DNA of 64,000 nt. It comes from Eledone cirrhosa. Lineage: Eukaryota. Shown here one piece after another: positions 1 to 64,000 of the stretch. The position numbers were made by a program, and so were the translations under genes. The notes beneath the pieces were generated by a model. The model made no database searches, was not told where the DNA came from, and was given only the letters and a program-made list of their open reading frames with translations. The DNA is taken from the NCBI GenBank assembly GCA_964016885.1, contig OZ024742.1, positions 55,552,001-55,616,000 of the forward strand, written 5' to 3'. Position 1 is the first letter of the stretch; each line of letters opens with the position of its first letter.

Positions 1-956
1 CCATCGATGTAAATATACATATATATACATAGAAAGATTGGCACAAAATTCGGCTAGCAAGCCAAAGAACTTACAAAAATATCTGGTTATTTCCAAATCG
101 GATATCAAGCAAAAAAGCATACATAAATATGGTAAAATTCAGAAATTTAATATTTCTGTGTCATGATCAACACATTTATATATGAAACCGTGGTATGGGC
201 AAGGATGAAATTTTAATGTAAGAGAATGTCTGCCTGCCTTTCCTTTTTGCCTAGTCATATCTATACAAAATATAATTATTGTTATTTCCTTAATAATATC
301 GTATGTGTATGTCCTCAATTATGATATGTTTGCATCTAATATTAGTTTGACTTATATCTGTCGTTAAATACATTATATACTATTCCTCTAGGTTGTTGAA
401 TTGCTCTATTTTAAAGTATATTGAGCTATTTATAACTATTCTCCTCCAAAACTTTATCCTATGTTATGATGATATATGTTACTTTCAAAATCGCACATGG
501 TTATTTATCGTTGAAATAAATATTTGCCTTCCAATATTATTTCAGGGAGACGCGTCTAGATAAACTTCTCATAGATGAATTCATTTTTCAATTTGAACAC
601 GCCACGGATAGTATTTATTTGTAGCACTAAAACAGCTTGCAGAACTAGATTGATGAAGACCCTGGTCTTAAAATTGCTAAATGTCTGGTTTATTTTAATT
701 ATGGTAATTGTTATGAATTTTTCTTTTAATGAGAACCGCAGGCAAGAATTGAATTTTACTGTAAGTGATATTTTCTGTCTTGCTTACTTTCCTGACAGAA
801 TATAATTATTATTGTTTCAATAACAATATATGTCGATGCACTGAATTAAGATATTTTTGCATCTAATTTTCTATAAGCTTTTATGATACAACTAAATCGA
901 GATGATTTGTTTTGATATATATATATATATACAAATATAAATTTAGCGAGAATCGC

Positions 957-960
<4 letters not shown>

Positions 961-1049
<89 letters not shown>

Positions 1050-1126
1050 GAGAGAGAGAGAGAGAGAGAGTGAGAGAGAGAGTGAAGAGAGAGAGAGATG
1101 GAGAGGGAGAGAGATGGAGAGAGAGA

Positions 1127-1200
<74 letters not shown>
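961..1200. repeat. Compound (AT)n/(AG)n microsatellite
   Basis: Seen directly; explains the SL/ER-repeat ORFs 943..1215 and 1046..1375. Confidence 0.97.
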
Positions 1201-1906
1201 TGGCGAGAGTGACAATAAGAAGTCAGATATGCAGCTTGTTATGAAACCTTATTGCATATTACAACTGTTTGATATCGATCAGCGCGAGTTTGACCAGGCG
1301 ATCGGATCTCGACTCATAATCGATACATCCTCAGATATGCGAGTTTATAGGGGTGGTTCCATCCCCAAAAAGTAGAGTGTGCATATTTTCTTGGTCTGTA
1401 TTAGTTGTATGAGAATATATTTCTGACCATAAGCGAGCCATAGGAATCTAGGGGTGAATGTACAAGCGTGTGTGATAATGGGCAGCCATGGAATCATGCA
1501 GCGATTTAACAATATCGTTCAAAATATGAAGTTTGTAGTAGTAATATGCCGCCTTGATTGGAACAAATATTATTGAAAAATAATTTAAATGCCATAGTAA
1601 TTAAACGTGCATGATATCATTCAATGACTTAATGTTTTTTGGAGAAATTATTATTTTTCCTGTTGCGAGAGAACGTTTATTTTTACACTAATGTTTCGGT
1701 GAGACAACACCACAAATATTAATCCAGCAACTGTGACAGCTTGTTCTCATCTTTGACATCATTAAACAAAAGAAAATAACAAAGTCCTGTTGATTAATCT
1801 GTGTCATTCATTTCTATCGCATTTCAATATAGCATATTATTTTTAGTCGGCTATAATTTATGTTTGACCTCTCTTTTATACTTAGATATATAAGTAATTC
1901 TAAATA

Positions 1907-1968
<62 letters not shown>

Positions 1969-3668
1969 TGACTTCATGTTGCAACATAATGCATAAGAAA
2001 TCTATATGTTAAAAATATTAAAATGTCAAAAATATTCATTTGCATCATGTTGATAGATTTTTAATGACAAACATTTTATGCGCATATGAGATTGGCGAAA
2101 TGTTAATCATGTATTTGTCAGGCGTTTTTGGCGGTAGTGTGGATTAAAACGTATGTTTAACTCAAGGATCACCTATATCCTCTTGTGTGGTACATAACAT
2201 TTATTTAAAGACTAGAGTTTGCGACATTGAAAAGCTTCCGGTATGTCGTGGTATTTTTTGTTTAATCTGAAATATATGTAAGGCACTGGTACTAGCATCC
2301 ATTTCAAATGTGATTAAAAATGACTTCTTTACTAGATACACATCAATATTTAGAAGATATTAACTTTAATAACTTTTACTTCATTCTGTATATAACGACT
2401 TTAGATTTTATTTTTATTACGAATTGTTTATTTCATACGAATACAAATTACAGTATCGGAAACGATTTCCATACTTTTCTATCTCAAAATTATGCATTAG
2501 AGCGAATACATTATTTGGCGTTCCAATTTTGTGAGATATAATCATAGCCAGATCATATTTTGAAATATCAATCAATGATATGGGCAGAGGTTAATTTTCT
2601 TCCTTTAATAAATATAGACAGTGAATACATAATTTTTATTGGTGATTCCCATATATAAGAAGTGGGAAGATAACCGGTAATCTCTTCTCGGTAAACACTA
2701 AGAGTATGTTATGTTAACCCTCCTAGCATTTCACAGAAAAGACATTATTCTTGCATCACTAATCAACTAAGAAGTTTATTCAGAATAAATTATCTGAGCT
2801 TACAATATAATACCACCGAGAGAATCCAGCACGCACTAGTTTATCAGTATATACACTTAAATCCATCAATCAATATTTATGTTTCAAGCATGATAAAATG
2901 TAATCTCCTTTGCGTAAAATAGCGTAGTCAGTTGATTTCTCTAAAGATCTAAAGGTTTCATTACACTGTGGAACGATCAATATATATTAGGACATATAAT
3001 GCTACTTCATATAAAGCCTTTGCCCCAACATCACTAGAATTCAAAATAGGTTCATAATTTACTCGTTACGTACGGTAATATTTCACATCCCAACGTGGCA
3101 CCTACACATTTGAAGACTGAAACAACCGAGACGGAAAAATACCATGTATGTTAAGTAAAAATGCTATAGGTATTGAGATTTATGCACATCGAGAAAAATA
3201 TTAAATATTAAAGTACGAGTGCTAGTTCTTTAAACATGACGGAGCCTATAATCTCTCGAACCAGATATGAACATAGCCGATTACTTCAAGAGAAAGAATA
3301 AGACAGTAGGAAAGAGGAAGTGAGAAGTCTAATAATTAATGTAGGAAAGCCTTCCACACTCTCTGTATTTCGTGATTATCTTTTAGATATTGTTCCTCTA
3401 AAGTATATTCACTATCCTCTTTCCGTAAAGTTTATGCTCTACATATAAATTGCTGACGACAATGCTTGATCAGTCTCATATATTTTTCTTATGTACCAAG
3501 ATAATTCAGATATCTACAAATTTCTCAAAAAAAATATATAGAAGTTTTTAGACTACTAAATTGTGTTTATGTTTATTTTTATTTTTGAATAGTAAGCGCG
3601 TGCTATGTTTCATTCACAGCGATGTGTTTTGTTGTTTCTGAGCACGGCGCATTATTACGGCATATCAC

Positions 3669-3850
3669 GGCGGTGAATTGGCAGTATCGGTAGAGGGTTG
3701 GATTATGCTTTCCAGCATAGTTACGTCCCTTTACGATCTGAGTTCAATTCCCGCCGAGGTTAACTTTGCCTTTCATCCTTACGGGGTCGATAAAATAAAG
3801 TACCAGTAATGCACTTGGTAATTGCTGGCCTTGTGCCTAAAGTAGAAACA
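3669..3850 (+). mobile_element. tRNA-derived SINE (octopod-type), with TSD
   Basis: A-box-like TGGCAGTATCGG, B-box-like GAGTTCAATTCC, body GCCTTTCATCCTTACGGGGTCGATAAAATAAAGTACCAG, end TAGAAAC. An 18-bp direct repeat ATTATTACGGCATATCAC flanks it at 3651-3668 and 3851-3868. Confidence 0.9.
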
Positions 3851-3868
3851 ATTATTACGGCATATCAC

Positions 3869-4030
3869 AGATGGTCGGGCACCATGCTTTGACGCATAGA
3901 GTTGCGGCCCTTGCTATTCTGAGTTCAAATCCAGCAGAGATTAATTTGCCTTTCATCCTTACGGGGTCGATAAAATAAAGTACAAATAATACACTGGGTG
4001 ATTGCTGACCTCGTGCCAAAAGTAGAAACA
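3869..4030 (+). mobile_element. Second, more diverged copy of the same SINE
   Basis: Same B box (GAGTTCAAATCC), body and TAGAAAC end; the 5' end is interrupted by the upstream copy. Confidence 0.85.
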
Positions 4031-4712
4031 ATTATTACACGTTCATTCGGTCCAGTAAGATGGTAGAAATTACATCAAATTTCTTACACACTGTGACAAG
4101 TTGATATCTAGGTTATGGGTGAACATGTCTGAGGAATATTCATTAGAGTCAGTTGCTCCTTTCTTTAGACAATTGGAACACTCGTCGTCGGAACTGACAG
4201 AGTTCCGACAGATAAACACAACTAGTCGCGTATAAAAGCATTAAATCTCCGGAGCCCTAAATGTATCAAGAATACGAAGTAAGAAATATATACGAATATA
4301 GAGAACTAAACTTTATTATGAATCGGGCATACCGAATTTATAACACAGATAGTCCATAACTCAATAGTTAATACACATTTCATTTCATTAGTCACGTTTT
4401 TAATCACACAAAAAAAATTAAACAACATAGACACCACAACTTTTACCTTCTTTTTAAATTTAAAATTAAATTCGAACCTTATTTCCTATACTGATAAGAA
4501 ATAGATTTGGCGATAATAGTACATATATAAACACAAAAAAATCAATATATTTTCATTAATAACATCACCTCTAAAGTTATTCAACAGATAATCACACTAC
4601 GTTGAAACGCAAAAAGCAATGTTTCTTGCCTACAGAATGTATATAGTTAAAACAAAACACAAAGAGACAGAATAGGGTGAAGACAAAGCTGGATCGACAG
4701 AGGGAATATACA

Positions 4713-4811
<99 letters not shown>

Positions 4812-4815
4812 GTAT

Positions 4816-5460
4816 GTGTTCTAAATCTCGTTTTAAACTGTCCAGAGGTGACCCCTATATAGTGTTTAACTCCATTATGGCTAGTTACGGTGCACCTATA
4901 AATAACCTTATCAGTCAGGCAGTTTCCCCCGAGAGGGCAGCCTCTCCTGTCACGACAGTTGCGTTTTCCGTCACGGTCGCTCCTAGTTACTGAAGTAAAG
5001 CTATTACTATTCCTACCTATGTTGTTATCTATGTCTCTAACTCGGTCATTGGTACTGTTATATCTCTAGGCGTGCGGTGTTGTACCATTATCACTCCGCA
5101 CGCCTCAGCCCGTTCTGTTGCCGGTGGGTAACCCGTGCGGATCACCGGTATATTTCCCAGTCACGCCTTGGTTACGTGGGTTTCGTCTGCCGGGGCTGCC
5201 ACCAACACTATTTGGGGCTGCTAGGGGGATGTTAAGGTTATTAGTGTTGTTGTCGGGTCTAGATGCATCTGTGCTATGGTGTCGTGTTTTGTTGATCTTA
5301 CTGTGATGAGTTGCTCCTATGATGTCAGCTAGATTGGGGGTGGTAGAGAAGGATATTTTGTTATTGTTCCTGTTAAGTATTTTCCTGTATTTATGATTAG
5401 GTGGGAAATTCTTCTCTAAGGCTTCGAAGAATATCCTCGGTAAGTCGGAGACCATCCCAG
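4816..5460 (-). mobile_element. Penelope-like element fragment: linker, Zn finger and GIY-YIG endonuclease
   Basis: Minus strand reads PRIFFEALEKNFPPNHKYRKILNRNNNKISFSTTPNL and then NCRDRRGCPLGGNCLTDKVIYRCTVTSHNGVKHYIGVTSGQFKTRFRTH. Homologous to 60960-61680. Confidence 0.85.
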
Positions 5461-5696
5461 ACCCGATTTGAACTGGCACTAATGAAACAACACCCATAAT
5501 ATAAAAATGCAAAACACCATCATATGAACAGGTATAAAAAACCAAATGGGACTAGATTGTTTGAAAACCGGCCAGAGTTACTCCCCCTGCTCTGCGATAA
5601 TAACAGCACATGCACGTAGGAGAAAAAGGAACTATGATGTTAATTTAACTGTGAAACCCCTCTTGGGTCCTGTATTGATCATTGTTTTGTCTTCCA

Positions 5697-5739
5697 TGCC
5701 CTTGATAAGCACATTCCGGGCGAAACGTACGTAGGCGCA
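5697..5739 (+). ncRNA. Minimal type I hammerhead-like motif (PLE pLTR), decayed core
   Basis: GCCC-TTGATAA-GCACATTCCGGGC-GAAAC-GTAC-GTA-GGCGC; palindromic stem III as in PLE hammerheads. Confidence 0.65.
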
Positions 5740-5872
5740 CTGTTATATAAACATGTTCTAACAGTTTTAAACTCCATGTATTCATTTCTTTTATATATAT
5801 ATATAATGGTAGAACGCTAGTGGGTTATATACACAAACATACGCACACACACACGCACACACACACACACAC

Positions 5873-5937
<65 letters not shown>

Positions 5938-6160
5938 CATAATACATATATATGTATCTGTGTCTGTGTGCGTAGTTGAGTGTGTGTGTGTGAGTGTGTG
6001 TGTGAGGACCCGTAACTCCGTAAGGGCACCATTGTAATATACTGTGTGTGGGAAGCATTTAAAGTTTATCACATCTCCAGGTCTGAGCACACAGTATTTC
6101 ATCGAAAAAAACGAGAGAAGGTGATATAGAGAAAGTGATTAAGAGATATGGAGGAAGAAT

Positions 6161-6318
6161 TGACCCCAGTGTTAGACCGCTACGTTCTCATCGACCTCGA
6201 TAAGATAAAAGGCAATATTGATCTCGGAGAGATTTTGAACTCAACGTGAAGAGTCGTGGAATAAATAACGCAAAGCATTCCATTCGATATTCCTCCGCCT
6301 CTGTTTATTCGGCGACTC
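6161..6318 (-). mobile_element. Old, diverged SINE related to the 3669 family
   Basis: TGACCCCAGTG..ATCGACCTCG..AAAAGGCAA..GATTTTGAACTCA matches the reverse complement of the SINE body and B box. Confidence 0.6.
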
Positions 6319-6507
6319 TTATATTCATATGCATTAAAGAATATTAGAAAATACATCATTTCTAAATGGAAAAGAAAACAATTTTTAAAACACTTACGTA
6401 ATCATTGAGATAATTGCAATAAATCTGGAATTTAATTTGTTGCGTACGTGTATGTTAGTGATAAGTAGATTCATTAATTAATATCCCCTGCTATTTAGAT
6501 TACAAGG

Positions 6508-8552
<2,045 letters not shown>

Positions 8553-10021
8553 GTAACTATCAACTACCCTTCTAAACACCCTAACAATAGACTACCTGTA
8601 TTAGACACGGAACTCTGGATTAACACTATAGACGAGAGAGCCCACATTCTCCACTCACACTACGCTAAATCCATGGCCTCCAAATATCTGATACTCCAAA
8701 ACTCAGCAACGTCCAGTAGTGCTAAGTTTAATATTCTGATCGCAGACATGGTACGAGTGATGAAGAACGTGTCCCGCATGTGCGACCCAACAGAAATGGA
8801 AAGACACATCCAACACTTCATCAATCGCAAAGAGACAGGATCAGAGTATACAAAGGAGCCACGGAGAAGTATAAGACCCTCATAAAACTGTACATGAAAG
8901 GAATTTGCCCATTATACAGGTGCAAATCATGGAATAGCTTAGATAGGACTAAACATAAGATAGGGAAAGCCACCTCATGGTACAACAACCAAAGATACCA
9001 GAGTGTCATGTTCGTGGACGCTACTCCTGTAGGGAAATTAGCTAACCAGTGTAGAAAGGCCCTGAGAAAGACCCACCTAAAGATTAAGGTGGTAGAAAAG
9101 CCAGGAACCACCATAACATTCCTGATCAGCAAATCATACCCTTTTAAGAAAACCCACTGTACTAATAGGAAATGTATTATATGTAAAGTAAACCCTCGGA
9201 TAAACTGTAAAACTTGAAACGTAGTCTATATCATAAGATGTACAGAGGGTACTTGCAGAAAGATGACAACAACATACACAGGCGAGACAGCTCATAGCAT
9301 AGGTGAAAGGATAGACCAACACTGGGGGGAACTAAAAGGACGAAAAAACGGTTCAGTACTATAAGAACACGCCAGACAACAACATGACGGTAACATAGAC
9401 AACATAGAAATTAAAAATAATATCTAAACATAGAAATGACCCAGCAGATAGGCCAGTGAAATAGAACTTAGAAGGCCAAAGCTAAACAGAAACAATGAAT
9501 GGAATAACAACAACACCCAAACAAACAATACTGACCTAAGAGAAATATAAATAAATAAATAAATATATACACGAGCACAATAACAACAAACACATATAAA
9601 GACACACTAGTAAACTAAAATAGAATACAATAACTAAAACACAGTCACCCAAACGAGAACACACATCAAACACTATAAACTCACGCAAATGCATGCGCAG
9701 AGAGGAGCCAAAAATAAATATATAAATAAACAGATTAAATAAAGATGGCGTAGACATACAATACAACAGGAGCAAACATAATAGCACCACTGACGCTGTT
9801 GCAGATGTGCAACGAAAGAACTTTGTTAGACTATAAATATTTGTTTGTGTCTATATTATATCTGTATTTTTGACTGTTGGTCAGTCAATGGTAAACAATG
9901 AGGACCGAATAAATTAACTGATATAAAAGATACAGAAGCGAAAACCAACCAAACAGTGAATGTGTTCTGTTATTAATTCTGGCAATATTATTACAACAAT
10001 ATGACCCTCCCCAAGTATAAC
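8553..10021 (+). mobile_element. Penelope-like element, right (inverted) arm
   Basis: Reverse complement of 6613-8046 with substitutions and indels; ORFs 8673..8885 and 8780..9217; TYTGETAHSIGER motif. Confidence 0.88.
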
Positions 10022-11995
10022 AATATTTCTTTCGACACTTATGGAATTCCAAGAACAACAAATCTACAACCAATCCCTTCTATAATTCGGAGGCTCTTTC
10101 CTTACAGATCTCAAAAATAATTGGAAGAGATACCGAAGCGATTGTTTTATACTATGGCAGGAAGATACAAATAGACTCACTCTTTTCAAACATTTGATAA
10201 ACAACATTAAAAATAACATACAATTCACAATGAAATCCAACTGCAAGGAATTAGCCTTCTTCGATATCCTTATTTAAAAAACAGATGGCAAAATAGAAAC
10301 AGGCATCTTTTATAAAACCACGGACACCAAACAGTACTTCCTCTTTACATCAAATCACTCAAAACATACAAAACTTAACATTTCTTTTAATTTAGCCAAA
10401 CGTATATGAACTTTAGTATCATACCCAGCTCAACGAGTACAAGGACTAAATGAATTAAAAAGCACACTTACCTTAAGAGACTTCCCACTTGACATAATTA
10501 ATAACGGAATAGACAGAACAAAACATGCACATTTTCATCAACCCAACAACACAAAGCACAGAACCATAAATAATACCTTGCTATATGTATCCATGTTCAA
10601 CCACAGAAACACAGAAATGTTCGAACTCCTACACAAAAGCCTTCCTATTTTATTTAAAGATGAAAAAATGAAAAACATCCTAGAAGCACACAAGATCATT
10701 AAAAGTAAAATGCAACCCAAATCACTAAAACACATTCTCACTGGAACAAAGATACCAATCTCCAGCCTTACGGTAATAAAATGCGAAAGAACAAAGTACG
10801 GCGCATGCCTATACTTAATTGATGGACACAAATTCACATTTAAAGATGGCCAAACTTTGACAGTGAAAAACAATGTCACTTGCATCTCAGAGAACCTGAT
10901 CTACGTAATCACGTGCGGTGGCTGTCGACATAACTACATTGAATAGACGGGTGGGCCATTAAGGAAAAGAATGATCATCCATAGCCAAGAAATCCGAGAC
11001 GTAAACACAAGAAAAATCCCCTTAACTAGACACATTGCAGATTGTGCAGGAATGTCTCTCCCCAACTTTAAAATCTTCCTCCTTTACAATTACCCCGATT
11101 CTTTCACTCGATACAAAGAATAAATGAATAAAAACTATTTATTAACAAATTTAAACCCAAATTAAATATGTAATCACCCCTATTAGATTCTTCGCCCCCC
11201 CTCTCTCTCTCTCTCTCCAAGACACGCGAACGCACGCACACACACACACCACGAAATAAGAGAAAAATTGTTCATACACTTATTTTCCAAATATTCCTGA
11301 TTGAAAGCCACCAGTGATGTTTTGCTCTGTTTTTCCCACAACAAAGGAACCTGTTACAGAATGGCTGAAGCACATACACATACACCACACTCCCCCTTCC
11401 ACACACACACGTGTGTATTTTTATATATATACTTTCACACGTACACACACTCTCTAACCCCATATTCCAAAATTAGAATTTCTTTTACAACACTACTCTT
11501 GCCCATCCCATAGAATTTGTCTCAAGGTTACAATTCCGCCCTCTCACCCCCATCTGAACTCTTTATCAGTCCATTAACACAAATGAGATATACAAATATA
11601 TTTACAGAATATTTCCTTTGTCCCTAAAAACAATTTTGTTGTATGTGGAAAAAATATCACTTCCCACCCCTGCTGTTGCTGCTACCATGACTACACCTCT
11701 CACTATATACACAACAGTTCATTTTCTGGTCCCCTTCTCAACAAGGAAGATGAAAAAATTACCTCAACATTTAATTTTAAATCTTTAATTTTTAGTTTTT
11801 AATTCTTATTAATTATTTTTTAATGTGAATACTCAACATTTGATAACATGAATTTCACTAATACGAGGAAACCGGTTATATACATTATAGAACTCTTTTT
11901 TAAAAGAATTTTCCCTCTTCTCTGTTCAATAATGTCACTTTGACGAATCAAAGAATGGAAAAAAAAAAGAAAATCAGACCCTTAAATATATTTTC
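10022..11995 (+). mobile_element. Penelope/Poseidon-type PLE, decayed RT plus GIY-YIG plus 3' region
   Basis: Interrupted reading WKRY..DCFILW, IQFTMK, AFFDIL, IFYKTTDTKQY, SNHSKH; ORF 10578..10946 ends NLIYVITCGGCRHNYIE. Decayed HHR-like GAAACCGGTT near 11867. Confidence 0.82.
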
Positions 11996-12026
11996 CTCCC
12001 TATTTCCAATTACACATATCTCTCAA

Positions 12027-12089
<63 letters not shown>

Positions 12090-12110
12090 CTATCTATCTA
12101 TCCATCTATC

Positions 12111-12166
<56 letters not shown>

Positions 12167-12879
12167 AGTAAAAGTATATATATGTATATATATATTATAT
12201 ATGTATGTATATATTAAGATGTACCATCCGTCAACACCCGCAAAATGCACTTACTAAACTTAAACACATATATTGGTGTTGAGTACTTTTGACCTTGTTA
12301 AATTTACAATGAATAATGGTTTATTATATTTGAGAAATGTTTTTCAACTAGGTGGATGTTCACGTGTAGAATTGAACAATACATTATCTCATGTAAATCA
12401 CAAGCGTCGACAGCAAAAAGATAACGCGGCATTACATTTTCTGATCCTTATTACAAAGTTGTTGTTTTTTTCACGGGAATAGAGTATGTCTATTAAAGCA
12501 GCGAGCAGATGTTTAAGTTAATGGGATCCGTCCTCATGATCGATAGACGTTTTTTTTTAAATTGAATACAGAAAATATTCTATGATCAAATGGTAAAGAA
12601 AGTATTTTAGTGTCACGTGCGATAACAATATAAAGTTATTTCCAATGTTGCAACTTTAAATTGTTAAATGGAAAACTTATTTTAAGAATGAATAATAATC
12701 TATTTTAATAGAATTTTCACATGTTTAGATTCATGTCTTCAGTACGGTTGTGGTTCACCTGTTCATATGAGCTTTTGTAAATGTTTCATTGCGGATGACA
12801 GACGGGTTAATATGTTAGCAACAGAAATGAACAAATATCTGTTTTTAAGTAAAACATACAAAATACAAACACATTTACA

Positions 12880-13025
<146 letters not shown>

Positions 13026-13898
13026 TGACGCTGGCGATGGTGACAGTGGTAGCAATGGGGTTAGAAAGGTAGTAAGAATTTGAGTGTTTGTGTTGGAGAA
13101 GTTGTTGGAAAACAAAAATATTTTTCATACCTACGTAGGTTTTGATCACTTGTTGTTGGTTTTGTCTAATAATTGTAACTTCAGTTTAAAAAATTATAGC
13201 GGGTTTGTTACACTGTTGTTGAAGGGGACATATTTCCAGCTTTCTGCAAGAGCTTCCAGGTTGTAGTAGGGTGCCACCCTGTCAAAAAAGGCCTTGTTAG
13301 AAGAAAGATTAGAGATCCTTGTAGTGATATTTTATATATTTATATGTATATATATGCATATATATATATATATATATATATATGTATACATACATATGTG
13401 TGTGTGTGTATGTGTGTGTGTGTAAGCATTTATGTACGGATGGAGGGCGGGATACACAAGCATTTTTCTCTCTTTATATGTAGAAATTTTCAATAATTTG
13501 TTCCATATATTTGCTAAGAAGCATAGTACCCAATGTTATCTGTATATCTCGTGTTGCCATGTTGTTCAAATGTATTAGACTTATCATATGACGTCGTTGG
13601 CGCGAGGTCTCTAAAGCTGTGCTCTAAACAGACAAATGTTATAGCAATCGATTGAACGATGTCAGAGATTTTATTGAAGATAGGTGGTACACCATGAAGA
13701 TTGTTCTCGTAAACAGTTTGAAGAATAGCAAAATGCGTCTTCACAAAGAATGATACATTAAAGTGAAAGAAAATAGAAACCGTCGATTTAAGAGTACTCT
13801 CCGATAATAAACATAAAAAATAAGGATTCGAGTTGAAATTCAAAGAGATACAGAATAAGAGCCATTAAGATAAGAGACTATATATATATATATATGTA

Positions 13899-14030
13899 GG
13901 AAAAGAGTCAGGACACCGATGGCTGAGCTCCGGCTGTTTTGACAGCTAGGTCTGAACTAACGCAGTAGTGTCAGGACGGTAGTAGTCTAGCTGAACGTTT
14001 CAAGGGGGTAATTCCATATATGGGCATGTA
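13899..14030 (-). mobile_element. Non-coding HHR family A fragment (decayed hammerhead 13912-14009) between (TA)n tracts
   Basis: Aligns to 58881-59010 and 41281-41390. Confidence 0.7.
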
Positions 14031-14483
14031 ATGAGAGGGTAGTAATATATACATATATGTGTGTGTGTACATTGAAAATCAAATGCAAAAACTCCATCCT
14101 AAAGTGATTCTAAAGTGAACATCGCAGTATTCGCTAATCTAAAATTAATAACGGAACTTTGATTTAATAACCATGATGAAAATGGGAATTATCAATATAT
14201 TCTAGAAATTTTATTAGTATTCAAACACTGTAGACGATGTTAGAGTCTGTATATTGTGTCAAAAGACACAATATATAATTTACCAATAAATTAATCGAGT
14301 AAAAAGTAAAATATATTTCTACAGGGATTGAAATCTAAGCGAGCGTGTGAGATTACTGATGCGTTGTATACTAAATAAAACAACATATTTACATTTATAA
14401 TTGTAGGTAATATGGAAGTTACTCATCTCTCTCTATCTCTATCTCTCTCCCTCTCATTCTATCTATCTATCTGTCTATATATA

Positions 14484-17084
14484 GCAACGAGAACGGCCTT
14501 GGACAAGTTCTTCAACGCAAAGCAAAATAGGTGCTCTGGGTAACGAGGGAGCCAAAGCTGTTAGCTGGGCCTGGGTGACAGAGGCGAAAAGTGGCAAAAA
14601 GTCCACGATTCAGTCTTTGAAGGATACGTGAGCCGAAGCAGATGTGCGCGGCCTTTCAGTGGCACTTTGCTCAGCTGTTCGGGCAGGGCGGCGCGCTCGG
14701 AAGGGCTATGGATTTCGGTCCATACCTCGACGGCCTACCGCGTCACCCGGCAGCGAGGCGAAGTTCTGCGAAAAGCCGATTTCAGACGCTGAGATAGGGG
14801 ACGCGCTGAACCAATGCGGCAAACGCAAATCTCCAGGTCTCGACGGTCTACCCTACGAATTTTACGTAGCAATGCCGGATTTGTTCTCCGGTCTCCTGGA
14901 AGCGGTCTACTGCAAATAGCAGCAGAACGGGAGAATTCCCAGTTCTGTGATCAGCGGCGTAGTCACACTAGTCAGGAAGAACGGGAATAAGAGGGTTGAC
15001 ATAGGCAACTTCCGGCCCATAACTCTGCTAAACACAGAGTTACAGATATTGACCAAGGTGTTGGCAAAGAGGCTGGCGCTTGTCGTCGAAAACCTGGTGA
15101 GAGAAGCGCAGACCTGCGATAAATCATAGAGAGGGTAGGGTGTAAACCCGGATTTGATGGAGCCCTGATCAACTTTGATCAGTCTAAGGCTTTCGATGGG
15201 GTTGATCATCGTTACCTGGATGCGGTGATCGAGGCGGCAGGCTTCGGACCCGTGTTCAGGGGCTGGATTGCTGTAATGCACAACAGCAATATCTTCTCTA
15301 GGGCAAGGTGAACGGCTACCTCTCAGAGCCGTTCCATATCACGCGATCCATTCGACAGCAATGCCCTCTCTATTCCCTTCTGTACGTACTGACTCTCGAG
15401 CCACTACTGCGGAAGTTGGAGCTATTGTAGGGCATCCCTCTGGAACTGGGACTGCGAAAAGCGGCGTCGGCCTACGCCGACGACTTTACAGTGATGGTGT
15501 CGAGCACCTCGCAAATCGAGGAAGTTAGCATCTTACTGAAGGAATACGAAAGGTTCACAGGAGGGAAGCTGAACCGGTACAAGTCCATCGGTTTGCAACT
15601 CGGATCATGGAGAAGCAAACCGATGCCTTCCGATGGCGTCATCGAACGCTGGACGGAAGGACCGGTAAAGCTGCTCGAGGTCTGGTTTGGTCCGGACCTC
15701 CAGGTGGAGAAGAACTGGAACGAGGTGACGGCCAAGGTGTTTGCACTCACCCAGAAGTGGGCCGAGTAAAAACTATCCTTGAAAGGTCGAGCGGAGGTGG
15801 CGAACACTTTTATAGCGTCCGTAATCTACTACCGCTTGACCGTCGTGTCTTGTCCAGCCAAAACGCTCACCAAAATTGAGCGCGCGTTCTTCCAATTCCT
15901 TTGGAAGAAGCGGGCTCCTTTGGTGAGAAGATCCATCTGCTGCCAACACCCTTCAAACGGAGGGCTGGGGGTTCCGTGGCTGACGATGCGCAAACACGCG
16001 CTCAGGCTGCGGCATCTCTACGTATTCCTCACCGGACAACCGGTGTGGGTCCCGTTCGTGAGGCGAGCATTCCCACGACTCGTCTCGCTGACCGAGCTGC
16101 AGTCCTGGGTCAAGCAAAGACCGAGGAAAATGGGCGAGTGACACATCGAATATGCTCAGGCGCTCACAGCCCTCTGGCAGGCGGACCCGGCGATCAGTGG
16201 AGACTCCACTTCGTCATTCTATAGAGGGTTGGTCCGCATCAAGTGCGACGACGCGCTCTGAGAAACTCTAGGCGTAGTGGAAGACGAACTGGCCAGTCTG
16301 TACGGTAGAACCTTCCGTCAGGGACCAATGGACAACTTCCAAAAGTCCCTTGGCTGACAATGCTACCGAGGAGCTTTACCAATTCGAGACAATATCTACA
16401 GACACGGGCGCCCGGGCAGGGACCCTTCGAAAAAGATCTGTCCGAGATGCGTGCGCGACGATGAAACCGTCGCGCACGCATTTGTACACTGCCCGGGCGT
16501 TACCGACCTGTGGGGCTATGTAGAACAAGTATTGTCGCGGGTGGGACCAATCCAGTTGACCACCGTGTCCATTATGATAATCAAAACGCCACCCTCCTTC
16601 AAAAACGAATGAGAGGTGGTTTTCCTTTGTGTGATAGCTATGGCGAAAGAAGTTTGTATGGTGGACGAGGTTAAAAGGGCTGAGGTCAGATACCTTTCTC
16701 TCCGGCCAACAACTGATTCTTTTTATCAAATACCACTTTGGAAGAAGAATCAGGATGGAGAGAGAGGTGCTGTACCCCAGCAAGTTTTATGAAAGGTGGG
16801 TTAAAGTGGCGAGAATGGCCCAAGTGAATGGGCCTTCTCTCTATATCAGCCTGTAGGTTGAGGAAAAGGAGGAAGAGAGAAGAGGGGGGTACACACTCTT
16901 CGTACTCCTGGAGATGAGGGTTGCACATTTTTTTCGGGGGTATATGTTACCCATATGAAATGTCTCCCCCTATTCGGGAATATCGATTTGCTTTTAAATT
17001 TCATTTGTGATAATATTTTACACGTTTTTTATTGTATGTAAACTTCCCCCTTTCTATTTGTCCCATTCTTTTGTGCCCCTGTGG
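14484..17084 (+). mobile_element. Old 5'-truncated L1/Tx1-type LINE (ORF2 pseudogene plus 3'UTR)
   Basis: Fragmented frames KSPGLDGLPYEFY, NFRPITLLN, AYADD, GGLGVPWL are collinear with the 30230..33649 protein; many stops and frameshifts; ORF2 stop at 16854-16856. Confidence 0.92.
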
Positions 17085-17869
17085 CACAGACATGGAACTG
17101 GTTGAGAAGAGGAGACCTTAAAAATGCTACAGAAGGAATGTTAATGGCTGCGCAAGACCAGGCCCTCCAAACTAAGGGGCTGAAACACCATATTTACAAG
17201 GAGAAGGCTAGCCCACTGTGCAGGATGTGTGGAGAGAGGGAGGAGACTGTGGCTCACATTGTATCCGAGTGTAAACACCTAGCCCAGACTCACTATAAAG
17301 GCTGGAGACATGATGGGATGGGCAGGGTGATCCACTGGCTCCTATGCAAAGTAAACAATTTACCACATTCTGAGAAGTGGTATGAGAATAAGCCAGAGTC
17401 GGTGATGGAAAACGATAAGGTGAAGGTGCTATGGGATTTGAGGATACAGACGGACAAGAAATTGGAACACAATAGACCTGACCTGGTGGTTTTGGACAAG
17501 GAAAAACGATCGAGCCTGATTGTGGATATGGCTTGCCCATTCGACACGAGAGTGCAAGAGAAAGAATAGGGAGAAAATTAACCGTTACCAGGATTTAAAG
17601 TGGGAGGTAAAAAGGATTTGGAACTGCCATGAAGTCAAAGCGGTCCCGATTGTCATAGGCGCACTAGGTACTATCTCAAAAGGTTTCCAGGGATGGTTAC
17701 AGAAAATTGGCCCCGCCCCGCTTTTTGGAACACTTCAAAAGGCATGCTTGCTGGGAACAGCAAGAACCCTCCGATAGGTCCTGAATATCTGAGGCTGCAG
17801 GTAGTGGCTTGATATTCATTTCAACAAACTTTCCAGTTAACTAACATCAATGACTGAGACTCAAAGAAC

Positions 17870-17900
<31 letters not shown>

Positions 17901-17909
17901 TTAATAATA
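17085..17909 (+). mobile_element. R4/Dong-type LINE copy D1, 5'-truncated, with (AAT)n tail
   Basis: [18 protein letters not shown] knuckle, [20 protein letters not shown] restriction-like endonuclease; two premature stops; ~80-bp 3'UTR then (AAT)n. Confidence 0.93.
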
Positions 17910-19513
17910 CTGACCAGTGTACAGCGAAAGGTGAGAGCAGGATACAGGTTGTGAAATGGAGGGCTTACTATCAATCACTTCCTCTTCGTGGACGATCTTA
18001 AGCTCTTCGGGAAGAGTGAGAAGGAGTTGGATGTGCTTGTTGACACTGGCCGTATTTTCAGCAGTGATATATGTATGCAGTTTGGTATTAGTAAGTGTGG
18101 AGTCATTGTGATGAGAAGGGGTAGGTTGAGCAGAAGTAACGGAATCCAGATACCAACAGGTGAGATGATAAAGGAAATTGACTCTGAGGAAGGATACACG
18201 TATTTGGGCGTTCTGGAGGCTGATGGCATAAATAACAAAAATATGAAGGAATTGTTAAGAACTGAATACATTCGGAGAGTAAGGAGCGTATTGAAGTCAC
18301 ATCTGAACAGCAGAAATGCCATAAGCGCAGTAAATTCCCGAGCTGTGTCTATTATTAGGTACAGTGCGGGAATTCTGAGATGGAATGTTGCTGAACAAAA
18401 AGAAATGGATAGGAAGACTAGGAAGCTATTGACTATCTACAACATGTTCCACAAGAGGAGTGATGTCGATAGACTCTACTTAAGGAGATCTGAGGGTGGA
18501 AGAGGTCTTATCAGCATAGAGGACTGTGTTCAGATGGAAAAATACAAACTACACAAATACGTGACTGATAGTAAGGAGCCAATGCTCAGAACTGTACTGA
18601 AGGAGGGGACAATAGGCCAGGGGATGTCCAAGGAGGAAATAACATCAAGGAGAAAGAGCAGCCTTCAGGAAAAATCCCTTCATAGTACCTTCTTTGAGAA
18701 AACTGAATTTAGATATCCCCAGACATGGAACTGGTTGAGAAGAGGAGACCTTAAAAAGGCTACAGAAGGAATGTTAATGGCTGCGCAGGAGCAGGCCCTC
18801 AAAACGAAGTGGTTGAAAGACCATATTTACAAGGAGGAGGCTAGCCCACTGTGCAGGATCTGCGGAGAGTAAGAGGAGACTGTGGCTCACATTGTATCCG
18901 AGTGTAAACACCTAGCCCAGAACCAATATAAGGGCTGGAGACATGATTTGATGGGCAGGGTGATCCACTGGCACCTGTGCAAAGTAAACAGTTTACCACA
19001 TTCTGAGAAATGGTATGAGCATAAGCCAGAGGTGGTGATGGAGAACGATCAGGTGAAGGTGCTGTGGGATTTTAGGATACAGACGGACAAGAAACTGGAA
19101 CACAATAGACCTGACCTTGTGGTTGTGGACAAAGAAAAAAGATCGTGTCTGATTGTGGATGTGGCCTGCCCATTCGACACGAGCGTGCAAGAGAAGGAGA
19201 GGGAGAAAATTAACCGATACCAGGATTTAAAGTGGGAGGTAAAAAGGATTTGGAACTGCGATGAAGTAAAAGTGATCCCGATTGTCATTGGCGTACTGGG
19301 GAGTATCTCCAAAAGTTTCCAGGGATGGTTAAAGAAAATCGGCCCCTTCATGCTTTTTGGAACGCTTCAAAAGGCATGCTTGCTGGGAACAGCAAGAACC
19401 CTCCGATACGTCCTGAATATCTGAGGCTGCAGGTAGTGGCTTGATATTCATTCCAACGGACTTACCAGTTAACTAACATCAATGACTGAGACTCAAGGAA
19501 TAATAATAATAAT

Positions 19514-19555
<42 letters not shown>
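17910..19555 (+). mobile_element. R4/Dong-type LINE copy D2, 5'-truncated, with (AAT)n tail
   Basis: ORFs 17988..18872 (DDLKL, YTYLG) and 18882..19424 (RLE) separated by one stop. Confidence 0.95.
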
Positions 19556-19563
<8 letters not shown>

Positions 19564-21664
19564 AAGACCGAATCAAGGGTAATGATGTTACCAACTATAG
19601 ACCTATCACATGTCTGCCCGTAATGTGGAAACTGTTGACGAGCATTGTGTCTGAGGAAATCTACCATCACCTCCACACAAACAACTTGTTGCCGGACGAA
19701 CAGAAAGGATGCCGAAAGAAGTCACGTGGTACAAAGGACCAGTTGCTTATTGATAAGATGGTAATGGGGAATTGCAGGAGGAGACACACTGATCTTGCCA
19801 TGGGATGGATAGACTACAGAAAGGCATTTGACATGGTGCCTCATTCCTGGATCACCAAAAGCCTGGAGATCTTCAGGGTGGCAGATAACATCAGACAGTT
19901 GCTGGGCAGGAGTATGGGGTCCTGGGAGACAGAGTTGACATCAACTGGAGTATCCTTGGGAAGCGTGAAGATCAAGAGAGGTATCTTCCAGGGAGATAGC
20001 CTGTCCCCTCTGTTGTTTGTCCTTGCCCTGATGCCCTTGACCATTATGCTGCGAAAAGTGAGAGCAGGATACAAGTTGGGAAGGGGAGAGCTTACCATCA
20101 GTCACCTCCTCTTCATGGACGATCTTAAGCTCTTCGGGAAAAGTGAGAAGGAGTTGGATGTGCTTGTTGACACTGTCCGTATTTTCAGCAGTGATATATG
20201 TATGCAGTTTGGTATTGGTAAATGTGGAGTCATTGTGATGAGGAGGGGTAGGTTGAGCAGAAGTAACGGGATCCAGACACCAACAGGTGAGATGATAAAG
20301 GAAATTGACTCTGAGGAAGGATACAAGTATTTGGGCGTTCTGGAGGCTGATGGCATAAAGAACAAAAAAATGAAGGAATTGTTAAGAACTGAATACATTC
20401 GGAGAGTAAGGAGCGTATTGAAGTCACATCTGAACAGCAGAAATGCCATAAGCGCAGTAAATTCCCGAGCTGTGTCTATTATTAGGTACAGTGCGGGAAT
20501 TCTGAGATGGAATGTTGCTGAACAAAAAGAAATGGATAGGAAGACTAGGAAGCTATTGACTATCTACAACATGTTCCACAAGAGGAGTGATGTCGATAGA
20601 CTCTACCTAAGGAGATCTGAGGGTGGAAGAGGTCTTATCAGCATAGAGGACTGTGTTCAGATGGAGAAAAACAACCTATACAAATACGTGACCTATAGTA
20701 AGGAGCCAATGCTCAGAGCTGTACTGAAGGAGGGGACAGTAGGCCAGGGGATATCCAAGGAGGAAATAACATCAAGGAGGAAGAGCAGCCTTAAGGGAAA
20801 ATCCCTTCATAGTACCTTCTTTGAGAAAACTGAATTTAGAGATCCACAGACATGGAACTGGTTGAGAAGAGGAGACCTCAAAAAGGCTACAGAAGGAATG
20901 CTAATGGCTGCGCAGGAGCAGGCCCTCAAAACGAAGTGGTTGAAGCACCATATCTACAGGGAGGAGGCTAGCCCACTGTGCAGGATCTGTGGAGAGAGAG
21001 AGGAGACTGTGGCTCACATTGTGTCCGAGTGTAAACACCTAGCCCAGACCCACTATAAGGGCTGGAGACACGATGTGATGGGCAGGGTGATCCACTGGCA
21101 CCTGTGCAAAGTAAACAATCTACCACATTCTGAGAAATGGTATGAGCATAGGCCAGAGGCGGTGATGGAGAACAGTCAGGTGAAGGTGCTGTGGGATTTT
21201 AGGATACAGACGGACAAAAAACTGGAACACAATAGACCTGACCTGGTGGTTGTGGACAAAGAAAAAAGATCGTGCCTGATTGTGGATGTGGCCTGCCCGT
21301 TCGACACGAGAGTGCAAGAGAAGGAGAGGGAGAACATTAACCGATACCAGGACCTAAAGTGGGAGGTGAAAAGGATTTGGAACTGCCATGAAGTCAAAGT
21401 GATCCCGATTGTCATAGGCACACTGGGGACTATCTCCAAAGGTTTCCAGGCATGGTTAAAGAAAATCGGCCCCTTCACGCTTTTTGGAACGCTTCAAAAG
21501 GCATGCTTGCTTGGAACGGCAAGAACCCTCCGATACGTCCTGAATATCTGAAGCTGCAGGTAGTGGCTTGATATTCAATCCAACGGACTTTCCAGTTAAC
21601 CAACATCAATGACTGAGATTCAAGGAATAACAATAGCAATAATAATAATAATAATAATAATAAT
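19556..21664 (+). mobile_element. R4/Dong-type LINE copy D3, 5'-truncated, with (AAT)n tail
   Basis: Same family as D1/D2; begins within the RT N-terminal part; tail at 21626-21664. Confidence 0.96.
19560..21551 (+). CDS. Uninterrupted RT, CCHC and restriction-like endonuclease frame of D3 (663 aa from the ATG at 19560; N-terminus missing)
   Basis: [65 protein letters not shown]. The poly-Ile leader in the ORF track is only the (ATA)n tract. Confidence 0.85.
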
Positions 21665-22464
21665 GATTTCTTTATTAACCACAAGGGTTTACATAAAGTA
21701 GACATTAAGGACAGTGCAGTACAATGCAGGACGGTACAAATTGGCATTTCTGCGTGTAAAAAAACCCCAAAAAACAGAGGGTGTAACAAAAAATAACAAT
21801 GAAAAATTCCCCAATAGGGGGGAGACTTCGGAGGGACATTTGTGGAGAAAGCCCAGTAAAAAGCCACAATGACCCTGACCACCAAGGCACGTGCCCTCTC
21901 CCAGTGTTCCACCTTTAATTTACAGATATATACTCAGAGTAGGCCCATTCACTCGGGCCATTCTTGCTTCTCTCACCCATCTTTCAACAAAATGCTGGGA
22001 AGAGAGCACTTCCCTCTCTACTCTGATTTTCCTTTTCAAATGAAATTTGAAAAAGTCAATCAGAGCATCACCGAAGAGGTAAGTGCTCGTCTTCAGCCCT
22101 TTCAAACGTGTCCACCATACTATCTCTTTCGCTATGGCCACCAGGCAGATAAAAACTGCCTGCCCTTCCCGGCTAGAGGAGGAGGGCGGGGCAATCCTCA
22201 CGATGGACTCAGATGATAGCCGGATCCGTCCTAAACGCGACAGCAGGTGTTCGACATAAACCCACAAGTCAGCAATTTTCGGACACTGGACGAGTGCGTG
22301 CAGGATGGTTTCGTCGCCCTGCGCGCATCTGTGACATGCCCGGCTGACGGCACCTCCATGCCTGTAGAGTTTATCCCGAACTGGCAAGGCTCCTCGGTAG
22401 CACTGCCAGGCCAGAGATTTCTGGAAGTTGTCCATAGGCCCCGGCCCGAAAGTTCTTCCGAAGA
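21665..22464 (-). mobile_element. L1/Tx1-type LINE copy T1 (3'-terminal 0.8 kb)
   Basis: Near-identical to 29968-30774; CHRC..H..C knuckle; ends TTAATAAAGAAATC-(ATT)n on its sense strand. Confidence 0.95.
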
Positions 22465-22481
22465 ATAATAATAATAATAAT

Positions 22482-25400
22482 GTTTTCTTTATTAACTACA
22501 AGGGTTTACATAAAGTAGACATTAAAGACAGTACAGGACAATACAGGACGGTACAAATGGGCATTTCTGCGTGCAAAAAAAACAGAGGATGAAATAAAAT
22601 AATAAAGAAAAATTCCCCAAAAGGGGGGCGGGGAGACTTCCGAGGGACATTTGTGGAGAAAGCCCAATAAAAGACCACAGTGGCCCTGACCACCAGGGCA
22701 AGTGCCCTCTCCCAGTTTTCCACCTTTAATTTACAGACACATACTCAGAGAAGGCCCATTCATTCGGGCCATACTTTCTTCTCTCACCCATCTTTCAACA
22801 AAATGCTGGGAAGAGAGCACTACCCTCTCTACCCTGATTTTCCTTTTCAGATGAAATTTGAAAAAATAAATCAGGGCATCACCGAAGAGGTAAGTGCTCC
22901 TCTTCAGCCCTTTCAAACGTGTCCACCATACTATCTCTTTCGCCATGGCCACCAGACAGATAAAAACTGCCTGCCCTTCCCGGCTAAAGGAAGAGGGCGG
23001 GGTAATCCTCACGATGAACTCAGCTGATAGCTGGATCCGTCCTAAACGTGACAGAAGGTGTTCGACTTAAACCCACAAGTCAGCAATGCTCGGACATGGA
23101 CGAGTGCGTGCAGGACGGTTTCGTCGCTCTGTGCGCATCTGGGACATGCCCGGCTGACGGCACCTCCATGCCTGTAAAGTTTATCCCGAACTGGCAAAGC
23201 ACCCCGGTAGCACTGCCAGGCCAGGGATTTCGGGAAGTTGTCCATAGGCCCCGGCTCGAAAGTCCTTCCGAAGAGATTGGCTAGTTGATTTTCGTCGACG
23301 CCTAGAGTTTCTCCAAGTACGTCGTCGCTCTTCCCCTCCACTAATCCCCTATAGAACGCCAAGGTGGAGTTTCCACCGATCACATTGCCCGATTGGTCGA
23401 GGGCTGTGAGCGCCTGAAGACATTCCAGTCTCCAATCGCTCCCTCTCGGTTTTCAATTGACCCAGGACTGCAGCTCCGTCAAGGAGACGAGCTGGGGAAA
23501 AACGCGTCTAGCAAACGGCGACCACACCTGATCACCGTCGAGGAAGAGGTGGAGATGTCGTAGCCTGAGCGCGTGTCTGCGCATCATCAGCCACGGCATG
23601 CCCAGCCCTCCACGTAGCGGGTGTTGACAGCAGATGGACCGCCTGACCATCGGAGCGTGTCCCTTCCACAAAAAGCGAAAGAGCAAACGCTCCAGCGCAG
23701 TCAGGCGAGGCTTAGGACAAGGTACGACGGTCAGGCGGTAGTAGATGACGGACGCGATGTACGCGTTAGCCACCTCCGCTCGACCTTTCAGGGATAGCTT
23801 CCTCTCTGCCCATTTCTGGGTGAGAGAAGCCAACCTGCTCGTCACCTCGTCACAGTTTTTGTCCGTCTGGAGGTCCGGACCGAACCAGAGCCCTAGCAAT
23901 TTAACCGGTCCGTCCGTCCAGCGCCCGACGACGCTGTTGGACGGCATGGACCTGCCTCTCCAGGTGCCGAGCTGCAGGCCCACTGACTTTTCCGGATTGA
24001 TCATTGCTCCTGTCACCGCTTCGTATTCTCTTAGCGTAGTGCCGATCGCCACGATGTGTTTGGTGTTCGACACCATTACGGTGACATCGACCGTATATGC
24101 TGACACGGATCTTCCGCATCCTAGTTCGCGCGGGATCCCCCTCAACGTCTCCAGTTTGTGCAGTAATGGCTCGTGAGTCAATTCCTACAATAGGGACGAG
24201 AGGGGACATCATTGGCGGACCGAGCGCCTGATGTTGAACGGTTCCGAAAGGTGACCGTTCACTCTCACTACAGAGCAGATGTCGCTGTGCATGGCAGCGA
24301 TCCAGCCTCTGAAGACGGGCCCAAAGCCAGCCGCCCTCAGGACTGCCGCTAGGTAACGATGGTCGACCCTATCGAAGGCTTTCGACTGATCTAAATTGAT
24401 CAAAGACCCACCCGTGCCAGGTTCCCTAGCTACCCTCTCTACGATGTATCGCATGAGGTGGAGGTTGTCGTGGATGGATCTGTCGGGAATGGCGCATGTC
24501 TGTGCCTCTCCCACCAGACCACCAACGACAAGCGCCAACCTCTTTGCTAGCACCTTGGCCAAAATCTTGAACTCTGTGTTTAGCAGAGTTATTGGCCTAA
24601 AATTATCTGTTATCCCCCTTGTTCGGATCCTTTCTCAGCAGCGTCACCGTTCCTCGGCTCACAGAGCTGGGAATTCTCCCGTTCTGTTGCCAGTTGCAGT
24701 AGACGTCCGCCAAGAGGCCTCCGAACAAGTCTGGCATTTGTACGTAAAGTTCATAGGGCAGACGATCCAAACCAGGCGATTTACCCCTTGTGCAGCAAGT
24801 CATTGCCTCCCGTACTTCAGCGGTTGTTATCGGCTTTTCGCAACACTCCGCCTCAGTGGCCGAAAGCCGCGGCAGTCCGTCGAGCTAGACACTAAAGTCC
24901 ATCCCTCGATATGGCCCGCCACTGCCCCCGAACAGTTGAGCGAAGTGTCGCTGAAAAGCTTCACACATTTGCCCGGGATCGAGTAGCATGCGCCCGTCGT
25001 GGTCCACCAAAGACGGGATCGTGGCTTTGTTGCCACGACGCGCCTCCGCCACTCGGGCCCATTGAACGGCTTTCATCCCCTCGTGTCTGAGAGCACGCAC
25101 TCTAGCTCTGACAACGCAGCCTTCGTGCTTTGCATTGAAGAATTGGTCAAGGGCCAATTTCGCCGCAAATACGTCGGTCGCGATGCCTTTGCTAAGCGCC
25201 TCGTCTAATTTTCTAACTAATTCTCCCTCTGCTCTATTTTTTTCTATTGATAAAGCCTTATTAAACATAATGGACTCTATTCTAATTGCTCTTTTCAGAG
25301 CAAACCACCACTTGTTGTTGACGATGGCCCCCGTCAACGCCCGCTTAACTATTTCGCTAATCCGGTCTCTGTAGGTCTTGCGCGCTGGTAAGGACGCGTT

Positions 25401-28346
25401 TAGCTTCCAGTAGCCGGGTCCTCGTCTATGAAGCCTATCTAAGTCAAGCACACAGATCACGAATGTGTGGTCCGTGTAGCTGACTATCTTGAATTGTGGA
25501 CAGCCTATGCTAGACCTATCTATTTCCCTACAAAATACTCTCTCTAGATATGATCTGGATGACCCTATGCGATTTGTCCAAGTCCACATTGGTACATTCG
25601 GGAAATCCATTCGGTACCTGTCAGACAGTTCAAAACGCCTGAGCAGGTTGGTGAGACTCTTGCACCCTCCTTCCCTATCCACTAATCCCACACAATCCAA
25701 GCGTGCATCTAAGATCCCGTTCCAGTCGCCCACTAACACTAAAGAGCGGGACGTTTCAAGAAAGGTCTCCAGACGCCGGAAGAAATCAGGCCGCCCTGCT
25801 CCTGTCGGGGCATAGACGGCCACTAACCTGAAAGCTTGCCCGTATCCGCTGGTCACGTCTAGCACCACCAACTTACCTTCTGGGTCCAGGAAGATGGCCC
25901 GTATGGCAAGATACAAACCTCTCCGAAAATCCACAGCAACTCTTCCCCCCGATCCAGGACGGCTGGGAGATGCGTACACATCGTAGCCGCCGAAGATAGG
26001 AGCGAAGGCCCGTGCTTTGGAGATTCTGGTCTCGCTGATGGCCACTACATCTAGGTTTAGTGACCTGAGGCCGTTGAGCAGGTGACCCTTCTTCCATGAC
26101 GACCCCAAGCCGCGCGCATTTATGCTGCCTATTCTGAGTGAGGTCATGTTGAAAAGGAGTGGAAAAGATGGGAAAGACCACTTACCTTACTTCTCGTAGG
26201 GGAAGGACGGGTTTTCCATCCAAGGATGTCCTTATAAATCCTCCTGGAGAGTGCTTGTCGGAAGTCTCCGATGTCTTTGGGGAATTTTTGTTTAACTGTC
26301 ATGTACGTTTTCTGTGTGGTGCGAGTGATTTGTATGTGTGGAGGTGGTGTGAATTATTGGGTTGTTGTGTAGTCTTTTTCTGTGATGCTGGTGTTGTGTT
26401 GGATGTAGTGTAATAATTGCTTGTTGTTCAAATTTAATGCTGTGTAGTGTGTATCGTTTTGTTTGTTTTGTTTTGTTTGCGTTTGTTGTGGGTTTGTTTC
26501 TGTTTCGCATTTTGGTGACTTTTGTGGTGTAGGTGATGGTGGTGTTGGGGGTAATGATGGTGATGGTGTTGGTGTTTGGGTTGATGGGGTTGGTGATGCT
26601 GGTGTGGATGGTGGCATATCTGTCCTAACTTTTTTGTTTGTTAATTTATTTGTTTCCCTCTGTATTTTGTTTTTGGAGGGGGAAGGAATAGAATTTTTTC
26701 TTTTTTGGTTTCTTTTTTTTTTTCCTGATACCGTTTCCCACTCCTCGTCGTCACAATCTGTCTCCAGTTGTGATAGGCCGGGGAGTGGAAAATCCTCCAC
26801 AGGCGTTAGTTTTGGTTGTGGTGTGGTGGATGGTGTAGGCGCTGGTGCTAGTTCTGAAGCGTTGGGTGGTGGTGGTGTTGGTTTTGCTGGTGGTGGTGGT
26901 GTTGGTTTTGCTACTGTTGCTGGGGTTGTTGCTGTTATGGTTGCTTCTGTTGTTCCTGCTACAGTTGTTGCTGCCATATCTGCTACTGGTGGTGTTGATG
27001 GTTGTGTCACTGGGGTGGGTAGGAGAGGTGGCCTCAACCTTTTAGCCTGAGGGCAGAAAGCCCTTAGGTGAGTTCCTTCACCACAAACGACACACCTAGG
27101 CCTTCTGCCCTCGACAATTACGGTGAGGTGGCTGCCGTCAGTGAGGTCTATTACCTCTGGGATCTCCTAAATGCTTTTTTGGTCCGCTTGGATCAGGAGA
27201 TCCATCCCAGATCCGGACCAGTTCTCCTGCTTTTCTTTTGCTATTGCTATTATCTTTGTGTTGGCTTCGATGCCGGCGAGGACGGCCGCTATTAGCCAGG
27301 GAATTTCGATGGCCGGTGGTCACCCTGATCTTTACGAGTCTCTGGCCACAATAGCTTGGGACGAGTGTGAAGTCGTCACTTCTTAATGGGGCCATGGAGT
27401 GTTCTCTAGCCTCCTCTGGTGTTTCAAAGAACACGTCCACGGTTCCATACTTTTGTCCACGTCTGATGTGGGTTTTTCTTGCCCACACATGTCCCAAAGC
27501 TTTTTGGATTTGGGACTCGGATGCCCGTTCCTCTCGGCGCGATTTTACATTTATTGTTCGATACAACACGGTGCATAGGCGCCGATGCTCCATTTTATTA
27601 GGTGGGGGGTGAGGCTGACCCTGTACCCATCTTTCTTTACCATTTGTTTGGCATTTTCTAAATCCTCCTGAGTTACCGTAAATGCTTCGAAATGTTTTGC
27701 TACTCTGACAAAATTCAGGGTGGTTTTTATTTATGTCATTGCTGTTGTTGTTGCTATCGTTATTTTTGTAATTATTAATTTTAGTTTCAGTTGTGGTGGT
27801 GGTGACGTCAGTCGTCTTTGGTGGGGAAGAGTCCATTTTGCTTGATTTCATTTCGACATCACGAGTTAATTTATTTTGTTCTTCTTTTGTTTCTGTTGTC
27901 GCGGTGGTGGTGGGGTTGGCGGTTGTCGCGGTGGTGGTGGTGGAGGCTTTAACACCTGCAGTCATTGGTAATGGCGGGAAATGAATGTCTGCCTGAGACA
28001 AATTTAAAATATTGCTACTGCTTATATTTTTTTTAGTGTTGGCAAACGTAGTAACATTTACAATGGTGGTGTCGGTGTGAGGTGTTAATTTGTGAGAAAG
28101 GCTTTCAGCTGCTTGGTGCAGTGGTGAATTAGCCATTTTTCTTTCAAAGAAATTTTTTGATAATCATAAAAGTTTAAATTTTGGGCACAAGGCCCCAATC
28201 TTTTTGGGTGTCCTTTTCGGAAAACAATGTATGTGCGCTTATATATAGTTAACAATAAAAAATTTCCATAAATGGCAATTTTTAACAAACGGACATAACA
28301 AACCTTTGCAGAGCTCACGATGATACGATTTACTATGTAGGTCGCC
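22482..28346 (-). mobile_element. Full-length L1/Tx1-type LINE copy T2 (ORF1 and ORF2 frameshifted)
   Basis: ORF2 pieces from 26147 to 22731 (APE in 24885..26147); ORF1 from ATG 28136 with CVVCGEGTHLRAFC knuckle; (AAT)n on both sides. Confidence 0.95.
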
Positions 28347-28400
<54 letters not shown>

Positions 28401-28403
<3 letters not shown>

Positions 28404-29916
28404 GAAGGATACAAGTATTTGGGCGTTCTGGAGGCTGATGGCATAAAGAACAAAAAATGAAGGAATTGTTAAGAACTGAATACATTCGGAGAGTTAGGAG
28501 CGTATTGAAGTCACATCTGAACAGCAGAAATGCCATAAGCGCAGTAAATTCCCGAGCTGTGTCTATTATCAGGTACAGTGCGGGAATTCTGAGATGGAAT
28601 GTTGCTGAACAAAAAGAAATGGATAGGAAGACTAGGAAGCTATTGACTATCTACAACATGTTCCACAAGAGGAGTGATGTCGATAGACTCTACCTAAGGA
28701 GATCTGAGGGTGGAAGAGGTCTTATCAGCATAGAGGACTGTGTTCAGATGGAGAAAAACAACCTATACAAATACGTGACCTACAGTAAGGAGCCAATGCT
28801 CAGAGCTGTACTGAAGGAGGGGACAGTAGGCCAGGGGATGTCCAAGGAGGAAATAACTGTTTCTATTTTAGGCACAACGCCAGCAATTACCCAGTACATT
28901 ACTGGTACTTTATTTTATCGACCCCGTAAGGATGAAAGGCAAAGTTAACCTCGGCGGGATTTGAACTCAGATCATAAAGGGACGTAACTATGCTTCAAAG
29001 CATGGTGTCCGACTCTCTACCGATACTGCCAATCCACCGAGGAAATAACATCAAGGAGGAAGAGCAGCCTTAAGGGAAAATCCCTTCATAGTACCTTCTT
29101 TGAGAAAACTGAATTTAGATATCCACAGACATGGAACTGGTTGAGAAGAGGAGACCTCAAAAAGGCTACAGAAGGAATGCTAATGGCTGCGCAGGAGCAG
29201 GCCCTCAAAACGAAGTGGTTGAAGCACCATATCTACAAGGAGGAGGCTAGCCCACTATGCAGGATCTGTGGAGAGAGAGAGGAGACTGTGGCTCACATTG
29301 TGTCCGAGTGTAAACACCTAGCCCAGACCCACAATAAGGGCTGGAGACACGATGTGATGGGCAGGGTGATCCACTGGCACCTGTGCAAAGTAAACAGTTT
29401 ACCATATTCTGAGAAATGGTATGAGCATAGGCCAGAGGCGGTGATGGAGAACAATCAGGTGAAGGTGCTGTGAGATTTTAGGATACAGACGGACAAAAAA
29501 CTGGAACACAATAGACCTGACCTGGTGGTTGTGGATAAAGAAAAAAGATCGTGCCTGATTGTGGGTGTGGCCTGCCCGTTCGACACGAGAGTGCAAGAGA
29601 AGGAGAGGGAGAACATTAACCGATACCAGGACCTAAAGTGGGAGGTGAAAAGGATTTGGAACTGCCATGAAGTCAAAGTGATCCCGATTGTCATAGGCGC
29701 ACTGGGGACTATCTCCAAAAGTTTCCAGGGATGGTTAAAGAAAATCGGCCGCTTCACGCTTTTTGGAACGCTTCAAAAGGCATGCTTGCTTGGAACAGCA
29801 AGAACCCTCCGATACGTCCTGAATATCTGAGGCTGCAGGTAGTGGCTTGATATTCAATCCAACGGACTTTCCAGTTAACCAACATCAATGACTGAGATTC
29901 AAGGAATAACAACAAC

Positions 29917-29967
<51 letters not shown>
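28401..29967 (+). mobile_element. R4/Dong-type LINE copy D4, 5'-truncated, interrupted by a SINE
   Basis: Near-identical to D3 20313-21664; (AAT)n tail at 29905-29967. Confidence 0.95.
28858..29038 (-). mobile_element. tRNA-derived SINE inserted in D4
   Basis: Reverse complement of the SINE family; 11-bp TSD GAGGAAATAAC at 28847-28857 and 29039-29049; the empty site is visible in D3. Confidence 0.95.
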
Positions 29968-29969
<2 letters not shown>

Positions 29970-30229
29970 TTTCTTTATTAACCACAAGGGTTTACATAAA
30001 GTAGACATTAAGGACAGTGCAGGACAATGCAGGACGGTACAAATGGGCATTTCTGCGTGTAAAAAAAGAAAAACAGAGGATGTAACAAAAATAACAATGA
30101 AAATAACAATGAAAAATTCCCCAATAGGGGGGAGACTTCGGAGGGACATTTGTGGAGAAAGCCCAGTAAAAAGCCACAATGACCCTGACCACCAAGGCAA
30201 GTGCCCTCTCCCAGTTTTCCACCTTTAGT

Positions 30230-33200
30230 TTACAGATATATGCTCAGAGTAGGCCCATTCACTCGGGCCATTCTTGCTTCTCTCACCCATCTTTCAACAA
30301 AATGCTGGGAAGAGAGCACTTCCCTCTCTACTCTGATTTTCCTTTTCAAATGAAATTTGAAAAAGTCAATCAGAGCATCACCGAAGAGGTAAGTGCTCGT
30401 CTTCAGCCCTTTCAAACGTGTCCACCATACTATCTCTTTCGCCATGGCCACCAGGCAGATAAAAACTGCCTGCCCTTCCCGGCTAAAGGAGGAGGGCGGG
30501 GCAATCCTCACGATGGACTCAGAAGATAGCCGGATCCGTCCTAAACGCGACAGCAGGTGTTCGACATAAACCCACAAGTCAGCAATTTTCGGACACTGGA
30601 CGAGTGCGTGCAGGACGGTTTCGTCGCCCTGCGCGCATCTCGGACATGCCCGGCTGACGGCACCTCCATGCCTGTAGAGTTTATCCCGAACTGGCAAGGC
30701 TCCTCGGTAGCACTGCCAGGCCAGAGATTTCTGGAAGTTGTCCATAGGCCCTGGCCCGAAAGTTCTTCCGAAGAGATTGGCTAGTTGATTTTCGTCGACG
30801 CCTAGAGTTTCCCCAAGTACGTCGTCGCTCTTCCCCTCCACTAATCCTCTATAGAACGCCGAGGTGGAGTTTCCACCGATCACATTGCCCGATTGGTCGA
30901 GGGCTGTGAGCGCCTGAAGACATTCCAGTCTCCAGGCGCTCCCTCTCGGTCTTCGCTTGACCCAGGACTGCAGCTCCGTCAAGGAAACGAGCTGGGGAAA
31001 CACGCGTCTATCAAACGGCGACCACACCTGATCACCGTCGAGGAAGAGGTGGAGATGTCGTAGCCTGAGCGCGTGCCTGCGCATCATCAGCCACGGCATG
31101 CCCAGCCCTCCACGTAGCGGGTGTTGACAACAGATGGACCGCCTGACCATCGGAGCGCGTCCCTTCCACAAAAAGCGAAAGAGCAAACGCTCCAGCACAG
31201 TCAGGCGAGGCTTAGGACAAGGTACGACGGTCAGGCGGTAGCAGATGACGGACGCGATGTACGCGTTAGCCACCTCCGCTCGACCTTTCAGGGATAGCTT
31301 CCTCTCGGCCCATTTCTGGGTGAGAGAAGCCACCCTGCTCGTCACCTCGTCCCAGTTTTTGTCCGTCTGGAGGTCCGGACCGAACCAGACCCCTAGCAAT
31401 TTAACCGGTCCGTCCGTCCAACGTCCGACGACGCTGTTGGACGGCATGGACCTGCCTCTCCAGGTGCCGAGCTGCAGGCCCACTGACTTTTCCTGGTTGA
31501 TCATTGCTCCTGTCACCGCTTCGTATTCTCTTAGTGTAGTGCCGATCGCCTCGATGTGTTTGGCGTTCGACACCACTACGGTGACATCGTCCGCATATGC
31601 TGATACGGATCTTCCGCATCCTAGTTCGCGCGGGACCCCCCTCAACATCTCCAGTTTGTGCAGTAATGGCTCGAGAGTCAATACGTACAAGAGGGACGAG
31701 AGGGGACATCCTTGGCGGACCGAGCGCATGATGTTGAACGGTTCCGACAGGTGACCGTTCACTCTCACCACAGAGCAGATGTCGCTGTGCATGGCAGCGA
31801 TCCAGCCTCTGAAGACGGGCCCAAAGCCAGCCGCCCTCAGGACTGCCGCTAGGTAACGATGGTCGATCCTATCGAAAGCTTTCGACTGATCTAAATTTAT
31901 CAAGGACCCACCCGTGCCAGGTTCCCTAGCTACCCTCTCTACGATGTATCGCATGAGGTGGAGGTTGTCGTGGATGGATCTGTCGGGAATGGCGCATGTC
32001 TGCGCCTCTCCCACCAGACCACCAACGACAAGCGCCAACCTCTTTGCTAGCACCTTGGCCAAAATCTTAAACTCTGTGTTTAGCAGAGTTATGGGCCGGA
32101 AATTTTCTATGTTATCCCCCTTGTTCGGATCCTTTCTCAGCAGTGCCACCGCTCCTCGGCTCACAGAACTGGGAATTCTCCCGTTCTGTTGCCAGTTGCA
32201 GTAGACGTCCGCCAAGAGGCCTCCGAACAAGTCTGGCATCTGTACGTAAAGTTCATAGGGCAGACCATCCAAACCAGGCGATTTACCCCTTGTGCAGCCA
32301 GTCATTGCCTCCCTTACTTCAGCGGCTGTTATCGGCTTTTCGCAACACTTCGCCTCAGTGGCCGAGAGCCGCGGCAGTCCGTCGAGGTAGACACTAAAGT
32401 CCATCCCTCTACCCGGCCCACTGCTGCCCCCGAACAGCTGAGCGAAGTGTCGCTGAAAAGCTTCACACATTTGCCCGGGATCGAGTAGCATGCGCCCGTC
32501 GTGGTCCACCAAAGACCGGATCGTGGCTTTGTTGCCACGACGCGCCTCCGCCACTCGGGCCCATTGAACGGCTTTCGTCCCCTCGTGTCTGAGAGCACGC
32601 ACCCTTGCTCTGACAACGCAGCCTTCGTGCTTTGCATTGAAGAATTGGTCAAGGGCCAATTTCGCCGCAAGCACGTCGGTCGCAATGCCTTTGCTAAGCG
32701 CCTCGTCTAATTTTCTAACTAGTTCTCCCTCTGCTTTATTTTTCTCTATTGCTAAAGTCTTACTAAACCTAATGGACTCTATTCTAATTGCTCTTTTCAG
32801 AGCAAACCACCACTTGTTGTTGACGATGGCCCCCGTCAACGCCCGCTTAACTAGTTCGCTAATCCGGTCTCTGTAGGCCTTGCGCGCTGGTAAGGACGCG
32901 TTTAGCTTCCAGTAGCCGGGTCCTCGTCTATGAAGCCTATCTAAGTCAAGCACACAGATCACGAATTTGTGGTCCGTGTAGCTGACTATCTTGAATTGTG
33001 GACAGCCTATGCTAGACCTATCTATTTCCCTACAAAATACTCTATCTAGATATGATCTGGATGACCCTATGCGTTTTGTCCAAGTCCACATTGGCACATT
33101 CGGGAAATCCAATCGGTACCTGTCAGACGGTTCAAAACGCCTGAGCAGGTTGGTGAGGCTCTTGCACCCTCCACCCCTATCCGCTAATCCCACACAGTCC

Positions 33201-33649
33201 CAGCGTGCATCTAAGATCCCGTTCCAGTCGCCCACTAACACTAAAGAGCGGGACGTTCCAAGAAAGGTCTCCAGACGCCGGAAGAAATCAGGCCGCCCTG
33301 CTCCTGTCGGGGCATAGACGGCCACTAGCCTGAAAGCTTGCCCGTCTCCGCTGGTCACGTCCAGCACCACCAGCTTACCCTCTGGGTCCCGGAAGATGGC
33401 CCGTATGGCGAGATCCAAACCTCTCCGAAAAAGCACAGCAACTCCTCCACCGGATCCAGGACGGCTGGGAGATGCGTACACATCGTAGCCGCCGAAGATC
33501 GGTGCGAAGGCCCGTGCTTCGGAGATTCTGGTCTCGCTGATGGCCACTACATCTATGTCTAGTGAGCTGAGGTCGTTGAGCAGGTGACCCTGCTTCCATG
33601 ACGACCCCAAGCCACGCGCATTTATGCTGCCTATTCTGAGTGAGGTCAT
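30230..33649 (-). CDS. Tx1-type ORF2: APE endonuclease, reverse transcriptase and C-terminal Zn knuckle, 1139 aa, intact
   Basis: SINARGL, AISET, GDWN, YLDR, TDH (APE); LDQSKAFD, QGCPLS, YADD (RT); CPRC-x8-H-x4-C. Confidence 0.96.
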   Translation of the reverse strand: MTSLRIGSINARGLGSSWKQGHLLNDLSSLDIDVVAISETRISEARAFAPIFGGYDVYASPSRPGSGGGVAVLFRRGLDLAIRAIFRDPEGKLVVLDVTSGDGQAFRLVAVYAPTGAGRPDFFRRLETFLGTSRSLVLVGDWNGILDARWDCVGLADRGGGCKSLTNLLRRFEPSDRYRLDFPNVPMWTWTKRIGSSRSYLDRVFCREIDRSSIGCPQFKIVSYTDHKFVICVLDLDRLHRRGPGYWKLNASLPARKAYRDRISELVKRALTGAIVNNKWWFALKRAIRIESIRFSKTLAIEKNKAEGELVRKLDEALSKGIATDVLAAKLALDQFFNAKHEGCVVRARVRALRHEGTKAVQWARVAEARRGNKATIRSLVDHDGRMLLDPGQMCEAFQRHFAQLFGGSSGPGRGMDFSVYLDGLPRLSATEAKCCEKPITAAEVREAMTGCTRGKSPGLDGLPYELYVQMPDLFGGLLADVYCNWQQNGRIPSSVSRGAVALLRKDPNKGDNIENFRPITLLNTEFKILAKVLAKRLALVVGGLVGEAQTCAIPDRSIHDNLHLMRYIVERVAREPGTGGSLINLDQSKAFDRIDHRYLAAVLRAAGFGPVFRGWIAAMHSDICSVVRVNGHLSEPFNIMRSVRQGCPLSSLLYVLTLEPLLHKLEMLRGVPRELGCGRSVSAYADDVTVVVSNAKHIEAIGTTLREYEAVTGAMINQEKSVGLQLGTWRGRSMPSNSVVGRWTDGPVKLLGVWFGPDLQTDKNWDEVTSRVASLTQKWAERKLSLKGRAEVANAYIASVICYRLTVVPCPKPRLTVLERLLFRFLWKGRAPMVRRSICCQHPLRGGLGMPWLMMRRHALRLRHLHLFLDGDQVWSPFDRRVFPQLVSLTELQSWVKRRPRGSAWRLECLQALTALDQSGNVIGGNSTSAFYRGLVEGKSDDVLGETLGVDENQLANLFGRTFGPGPMDNFQKSLAWQCYRGALPVRDKLYRHGGAVSRACPRCAQGDETVLHALVQCPKIADLWVYVEHLLSRLGRIRLSSESIVRIAPPSSFSREGQAVFICLVAMAKEIVWWTRLKGLKTSTYLFGDALIDFFKFHLKRKIRVEREVLSSQHFVERWVREARMARVNGPTLSIYL

Positions 33650-33684
33650 GTTTAAAATAGAGTGGAAAAGATGGGAAAGACCAC

Positions 33685-35818
33685 TTACCGTACTTTTGGT
33701 AGAGGAGGGATGGTTTTTACATCCCTTTTCACTTGATCGTCTGGTGAAGGGACCGTTGAATCGTCCCTTCGGCTGGTCGTCGGCTCTTCTAAGAGAATGT
33801 CTGAGTATACTCTTCGATTGCTGGTTCCTCCTAGGTCCCTGAAATCACCAACTGCGTTGGGGAATTTCGTTTTAATGTTTGTGTATTGTTTCTGTGCTAT
33901 TTTTAGCAGTCTTATGTTAGTTGGCGTTTTGATTGGTGCTGGTATTATGTAGTCGTGTTGTGAAATGTCTGTGTGTTCAATTATGTAAGTCATTAGTTTC
34001 TTGTTGTGTGTATTTATTGCCGTGCATTTGTTTTTCTGGGGGTGGGGTGTGGTTCTGCTATTTTCTTTTCGTTGTTGCTGGGTGTGTGTGTTTTGTTGTT
34101 GTGTTTGCGATGTTGGTGCTTGTGGTGGTGGTGTTGAAGGTGTTGTTGGCGGTGGGGTTGTCGCCGGTGGTGATGGTGGTGCTAGTGTGGGTGGTGATGG
34201 TGTTGGTGTTGTTGCTGCTGTGGGTCTCTTTGCAGTAGACTTTACCCTTTTCTCATTTCTTTCCTCCCTTTTCAAAGGCGACGATGCGCTGCTTCTGCGT
34301 TTGTGCCTTCTTACGACCTTTTGCCATCCCTCTCCCACATCACACTCCATGTCTGATTCTGTGAGGTCGGGGAGGGGTACCAGCTCCACTCTTTCACTTG
34401 TTGTTGTTGGTGATGTTTGCACTGGAGTCTCTGTTGCAGCTGCATTTGGTATTGCTGTTGTTGTTGTTAATATTTCCACTGCTGCTGCTGTTTTTGATTT
34501 CCGTGGAGTGGGTATGGGTGCCACGGGCCTATCGTTCCTGGTTGCCGCTTGTTCTGTTGCTGGTAGCCGTGGAGCCGGATTCGGAAGGAGGGGGGTTTTC
34601 TCCTTTCTCAGGGTCTTCTCGTTGCAGATGGCCCTGAGGTGAGTCTTCAATCCACAGCGAAAGCATTTCGGGCGTTTGCTCTCAACACTTATGGGCAGTT
34701 GAGGGCCGTTATCGAAGTCTATCACATCCGGGATAGCTTCGATGCACTCCTGGCTGGTTTGGATTAGCATCTCAATGGAGGAGCCGACCCAATCTTCTCT
34801 TACTTTTTTCTGTACTTGCAGTACAGTTGTTTTGTCCTCGATTCCGACGAGGACAGACGCGGCCGGCCAAGAAGGGGTCATTCCGGGGGGGGACGTGGGT
34901 CAGTTTGACCCTCACAATTTTTTGCCCGCAGTAGGAGGGCACCAACACCATTTCCTCGCTCCTTAGGGTCACTACTGATTGGGCCTTTGCCTCCTGGGGT
35001 GTGGCAAAAAGTACGTCTACGGTGGCATATTTTTTGCCTCGGGTGATGTGCGTTTTCCGCTGCCACACAGACCCCAAGGCTTTTTGTATTTGGGCCTCTG
35101 TGGCTCTTTCCACCCTACGGGATTTTGTACTTACTGTACGGTACGTGACCGTACAGTGCTCTTGGGTTTCGAAAAATCTTTCCGCTGCCTTGCAGATTGC
35201 TCGGTGTCCGTTCTTTGTCACCATCTTCTTCGCTTCCTCTAATTCCTCATTTGTTATGAGGATTGTTTCCAAGTTTTACGCAATACCTGCAAATGAGATT
35301 GGTTTTTCTCTGCTGTTGTTGTTGTCGTCAGAGCTGCTGGTACTTTTGTTGTTGCTGCAGGTACTACGACTACTGCCTCCGCCGCTGTTGCTGTGGTTGT
35401 TGTTGGTGTTGCTGCTGCTAATGCTGTTGTTGTTTATGCTGCTGGTGATGCTGTTGCGGCTGCTACTGTTGTTTTCATTGTCACTGTTGCTGTTGTTATT
35501 ACGGCTGCTACTGCTATTATTCCTGACGTCAGACGAATGAACTGGGTTTTCGTATTTCCCGCACACCTGTTTCGTCGCTGTCGTCGTCGTCGTGGAGAAA
35601 CCTTGCACGCTTTGCACGAGACTTTTCTTTTCTTTCGTCACTTGCGAAAGAGAAGGGAGGGAGAGAGACACATTTAAAGAAGGGAGGGAGAGAGACAATC
35701 TTCTCTCTGCTGTAGTGATGATTGAGGAAGAAGAAGACGGAATGAGTGGGAGTGACGTATGAAATTTCTTTTTCGTAGCCCTGTTGTTTTTTTGTTTAAA
35801 ATGAAATTTTGGGTACAA
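33685..35818 (-). pseudogene. T3 ORF1 (gag-like, CCHC knuckle) with one in-frame stop and one frameshift
   Basis: 35276..35818 and 34772..35272 are in the same frame across a TAA; the shift to 33685..34881 falls at a G run near 34885; CFRCGLKTHLRAIC knuckle; Pro/Thr-rich tail. Confidence 0.8.
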
Positions 35819-35998
35819 AACCCCAATAACTGGTTATTTAACCCCGAAGGGCCAAATAACGGACAGAAAGACCCCTCTCACGAGGAGGAGGGTGTCTTTA
35901 TCAACAATTTGGTTCAAGTTTTAAACAATTTACAATTGTTTTAACGGTTAAAAATTACTATACCTTACAGAGCCGAGCCTCCGTCAACCATGGCATTC

Positions 35999-36070
<72 letters not shown>
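35999..36070. repeat. (AAT)n spacer (others at 17870, 19499, 21626, 22465, 28347, 29905, 40960, 41156)
   Basis: Seen directly; a tract lies at every junction between intact element ends in the array. Confidence 0.97.
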
Positions 36071-37139
36071 TGAGAAGAGGAGACCTTAACAAAGAAAGAA
36101 GACGCACGAGGTGCTAGAAGGTCATGAAATAGCTCCCGTAAGTTTTGAATTTTTAACATATTTAAATCATTTGTGAAATAACAACTCTTACTACAAATGC
36201 TACGTAAAGCATCCGGCTTGAGCCCCCCAAAAAATCGGACCCCAAATATATTGTTATAAGCTTCAAATATTCAAATATTCAACTTTGTATTTTACATTGT
36301 ATATTCAAAAAAAAAATGGCTATAAATGGAAGAAGAAGACCCCCCCTCCTCTGTCTACACTATATAGAACAGCCAAACAACACCAATCTCACCAACACCA
36401 GAAACTAGATACACCACCTACGCCATCACCTCTGTGTGTACACTAAACACAACAGCCAGATGACGGCAATTTCACCACCACTACAACCAATCTCAACATA
36501 ATAATGATAATAATAAATACTATTATTATTGTCCCAAGTTTTAACAAAATGTTTAACTCCAACATTAAGGGAATTTATGTCAACACATATACGCGACTAA
36601 CCCAATAGATTCACCGAACGGACATCAGTAACGACAACGCCGCCCATCCATCATTACTACCACTATCCCATCACCGCCGCCACCACTCCTTCATTGCTAC
36701 CACCTCTACAACACCATCACTAGAGTAATACGATCACATCACCACCACCACTGCCTCAGTATCGACATCACCACCACCACTGTCTCAGTATCGCTACCGC
36801 TGCTATTCTCTCCCATTGCTTCCTGCTAGTTGCTGCCACCACATTATAGAGTTCCTACTAAAAAAGAGGAAGGCCTCAAAATATATAGATAGACTCAAGA
36901 GAAAAAAGAGAAAACAAATATCAAAACCAAAGCAGCACAGCAACAACAGCAAAAAAAGAGAAAAACAAAAACAAAAATAAAACGTAAAGAAAATAAGAAT
37001 GAAGAGAGAAACAAGCGGACGGACAGAGAAGAGTAGGGAAAAACTAAGTCAGGCATTCGAACACTACATTACAATGAAACTTATGCTTATTCATTTTTGG
37101 GGTTTTTTCTGCCTGTGTGTTTGTTTGTTTATTTGTGTT

Positions 37140-40100
37140 CGTCTACAGCGTGGTGATAATGCCACACAAGAGCCAAGTGGAGAGACGCAACCACCGGAGA
37201 CGGTGAATCCACAGATGGTTATGTAACCATACATTCGCCAATCCTCGATAAGCGTGTTTAAATATCGAACCTAAACAGTTCGAATAACGGTGAAATGGAG
37301 ACTAGAACGTTGTGACAGACTCTCACCCAACAGGTGCTCCCTGGCTCAGCAGCAGGAACCTGGCTGTCATCCAAATACTGCTGGTGTCGGAGGAAGAAGA
37401 AGAAGGAAAGGGACCAGAACCAACTGGACGAACGAATTGAAGAGAACTGTTATGCAATGTTACCTGAAAAGTAACCCCAAGGAGAGGGGCTATAGGAGAC
37501 GGCTGCATAACATCTGGAACGAGATTGGTTTATTTAAATTAGATGAACAAAAATTGGCCGGGCAGCCTCGGGTAATAAGAACTAATGGGTGGATAAGCGA
37601 GCTGGAACTGGAGGAACTGAGCAGAGAGATTAGCTTGGAGATGGAGGGTGGAGTATGCCAGGCAAACGAGCCAGTGGGAAATGAAGGTGAAGAGGTCGAG
37701 AGAACGGAGGAACCACCCGAAGCAGACAATGATCTGAATACTGAGATAAATAATACCTGGAACAGAGATACGGCCACTGAGGAGATGAATACTGACGGGC
37801 TAGGACAAGATTCGGTTGACATCCTAAATTTAGTGGTAGATGAATTGAACAATGATAGTGGGAGACCTATGAACCTAAGATTTGTAGACAGGAAAAAGTT
37901 AAAAGAAACAACAGCTAAGGTAAACAAAGTCATCCCATACCTTGAGGCGAGGAGCCTTCAGCAGTGCAACAATATCCTCTAAGCAACAGCAAATACGGTG
38001 AGGAAACTACTTGGTATAAAAGCGAGAGGAAACAACAGACAAGAAAGAGCAGAGCCCTGGTGGAAGAAACGACTGAGTGGTCAAATCAGGGAAATAAAAA
38101 ATGACATTGGAAAGCTTGAGTCACTACTGAATGGGACACTAAAAAACATAGGCACTAAAAATAGACTGGAAATAAAGTACAAAACTAGGAGGAAAAAGCT
38201 AAATATTATCATAGAGGAACTGAAGCAACGCATTGTAGCAAAGAGTGCAAAAATCAGGCGATACGAGAACAGAGTCAGTCAGTATAAACAGAACCGCATG
38301 TTCGACAACAACCAGAAGATACTGTTTGGACAGCTTGAGGGGAAAGAAAGAGGCAACAACTTGATCGCTGTTGCGGAACAAACTAAAACATTCTGGAGAG
38401 GAATATGGGAGCAGGATGTTAGACATAATGACCAGGCAGGGTGGATTGAGACAGTACAGAGGGAGATCGGTGAGCAGGCACACCAACAAACTGATTTGAG
38501 TATCACAGTTGAAATTCTTAAGGGGCAGGCCAAAAATCTAACCAACTGGAAATCACCAGGCCCAGATGGTGTGCAGGGGTATTGGATTAAAAATATAACA
38601 TCCCTCCACCCGAAACTGACAACCATGTTCAATGACTGCTTGATGTCAGGTGAGGTACCAGAGTGGTTGACAAAAGGTACCACAGTTCTGATAATGAAAG
38701 ACCGAATCAAGGGTAATGATGTTACCAACTATAGACCTATCACATGTCTGTCCGTAATGTGGAAACTGTTGACGAGCATTGTGTCTGAGGAAATCTACCA
38801 TTACCTGCACACAAACAACTTGTTACCGGACGAACAGAAAGGATGCCGAAAGAAGTCACGTGGTACAAAGGACCGGTTACTTATTGATAAGATGGTAATG
38901 GGGAATTGCAGGAGGAGACACACTGATCTTGCCATGGGATGGATAGACTACAGAAAGGCATTGGACATGGTGCCTCATTCTTGGATCACCAAAAGCCTGG
39001 AGATCTTCAAGGTGGCAGATAACATCAGATAGTTGCTGGGCAAGAGTATGAGGTCCTGGGAAACAGAGTTGACATCAGCTGGAGAATCCTTGGGAAGCGT
39101 GAAGATCAAGAGAGGTATCTTCCAGGGAGATAGCCTGTCCCCTCTGTTGTTTGTCCTTGCCCTAATACCCCTGATCAGTGTACTGCGAAATGTGAGAGCA
39201 GGATACAGGTTGGGAAAGGGAGGGCTTACCATCAATCACCTCCTCTTCGTGGACGATCTTAAGCTCTTCGGGAAGAGTGAGAAGGAGTTGGATGTGCTTG
39301 TTGACACTGTCCGTATTTTCAGCAGTGATATATGTATGCAGTTTGGTATTAGTAAGTGTGGAGTCATTGTGATGAGGAGGGGTAGGTTGAGCAGAAGTAA
39401 CGGAATCCAGATACCAACAGGTGAGATGATAAAGGAAATTGACTCTGAGGAAGGATACAAGTATTTGGGCGTTCTGGAGGCTGATGGCATAAAGAACAAA
39501 AAAATGAAGGAATTGTTAAGAACTGAATACATTCGGAGAGTAAGGAGCGTATTGAAGTCACATCTGAACAGCAGAAATGCCATAAGCGCAGTAAATTCCC
39601 GAGCTGTGTCTATTATTATGTACAGTGCGGGAATTCTGAGATGGAATGTTGCTGAACAAAAAGAAATGGATAGGAAGACTAGGAAGCTATTGACTATCTA
39701 CAACATGTTCCACAAGAGGAGTGATGTTGATAGACTCTACCTAAGGAGATCTGAGGGTGGAAGAGGTCTTATCAGCATAGAGGACTGTGTTCAGATGGAG
39801 AAAAACAACCTACACAAATACGTGACTGATAGTAAGGAGCCAATGCTCAGAACTGTACTGAAGGCGGGGACAATAGGCCAGGGATGTCCAAGGAGGAAAT
39901 AACATCAAGGAGAAAGAGCAGCCTTCAGGAAAAATCCCTTCATAGTACCTTCTTTGAGAAAACTGAATTTAGAAATCCACAAACTGGATGAGCTGTGTCT
40001 ATTATTAGGTACAGTGCGGGAATTCTGAAATGGAATGGTGCTGAACAAAAAGAAATGGATAGGAAGACTATGAAGCTATTGACTATCGACATGTTCCACA

Positions 40101-40980
40101 AGAGGAGTGATGTCGATAGACTCTACTTGAGGATATCTGAAGGTGGAAGATGTCTTATAAGCATAGATGACTGTGTTCAGACATGGAACCGCTTGAAAAA
40201 AGGAGACCTTAAAAATGCTACAGAAGGAATGCTAATGGCTGCTCAAGAGCAGGCCCTCAAAACGAAGTGGGTGAAACATCATATGTACAAGGAGGAGGCT
40301 AGCCCACTGTGTAGGATCTGTGGAGAGAGAGAGGAGACTGTGGCTCACATTGTTTCCGAGTGTAAACACCTAGCCCAGACTCACTATAAAGGCTGGAGAC
40401 ATGATGTGATGGGCAGGGTGATCCACTGGCACCTATGCTAAGTAAACAATTTACCACATTCTGAGAAGTGGTATGAGCATAAGCCAGAGTCGGTGATAGA
40501 TAACGATCAGGTGAAGGTCCTGTTGAGTTTTAGGATACAGACGGACAAGAAACTGGAACACAATAAACCTGACCTGGTGGTTTTGGACAAGGAAAAAAGA
40601 TCGAGCCTGATTGTGGATGTAGCCTGCCCGTTCGACACGAGAGTGCAAGAGAAGGAGAGGGAGAAAATTAACCGATACCAGGACTTAAAGTGGGAGGTAA
40701 AAAGGATTTGGAACTGCCATGAAGTCAAAGTGGTCCCGATTGTCATAGGCGCACTAGGTACTATCTCAAAGAGTTTCCAAGGATGGTTAAAGAAAATTAG
40801 TGCAGCCCCGCTTTTTGGAACACTTCAAAAGGCCTGCTTACGTGGAACAGTAAGAACCCCCCGATACATCCAGAATATCTGAGGCTGCAGCTAGTGGCTT
40901 GATATTCATTTCAACAAACCTTCCAGTTAAATAACATCAATGACTGAGACTCAAAGAACAATAATAATAATAATAATAAT
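37140..40980 (+). mobile_element. Near full-length R4/Dong-type LINE copy D5 (stops, frameshift, mosaic 3' part)
   Basis: N-terminal RTNWTNE..CY..GYRRRLHNIW, PWWKKRL, NWKSPGPDG, RT and RLE in ORFs 37290, 37998, 39033, 39995 and 40493. The 5' boundary is approximate. Confidence 0.92.
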
Positions 40981-41155
40981 TGTTTCTACTTTAGGCAAAA
41001 GGCCAACAAATTAACCAGTGCATTGCTGGTACTTTATTTTATCGACCCCGTAAGGATGAAAGGCAAAGTCAACCACGGCGGGATTTGAACTCAGATCGTA
41101 AAGGGACGTAACTTTGCTGGAAAGCATGGCGTCCGACCCTCTACCGATACTGCCG
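40981..41155 (-). mobile_element. tRNA-derived SINE inserted in the D5 (AAT)n tail
   Basis: Reverse complement of the SINE family, flanked by (AAT)n on both sides. Confidence 0.92.
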
Positions 41156-41290
41156 ATAATAATAATAATAATAATAAGAAGAAGAATATATATATATATA
41201 ACAAAGAATTGTGGTAAGGAACCAGATGGACCCTAATGCACCAGAGTACTCAATACTTAGAGTAGTAGTGTGGGAAATAGGAAAAAGTAT

Positions 41291-41389
41291 GACCCCGACG
41301 ACAGAGCTCAAGCCGTTTCGACGGCTATTTCTGGACTAAATTAGAATGTTTAGCCTGGTGAATAAATAGCCGAACTTGTCAAGGGGGTA
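41291..41389 (-). ncRNA. Type I hammerhead, family A (within a pLTR-like element starting near 41200)
   Basis: Minus strand: ACCCCC-TTGACAA-stem II CGGCTATTT/AAATAGCCG-GAAAC-GGC..GTC-GTC-GGGGT. Core is partly decayed. Confidence 0.72.
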
Positions 41390-42054
41390 CTTCCTCAAGA
41401 GGATTGGCTAAAAATTGTTGTAAACACAAATAAGTCTATCATGGCATTTGGGTGGTGGTGGTGGGGGGGGGGTGTAGATGTGGCTGAACTTGCCCCTATA
41501 ACAATAGGGGAGTGAGTGGAGCGCTCAAGCGTTGAAAGTGATATGTATACAGCAGATTCTAAGGATAGTGTATGAAGTGGAGGAAGGAGGTTATAGAATA
41601 TGTAAATCGAACGAGAGTAGGAGACAATAAAAGATAATAGAAAGAAATACAAAAATATATAAAATTAGATAGTGAGAAATGAATAAAAAAAATCACAATG
41701 CTATCTTACAATTACAGGTTAATAAGTTGAGAATAGAAAAACTTTTAGAAATTGAGTAGTACGAAGACTGATACAAAATTAAAGGGGTTTAACACGTCTG
41801 TTATAAGTAGTTAGTAAAACGTATTCGGCCAATTCTATCTTAAAATTACAGGGACTACGGATTAATGTTGAAATATATTTCTTTAATGAAATATATACAA
41901 GGAGGATTAATAATTTTTTTAAAAGGTAACATTTGAAGCTCTAGTTAAATTTTAATTAGTTATCTACCTAGCTATGTGTGATTAACACTTTACAAATTAT
42001 CCTCTGTGATTGTTTCATGTGTTTATTTTAAATATATATATGTCAATAAATTTC

Positions 42055-42098
<44 letters not shown>

Positions 42099-42150
42099 GT
42101 GAGGTTTTTTTACAAAATGAAAAAAACGAGGTGTCCTACACGAGTGAGAG

Positions 42151-42414
42151 TATAAGGAAAAAAGATGAAATCTAAAATGCAACTGGAGTCTTTTTTTTTT
42201 TTATATATTTATTTTGTTCCTTTACCGGTTTCGCAGTTCTTGTGCTTTTCAAGAGTAGGATTGAGATCGAGGGTTTGTGGTTTTGAGAAAAATCACAAAC
42301 GCTCCATCTCAATTCTACTTTTGAAAAGCACAAGAACTGCGAAACCGGTAAAGGTATCAAATAAATATATTTAAAAAAAAAGACTCCAGTTGCATTTTCG
42401 ATTTCATCTTTTTT

Positions 42415-42421
<7 letters not shown>
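42151..42421. repeat. ~270-bp near-perfect palindrome with an HHR-like motif in each arm
   Basis: Arms are reverse complements about ~42286; right arm 42316-42356 reads TACTT-TTGAAAA-GCA-CAAGAAC-TGC-GAAAC-CG-GTA-AAGGTA. Confidence 0.9.
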
Positions 42422-42474
<53 letters not shown>

Positions 42475-42587
42475 ATAATAATAAATTTGAAGACTAAAAT
42501 CCAAAGAGGGCTCGATAAGTATAAATATATATTAAGGTTAAATGTGAAAGCAACGATTCTTTGCTTAAACTTTAATCTGTTATTTTA

Positions 42588-42656
<69 letters not shown>

Positions 42657-42664
42657 TATATATA

Positions 42665-42910
42665 CAGAGGAGACTGAGGTTAGCTGGACATGCTCACCGA
42701 CATCCAGAGGTGACATTGCACTCAGTGCTCCTGTGGGAGCCCCTACATGGACACACTGGAAGAGAAAACCAAGGTTAACATATGCTGCTGCCCTAAGGAC
42801 AGACACTGGTCTGTTGGAGACGCAGGACATGGCACCGATAATGAGGGACAGAGACCGCTGGATAGAAGTCGTCCATGGATATCTGGAATTTTACCCACCC
42901 TAGAATAGAA
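42665..42910 (+). mobile_element. RTE-clade LINE 3' fragment
   Basis: Reads RRLRLAGHAHRHPE..LLWEPLHGHTG then, after a frameshift, KPRLTYAAALRTDTGL..MRDRDRW; typical RTE C-terminus. Confidence 0.8.
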
Positions 42911-43698
42911 AATATATATATATATATATATATATATAAGACATTGTTGAGCGTAATAGCTGGAAATATAGAAGAGCACATAATATAAATATAGAGGTGC
43001 GTTGATATAACATATATATATGCGTGTCACTATGTTGATACCTATAGTTTTCTGGTGGTATAGTCAAATATGTGCCTTGAAAACTTGGGTAGCTGCTGTA
43101 TGAACATAAATAAAGAAGAAGAAGAAGAAGAAGAAGATGATGATGATGATGACGCTGCCGTGAATCGAACCAATAATTGTTAATGTAAAACATTACCAAT
43201 GAAACACTTGAGAGAAAACCTACCCTCGTTAAATTATTAATAGCTTTTGTGGATTAGAAGACTACCTAAATATAAAACGACATCAATATTGCAGGAAATG
43301 GAAATTTATTTTAAACCATATAGCTCGTGTTTCTTGTTTTTATTAGCGAAAGACAAATAATTATACAATGTAAATTTAGAGTAAACACAATGAATCGGTC
43401 GATTGTCTTAAAATATTCATGTTTGCGTGTGTGTATATGTGTGCGTGTGTGTGTATGTGTTTGTGTGTGTGTGTGTGCGCGCGCGCGCGTGTGTGTGTCT
43501 GCCTTTTGTTTCACATGTTCATTACTTTAAATTTAATGAAAATGTTGATGTCTATCAATCTCTGAAGAACGTTTGTAATATTGCATTGGATACTGATTAT
43601 TTACCTTCTGTAGATATGTCTCACCTCACATTATCTCTTATGGTTTATATATATATATATAAATATACACGGGTGTGTATGATTGTGTATGAAAAATT

Positions 43699-44040
43699 AT
43701 ATTAATAAAAGGAATTCCAGCTTTGTCTGATTTACTCGTTTAATTACAACCCTTTAAAAGTATAATGATATTATATTGAGAATGAAATAGTATGGTAGAA
43801 TATTAAAAGTTAAGTGTTAATTGAACAAGTACTTTCATGCTTTCGCAATCTTCAGGATCATATTGTGTGGTGACAGTCAAGTTTGCAATTTTCAACTGTG
43901 GAAAATTGCAAACTTGACCATACTATTTCTACCATACTATTTTATTTCTACCATACTATTTCATTTCAATATAATATCATTATAATTTTAAAGGATTGTA
44001 AATAAAACGAGTAAATCAGACAAAGTTGGAATTCCTTTTA

Positions 44041-44047
<7 letters not shown>
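43699..44047. repeat. Inverted-repeat element (~100-bp arms) with an internal hammerhead and an 18-bp hairpin
   Basis: 43699-43800 vs ~43947-44047; minus strand 43827-43859 reads CTGAAGA-TTGC-GAAA-GCAT-GAAA-GTAC-TT; hairpin at 43876-43918. Confidence 0.85.
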
Positions 44048-44130
<83 letters not shown>

Positions 44131-44133
<3 letters not shown>

Positions 44134-44597
44134 TTGCGTGCTATTGTTCTCCACGCTCCACATATGACTTATTATCTTCGTTTTTTCGTTCATTGCCAGA
44201 GAACGTCTCTATGCACCACCTAAGAGAACATTAGTCTACGACCTCTTTTATACCATAAACGTGGTTCTGTCTTTGCGCGTAATTGTTTTTCACCGCTCCT
44301 ATTAATGACGTATTATTCGTTTTTTCCCGTTCTTTGCCAGCGAACGTTTCCACGAACCAAAGTATCGTCTTCCTGTCTTTCTCCTGTTGCAACGTTTTTT
44401 GAAATATCCAGTTCTGCGTTTACAGATTGACTTTGTTAGCTTCAGAAGATCCCGTTAAGGGTGAAAGCAGCGATTCTTTGCTTAAACTTTAATCTGTTAT
44501 TTTAATAAATATTTGCTCTACGGTTCTTATATATTTGATATATATTTTCCTTATCGAGCCCTCTTTGGATTTTAGTCTTCAATTTTATTATTATTAC

Positions 44598-44598
<1 letters not shown>
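44131..44598 (+). mobile_element. Non-coding pLTR-like element between (TA)n tracts; partial copies at 42471-42592 and 51638-51757
   Basis: Shared end CTTATCGAGCCCTCTTTGGATTTTAGTCTTCA; HHR-like CAGAAGA-TCCC-GTTAA-GGGT-GAAA at ~44443-44466. Confidence 0.7.
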
Positions 44599-44670
<72 letters not shown>

Positions 44671-44701
44671 TTGTGTGTGTGTGTACATATATACATACAT
44701 G

Positions 44702-44733
<32 letters not shown>

Positions 44734-44770
44734 AGTATATATATATATATATAGATATATAAACATATAT

Positions 44771-44853
<83 letters not shown>

Positions 44854-44867
44854 TATATATGTATATA

Positions 44868-44946
<79 letters not shown>

Positions 44947-44965
44947 ATATATATACATATATATA
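44598..44965. repeat. Long compound (TA)n/(TG)n microsatellite
   Basis: Seen directly. Confidence 0.95.
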
Positions 44966-45514
44966 TTGTTAACTGCTGTGAAAAATGTCGAAGGAGAACA
45001 AATATTTGTAGACATTTCAATGTATTGAAAATCATTTGTGATTATATAACGACTGAAGTCTGATACTGAAATGACATCTATTTTGTTCTTCATCTATTAT
45101 TGCTAGTTTTAGATGCTTTGGATGGATAGGAGTAAATTTAGTTTGTGTAATTATTAATTAAATCTTAATAAATATTGTAACTATGATAATTTAATAAGCC
45201 AAATGATTCATGTATAAAAATTTTATATGCAAAATTAACAACTACTTTTGTTTGTTTCTCTCAATTATATTCATGTTGACTATCTACAGTTATATGTTAA
45301 TGATTGGTTCCAAAATATTGAAAGGCGTTGCTATGGCAATGCTATTACACAATGTTTTATTTATAGAGAAACTACTGACGTTTCATGTCATAAATATTTA
45401 TGTGTTAACATTTCGTAAAATTTTGGAGTAGATTTAAATAGAATATAGTATGTCACTTTCATGACGATTGATAAATTCATATTCATAGTGAGTTCATTAT
45501 TATAATTGCATATT

Positions 45515-45724
45515 GGCGGTGGAATGGCCGTATCGGTAAAGGGTCAGACACCATGCTTTGAAGCATAGAGTTACGTCCCTTTATGATATGAGTTCAAATA
45601 TCGCCGAGGTTAAATTTGCCTTTCACTTTACGAGGTCGATGATATAAAGTACCAGTCACGCACTGGGGTCGATTTAATCGACTCCTCCAAAATTGCTGTC
45701 CCTGTGCCTATATAAGAAACCATA
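45515..45724 (+). mobile_element. tRNA-derived SINE, longer variant
   Basis: Same head and body, with extra GGTCGATTTAATCGACTCCTCCAA; 16-bp TSD ATTATAATTGCATATT at 45499-45514 and 45725-45740. Confidence 0.9.
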
Positions 45725-47165
45725 ATTATAATTGCATATTTCAATAAATGTATACACAACACAAACAGAACGATCTATTTTTTAATTCATATTCTTTTAA
45801 ATCCAAGCTGAAAATTTATCATACTCGTCATACTAAACAAATCACTAAGGATATGTATGTTTGAAGTAGGATAGCAGGAATCATATCAGAAAATTATTTG
45901 AAATTGTATAGCTATACATTGTAGAAAATACTGATAGCATTGCATATGGAACACAGCCTTATATAAAATAAAATATTCACTCATGTGTCATACAAGCTGA
46001 TTTATTTTGACATGGTTAAATATCAAGTTAATCGATTAGGATTACATTTAGCTTTACGGTTAGCGTTGTATTTAGAGATATGGTTACGGTTACAGTTAGG
46101 GTTAGTAATAATTACTTGTATTTGACGTTTATTCCCCGGTTGTGTTATAACTTATTTGCATTGAATTCTGTGTTGATATGTTCGCATTGTAATACAATAA
46201 ACACATACTATAACTATATTTTACATCCACGTTTAATACATGTGTGTTCTCATGCTTTATTTATAATTCTAATTAATCATTATCTGATCTAATTATATAA
46301 TAAAACGAATTAAACTATTAAAACTTCGGCTGGGAGAAACGACATCAACATAACTAACGCTTATAAAGTAAATTAATATTTTCAACCACAAAGTTTTTTT
46401 TAATTAGTTACATATCAAATATTTTGTAATATCCGCAGTGTGATTATCATGTATCAATTGAAAACAAGATTGAAATTGATTATTGGAAGAATATAAAATC
46501 TCATACAAACATCATAGTTTTTATAATGATTTATTGGTTGTATACAACTGGTATCACGCAATTAATTGACCAGTCATGAATAATTATTAACAAAGGCTAC
46601 ATGTTGGATAAAAACATTATCAAGAATAGTTTCTCAAATATGAATGCTAATCTGTAAAGCCCTATCTGAATAAAACATGAGAACAATTTTCATCGCCATG
46701 AAAGCATAATATGAATAAAAGTTAGTTCTGATGAATTAGTGAATGTATGCATTTTTATGTAGGAATTAAGGGTTTTGCAGGAAAGGGCGCGATTCGTGAA
46801 ATGTATGGCGTAAGTTTGGTCAGCAACATCTGCAGGTTTATACACATTCCTTAGGATGGAGTGATTAGTCACCAACGACATTAAAAGGGCAGATAAAGAA
46901 GTGTGTACAAAAGGATCATGACAACCCAGTGCAAATCCTCCAGTTCATGAAGATCTACATATCGAATGGTGAATTTAAGTGAATCAATGCTAAAATTGGA
47001 AATCATTTCCGTATGCTGATCTGAATTTATGCAGCTTTGTAAGGCGTGACAAAAGAGATACAATTTGCCGCTGTCGAAAACACGAATCGGCTTACTAAAT
47101 AGTGATGGTTTCGAAATTGAGGGGACAACCATCATGCACACCTACACACACGTGCACGCAGACAC

Positions 47166-47196
<31 letters not shown>

Positions 47197-47225
47197 AAAT
47201 CTGGTATACGTATGTGTGTGTGTGT

Positions 47226-47300
<75 letters not shown>

Positions 47301-47303
<3 letters not shown>

Positions 47304-47497
47304 TAATATAGAAACATTTCTATAGGACTACAACTGTTTCATTCATAGGAAATCACCAGGAAGCGCTTCTTGGTGATTTTTCTCGAATGAAACAATTCTA
47401 GTCCTGTAGAAGCTTTTCTATATTAATACATTTATACTCTGCTATCTATTGAGTACCTTACTTACTGTGGTTATCCCCGATTCAACCCGGAATAACA
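47301..47497 (+). mobile_element. pLTR-like fragment with a 128-bp palindrome (47301-47428) and HHR-like core; related copy near 59077-59134
   Basis: The arms and the 59077 copy give a consensus CTGATGA-TTTC-x4-GAAT-GAAAC-AGTT-GTA. Confidence 0.75.
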
Positions 47498-48063
47498 TAT
47501 ATATATATATCATAACTCATGTCTATAGAATCAATCAGATATTAAAATATATACTATTTCTTCTTCTAATCAGCATAATTAACCATATACATAATCAAAT
47601 CTAGCAAGCTTTAAGAATAAATTTTCTAACGGGGAAATCTCCGACAAATAACTGACCGCAGCTAGTTCGCGTTAACTCCGTTCACCATTTATCAAACACT
47701 TCGGCAGCATGCAGAATCCGATCAAATACACCATCAACCGCACGTAATTAGTAGTAAAATTAAACTTAGAAGAAATGCGCACATACCGTAATTATATCTC
47801 TACCATGGTTTCTTCCTAGTTTAGGACATCCAAATAATATGGATATGCTTTGAGTCAGGAATCATCAGGAGACAAACTCAGAAATAGACATTTAATTTCT
47901 CAGACAGACCGCGCCAAATTTAGATTCAAAAAATGGCTAAGATCGCTATGGAGGTGTGTACCAGAGAGAAAGCGTGTGATTGGTCGCTTACGGCGGGTCG
48001 GCATGCTGCTAGAAAGCGCAGCCATATATCGCCAACTTTAATCTCAACCGAAAGGGAGATTAT

Positions 48064-48091
<28 letters not shown>

Positions 48092-48097
<6 letters not shown>

Positions 48098-48497
48098 CTC
48101 CAAATTATTTTGTCGAGCCAAAATTGGCCAACACTGCTACTATAGTTCATAGTAACGGTCCGGCTGATGTCTTCTTAACAAACCACTCTTCACTGATTGA
48201 CCTCGATGTCACGTGATTGATTCTTTTGAATTTGCCACCGAAGCAGTAGGCAGTGATTTTTTCAATGGCTTGGAACTTAGTCCACGCTTTGCTTTTTTCC
48301 ATCCACTGAATTATTTTTGTATAAGTTCCCTGTGTCCACGTATTGCCTAGAAACTTAGCTGAGAATAGACTTCCCTGATGACGAAAGGCTTCTCCGTACG
48401 TTTCTTCGAAAACTATGTTTATTCCCTTTCAGAATCTAATTAGTTGGAGTGAAATTTTAGTAAGTAAGTTAATTTTTATAATTTTCTTATTTTACGC

Positions 48498-48523
<26 letters not shown>
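48092..48523 (+). mobile_element. Diverged copy of the 540-bp HHR-like unit, opposite orientation
   Basis: Reverse-complement similarity to 48543-48962; CCCTGATGAC-GAAAGG..TTC-GAAAAC near 48373-48412. Confidence 0.8.
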
Positions 48524-48542
<19 letters not shown>

Positions 48543-48550
<8 letters not shown>

Positions 48551-49688
48551 CGTAAAATAAGAAAATTTAAAAAATTTTAAATTAACTTACTAAAATTTTC
48601 ACTCCAACTAATTAGTTTCTTTAATGGGATAAAGATAGTTACGCAATGTAACTGTCGAGAATTCATTACGTCATCAGGGAGTCTATTCTCAGCTAAGTCT
48701 CCAGGCAATGCGCGGACACTAGGGACTCATATAAAAAATAATAATAATTCGGTGGATGGAACAGCTAGCGAGAACTGAATTCCAAAGCACTGAAAAAGTT
48801 CACTGTCTCTGGTCAAATCGCAGATTCTAAAGAATCAATCACGTGACACTGTGGCTAGTCGGAAGGAGTGGGGTGGTAAAATGACAAAAGCCTACTACAA
48901 CTACAATAAGTTAGTAGTGGATTTGGCAGGTTTGCTCAACAAATAAATAATTTGGAGATAAATATAGAGAATTAGTATATTTACCAACATATGCGTACAG
49001 ATGTACACTAATGCTAGCAAATACATAAATTATGTCATAGTGCCTAGGTGGTTCAATGCAGGAGGATGCAGAAAAATTATATGAAAGACGTAAAATAAGA
49101 AAATTTTAAAAATTAAAAATTAACTTACTTATTAAAATTTTCACTCCAACTAATTAGTTTCTGTAATGGGATAAAGATAGTTACGCAATCTAACTGTCGA
49201 GAATTCATTACGTCATCAGGGAGTCTATTCTCAGCTAAGTCTCCAGGCAATGCGCGGACACTAGGGACTCATATAAAAATAATAATAATTCGGTGGATGG
49301 AACAGCTAGCGAGGACTGTATTCCAAAGCACTGAAAAAGCTCACTGTCTCTGATCAAATGGCAGATTCTAAAGAATCAATCACGTGACACTGAGGCTAGT
49401 CGGAAGGAGTGGGGTGGTAAAATGACAAAAGCCTACTACCACTACAATAAGTTAGTAGTGGATTTGGCAGGTTTGCTCAACAAATAAATAATTTGGAGAT
49501 AAATATAGAGAATTAGTATATTTACCAACATATGCGTACAGATGTACACTAATGCTAGCAAATACATAAGTTATGTCATAATGCCTAGGTGGTTCAATGC
49601 AGGAGGATGCAGAACAATTATATGAAAGACGTAAAATAAGAAAATTTTAAAAATTAAAAATTAACCTACTTACTAAAATTTTCACTCC

Positions 49689-49692
<4 letters not shown>
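48543..49692 (-). repeat. Tandem repeat, ~540-bp unit x2.1, retrozyme-like
   Basis: Units start at 48543, 49081 and 49622 and are near-identical; each full unit has CCCTGATGAC plus a GTAATG/CATTGC-type stem on the minus strand; (TA)n on both sides. Confidence 0.9.
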
Positions 49693-49729
<37 letters not shown>

Positions 49730-49773
49730 TATATTTTTGAGACAAATTTTAATTATTTGACTTTATTATTATA

Positions 49774-49825
<52 letters not shown>

Positions 49826-51467
49826 TACAGAGAGAGGGAGAGAAAAAAAGAGGGAGAGTGATAATGGGAGATGCTCGCCATGATGTTTTCGTCAGCACAT
49901 TTTAAATAATCGCTAAATTGTATACGAGGATTTTACAAGCTTTCATCTCCTCGGTAACCACATTTGTAACGTGGTATGTTAATTCAACCAATCGTTCTAC
50001 TTAAAAAAAAAAACGGATTTGTCGATGAATTATATGAGGGAAGCACTAATATTGAGAAACCGGAGAGAAATGATAAAACAAAAAAATGAGAAAAAATATA
50101 ATATTATATTGATTGAATGAGAGGAACTTATTCACTCTGTATTTCACAATATTAGTTTAGCAGTAAATAAAGAAAAGACCATTTCCATTATTGCATTCCA
50201 TATATAATAAATTGAATCTTACAGCCTTGTGTTAAAGCATTGACAGTGAAGGAACTTACACAAAAAAACGGGTTCTCTTCACATTCGACAAATATTATAT
50301 TCATATAATTATGAGTCAAAAAGCAAACTGTAGGTGTGAAGAACTTGCTTTCTATACAAAAATTATTTCATGGTAAGATGTACTGGACATGGTTAAACTA
50401 GATTGTAATTCAGTTAACAAAAGAATATGATAGTGAATAAATTTAATTTCATATATTTACTAGAAGAAAAACACCATAATTAGTGGCCTCTATCTAACAC
50501 TTGGTTCTAATGCAATTCAAATATATCAGTCGATCACACGTTAAAGGTTTGTGCTATCTCACTTATATAACATTGCCAAGTTTTATGATAAATAATGCGT
50601 TAATACATACACTATCACCAATTTCCAGCGTTAATCTACATTCTAACTGATAAACGAACAGCAAAAGTCTAAGCTAAAATAAGCCCTCCAAAGAAGTAGT
50701 TATACGGTTGCTTCCGATATAAGTCTGGATGTATCTCCGTCGCTTTTATCGATGTGTTTGATCAATGCAGGACATTGCACGGGAAATTATCGTTCGTATA
50801 CACAGGTATACACGACTCAAAAGGATATAACAAGATACATACATTCATATTTACATAGATACATACATTCAGTTATATATATATAGTTAGTGCAAGTATA
50901 TATATATATCTATATATCTATATTTATCTGTCTATGTATACGTATATACATAGACAGATAGATATAGATAGATAGATGTATACACATACTCTCACACACA
51001 TACACACAAACACACACACACTTCCCCCACTCACATATAGATATAGATATTTGGCAGTAGCACTAAGAAAACGTTATTGAAATAGGGTTGTACGTGAAAG
51101 TAAATACTATATGTTTATATACAATAAATGCTCAAATGTTCTTCATGTACAGTCGATATAGACTCTAGTTTATTTTCATATCAGTACAGGTTTAGTGAAT
51201 AAATAAATCTTGAAACAGCGCACCTGGTATGCTACTGACATCTCTGGGCCGTTTTCAGAGATCAAAGCAGAGAATTATTTGTTTTCGTAGAGAAGAATTC
51301 TTCTGCTTTAATAGCGATGTTCCCATCTCTTTATGAATGTAAACATGTAGTATATGCCTTCGTATAAGCCCTATTATATATAATTAGTGGTAGTACGCGG
51401 TGTTTGCATAGCTATGGCTTCCTAAAACCGTGTTTCATTACAAATACGAAATTTCTATATACATATG

Positions 51468-51522
<55 letters not shown>

Positions 51523-51882
51523 GATATACATACCAACACACACATATATATCCTAGAAACGATCGTAAAATGATGAATGTTTTAAAATAAGGAACTGTTT
51601 CTTTGTTTTTATTCATTATTTTTATTAATTTATATATAGTAATAATAATAAATATGAAGACTAAAATCCGAAGAGGGCTCGATAAGGTTAATATATGTGT
51701 AAAAATATATAAAAACCGTAGACCAAATATTTATTGAAATAACGGATTAAAGTTTATCAATATATGTATAAACATTCCACGTAAGATGATGGTCTTTATA
51801 CATATGCTGGTGGAAGGAGATGGTGGTGATTGGGAAAAGGGAATCCTCTCTTTCTCACTTTCTCTTTCTTTCTCTCCCTATT

Positions 51883-51916
<34 letters not shown>

Positions 51917-52347
51917 GATATATATATAAATATATATATATAAATTATTTATAGGTGAAACATCCTAATTTTTCTGGATACCTGTTGAGAAGCACAGAAC
52001 ATTGTAATAGTTCACTTTTTATACTATCATTGCGAAACTTATTTGGGTTTTGAAATTCAAATTTATCTGCGGAACAGGTTTGGATTTTGAAATTTAAATT
52101 TGTCCAGGTATCACGGCTATTTGCAATATGGGTTTGTTTTTATTGATTTATTATTTTAAATCGAGACAGGCAAACTATATTTTATTTGAATTAGTTTATT
52201 TCATTATAGCTAACTTCGTCTTTTGCAATACAAACACTTTTGTGTTTATCATATATTCATTTATATTAACTTGTATTTCTCGGCTCAGAAATGCTTCTTT
52301 CTTTGAGTTAATTAATTGTAAAAGACTGTTAGAGTTTATAACTCTGA

Positions 52348-52407
<60 letters not shown>

Positions 52408-52539
52408 TATTTGTGTATATGTAAAATGTAAAAGTGATAAAACAGAATTATAATTAAATATTCATTTTTTTCTTTAATCAAAGAAAATATATAGATATTT
52501 ATTTTATATTTGTTACATCAAACAAATTTCAGTTGCATC

Positions 52540-52830
52540 AAGTATTGCTGGCTTTAATTGGGGTACCAATCTTATTAAATACCATAGACTTTCTTCTGAT
52601 ATTCTGAGGACAGTTAGAACAGATTTGAGTAAAATCAACAGAATTTTCTCATCAATCATTGAATCTTGATCTGTTGAAGCCTACTTCTACCCTCACAACT
52701 CTAAAAAGATAAGAATATATATTCGAAAATATTTCTTGAGAAAATTCTCATGTGTTTTAACTGCCCACAGAATATGGGAGAAAAAGTGTTGGATATTTGA
52801 TAAGATTGACACACATCCAAACCAGTAATA
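52540..52830 (-). mobile_element. Possible very old PLE GIY-YIG remnant
   Basis: Minus strand gives ..HENF.. and LRISEESL..I..P.L, similar to PLE endonuclease C-termini; weak. Confidence 0.3.
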
Positions 52831-52994
52831 TTTTATAAATATTAAATTGCTTTAATATAATTGTTATCAAAATATTTATTCTACCGGGATAAAGACAAAC
52901 ACATCTTCTCTAAACATACTTCAGTGATTTTACACTTTTGCGCTTTATCTATAATCACAGATTTGTATGGAAGTTTGACACCTTTTTTCAATTA

Positions 52995-53037
<43 letters not shown>

Positions 53038-53395
53038 ATATATATATATATATATGTGTGTGTCTCCGTGTGTGAAAATATATACATATTCTATACACAG
53101 AGATGTTGTTCTTGGACAAACGGTGTAGAACTGTTGCAAATTGGACACGACAAAATGCATTGTCTATTTTCAGGAACTTGATTTTCAAGAAAAAGCACAT
53201 AAAAGTCATTACGGCAATTTCCTTCTTCCTCCAAAATGGAATATGCTTAAATTTACATGTGAAAGAACCACGAAGAAGCTAACATAACATGACAACATTT
53301 CGAAAATATGACATAACTAATTCCATTTCGTTTATTGTGTATTACAAATGTGATCTGTTCTGAAATATAATGTACGAAAGAAAAAAGAACATCTT

Positions 53396-53575
53396 TTGGC
53401 AGTATCTGTAGAGGGTCGGACGCCATGCTTTGCAGCAAAGAGTTACGGCCCTTTATGGTTTGCGTTCAAATCCCGCCCAGGTTAACTTTGCCTTTCATCC
53501 TTACGGGGTCGATAAAATAAAGTACCAGTAATACACTGGGATAATTGCTGGCCTTGTGCCAAAATTAGAAACAAT
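53396..53575 (+). mobile_element. tRNA-derived SINE
   Basis: Family head, B box GTTCAAATCC, body and TAGAAAC end abutting (TA)n. Confidence 0.9.
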
Positions 53576-54124
53576 TATATATATATATATATATATATAT
53601 CAGTAAACCAAAAGTTTGATAAAGTCAAATGTCAGAGAAAATAGGAAATAACTGGGTAAAATTCTAGAGGAAAACAGGGTTTAATGGAAAACAGTTTTAA
53701 AATGTTACTGTAGAGCATGAAGAAATAAAAAGCGTCATATTTAATGTTCTACTCGATTTTACTTTACCTGGATTTTCAGATGCTTTTCAGATTTTCAGAT
53801 GTGTGCAATGCGAGTGGCCGATTTTGACTCAGTTAGGCTGGTATTAGACGTAATCATTGAAGCCATATACAAAATGTTGACAATTACGATCTAATTAGCA
53901 TTTCCACCTGTCGAAACAGTTGAAAACAATGAGTCTCGGCCGTTGGACTCTAACGTGATTTGAAAACTCACCAAAGCAAAACTGGGAATCAAGTGGAGGT
54001 AATGTTCATCACTGCAGTATATGCAGAAAGGAATGTAAATCTTTTAACAGAGTTAAAGGATCATGTTCACGCCACTCGTGTGTATGAGAGCAAGTGGTGG
54101 CAATTCTTGAAACCGAGATGCAGA

Positions 54125-54169
<45 letters not shown>

Positions 54170-57100
54170 ATAACATGGTATCGTTTAAGGTAATCCAGTT
54201 AGATGTGGTGATTACTCTTACATATATATATAAGATTACTCTTATATATATATAAAAAAACGATTTTTTTAAAGAGTGAGAATATCTTATAAAAGAAAGT
54301 TAGAATATAAAATATGGTTTACTATTTTATTCTGCGAGTTTACAAACGAAATTTTAAGAACGACTACAATAACAGTAAAAATAAAAGATTATTGAACACT
54401 AGCGTAACATTCCATATTTAGGTAGACATTAAATACTCTGCTTATACAATTTACAGCAATAGCAAACGTAATTATTACCTCGCCCGCACACATAAACACA
54501 CAAACACATACACACACAAACACAGAGATACGCCTGCACACAGACACCCACATGCACACACTCTCTCTCTCACATACTCATATATATATATACATATATG
54601 TGTGTGTGTCTCTGTGTCTATGTGTGTGTGAGAGAGAGAGTGTGTGTATGTGTGTGTAGGTACATGTATTATGGTGAGCTTATGCTGGGAAAACGAATAG
54701 TAAGCCGAATATAAATACAAGGAGTCTCTAAAACCAAATTTGAAATGTCTTAAATTAAGTTACAAATGTTTTGAATCACTTTCGAGAAGCATGGTGAGCT
54801 ACGTTTTGAGGTGGTATGACAAAATTGTTATCTTGACAGAATTAAGCTTGCTGAAACGTTTGTAAAAGTGAGATAAAATAGCTCTATTGTAGGGAGTCAT
54901 TCTGATTCTTCCTCTAAAAATGCCTTATACGCAACAGTATTCATATCTCATGCAAGTCTGAGATCGCATCAGTGCACCCGTATGAGGAAGGCACTCATGA
55001 ATTATCGTAACTTCCCGGATGATTAGTTTCAATTTCATGTTTATCAGAAAGCCTGCAATTCACGTGGAGTATTGAAGCAGCACTTGAACAATTATAATAA
55101 ACAAGCGGAAAATGGAATCAATTCTGAAATGAGGCATTGGTGTAATATTATCTGTTAGCTCTGTCTTCCAAATCTTTCCCTCGAATGGCATTACTCACAT
55201 TCTTGCACAAGGAACTGAATCACTCTATAAAATGACCAATACAATTACAATTACTCCTGATCGCTCATCTCAATTATTTGACACCTCTACAGGCGTTTTG
55301 CAATATGTAACTCTTATAGCATTTGATTAAACATCCCACTAGACTATGTTCTTAGAATCTCTCTTGACATCATCAAGGAGAAATGCATCACCTTCAAACC
55401 TCGGCTGTGCTTAGGATATCTCTCGAAACATCTTCCAAGTCTTGACATTGCAGATTATATAGATCTTATATCAGACATCATGGAGAATAGCCAATAGATT
55501 CACAATATTTGCTAGAAACCAGCAGAATATCACAAAGCAGGAAAGAAAAATATATTACAGAGGCAAGGCTAGACACTTTAAACAGTGGAAATACTAAATA
55601 TCTCATAACACAATTATTCCATCTTATTTATGTGGTTAGATCGTGATCCTCTATTATTAGCATGATTCAATAAGGAAGAGGTGTATTTAATGGAGGGTAA
55701 GTTGGGAACATTGTGAATATATTTAGGGATAATATAACCGTAATTAGAATGTTCTTTCATCATAGAAATTCATTGATTCACTATATATTCACCAAATATA
55801 TTTCTTGTCACTATTCATTTTGTAATCAAAATGATTTGTATAGATATTGCATATGAAACGTACAATTACATTAAAGGTTAATGCTTGCGACTTAGAATTC
55901 ACTCATATTTATGCGGAGGATTCAATCGATTCCAATCAAATATATTAAGTTCGATACATTTATATTTTTTATTAATGCAACTATCAGTAAATTGCTTTGG
56001 TGTTGTCAACACTCTGAGATTATATAGATTCAAGCCCCCGAAGGGAATCAGAGACTGGAATGTTTGTAAACAGCGTCTAATTAAATAAATGCCAAAACTA
56101 ACATAGGATGTTATATTGTATAGATTTTGTAATATAGTATAACATGACCATGTTTTCTGTTTAATTTGTAATATACAACCAAATAAACTTTTTTGTGTAT
56201 ATTTGTGATGAAATTAAAGAAGAGACGCGTGGTTTATCCTCAAGGTTACGTCTAATATATTGTATAGAAATAGTACATTCTCAACGTGGTAAATTGTATA
56301 ATAAATTAGTGTAGGTGTAACAGCAGAGTAATATTTGGAATAGCATTTATTGATATATATATATATTACAAGTTAATTTGGTTAGTCAGCCCTCACTTCA
56401 ACATCGACAAGATTTTGGCTAAATAGCTGCTCCTAAAACATGTAGCTGTGGTAGTTTCCATTCAAATATTTACCCATTATATATTTCAACATACTTAAAG
56501 ATTAAGATATTTATGAGAAAATGCTATTTGAGAATCAACAGTCGTACACATCATTTCTCCACCTATTTCAAATGAATTATCAACTGGATTTAAATATCAA
56601 GACTCGTGGAACGTTGCATTCTATGAAATCGTTCTGATATCCCACTAATATGAAAATACTTATTCAATTAACACATGCATCATTTCTCACTAACATAAAT
56701 ACCTATTGATCAATGTAAACTCTTTGTTGGCAGTATTTTATCTCAAATAAAATTAATACTTGATGTTAGCACAGAAAGGACAGAAACGTGTTATAAAATG
56801 CATCAGCTAACGACCATTCTCTGCTATAGCGGCTATTGCACTTTTAAAATCAATGTATACCTCGCACATTTATTCGTGCTGTTTGCTGTTCGTAGATAAG
56901 GTTGATAACAGATGTAGTATTTTATTTTTGACTAGTCATTTTTAAAGTAAAACATTGAATTCATCGTGGAAACATGTATAACAAAGCCGATAGAGTGTAG
57001 CCTGCAGATGTCGTAACTCTATGTTTTACAATATATTTGCAAGATTAATACTCACTATTTCATGTCATGGAACGTTTCACTGAAGCGAACATCACAAGAT

Positions 57101-57942
57101 ATCAATATTCGCCTGAAAAATATGATTTATGTTATGAATATTTTAAATCTATACTTAAGAACTATTCCTTTTTGTGAGAGCATGTGTATATCTTCGATCG
57201 ATAGTCAACACTATAAATATTACTAGATACCTTTCTGAGAGCCAAAGTAAAAACATATATTTAGTATTTTTCGTCGGCAGTGTGAAAATATGTAGTAGAA
57301 AAATAACACACTCCTGTCTTTTGTACCATAGTCCCATCTGTAGAAATGATAAAATATGCAGTTGGTGTGAAAAGAGAGGCTGAAACGTTTGCCCTCTCAC
57401 TCCACTCTATCTCTCTACTCCACAATTTCCCTTCCCTCTCACTCTCTTTTTCTCTGCTTTTAATTTTGTCTCTCATATGTAAAAATTCCTCAACTTAGAA
57501 TAATATAAGTATAGTAAAACGATTATCGGATGGAGCGAGTATATCGGCGAAAATAGTATTGTTTACTAAAGTACGTTTGTAAAATGATCGCTTCCTCTTA
57601 CACTGTATGTATATTTTCTAGTTCTACCTTATATTGAATAATTATAGAATCATAATCAATATGGATAACGATTTCAGCTCCTCCAAAGGTAGTCTTGTCA
57701 AATTGATTGAATACGTCCAGTGTCACTACTCTTCATTTTCTTTTAGGTAATTAGAGAAACGAAGATTAAGGAAAGAGATTTCATTTCCGGAGCTGTCATT
57801 TAGATTGATGAACTGAATGGCTGTGTACATATTGACAGTGGAAATATTTCGAAGGCGTACAATACCGAGGAGTAAAGATTAGTGAAATCGTGATCTATGG
57901 GCCCTAGAACGGGAGACGAAAGTGGAAGGGAATACGGAATAA

Positions 57943-57943
<1 letters not shown>

Positions 57944-58039
<96 letters not shown>

Positions 58040-58076
58040 GTGTGTGTGTGTGTGTACGTATGCATACTTGCATATA

Positions 58077-58123
<47 letters not shown>
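57944..58123. repeat. (TG)n plus (TA)n microsatellite
   Basis: Seen directly. Confidence 0.95.
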
Positions 58124-58126
<3 letters not shown>

Positions 58127-58331
58127 AAAAGAATCAGAATCTCGACGGCCGAGCTCAAGCCGCCGTTTCGACAGCTATTTCTGGACTCAGAAGTCAAGAA
58201 ATAGCTGTCGAAACGGGTTGATCTCTGCCGTTGGGGTTCTGACTCCTTTACTATTACCCACTCTACTACCCAAAGTATCGAGTACTCTGGTGCGTTATGG
58301 TCCACCTGGATCCATACCCCACTTCCTTCGT
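58124..58331 (+). mobile_element. HHR family A 3' fragment preceded by an inverted copy of itself
   Basis: 58191-58331 is the reverse complement of 41200-41337; 58124-58187 is an inverted copy (CGTTTCGACAGCTATTTCT / AGAAATAGCTGTCGAAACG). Confidence 0.85.
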
Positions 58332-58443
58332 TATATATATATATATATATATATGTAGGAGGTGAGTTTTATTGTAGCACAATAAAGCAATGCAAATACC
58401 GGATAAGTAGCATTTAACTGTTTATATGACTGGAGTATAAATA

Positions 58444-58864
58444 ATATGAAATCAAAAGATGGTTAAAAGAGTTCCACGTATTTTATTATGCGCATTTCAA
58501 AAACAAATAACATCATGGGATGATATTTGCCTTCTCATCAGATAAAATAGGGAGACATGATATGAAGCTTAAAAAACACTTGCGTGCAGTGAAGTGTTAA
58601 ATCAACATACGAAAAATAAAATAATATATTTTATATTTCATATGTTGATTTAACACTTCACTGCTCGCAAGTGTTATAATAATATGTTTTATTTTTCATA
58701 TGTTGATTTAACACTTCACTGCCTGCAAGTGTTTTTTAAGCTTCATATCATGTCTCCCTATTTTATCTGATGAGAACGCAAATATCATCCCATGATGATA
58801 TTTGTTTTTGAAATGCGCATAATAAAATACATGGAACTCTTTTAACCATCTTTTGATTTTATAT
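58444..58864. repeat. ~420-bp palindrome with a complete hammerhead in each arm
   Basis: Arms are near-perfect reverse complements, with an extra ~45-bp internal duplication near 58635-58676. Confidence 0.92.
58759..58829 (+). ncRNA. Type I hammerhead ribozyme (mirror copy at 58479-58549 on -)
   Basis: Stem I TATTTTAT/ATAAAATA, CTGATGA, long stem II CAAATATCATC/GATGATATTTG, GAAA-T-GCGC-ATA. Confidence 0.85.
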
Positions 58865-58893
58865 TATATATATATATATAGGAAAAAGTCAAG

Positions 58894-58988
58894 ACCCCGA
58901 CGGCTGCGCTCCGGCGTTTCGACAGCTAGATCCGAACTAACCCAGCAGTATTAGGACGGCAAGGACCTAGCTGAACTCATCAAGGGGT
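58894..58988 (-). ncRNA. Type I hammerhead, family A, best-preserved copy
   Basis: Minus strand: ACCCC-TTGATGA-stem II CAGCTAGGTCC/GGATCTAGCTG-GAAAC-G..C-GTC-GGGGT. Confidence 0.82.
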
Positions 58989-59134
58989 ACAGTCCACATA
59001 TGGACATGCATTCAATACAAAATAGCAGAAGTATCAAATCAAACAATCCTAAAAATGGTTAGATTCCTTCATTGTTTCCCGATGATTTCTCCCGAATGAA
59101 TCAGTTCTAGATCTGTAGAAGCCTTTTCTATATT

Positions 59135-59935
59135 ATCTATATATATAAATCTGAGGATGTGTGTGTTAAGGTTTGTAACGAATTAACGTTCACAATTTCC
59201 AACGGTTTCTATTCAAAGTCGGGACAATTATTGCTTTTGGTCAGGAAAAGGTGACGAAGCAAAAACATTTCAAATCCATCAACAATAAGGGCAAACATCG
59301 ATCATGATCATTCCCCTCTCTATAATTTAACTGCTTTACTCTCTCTGTCTCTCTTCACTCCCTATATGACAACACTGCAGTGGAGCCTTCCGTATTGAGC
59401 GTTCCGTATTGACATAGGGATTATCTGGGGCATTTTCAATCGGCTTCTGGCAAATAACAACCCGCAAAATAACACTTCATATAACAGATTAATTATATAG
59501 ACATATGAATCGGAATGTAGCCCGTGAACTTTTTCCTGGGCAAAATTATTCTAACAGACATGACCTCATTGCCAGAGTGTTCAGACTCAAACTGGCTAAA
59601 CTCTTTTGGAAGACGATTCGCAGTGGGATTCCACTTTAGCGGAGGGTGCTTTGTTGAAATCACCTAAAGGTCTACGGGAATTATTTGCCATTTTGCTTCA
59701 AAAGTGTAAATTGGGTGGTCCCAAATCTTTATGGGTCAAGTACAGAGACTTCATGTCTGAGGACTTCCTGCGCCTGGCTCATCTGCAGTATACTTCAGTG
59801 GAAGTTGGTTACTGCGACATTATCTACAATAGAGCACTCATTGATATCGAGGACGCCCTCCTTGACATGGCTGGGAGTGAGCTGGCGACATATGGCTTGC
59901 CGTCAACCGTCAGAGAGGAAGCTAACGCGCTATGA
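59135..59935 (+). mobile_element. Internally deleted Helitron (RepHel remnants)
   Basis: 5' TCTATATATATAAA; NRHDLIARVFRLKL Rep motif near 59550-59600 joined to LEDDSQWDSTLAEG..LRELFAILL..C..P..LW..MSED..YNRALIDIE..YGLP (Rep-helicase linker). Confidence 0.82.
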
Positions 59936-59959
59936 AAACATTTACACAGACGAGAAAAC

Positions 59960-62823
59960 TATATATTCTCGGGTGTTTTCAAGTCCAGCGGTTGCAAGCT
60001 CTTACTGGACCCAACCGTCCTGATAAATATGATATCACGATGGGGTCGAGTGACTCGGCGCATAACCGACCTTGTTGGATTATACCTCCTACACAAGCTC
60101 AGGGACGAGATCCCTGTACTACAAGGAGGTGTATATAAGGACGACGCCCTATTTACTGTAAGGAACCACAGCCCACGCAGGTTAAAAAACCTCAATAAGC
60201 ATATACATAAGTTCTTTAAAACGTACGCCCTCTCAGTTACAATAGACCTCAACCATAAAATAGTTAACATCCTGGATGTAACGTTAGAATTAGATACTGG
60301 CTGATACAGACCGTACCACAAGCCAGGTGAGGTCTTGTCTTACATCAACAAAGCATCTAATCACCCCAAATCTACAGTTAACTCTATAGTGAGTAGCATC
60401 TCACATAGAACCTCGATATTGTCGGCCAATGAGGACCTCTTCGACCAAACCACCGACTACTACAACAAGGTACTGGCCGAATCAGGTTATAACAGCAGGA
60501 TTTCGTACATCCATGACGCAGGCTCTACTAAGCCGCCCACTTCCCATAGGACCAGTGTAATAGAGTGCCGCACCAATAACCACCGCGGCAGTGGGCTTAC
60601 AAACGGCAAACATACGGGTCGAACTAGTAATGCTACTAGCTCTGGCCGGCATCATAACAACAAGAGTGGTGGGCTAGGGGAACCCCCACACCTTACCAAC
60701 TTAGTTCGGGAAATGGAATTAACAGCAACCAACTAGAACAATTCCCCGCATACAGGCTTAATAATGGTGACGGTATCTTACCTACACCAACCGGAAAGCA
60801 TAGGGTAACCCGGAGCCTCCCAGCAGGGAGTGGGTTGGCACATGGGCATAATATTCTCAGAGCACACAATAGGCAGCAGCCCAACCGCCTTGGTAGAAAC
60901 ACCCACCAGGGCTTAAACGTCCGCACCAACCCAGCGGCGACACGGAAACGCAGGCGTAATGTCATATGGTTCCTTTTCCCCTACTCTAGGAGAGTAGTCT
61001 CTAACATACCCAGAAACTTATTCGGCGCCTTAGAGAGGAACTCCCACCTAGCCACAGGTTCCCCAAGATCCTCAACAAGAATAACGTCAAGATATCTTAT
61101 TCTACTACCCCTAATTTAACTGACCTCATTGCACTAAGCAACCACAGTAAGCTTACTAGAATAAAACCAGCCTGTAATGCCAGCATTGGTGAATATGGTT
61201 ACCTGGTTAACCTTAACAATTCCGTTGCCCAGAATAGTAGCAGTAATAGTAAATAGGACCGTAATCATAGTATTAGCAGAAACGTCTACAATAGCAACAC
61301 CATAGAAACTAACCGCAGCACCAGTAGAGAGGCCGACGACCAGGTTAGATACCATAGCAGCGATAACAACGGCTGTAGAAGGCGCTGTAATACGAGTAAT
61401 AGAAATAGCACCATGTCGTAGGACTATAACTACAATAATGCCGACCGCAATAATGATACCAATAGTGATGGTGAAAATGATAGTAATAGGGTTAGCAGCA
61501 GTCCTCACCAGTTTAGAAATAACAACAAAAAAGACTTCAAATGCCGAAACCCTAACAAATCTTCGCTCCAAGGCTTGATTAGAAACGTAATCTATAAATG
61601 CACAGTTACGAGTTATAATAGTGCTAGGTCATACATAGGCGCCATATCTGGGGAGTTCAAGACTAGATTTAGAGCGCATTTAGGAAAATAAGATCCCCTA
61701 CCTCCCTCGCTAATTATTACTCAATTAACCGACTCACATTTAGCTACACCACGCAATTGGAAATTGTGAACCAGGCAACGCCGTTTAATTTCAGGAAGAG
61801 TTGCCGGCTCTGCTAAATGGAGCTATACTATATAGTACAAGCACCCCAGTAACTCATTAATAGTCGGGCCGAAACAGTCATCAATTGCGGCCAACGACTG
61901 CAACAATCCTTCTCAGATGGACCCCTGAACCTGAATAACTTCGTATCCTTACAGCTCTCTGCACTGCACCCTGGCCTGACCCACCCGCAGTAGGTTTACC
62001 AATGTACAGCGTCTAATAACACCATCAACCACCCATCGGTTTCCCACCGGGACGCCGTGCAGCACCTACTGAGTTGGGCTCACATTGCTATACTCATCCT
62101 CTTGGCTGGGCTTGGTTAAAATAATCTTATGAACCTACTGCCTGAATCTGAATAACATCATAGATTAATTAAACGTATGAACATAGAATTTGGACCTGAA
62201 TGGCATCATACCTCCAAAACCTTCAGCATCACACCCCAACGCACCCTCCCCCTGCATTGGATATACCAGTGTGCAATGTTTAATGACCCTATCAACCGTC
62301 TATTGTCCCCCCCCCCCAAGAAAAAAAAACACTGCATGATTTAGACCCACCCTGCTAATGTTAAAAAAAAATGTTTCCGTAGCTGGGGTTGGTCAAAATT
62401 AGCCGACTGCCATCCAGCATGCGTCGGGTAATTACCTCCCTTAGCGTGGTATGTCCCTTTCACCGGCGATATCGTGTTTACTATTTTTAACAGAATACAT
62501 GAGGACGTCAAGTTGTGATAATCTCTAAACGGTAATTATAATTACAGCCCTAACTATTGGAATTTCTGCCTCCGATGAGCCCTTCTGCGCGAAGCACGTG
62601 TAAGAGCTAAATAAAGAAATGTTTTAACGGTTTGTAACTATTTCATTCACTCAATCATTTGCTTATTCCAGCTCTGCTTAAACCTTACGCTAAAATATTA
62701 ACCTTCTCTAATATTTAACCCTGTTAACCCAAGCATCGAGCACACTACTATTGGCATTTAGTATTCTGTATCGCACCTCTTTGTATCTCTCCACTTCATC
62801 CACTCCTACGATACTTTAACCCT
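59960..62823 (+). mobile_element. Penelope-like element (tentatively Naiad-type), decayed RT, Asn-rich linker, GIY-YIG and long 3' region
   Basis: YDITMGS.DSA, DLVGLYLL, VYKDD, VNILDVTL, YRPYHKP, YINKASNHP, RNVIWF, NVIYKC..YIG..FKTRF; ends at (TA)n. Confidence 0.85.
62567..62607 (+). ncRNA. Decayed minimal hammerhead in the PLE 3' pLTR
   Basis: CT-CCGATGA-GCCCTTCTGCGC-GAAGC-ACGT-GTA-AGAG, two changes from the canonical core. Confidence 0.55.
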
Positions 62824-63013
62824 ATATATATATATATATATATTTATGCGCGCGTGTGTGTGAGTGTGTTTATATATATATATATATAAGTTGAAAAAAA
62901 TGAAAACGAAATTTCATTTCTCACTCTTAGTATGGCACTTACTTAAATGGCACTTACTAAACTGATGCGTGCATATATGTATGTGTACCTGTATGCATAT
63001 GTGTATATATATG

Positions 63014-63071
<58 letters not shown>

Positions 63072-63306
63072 TGCTACTGTACGTCTGTATACATATATGT
63101 ATGTACGTATACATACATACTTACATTTAAGTAAGTGCCATACTAAGAGTGAGAAATGAAATTTCGTTTTCATTTTTTTCAACTTATCGTTTTCGGTATG
63201 CCTGACCGATTTAACTCACTCAATATGCAAATTAGGCTGCTCAGCCGTTAATTTTCATAAGGAAAGTATATACTTTCGAACGTTCAACTATCTGGCAGAT
63301 GGGTAA

Positions 63307-63349
63307 ACGGTGCTGATGATAGCTAACAAGCTTGAAACTAGTACATCGT
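63307..63349 (+). ncRNA. Minimal type I hammerhead ribozyme, canonical core
   Basis: ACGGTG-CTGATGA-TAGC-TAACAA-GCTT-GAAAC-TA-GTA-CATCGT; stem I ACGGTG/CATCGT, palindromic stem III ACTAGT. Confidence 0.9.
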
Positions 63350-63512
63350 TCCTGTGTCAGTGTTGAACAAAAAGGTGACGTGGTTGCCTTAACACCGTAT
63401 GGCATAAATTCAGGCTGTTCGCTTTGTTGACAAACAAACGAACAAAGCGGCCGGCGTTATAATAAACGTCGGCTAAACTGATGCGTGCATATATGTATGT
63501 GTACCTGTATGC

Positions 63513-63559
<47 letters not shown>

Positions 63560-63798
63560 TGCTACTGTACGTCTGTATACATATATGTATGTACGTATAC
63601 ATACATACTTACATTTAAGTAAGTGCCATACTAAGAGTGAGAAATGAAATTTCGTTTTCATTTTTTTCAAATTATCGTTTTCGGTATGCCTGACCGATTT
63701 AACTCACTCAATATGCAAATTAGGCTGCTCAGCCGTTAATTTTCATAAGGAAGGAAAGTATATACTTTCGAACGTTCAACTATCTGGCAGATGGGTAA

Positions 63799-63841
63799 AC
63801 GGTGCTGATGATAGCTAACAAGCTTGAAACTAGTACATCGT
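63799..63841 (+). ncRNA. Minimal type I hammerhead ribozyme, second unit
   Basis: Identical to 63307-63349. Confidence 0.9.
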
Positions 63842-64000
63842 TCCTGTGTCAGTGTTGAACAAAAAGGTGACGTGGTTGCCTTAACACCGTATGGCATAAA
63901 TTCAGGCTGTTCGCTTTGTTGACAAACAAACGAACAAAGCGGCCGGCGTTATAATAAACGTCGGCTAAACTGATGCGTGCATATATGTATGTGTACCTGT

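Follow-up and report, generated by a model that had tools for sequence, protein, structure and literature searches.

The closest described systems are the insertion units of EN+ Penelope-like elements (PLEs), in which inverted 5′-truncated copies lie beside the pLTR, the polarity is head-to-head and the tail is one-sided (PMC3846280, PMC8557442 and the curation guide PMC8969392). The accessible text of PMC8557442 and of PMC11167929 states that the origin of the inverted repeats and of the one-sided tails is open. Self-priming of an antisense RNA was proposed in PMC3846280, and EN-mediated resolution of the tail in PMC8557442. Metazoan PLEs carry minimal type I hammerheads (min-HHRs), with dual min-HHRs found 100–700 bp apart on opposite strands; their cleavage is low and dimer-dependent (PMC4209133). 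The Poseidon protein, a predicted dimer, nicks and extends both strands in vitro, with uncut sense RNA as the template and two RT start sites that bound the tail (PMC11167929). The architecture of inverted pLTR, one-sided tail and opposed min-HHRs is already published. What is new here is a set of counts that favor a two-primer route over the self-priming already proposed in print. Counts of tail distribution and of junction classes were not found in the accessible parts of PMC3846280, PMC8557442 and PMC8969392. A two-primer model for PLE inversions was not found in the literature searched, with Evgen'ev & Arkhipova 2005, Arkhipova 2006, Pyatkov 2004 and the supplements lying outside its coverage. 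For cephalopods, the available text of a paper on Octopus vulgaris repeats (PMC13282606) mentions neither hammerheads nor palindromes.

The window is a stretch of 64,000 nucleotides of Eledone cirrhosa DNA. The original prediction placed five inverted structures in it, and self-BLAST of the microsatellite-masked window recovered all five. We label them by their starts: E1 (42151), E2 (43699), E3 (47301), E4 (58124) and E5 (58444). The matches span 42155–42417 (E1; arm identity 89%), 43703–44043 (E2; 77%), 47304–47425 (E3; 80%), 58127–58249 (E4; 78%) and 58444–58864 (E5; 89%), and in the window self-comparison, E1–E5 are mutually unrelated in sequence. As predicted, (TA)n or TA-rich runs adjoin all five, and the 3′ ends of the arms face outward in each, as mapped on family references. 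One arm per palindrome carries a tail of 40–90 nt that lies outside the intervals first assigned. These one-sided tails, with duplications of 19 bp in E2 and 58 bp in E5, bear out the unequal arms and small internal duplications that had been described.

The five are built as follows. The left arm of E1 (42091–42284, minus strand) is the pLTR end of a PLE that we take, from its motifs, to be of Neptune type. It has a tail of ~60 nt (42091–42150) and a min-HHR core of the U3-A8 variant at 42223–42252, also on the minus strand. The right arm (42284–42421, plus) is tailless, has (TA)n at its end and has a min-HHR core at 42321–42350. In E2, the left arm (43661–43899, minus) has a 42-nt tail (43661–43702), a 5′ end at the modal run-off point discussed below and an HHR core at 43827–43855 (minus) with one mismatch in helix I. 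The tailless right arm (43900–44048, plus) starts with ~19 nt from the run-off end, followed by a deletion that removes the HHR and by the 19-bp tandem duplication (43924–43967). The arms of E3, both with a degenerate HHR, are a tailless left arm (47293–47364, minus) and a right arm (47365–47495, plus) with a tail of ~68 nt. E4 likewise has a tailless left arm (58122–58186, minus) and a tailed right arm (58193–58334, plus; tail ~80 nt), and neither arm keeps more than the 3′ half of the HHR core. E5 has a left arm (58355–58627, minus) with a tail of ~90 nt and a full min-HHR at 58487–58541, a 58-bp tandem duplication at its center (58620–58733), and a tailless right arm (58687–58864, plus) with a full min-HHR at 58767–58821. 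The E4 and E5 tails face each other at 58330–58355.

Each structure was predicted to contain a full or partial HHR core. As worded this holds, but the hammerhead is complete on both arms at E5 only. A minimal type I descriptor finds nine cores in the window versus zero or one in 20 block shuffles. The family references of E1, E2, E3 and E5 and the E4-related long copies pass it (0/200 shuffles each), and only three of the ten window arms pass in full. In E1 each arm has a core, but helix I passes in the right arm alone, and the E2 core is confined to the left arm. The E3 boxes read TTGGTGA and CTGGTGA, versus CTGATGA in the family, whose reference has a full min-HHR. E4 retains the GAAAC...GTC half, the half after stem II, on both arms; a CTGATGA-type full-core pattern gave no match in E4, and a sister subfamily has TTGANAA instead. 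The expectation of a ribozyme on either strand is thus true of at most two of the five palindromes. An Rfam scan of the window returned 86 matches at E ≤ 1, none of them to the hammerhead family; miRNA matches in that scan were below threshold and were set aside as generic hairpin or microsatellite matches. The motifs resemble the min-HHRs of PMC4209133, as far as that text describes them, in the CUGANGA or U3-A8 core, the short palindromic helix III and the many unrelated families per genome. They differ in that E2 and E3 have U.U in place of G10.1-C11.1, the cleavage position of E2 is U and the E4 palindromes carry half a core.

In MFE folds, most core nucleotides pair with the other arm (61 of 63 in E5, 30 of 30 in E1 and 39 of 46 in E3), and read-through from either direction makes the antisense arm first. 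Transcription of the locus, should it occur, could plausibly give a hairpin RNA, but an active ribozyme within such a hairpin is unlikely, and the ribozyme-bearing dsRNA that had been envisaged fits poorly with predicted folds that bury the core in duplex. Nor was an A-to-I signal apparent among the E2 genomic arms, where A>G changes (4.1 per 1,000 sites) were not in excess of T>C changes (3.9). RNA contigs from four runs of one study cover the families, with no piece spanning the locus.

Each arm was searched against its own genome (3.0 Gb), and the best 30 loci per family were taken. An inverted partner within 450 nt is present at 8 of these loci for E1, 6 for E5, 14 for E2, 21 for E3 and 27 for E4; the E3 and E4 queries start near the palindrome center, which biases those two counts towards palindromes. 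Single-armed and paired copies are both found in each multi-copy arm family, and an optional tail and variable 5′ truncation occur in all five. As had been asked of the arms, several could be mapped to PLE 3′ ends. Longer copies reach RT and GIY-YIG frames upstream in E1 (RT in L271; a GIY-YIG ORF in L273, PF01541, E 7e-07) and in E2 (both in L259), and RT/EN frames in E5 (L034, L038 and L267). In Pfam, GIY-YIG scored above the cut-off in L259 and L273, and RVT_1 was weak in L259. The other five frames sent to Pfam gave no match; they include the two E5 frames, which we take to be RT/EN by eye from their motifs. For E4, the Penelope link runs solely via a sister subfamily, 88–90% identical, which has a full HHR and an RT-GIY-YIG end (L310, L313 and L333) and which, again from its motifs, is presumably of Penelope/Poseidon type. 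In E2, the same end is followed by the tail, (TA)n and an ATG at 6 of the 30 loci found with the ORF N-terminus, and this order is a pLTR arrangement. The E3 family has no RT or GIY-YIG frame in 25 long copies. Its long form is non-coding, ~370 bp plus the tail, and most copies share one 5′ end in (TA)n (L234–L258). Since it shares the HHR, the tail and the polarity with the others, E3 is likely a non-autonomous, PLE-dependent derivative. The arms are thus 3′ ends of hammerhead-motif retroelement families, Penelope-like for four of the five, and the pLTR origin proposed earlier is upheld to that extent.

Compared with the EN+ PLE insertion units as presented in PMC3846280, PMC8557442 and PMC8969392, the palindromes share head-to-head polarity, a tail at one end, junction palindromes, microsatellite targets and parents with GIY-YIG and RT. 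They are unlike those units in that both copies are often reduced to the sub-promoter part, 60–190 nt, in that about a thousand loci belong to one family, and in having tails of 40–90 nt versus 30–40 nt. Non-LTR retrozymes, as described in bioRxiv 10.64898/2026.07.22.740005, are likewise small HHR-bearing derivatives of PLEs, but they form head-to-tail tandems. That identity was rejected for E1–E5, whose arms are head-to-head.

The scale of the phenomenon is best seen in E2. Its exact core 15-mer occurs 7,559 times, and 1,246 head-to-head pairs with a gap of 20–130 nt were counted, versus none with a reversed-pattern control. About one third of the exact cores have another exact core close by as a partner. 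A different motif, used to count tail-to-tail pairs, gave 13 of them, which makes a ratio of ~100:1 for head-to-head polarity. Palindromes of 2–5 kb (L267, L268, L270 and L271) are also head-to-head with one arm tailed. With five families, and 1,246 pairs in E2 alone, both the polarity and its generality in this genome agree with what was proposed. The short palindromes left by E2 alone number at least 1,246, and a MITE finder might report them.

The polarity bears on the idea that the pairs arose from separate insertions into one (TA)n, or are fold-back artefacts of assembly. PLE ends do nest in each other's (TA)n, as the E4 and E5 tails do at 58330–58355, and the 13 tail-to-tail pairs exist. 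However, (TA)n is absent between the arms, the polarity is ~100:1, and the arms share subfamily yet differ by ~3% at background sites, unlike artefacts. The one-tail rule and the arm concordance set out below refute both versions, and we give this explanation almost no credence.

Fine junction statistics come from one family on one contig, E2, with a pattern that needs both 15-mers intact. The first 50 pairs listed were taken; one duplicate was dropped, and nine with a truncated or partial end were set aside for scoring tails. Of the 40 intact pairs, 39 are tailed on exactly one arm (p = 7e-11 versus 50%, the maximum expected for one tail if the arms were independent). The exception is tailed on both arms, with 30 nt on the second, and no pair is tailless. 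The same rule is seen with tail-free BLAST queries of E1, E2, E3 and E5, for which 46 of 47 intact pairs have one tail, five truncated E3 pairs having been set aside. Single-armed E1 copies, scored by eye, include 8 tailed and 11 tailless. The tailed arm exceeds its partner by >10 nt in 11 pairs, and in 6 it falls short of it by >10 nt. In L041, where the arms abut, the tailed arm reaches −230 and the other −414.

The 49 E2 junctions fall into several classes. Eighteen overlap in a 5-nt quasi-palindrome at the run-off end and 8 overlap by 1 nt; of the remainder, 8 are deleted and 15 have insertions. Short palindromes lie at the junctions, ACAGT in E2 and AGCT in E3. Both run-off ends are retained separately in 11 of the 49. 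Some fillers (L152 and L166) consist of short snap-back copies that extend from the two sides and meet at an internal palindrome. Such two-sided fillers, together with the double run-off ends, indicate that two free cDNA ends are needed.

These data allow simple fold-back to be weighed, in which a single cDNA snaps back and is copied into the second arm, before a cut or a joining at the boundary of the tail. The arms are concordant, snap-back fillers are present, and the two simplest classes, 26 of the 49 junctions, also fit a 1-bp snap-back, with a 1-bp stem and a loop of 3–4 nt. But copying cannot add a tail that is missing from the template. Under fold-back the loop-bearing arm is the one made first. 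Of the pairs in the two simplest classes, 16 have the tail on that arm, 8 have it on the other and 2 are uninformative; the non-loop arm therefore bears it in 8 of 24 informative pairs. The tail on the much shorter arm in 6 pairs and the two run-off ends kept in 11 of 49 also speak against it, as do 3 of 30 pairs with two different common haplotypes, although ectopic conversion could yield that last pattern. As the sole route, fold-back is already largely contradicted, and we consider it unlikely. The evidence favors two-ended priming.

At 6 loci, E2 has a (TA)n of its own immediately behind the tail, which matches the (TA)n target. Of 47 tailed arms, 21 have a (CT)n or (TCTA)n run after the tail, versus 0 of 42 tailless arms, and in E2 the post-tail microsatellite is on the tail side only. 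Between tail and (TA)n, runs of (CT)n, (TCTA)n or (AC)n reach up to ~25 units (E2 L151–L199; E5 L038, L046 and L059). Telomerase-like repeat addition was considered for these runs and rejected because the element has a similar variable microsatellite after its tail; a templated origin is the simpler reading, with RT stutter possible. A search for empty sites (130 sites) gave three uninformative matches, and TSDs would be hidden by (TA)n.

Subfamily variants suggest that the palindromes are re-made at each insertion. At nine subfamily sites in E2, discordance within pairs is 40/426 (9.4%), compared with 46.5% between loci, and none of 10,000 permutations was as low. The arms of a pair differ by 3.2% at background sites, and none of the nine sites has an allele specific to tailed or tailless arms. 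Where both arms belong to a common haplotype (30 pairs), 27 match and 3 differ; in the latter, two RNAs may have been used, or conversion may have come later. Gene conversion between arms could also have raised the concordance within pairs. The commonest E2 junction (113 nt) is found in several subfamilies, with both arms changed together, and one junction in several subfamilies means that it was re-made and not inherited. Formation at insertion, as proposed, is in keeping with both observations.

The alternative is that the palindromes multiply ready-made. They would then be MITEs of the Tc1/mariner type that target TA, or non-autonomous retroelements of palindromic form derived from a master. 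A TA duplication could hide in the TA flanks, the centers cluster, and one junction length is shared by 18 of 49 E2 pairs. On the other hand, the arms are the 3′ ends of retroelements and are linked to ORFs, some two thirds of the exact E2 cores are without a close exact partner, 21 different spans occur among 49 pairs and the ends are asymmetric. In addition, the arms change together across subfamilies, with neither arm-specific alleles nor separate clades at the nine sites. We regard spread as units as highly improbable. MITE identity was rejected in its own right on the variable length, the tail at one end and the many single-armed copies. The view that these are not MITEs, having neither fixed length nor symmetrical TIR ends, is borne out.

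The centers had been expected to vary between loci. Their variation is limited, and they cluster at what is likely the transcription start, a position estimated from motif spacing. Of 98 E2 arm ends, 63 are at one base (−192), 31 nt below TATATAAG, and E2 single-armed copies often start at that same base. Modal 5′ ends lie 29 nt below a TATA motif in E3 and ~32 nt below one in E1. E5 has no clear or canonical TATA. In the E4 sister, a TATA is ~85 nt above the center, where a 3′ splice-like TTTAG fits as well. The clustered centers are likely RT run-off at the start of the RNA, and the template could be the full mRNA, at its 5′ end, or a short transcript of the pLTR.

These positions bear on the published suggestion that an antisense RNA primes on itself to make a hairpin, which an endonuclease resolves by a staggered cut that leaves the tail at one end (PMC3846280, PMC8557442). 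It would explain the head-to-head polarity and the junction palindromes ACAGT and AGCT, and, given staggered resolution, the one-sided tail. Against it, the centers are at the likely sense start, ~30 nt below TATA, as are single-armed starts, and the 3′ end of an antisense RNA has no reason to fall there. Sense RNA was used in vitro, and the tail is the gap between RT starts, in the reaction as reported in PMC11167929. The double run-off junctions are also unexplained. We therefore hold antisense self-priming to be improbable.

We consider it likely that each palindrome is a head-to-head pair of 5′-truncated ends made in one insertion, in which RT is primed at the two ends of a (TA)n target after its cleavage, a mechanism read from genomic end products alone. 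The GIY-YIG domain would cut both (TA)n strands, and the ends would anneal to UA-rich stretches of the RNA. One target end would prime at the distal RT site and so acquire the tail, and the other, priming at the proximal site, would have none. Both cDNAs would usually run off the RNA 5′ end, ~30 nt below the pLTR TATA box, or stop earlier. Their ends would then be joined head-to-head via microhomology, often after a short snap-back extension, by RT itself or by host end-joining; snap-back is probably a step within the two-primer route. The short palindromes lack the TATA box and are likely dead ends.

The proposed reaction resembles that of the Poseidon PAc protein in vitro, with AT-rich cleavage, extension of both strands and a tail between two starts (PMC11167929). 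In its available text, that paper draws no link from the pair of start sites to the two ends of the target, nor to inverted insertions. A broader version has, in our judgment, an even chance of being right. Penelope integration would be a coordinated double-ended reaction of a dimeric RT-endonuclease, with each cut end engaged at a different start site, so that every two-armed insertion is one-tailed. The short palindromes would then be two joined 'strong-stop'-like cDNAs run off the RNA cap, a fossil of a missing step of the PLE cycle. Predictions that the existing in vitro system can test follow from the one-tail rule, from the run-off ends and from the double-ended junctions. L1 twin priming likewise uses two primers in one event, but there the inverted 5′ segment does not overlap the rest, whereas here both arms are copied from one and the same 3′ end. 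Of the fold-back or twin priming at TA repeats originally suggested, the PLE-driven route is retained, and neither plain fold-back nor L1-style twin priming fits.

Other elements in the window deserve brief mention. A 3.4-kb inverted pair (6608–10026; 85%) has RT and endonuclease-like frames; its left end meets (TA)n, and its right end runs on beyond the boundary, like that of a tailed arm. A sixth palindrome (48094–48961; 75%) overlaps a 610-bp tandem duplication in the region 48094–49691, which also holds a min-HHR on the minus strand (49219–49148). Single-armed HHR-bearing ends lie at 41198–41400, 58878–59008, 59076–59145 and 47801–47868; these comprise relatives of E4 in which the U3-A8 core is full, one copy of E3 and another family. 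At 63025–64000 is a 492-bp head-to-tail tandem with one min-HHR per unit (63313 and 63805), the only one of the structures examined that fits the retrozyme layout, and a 63-bp inverted copy is near it at 62887–62949. An open APE-RT frame of 1,204 aa (30230–33844, minus), which we take to be L1/Tx1-like, and an RT-REL frame of 692 aa (19473–21551, plus), presumably R4/Dong-like, belong to elements that are interleaved with each other's copies at (AAT)n runs.
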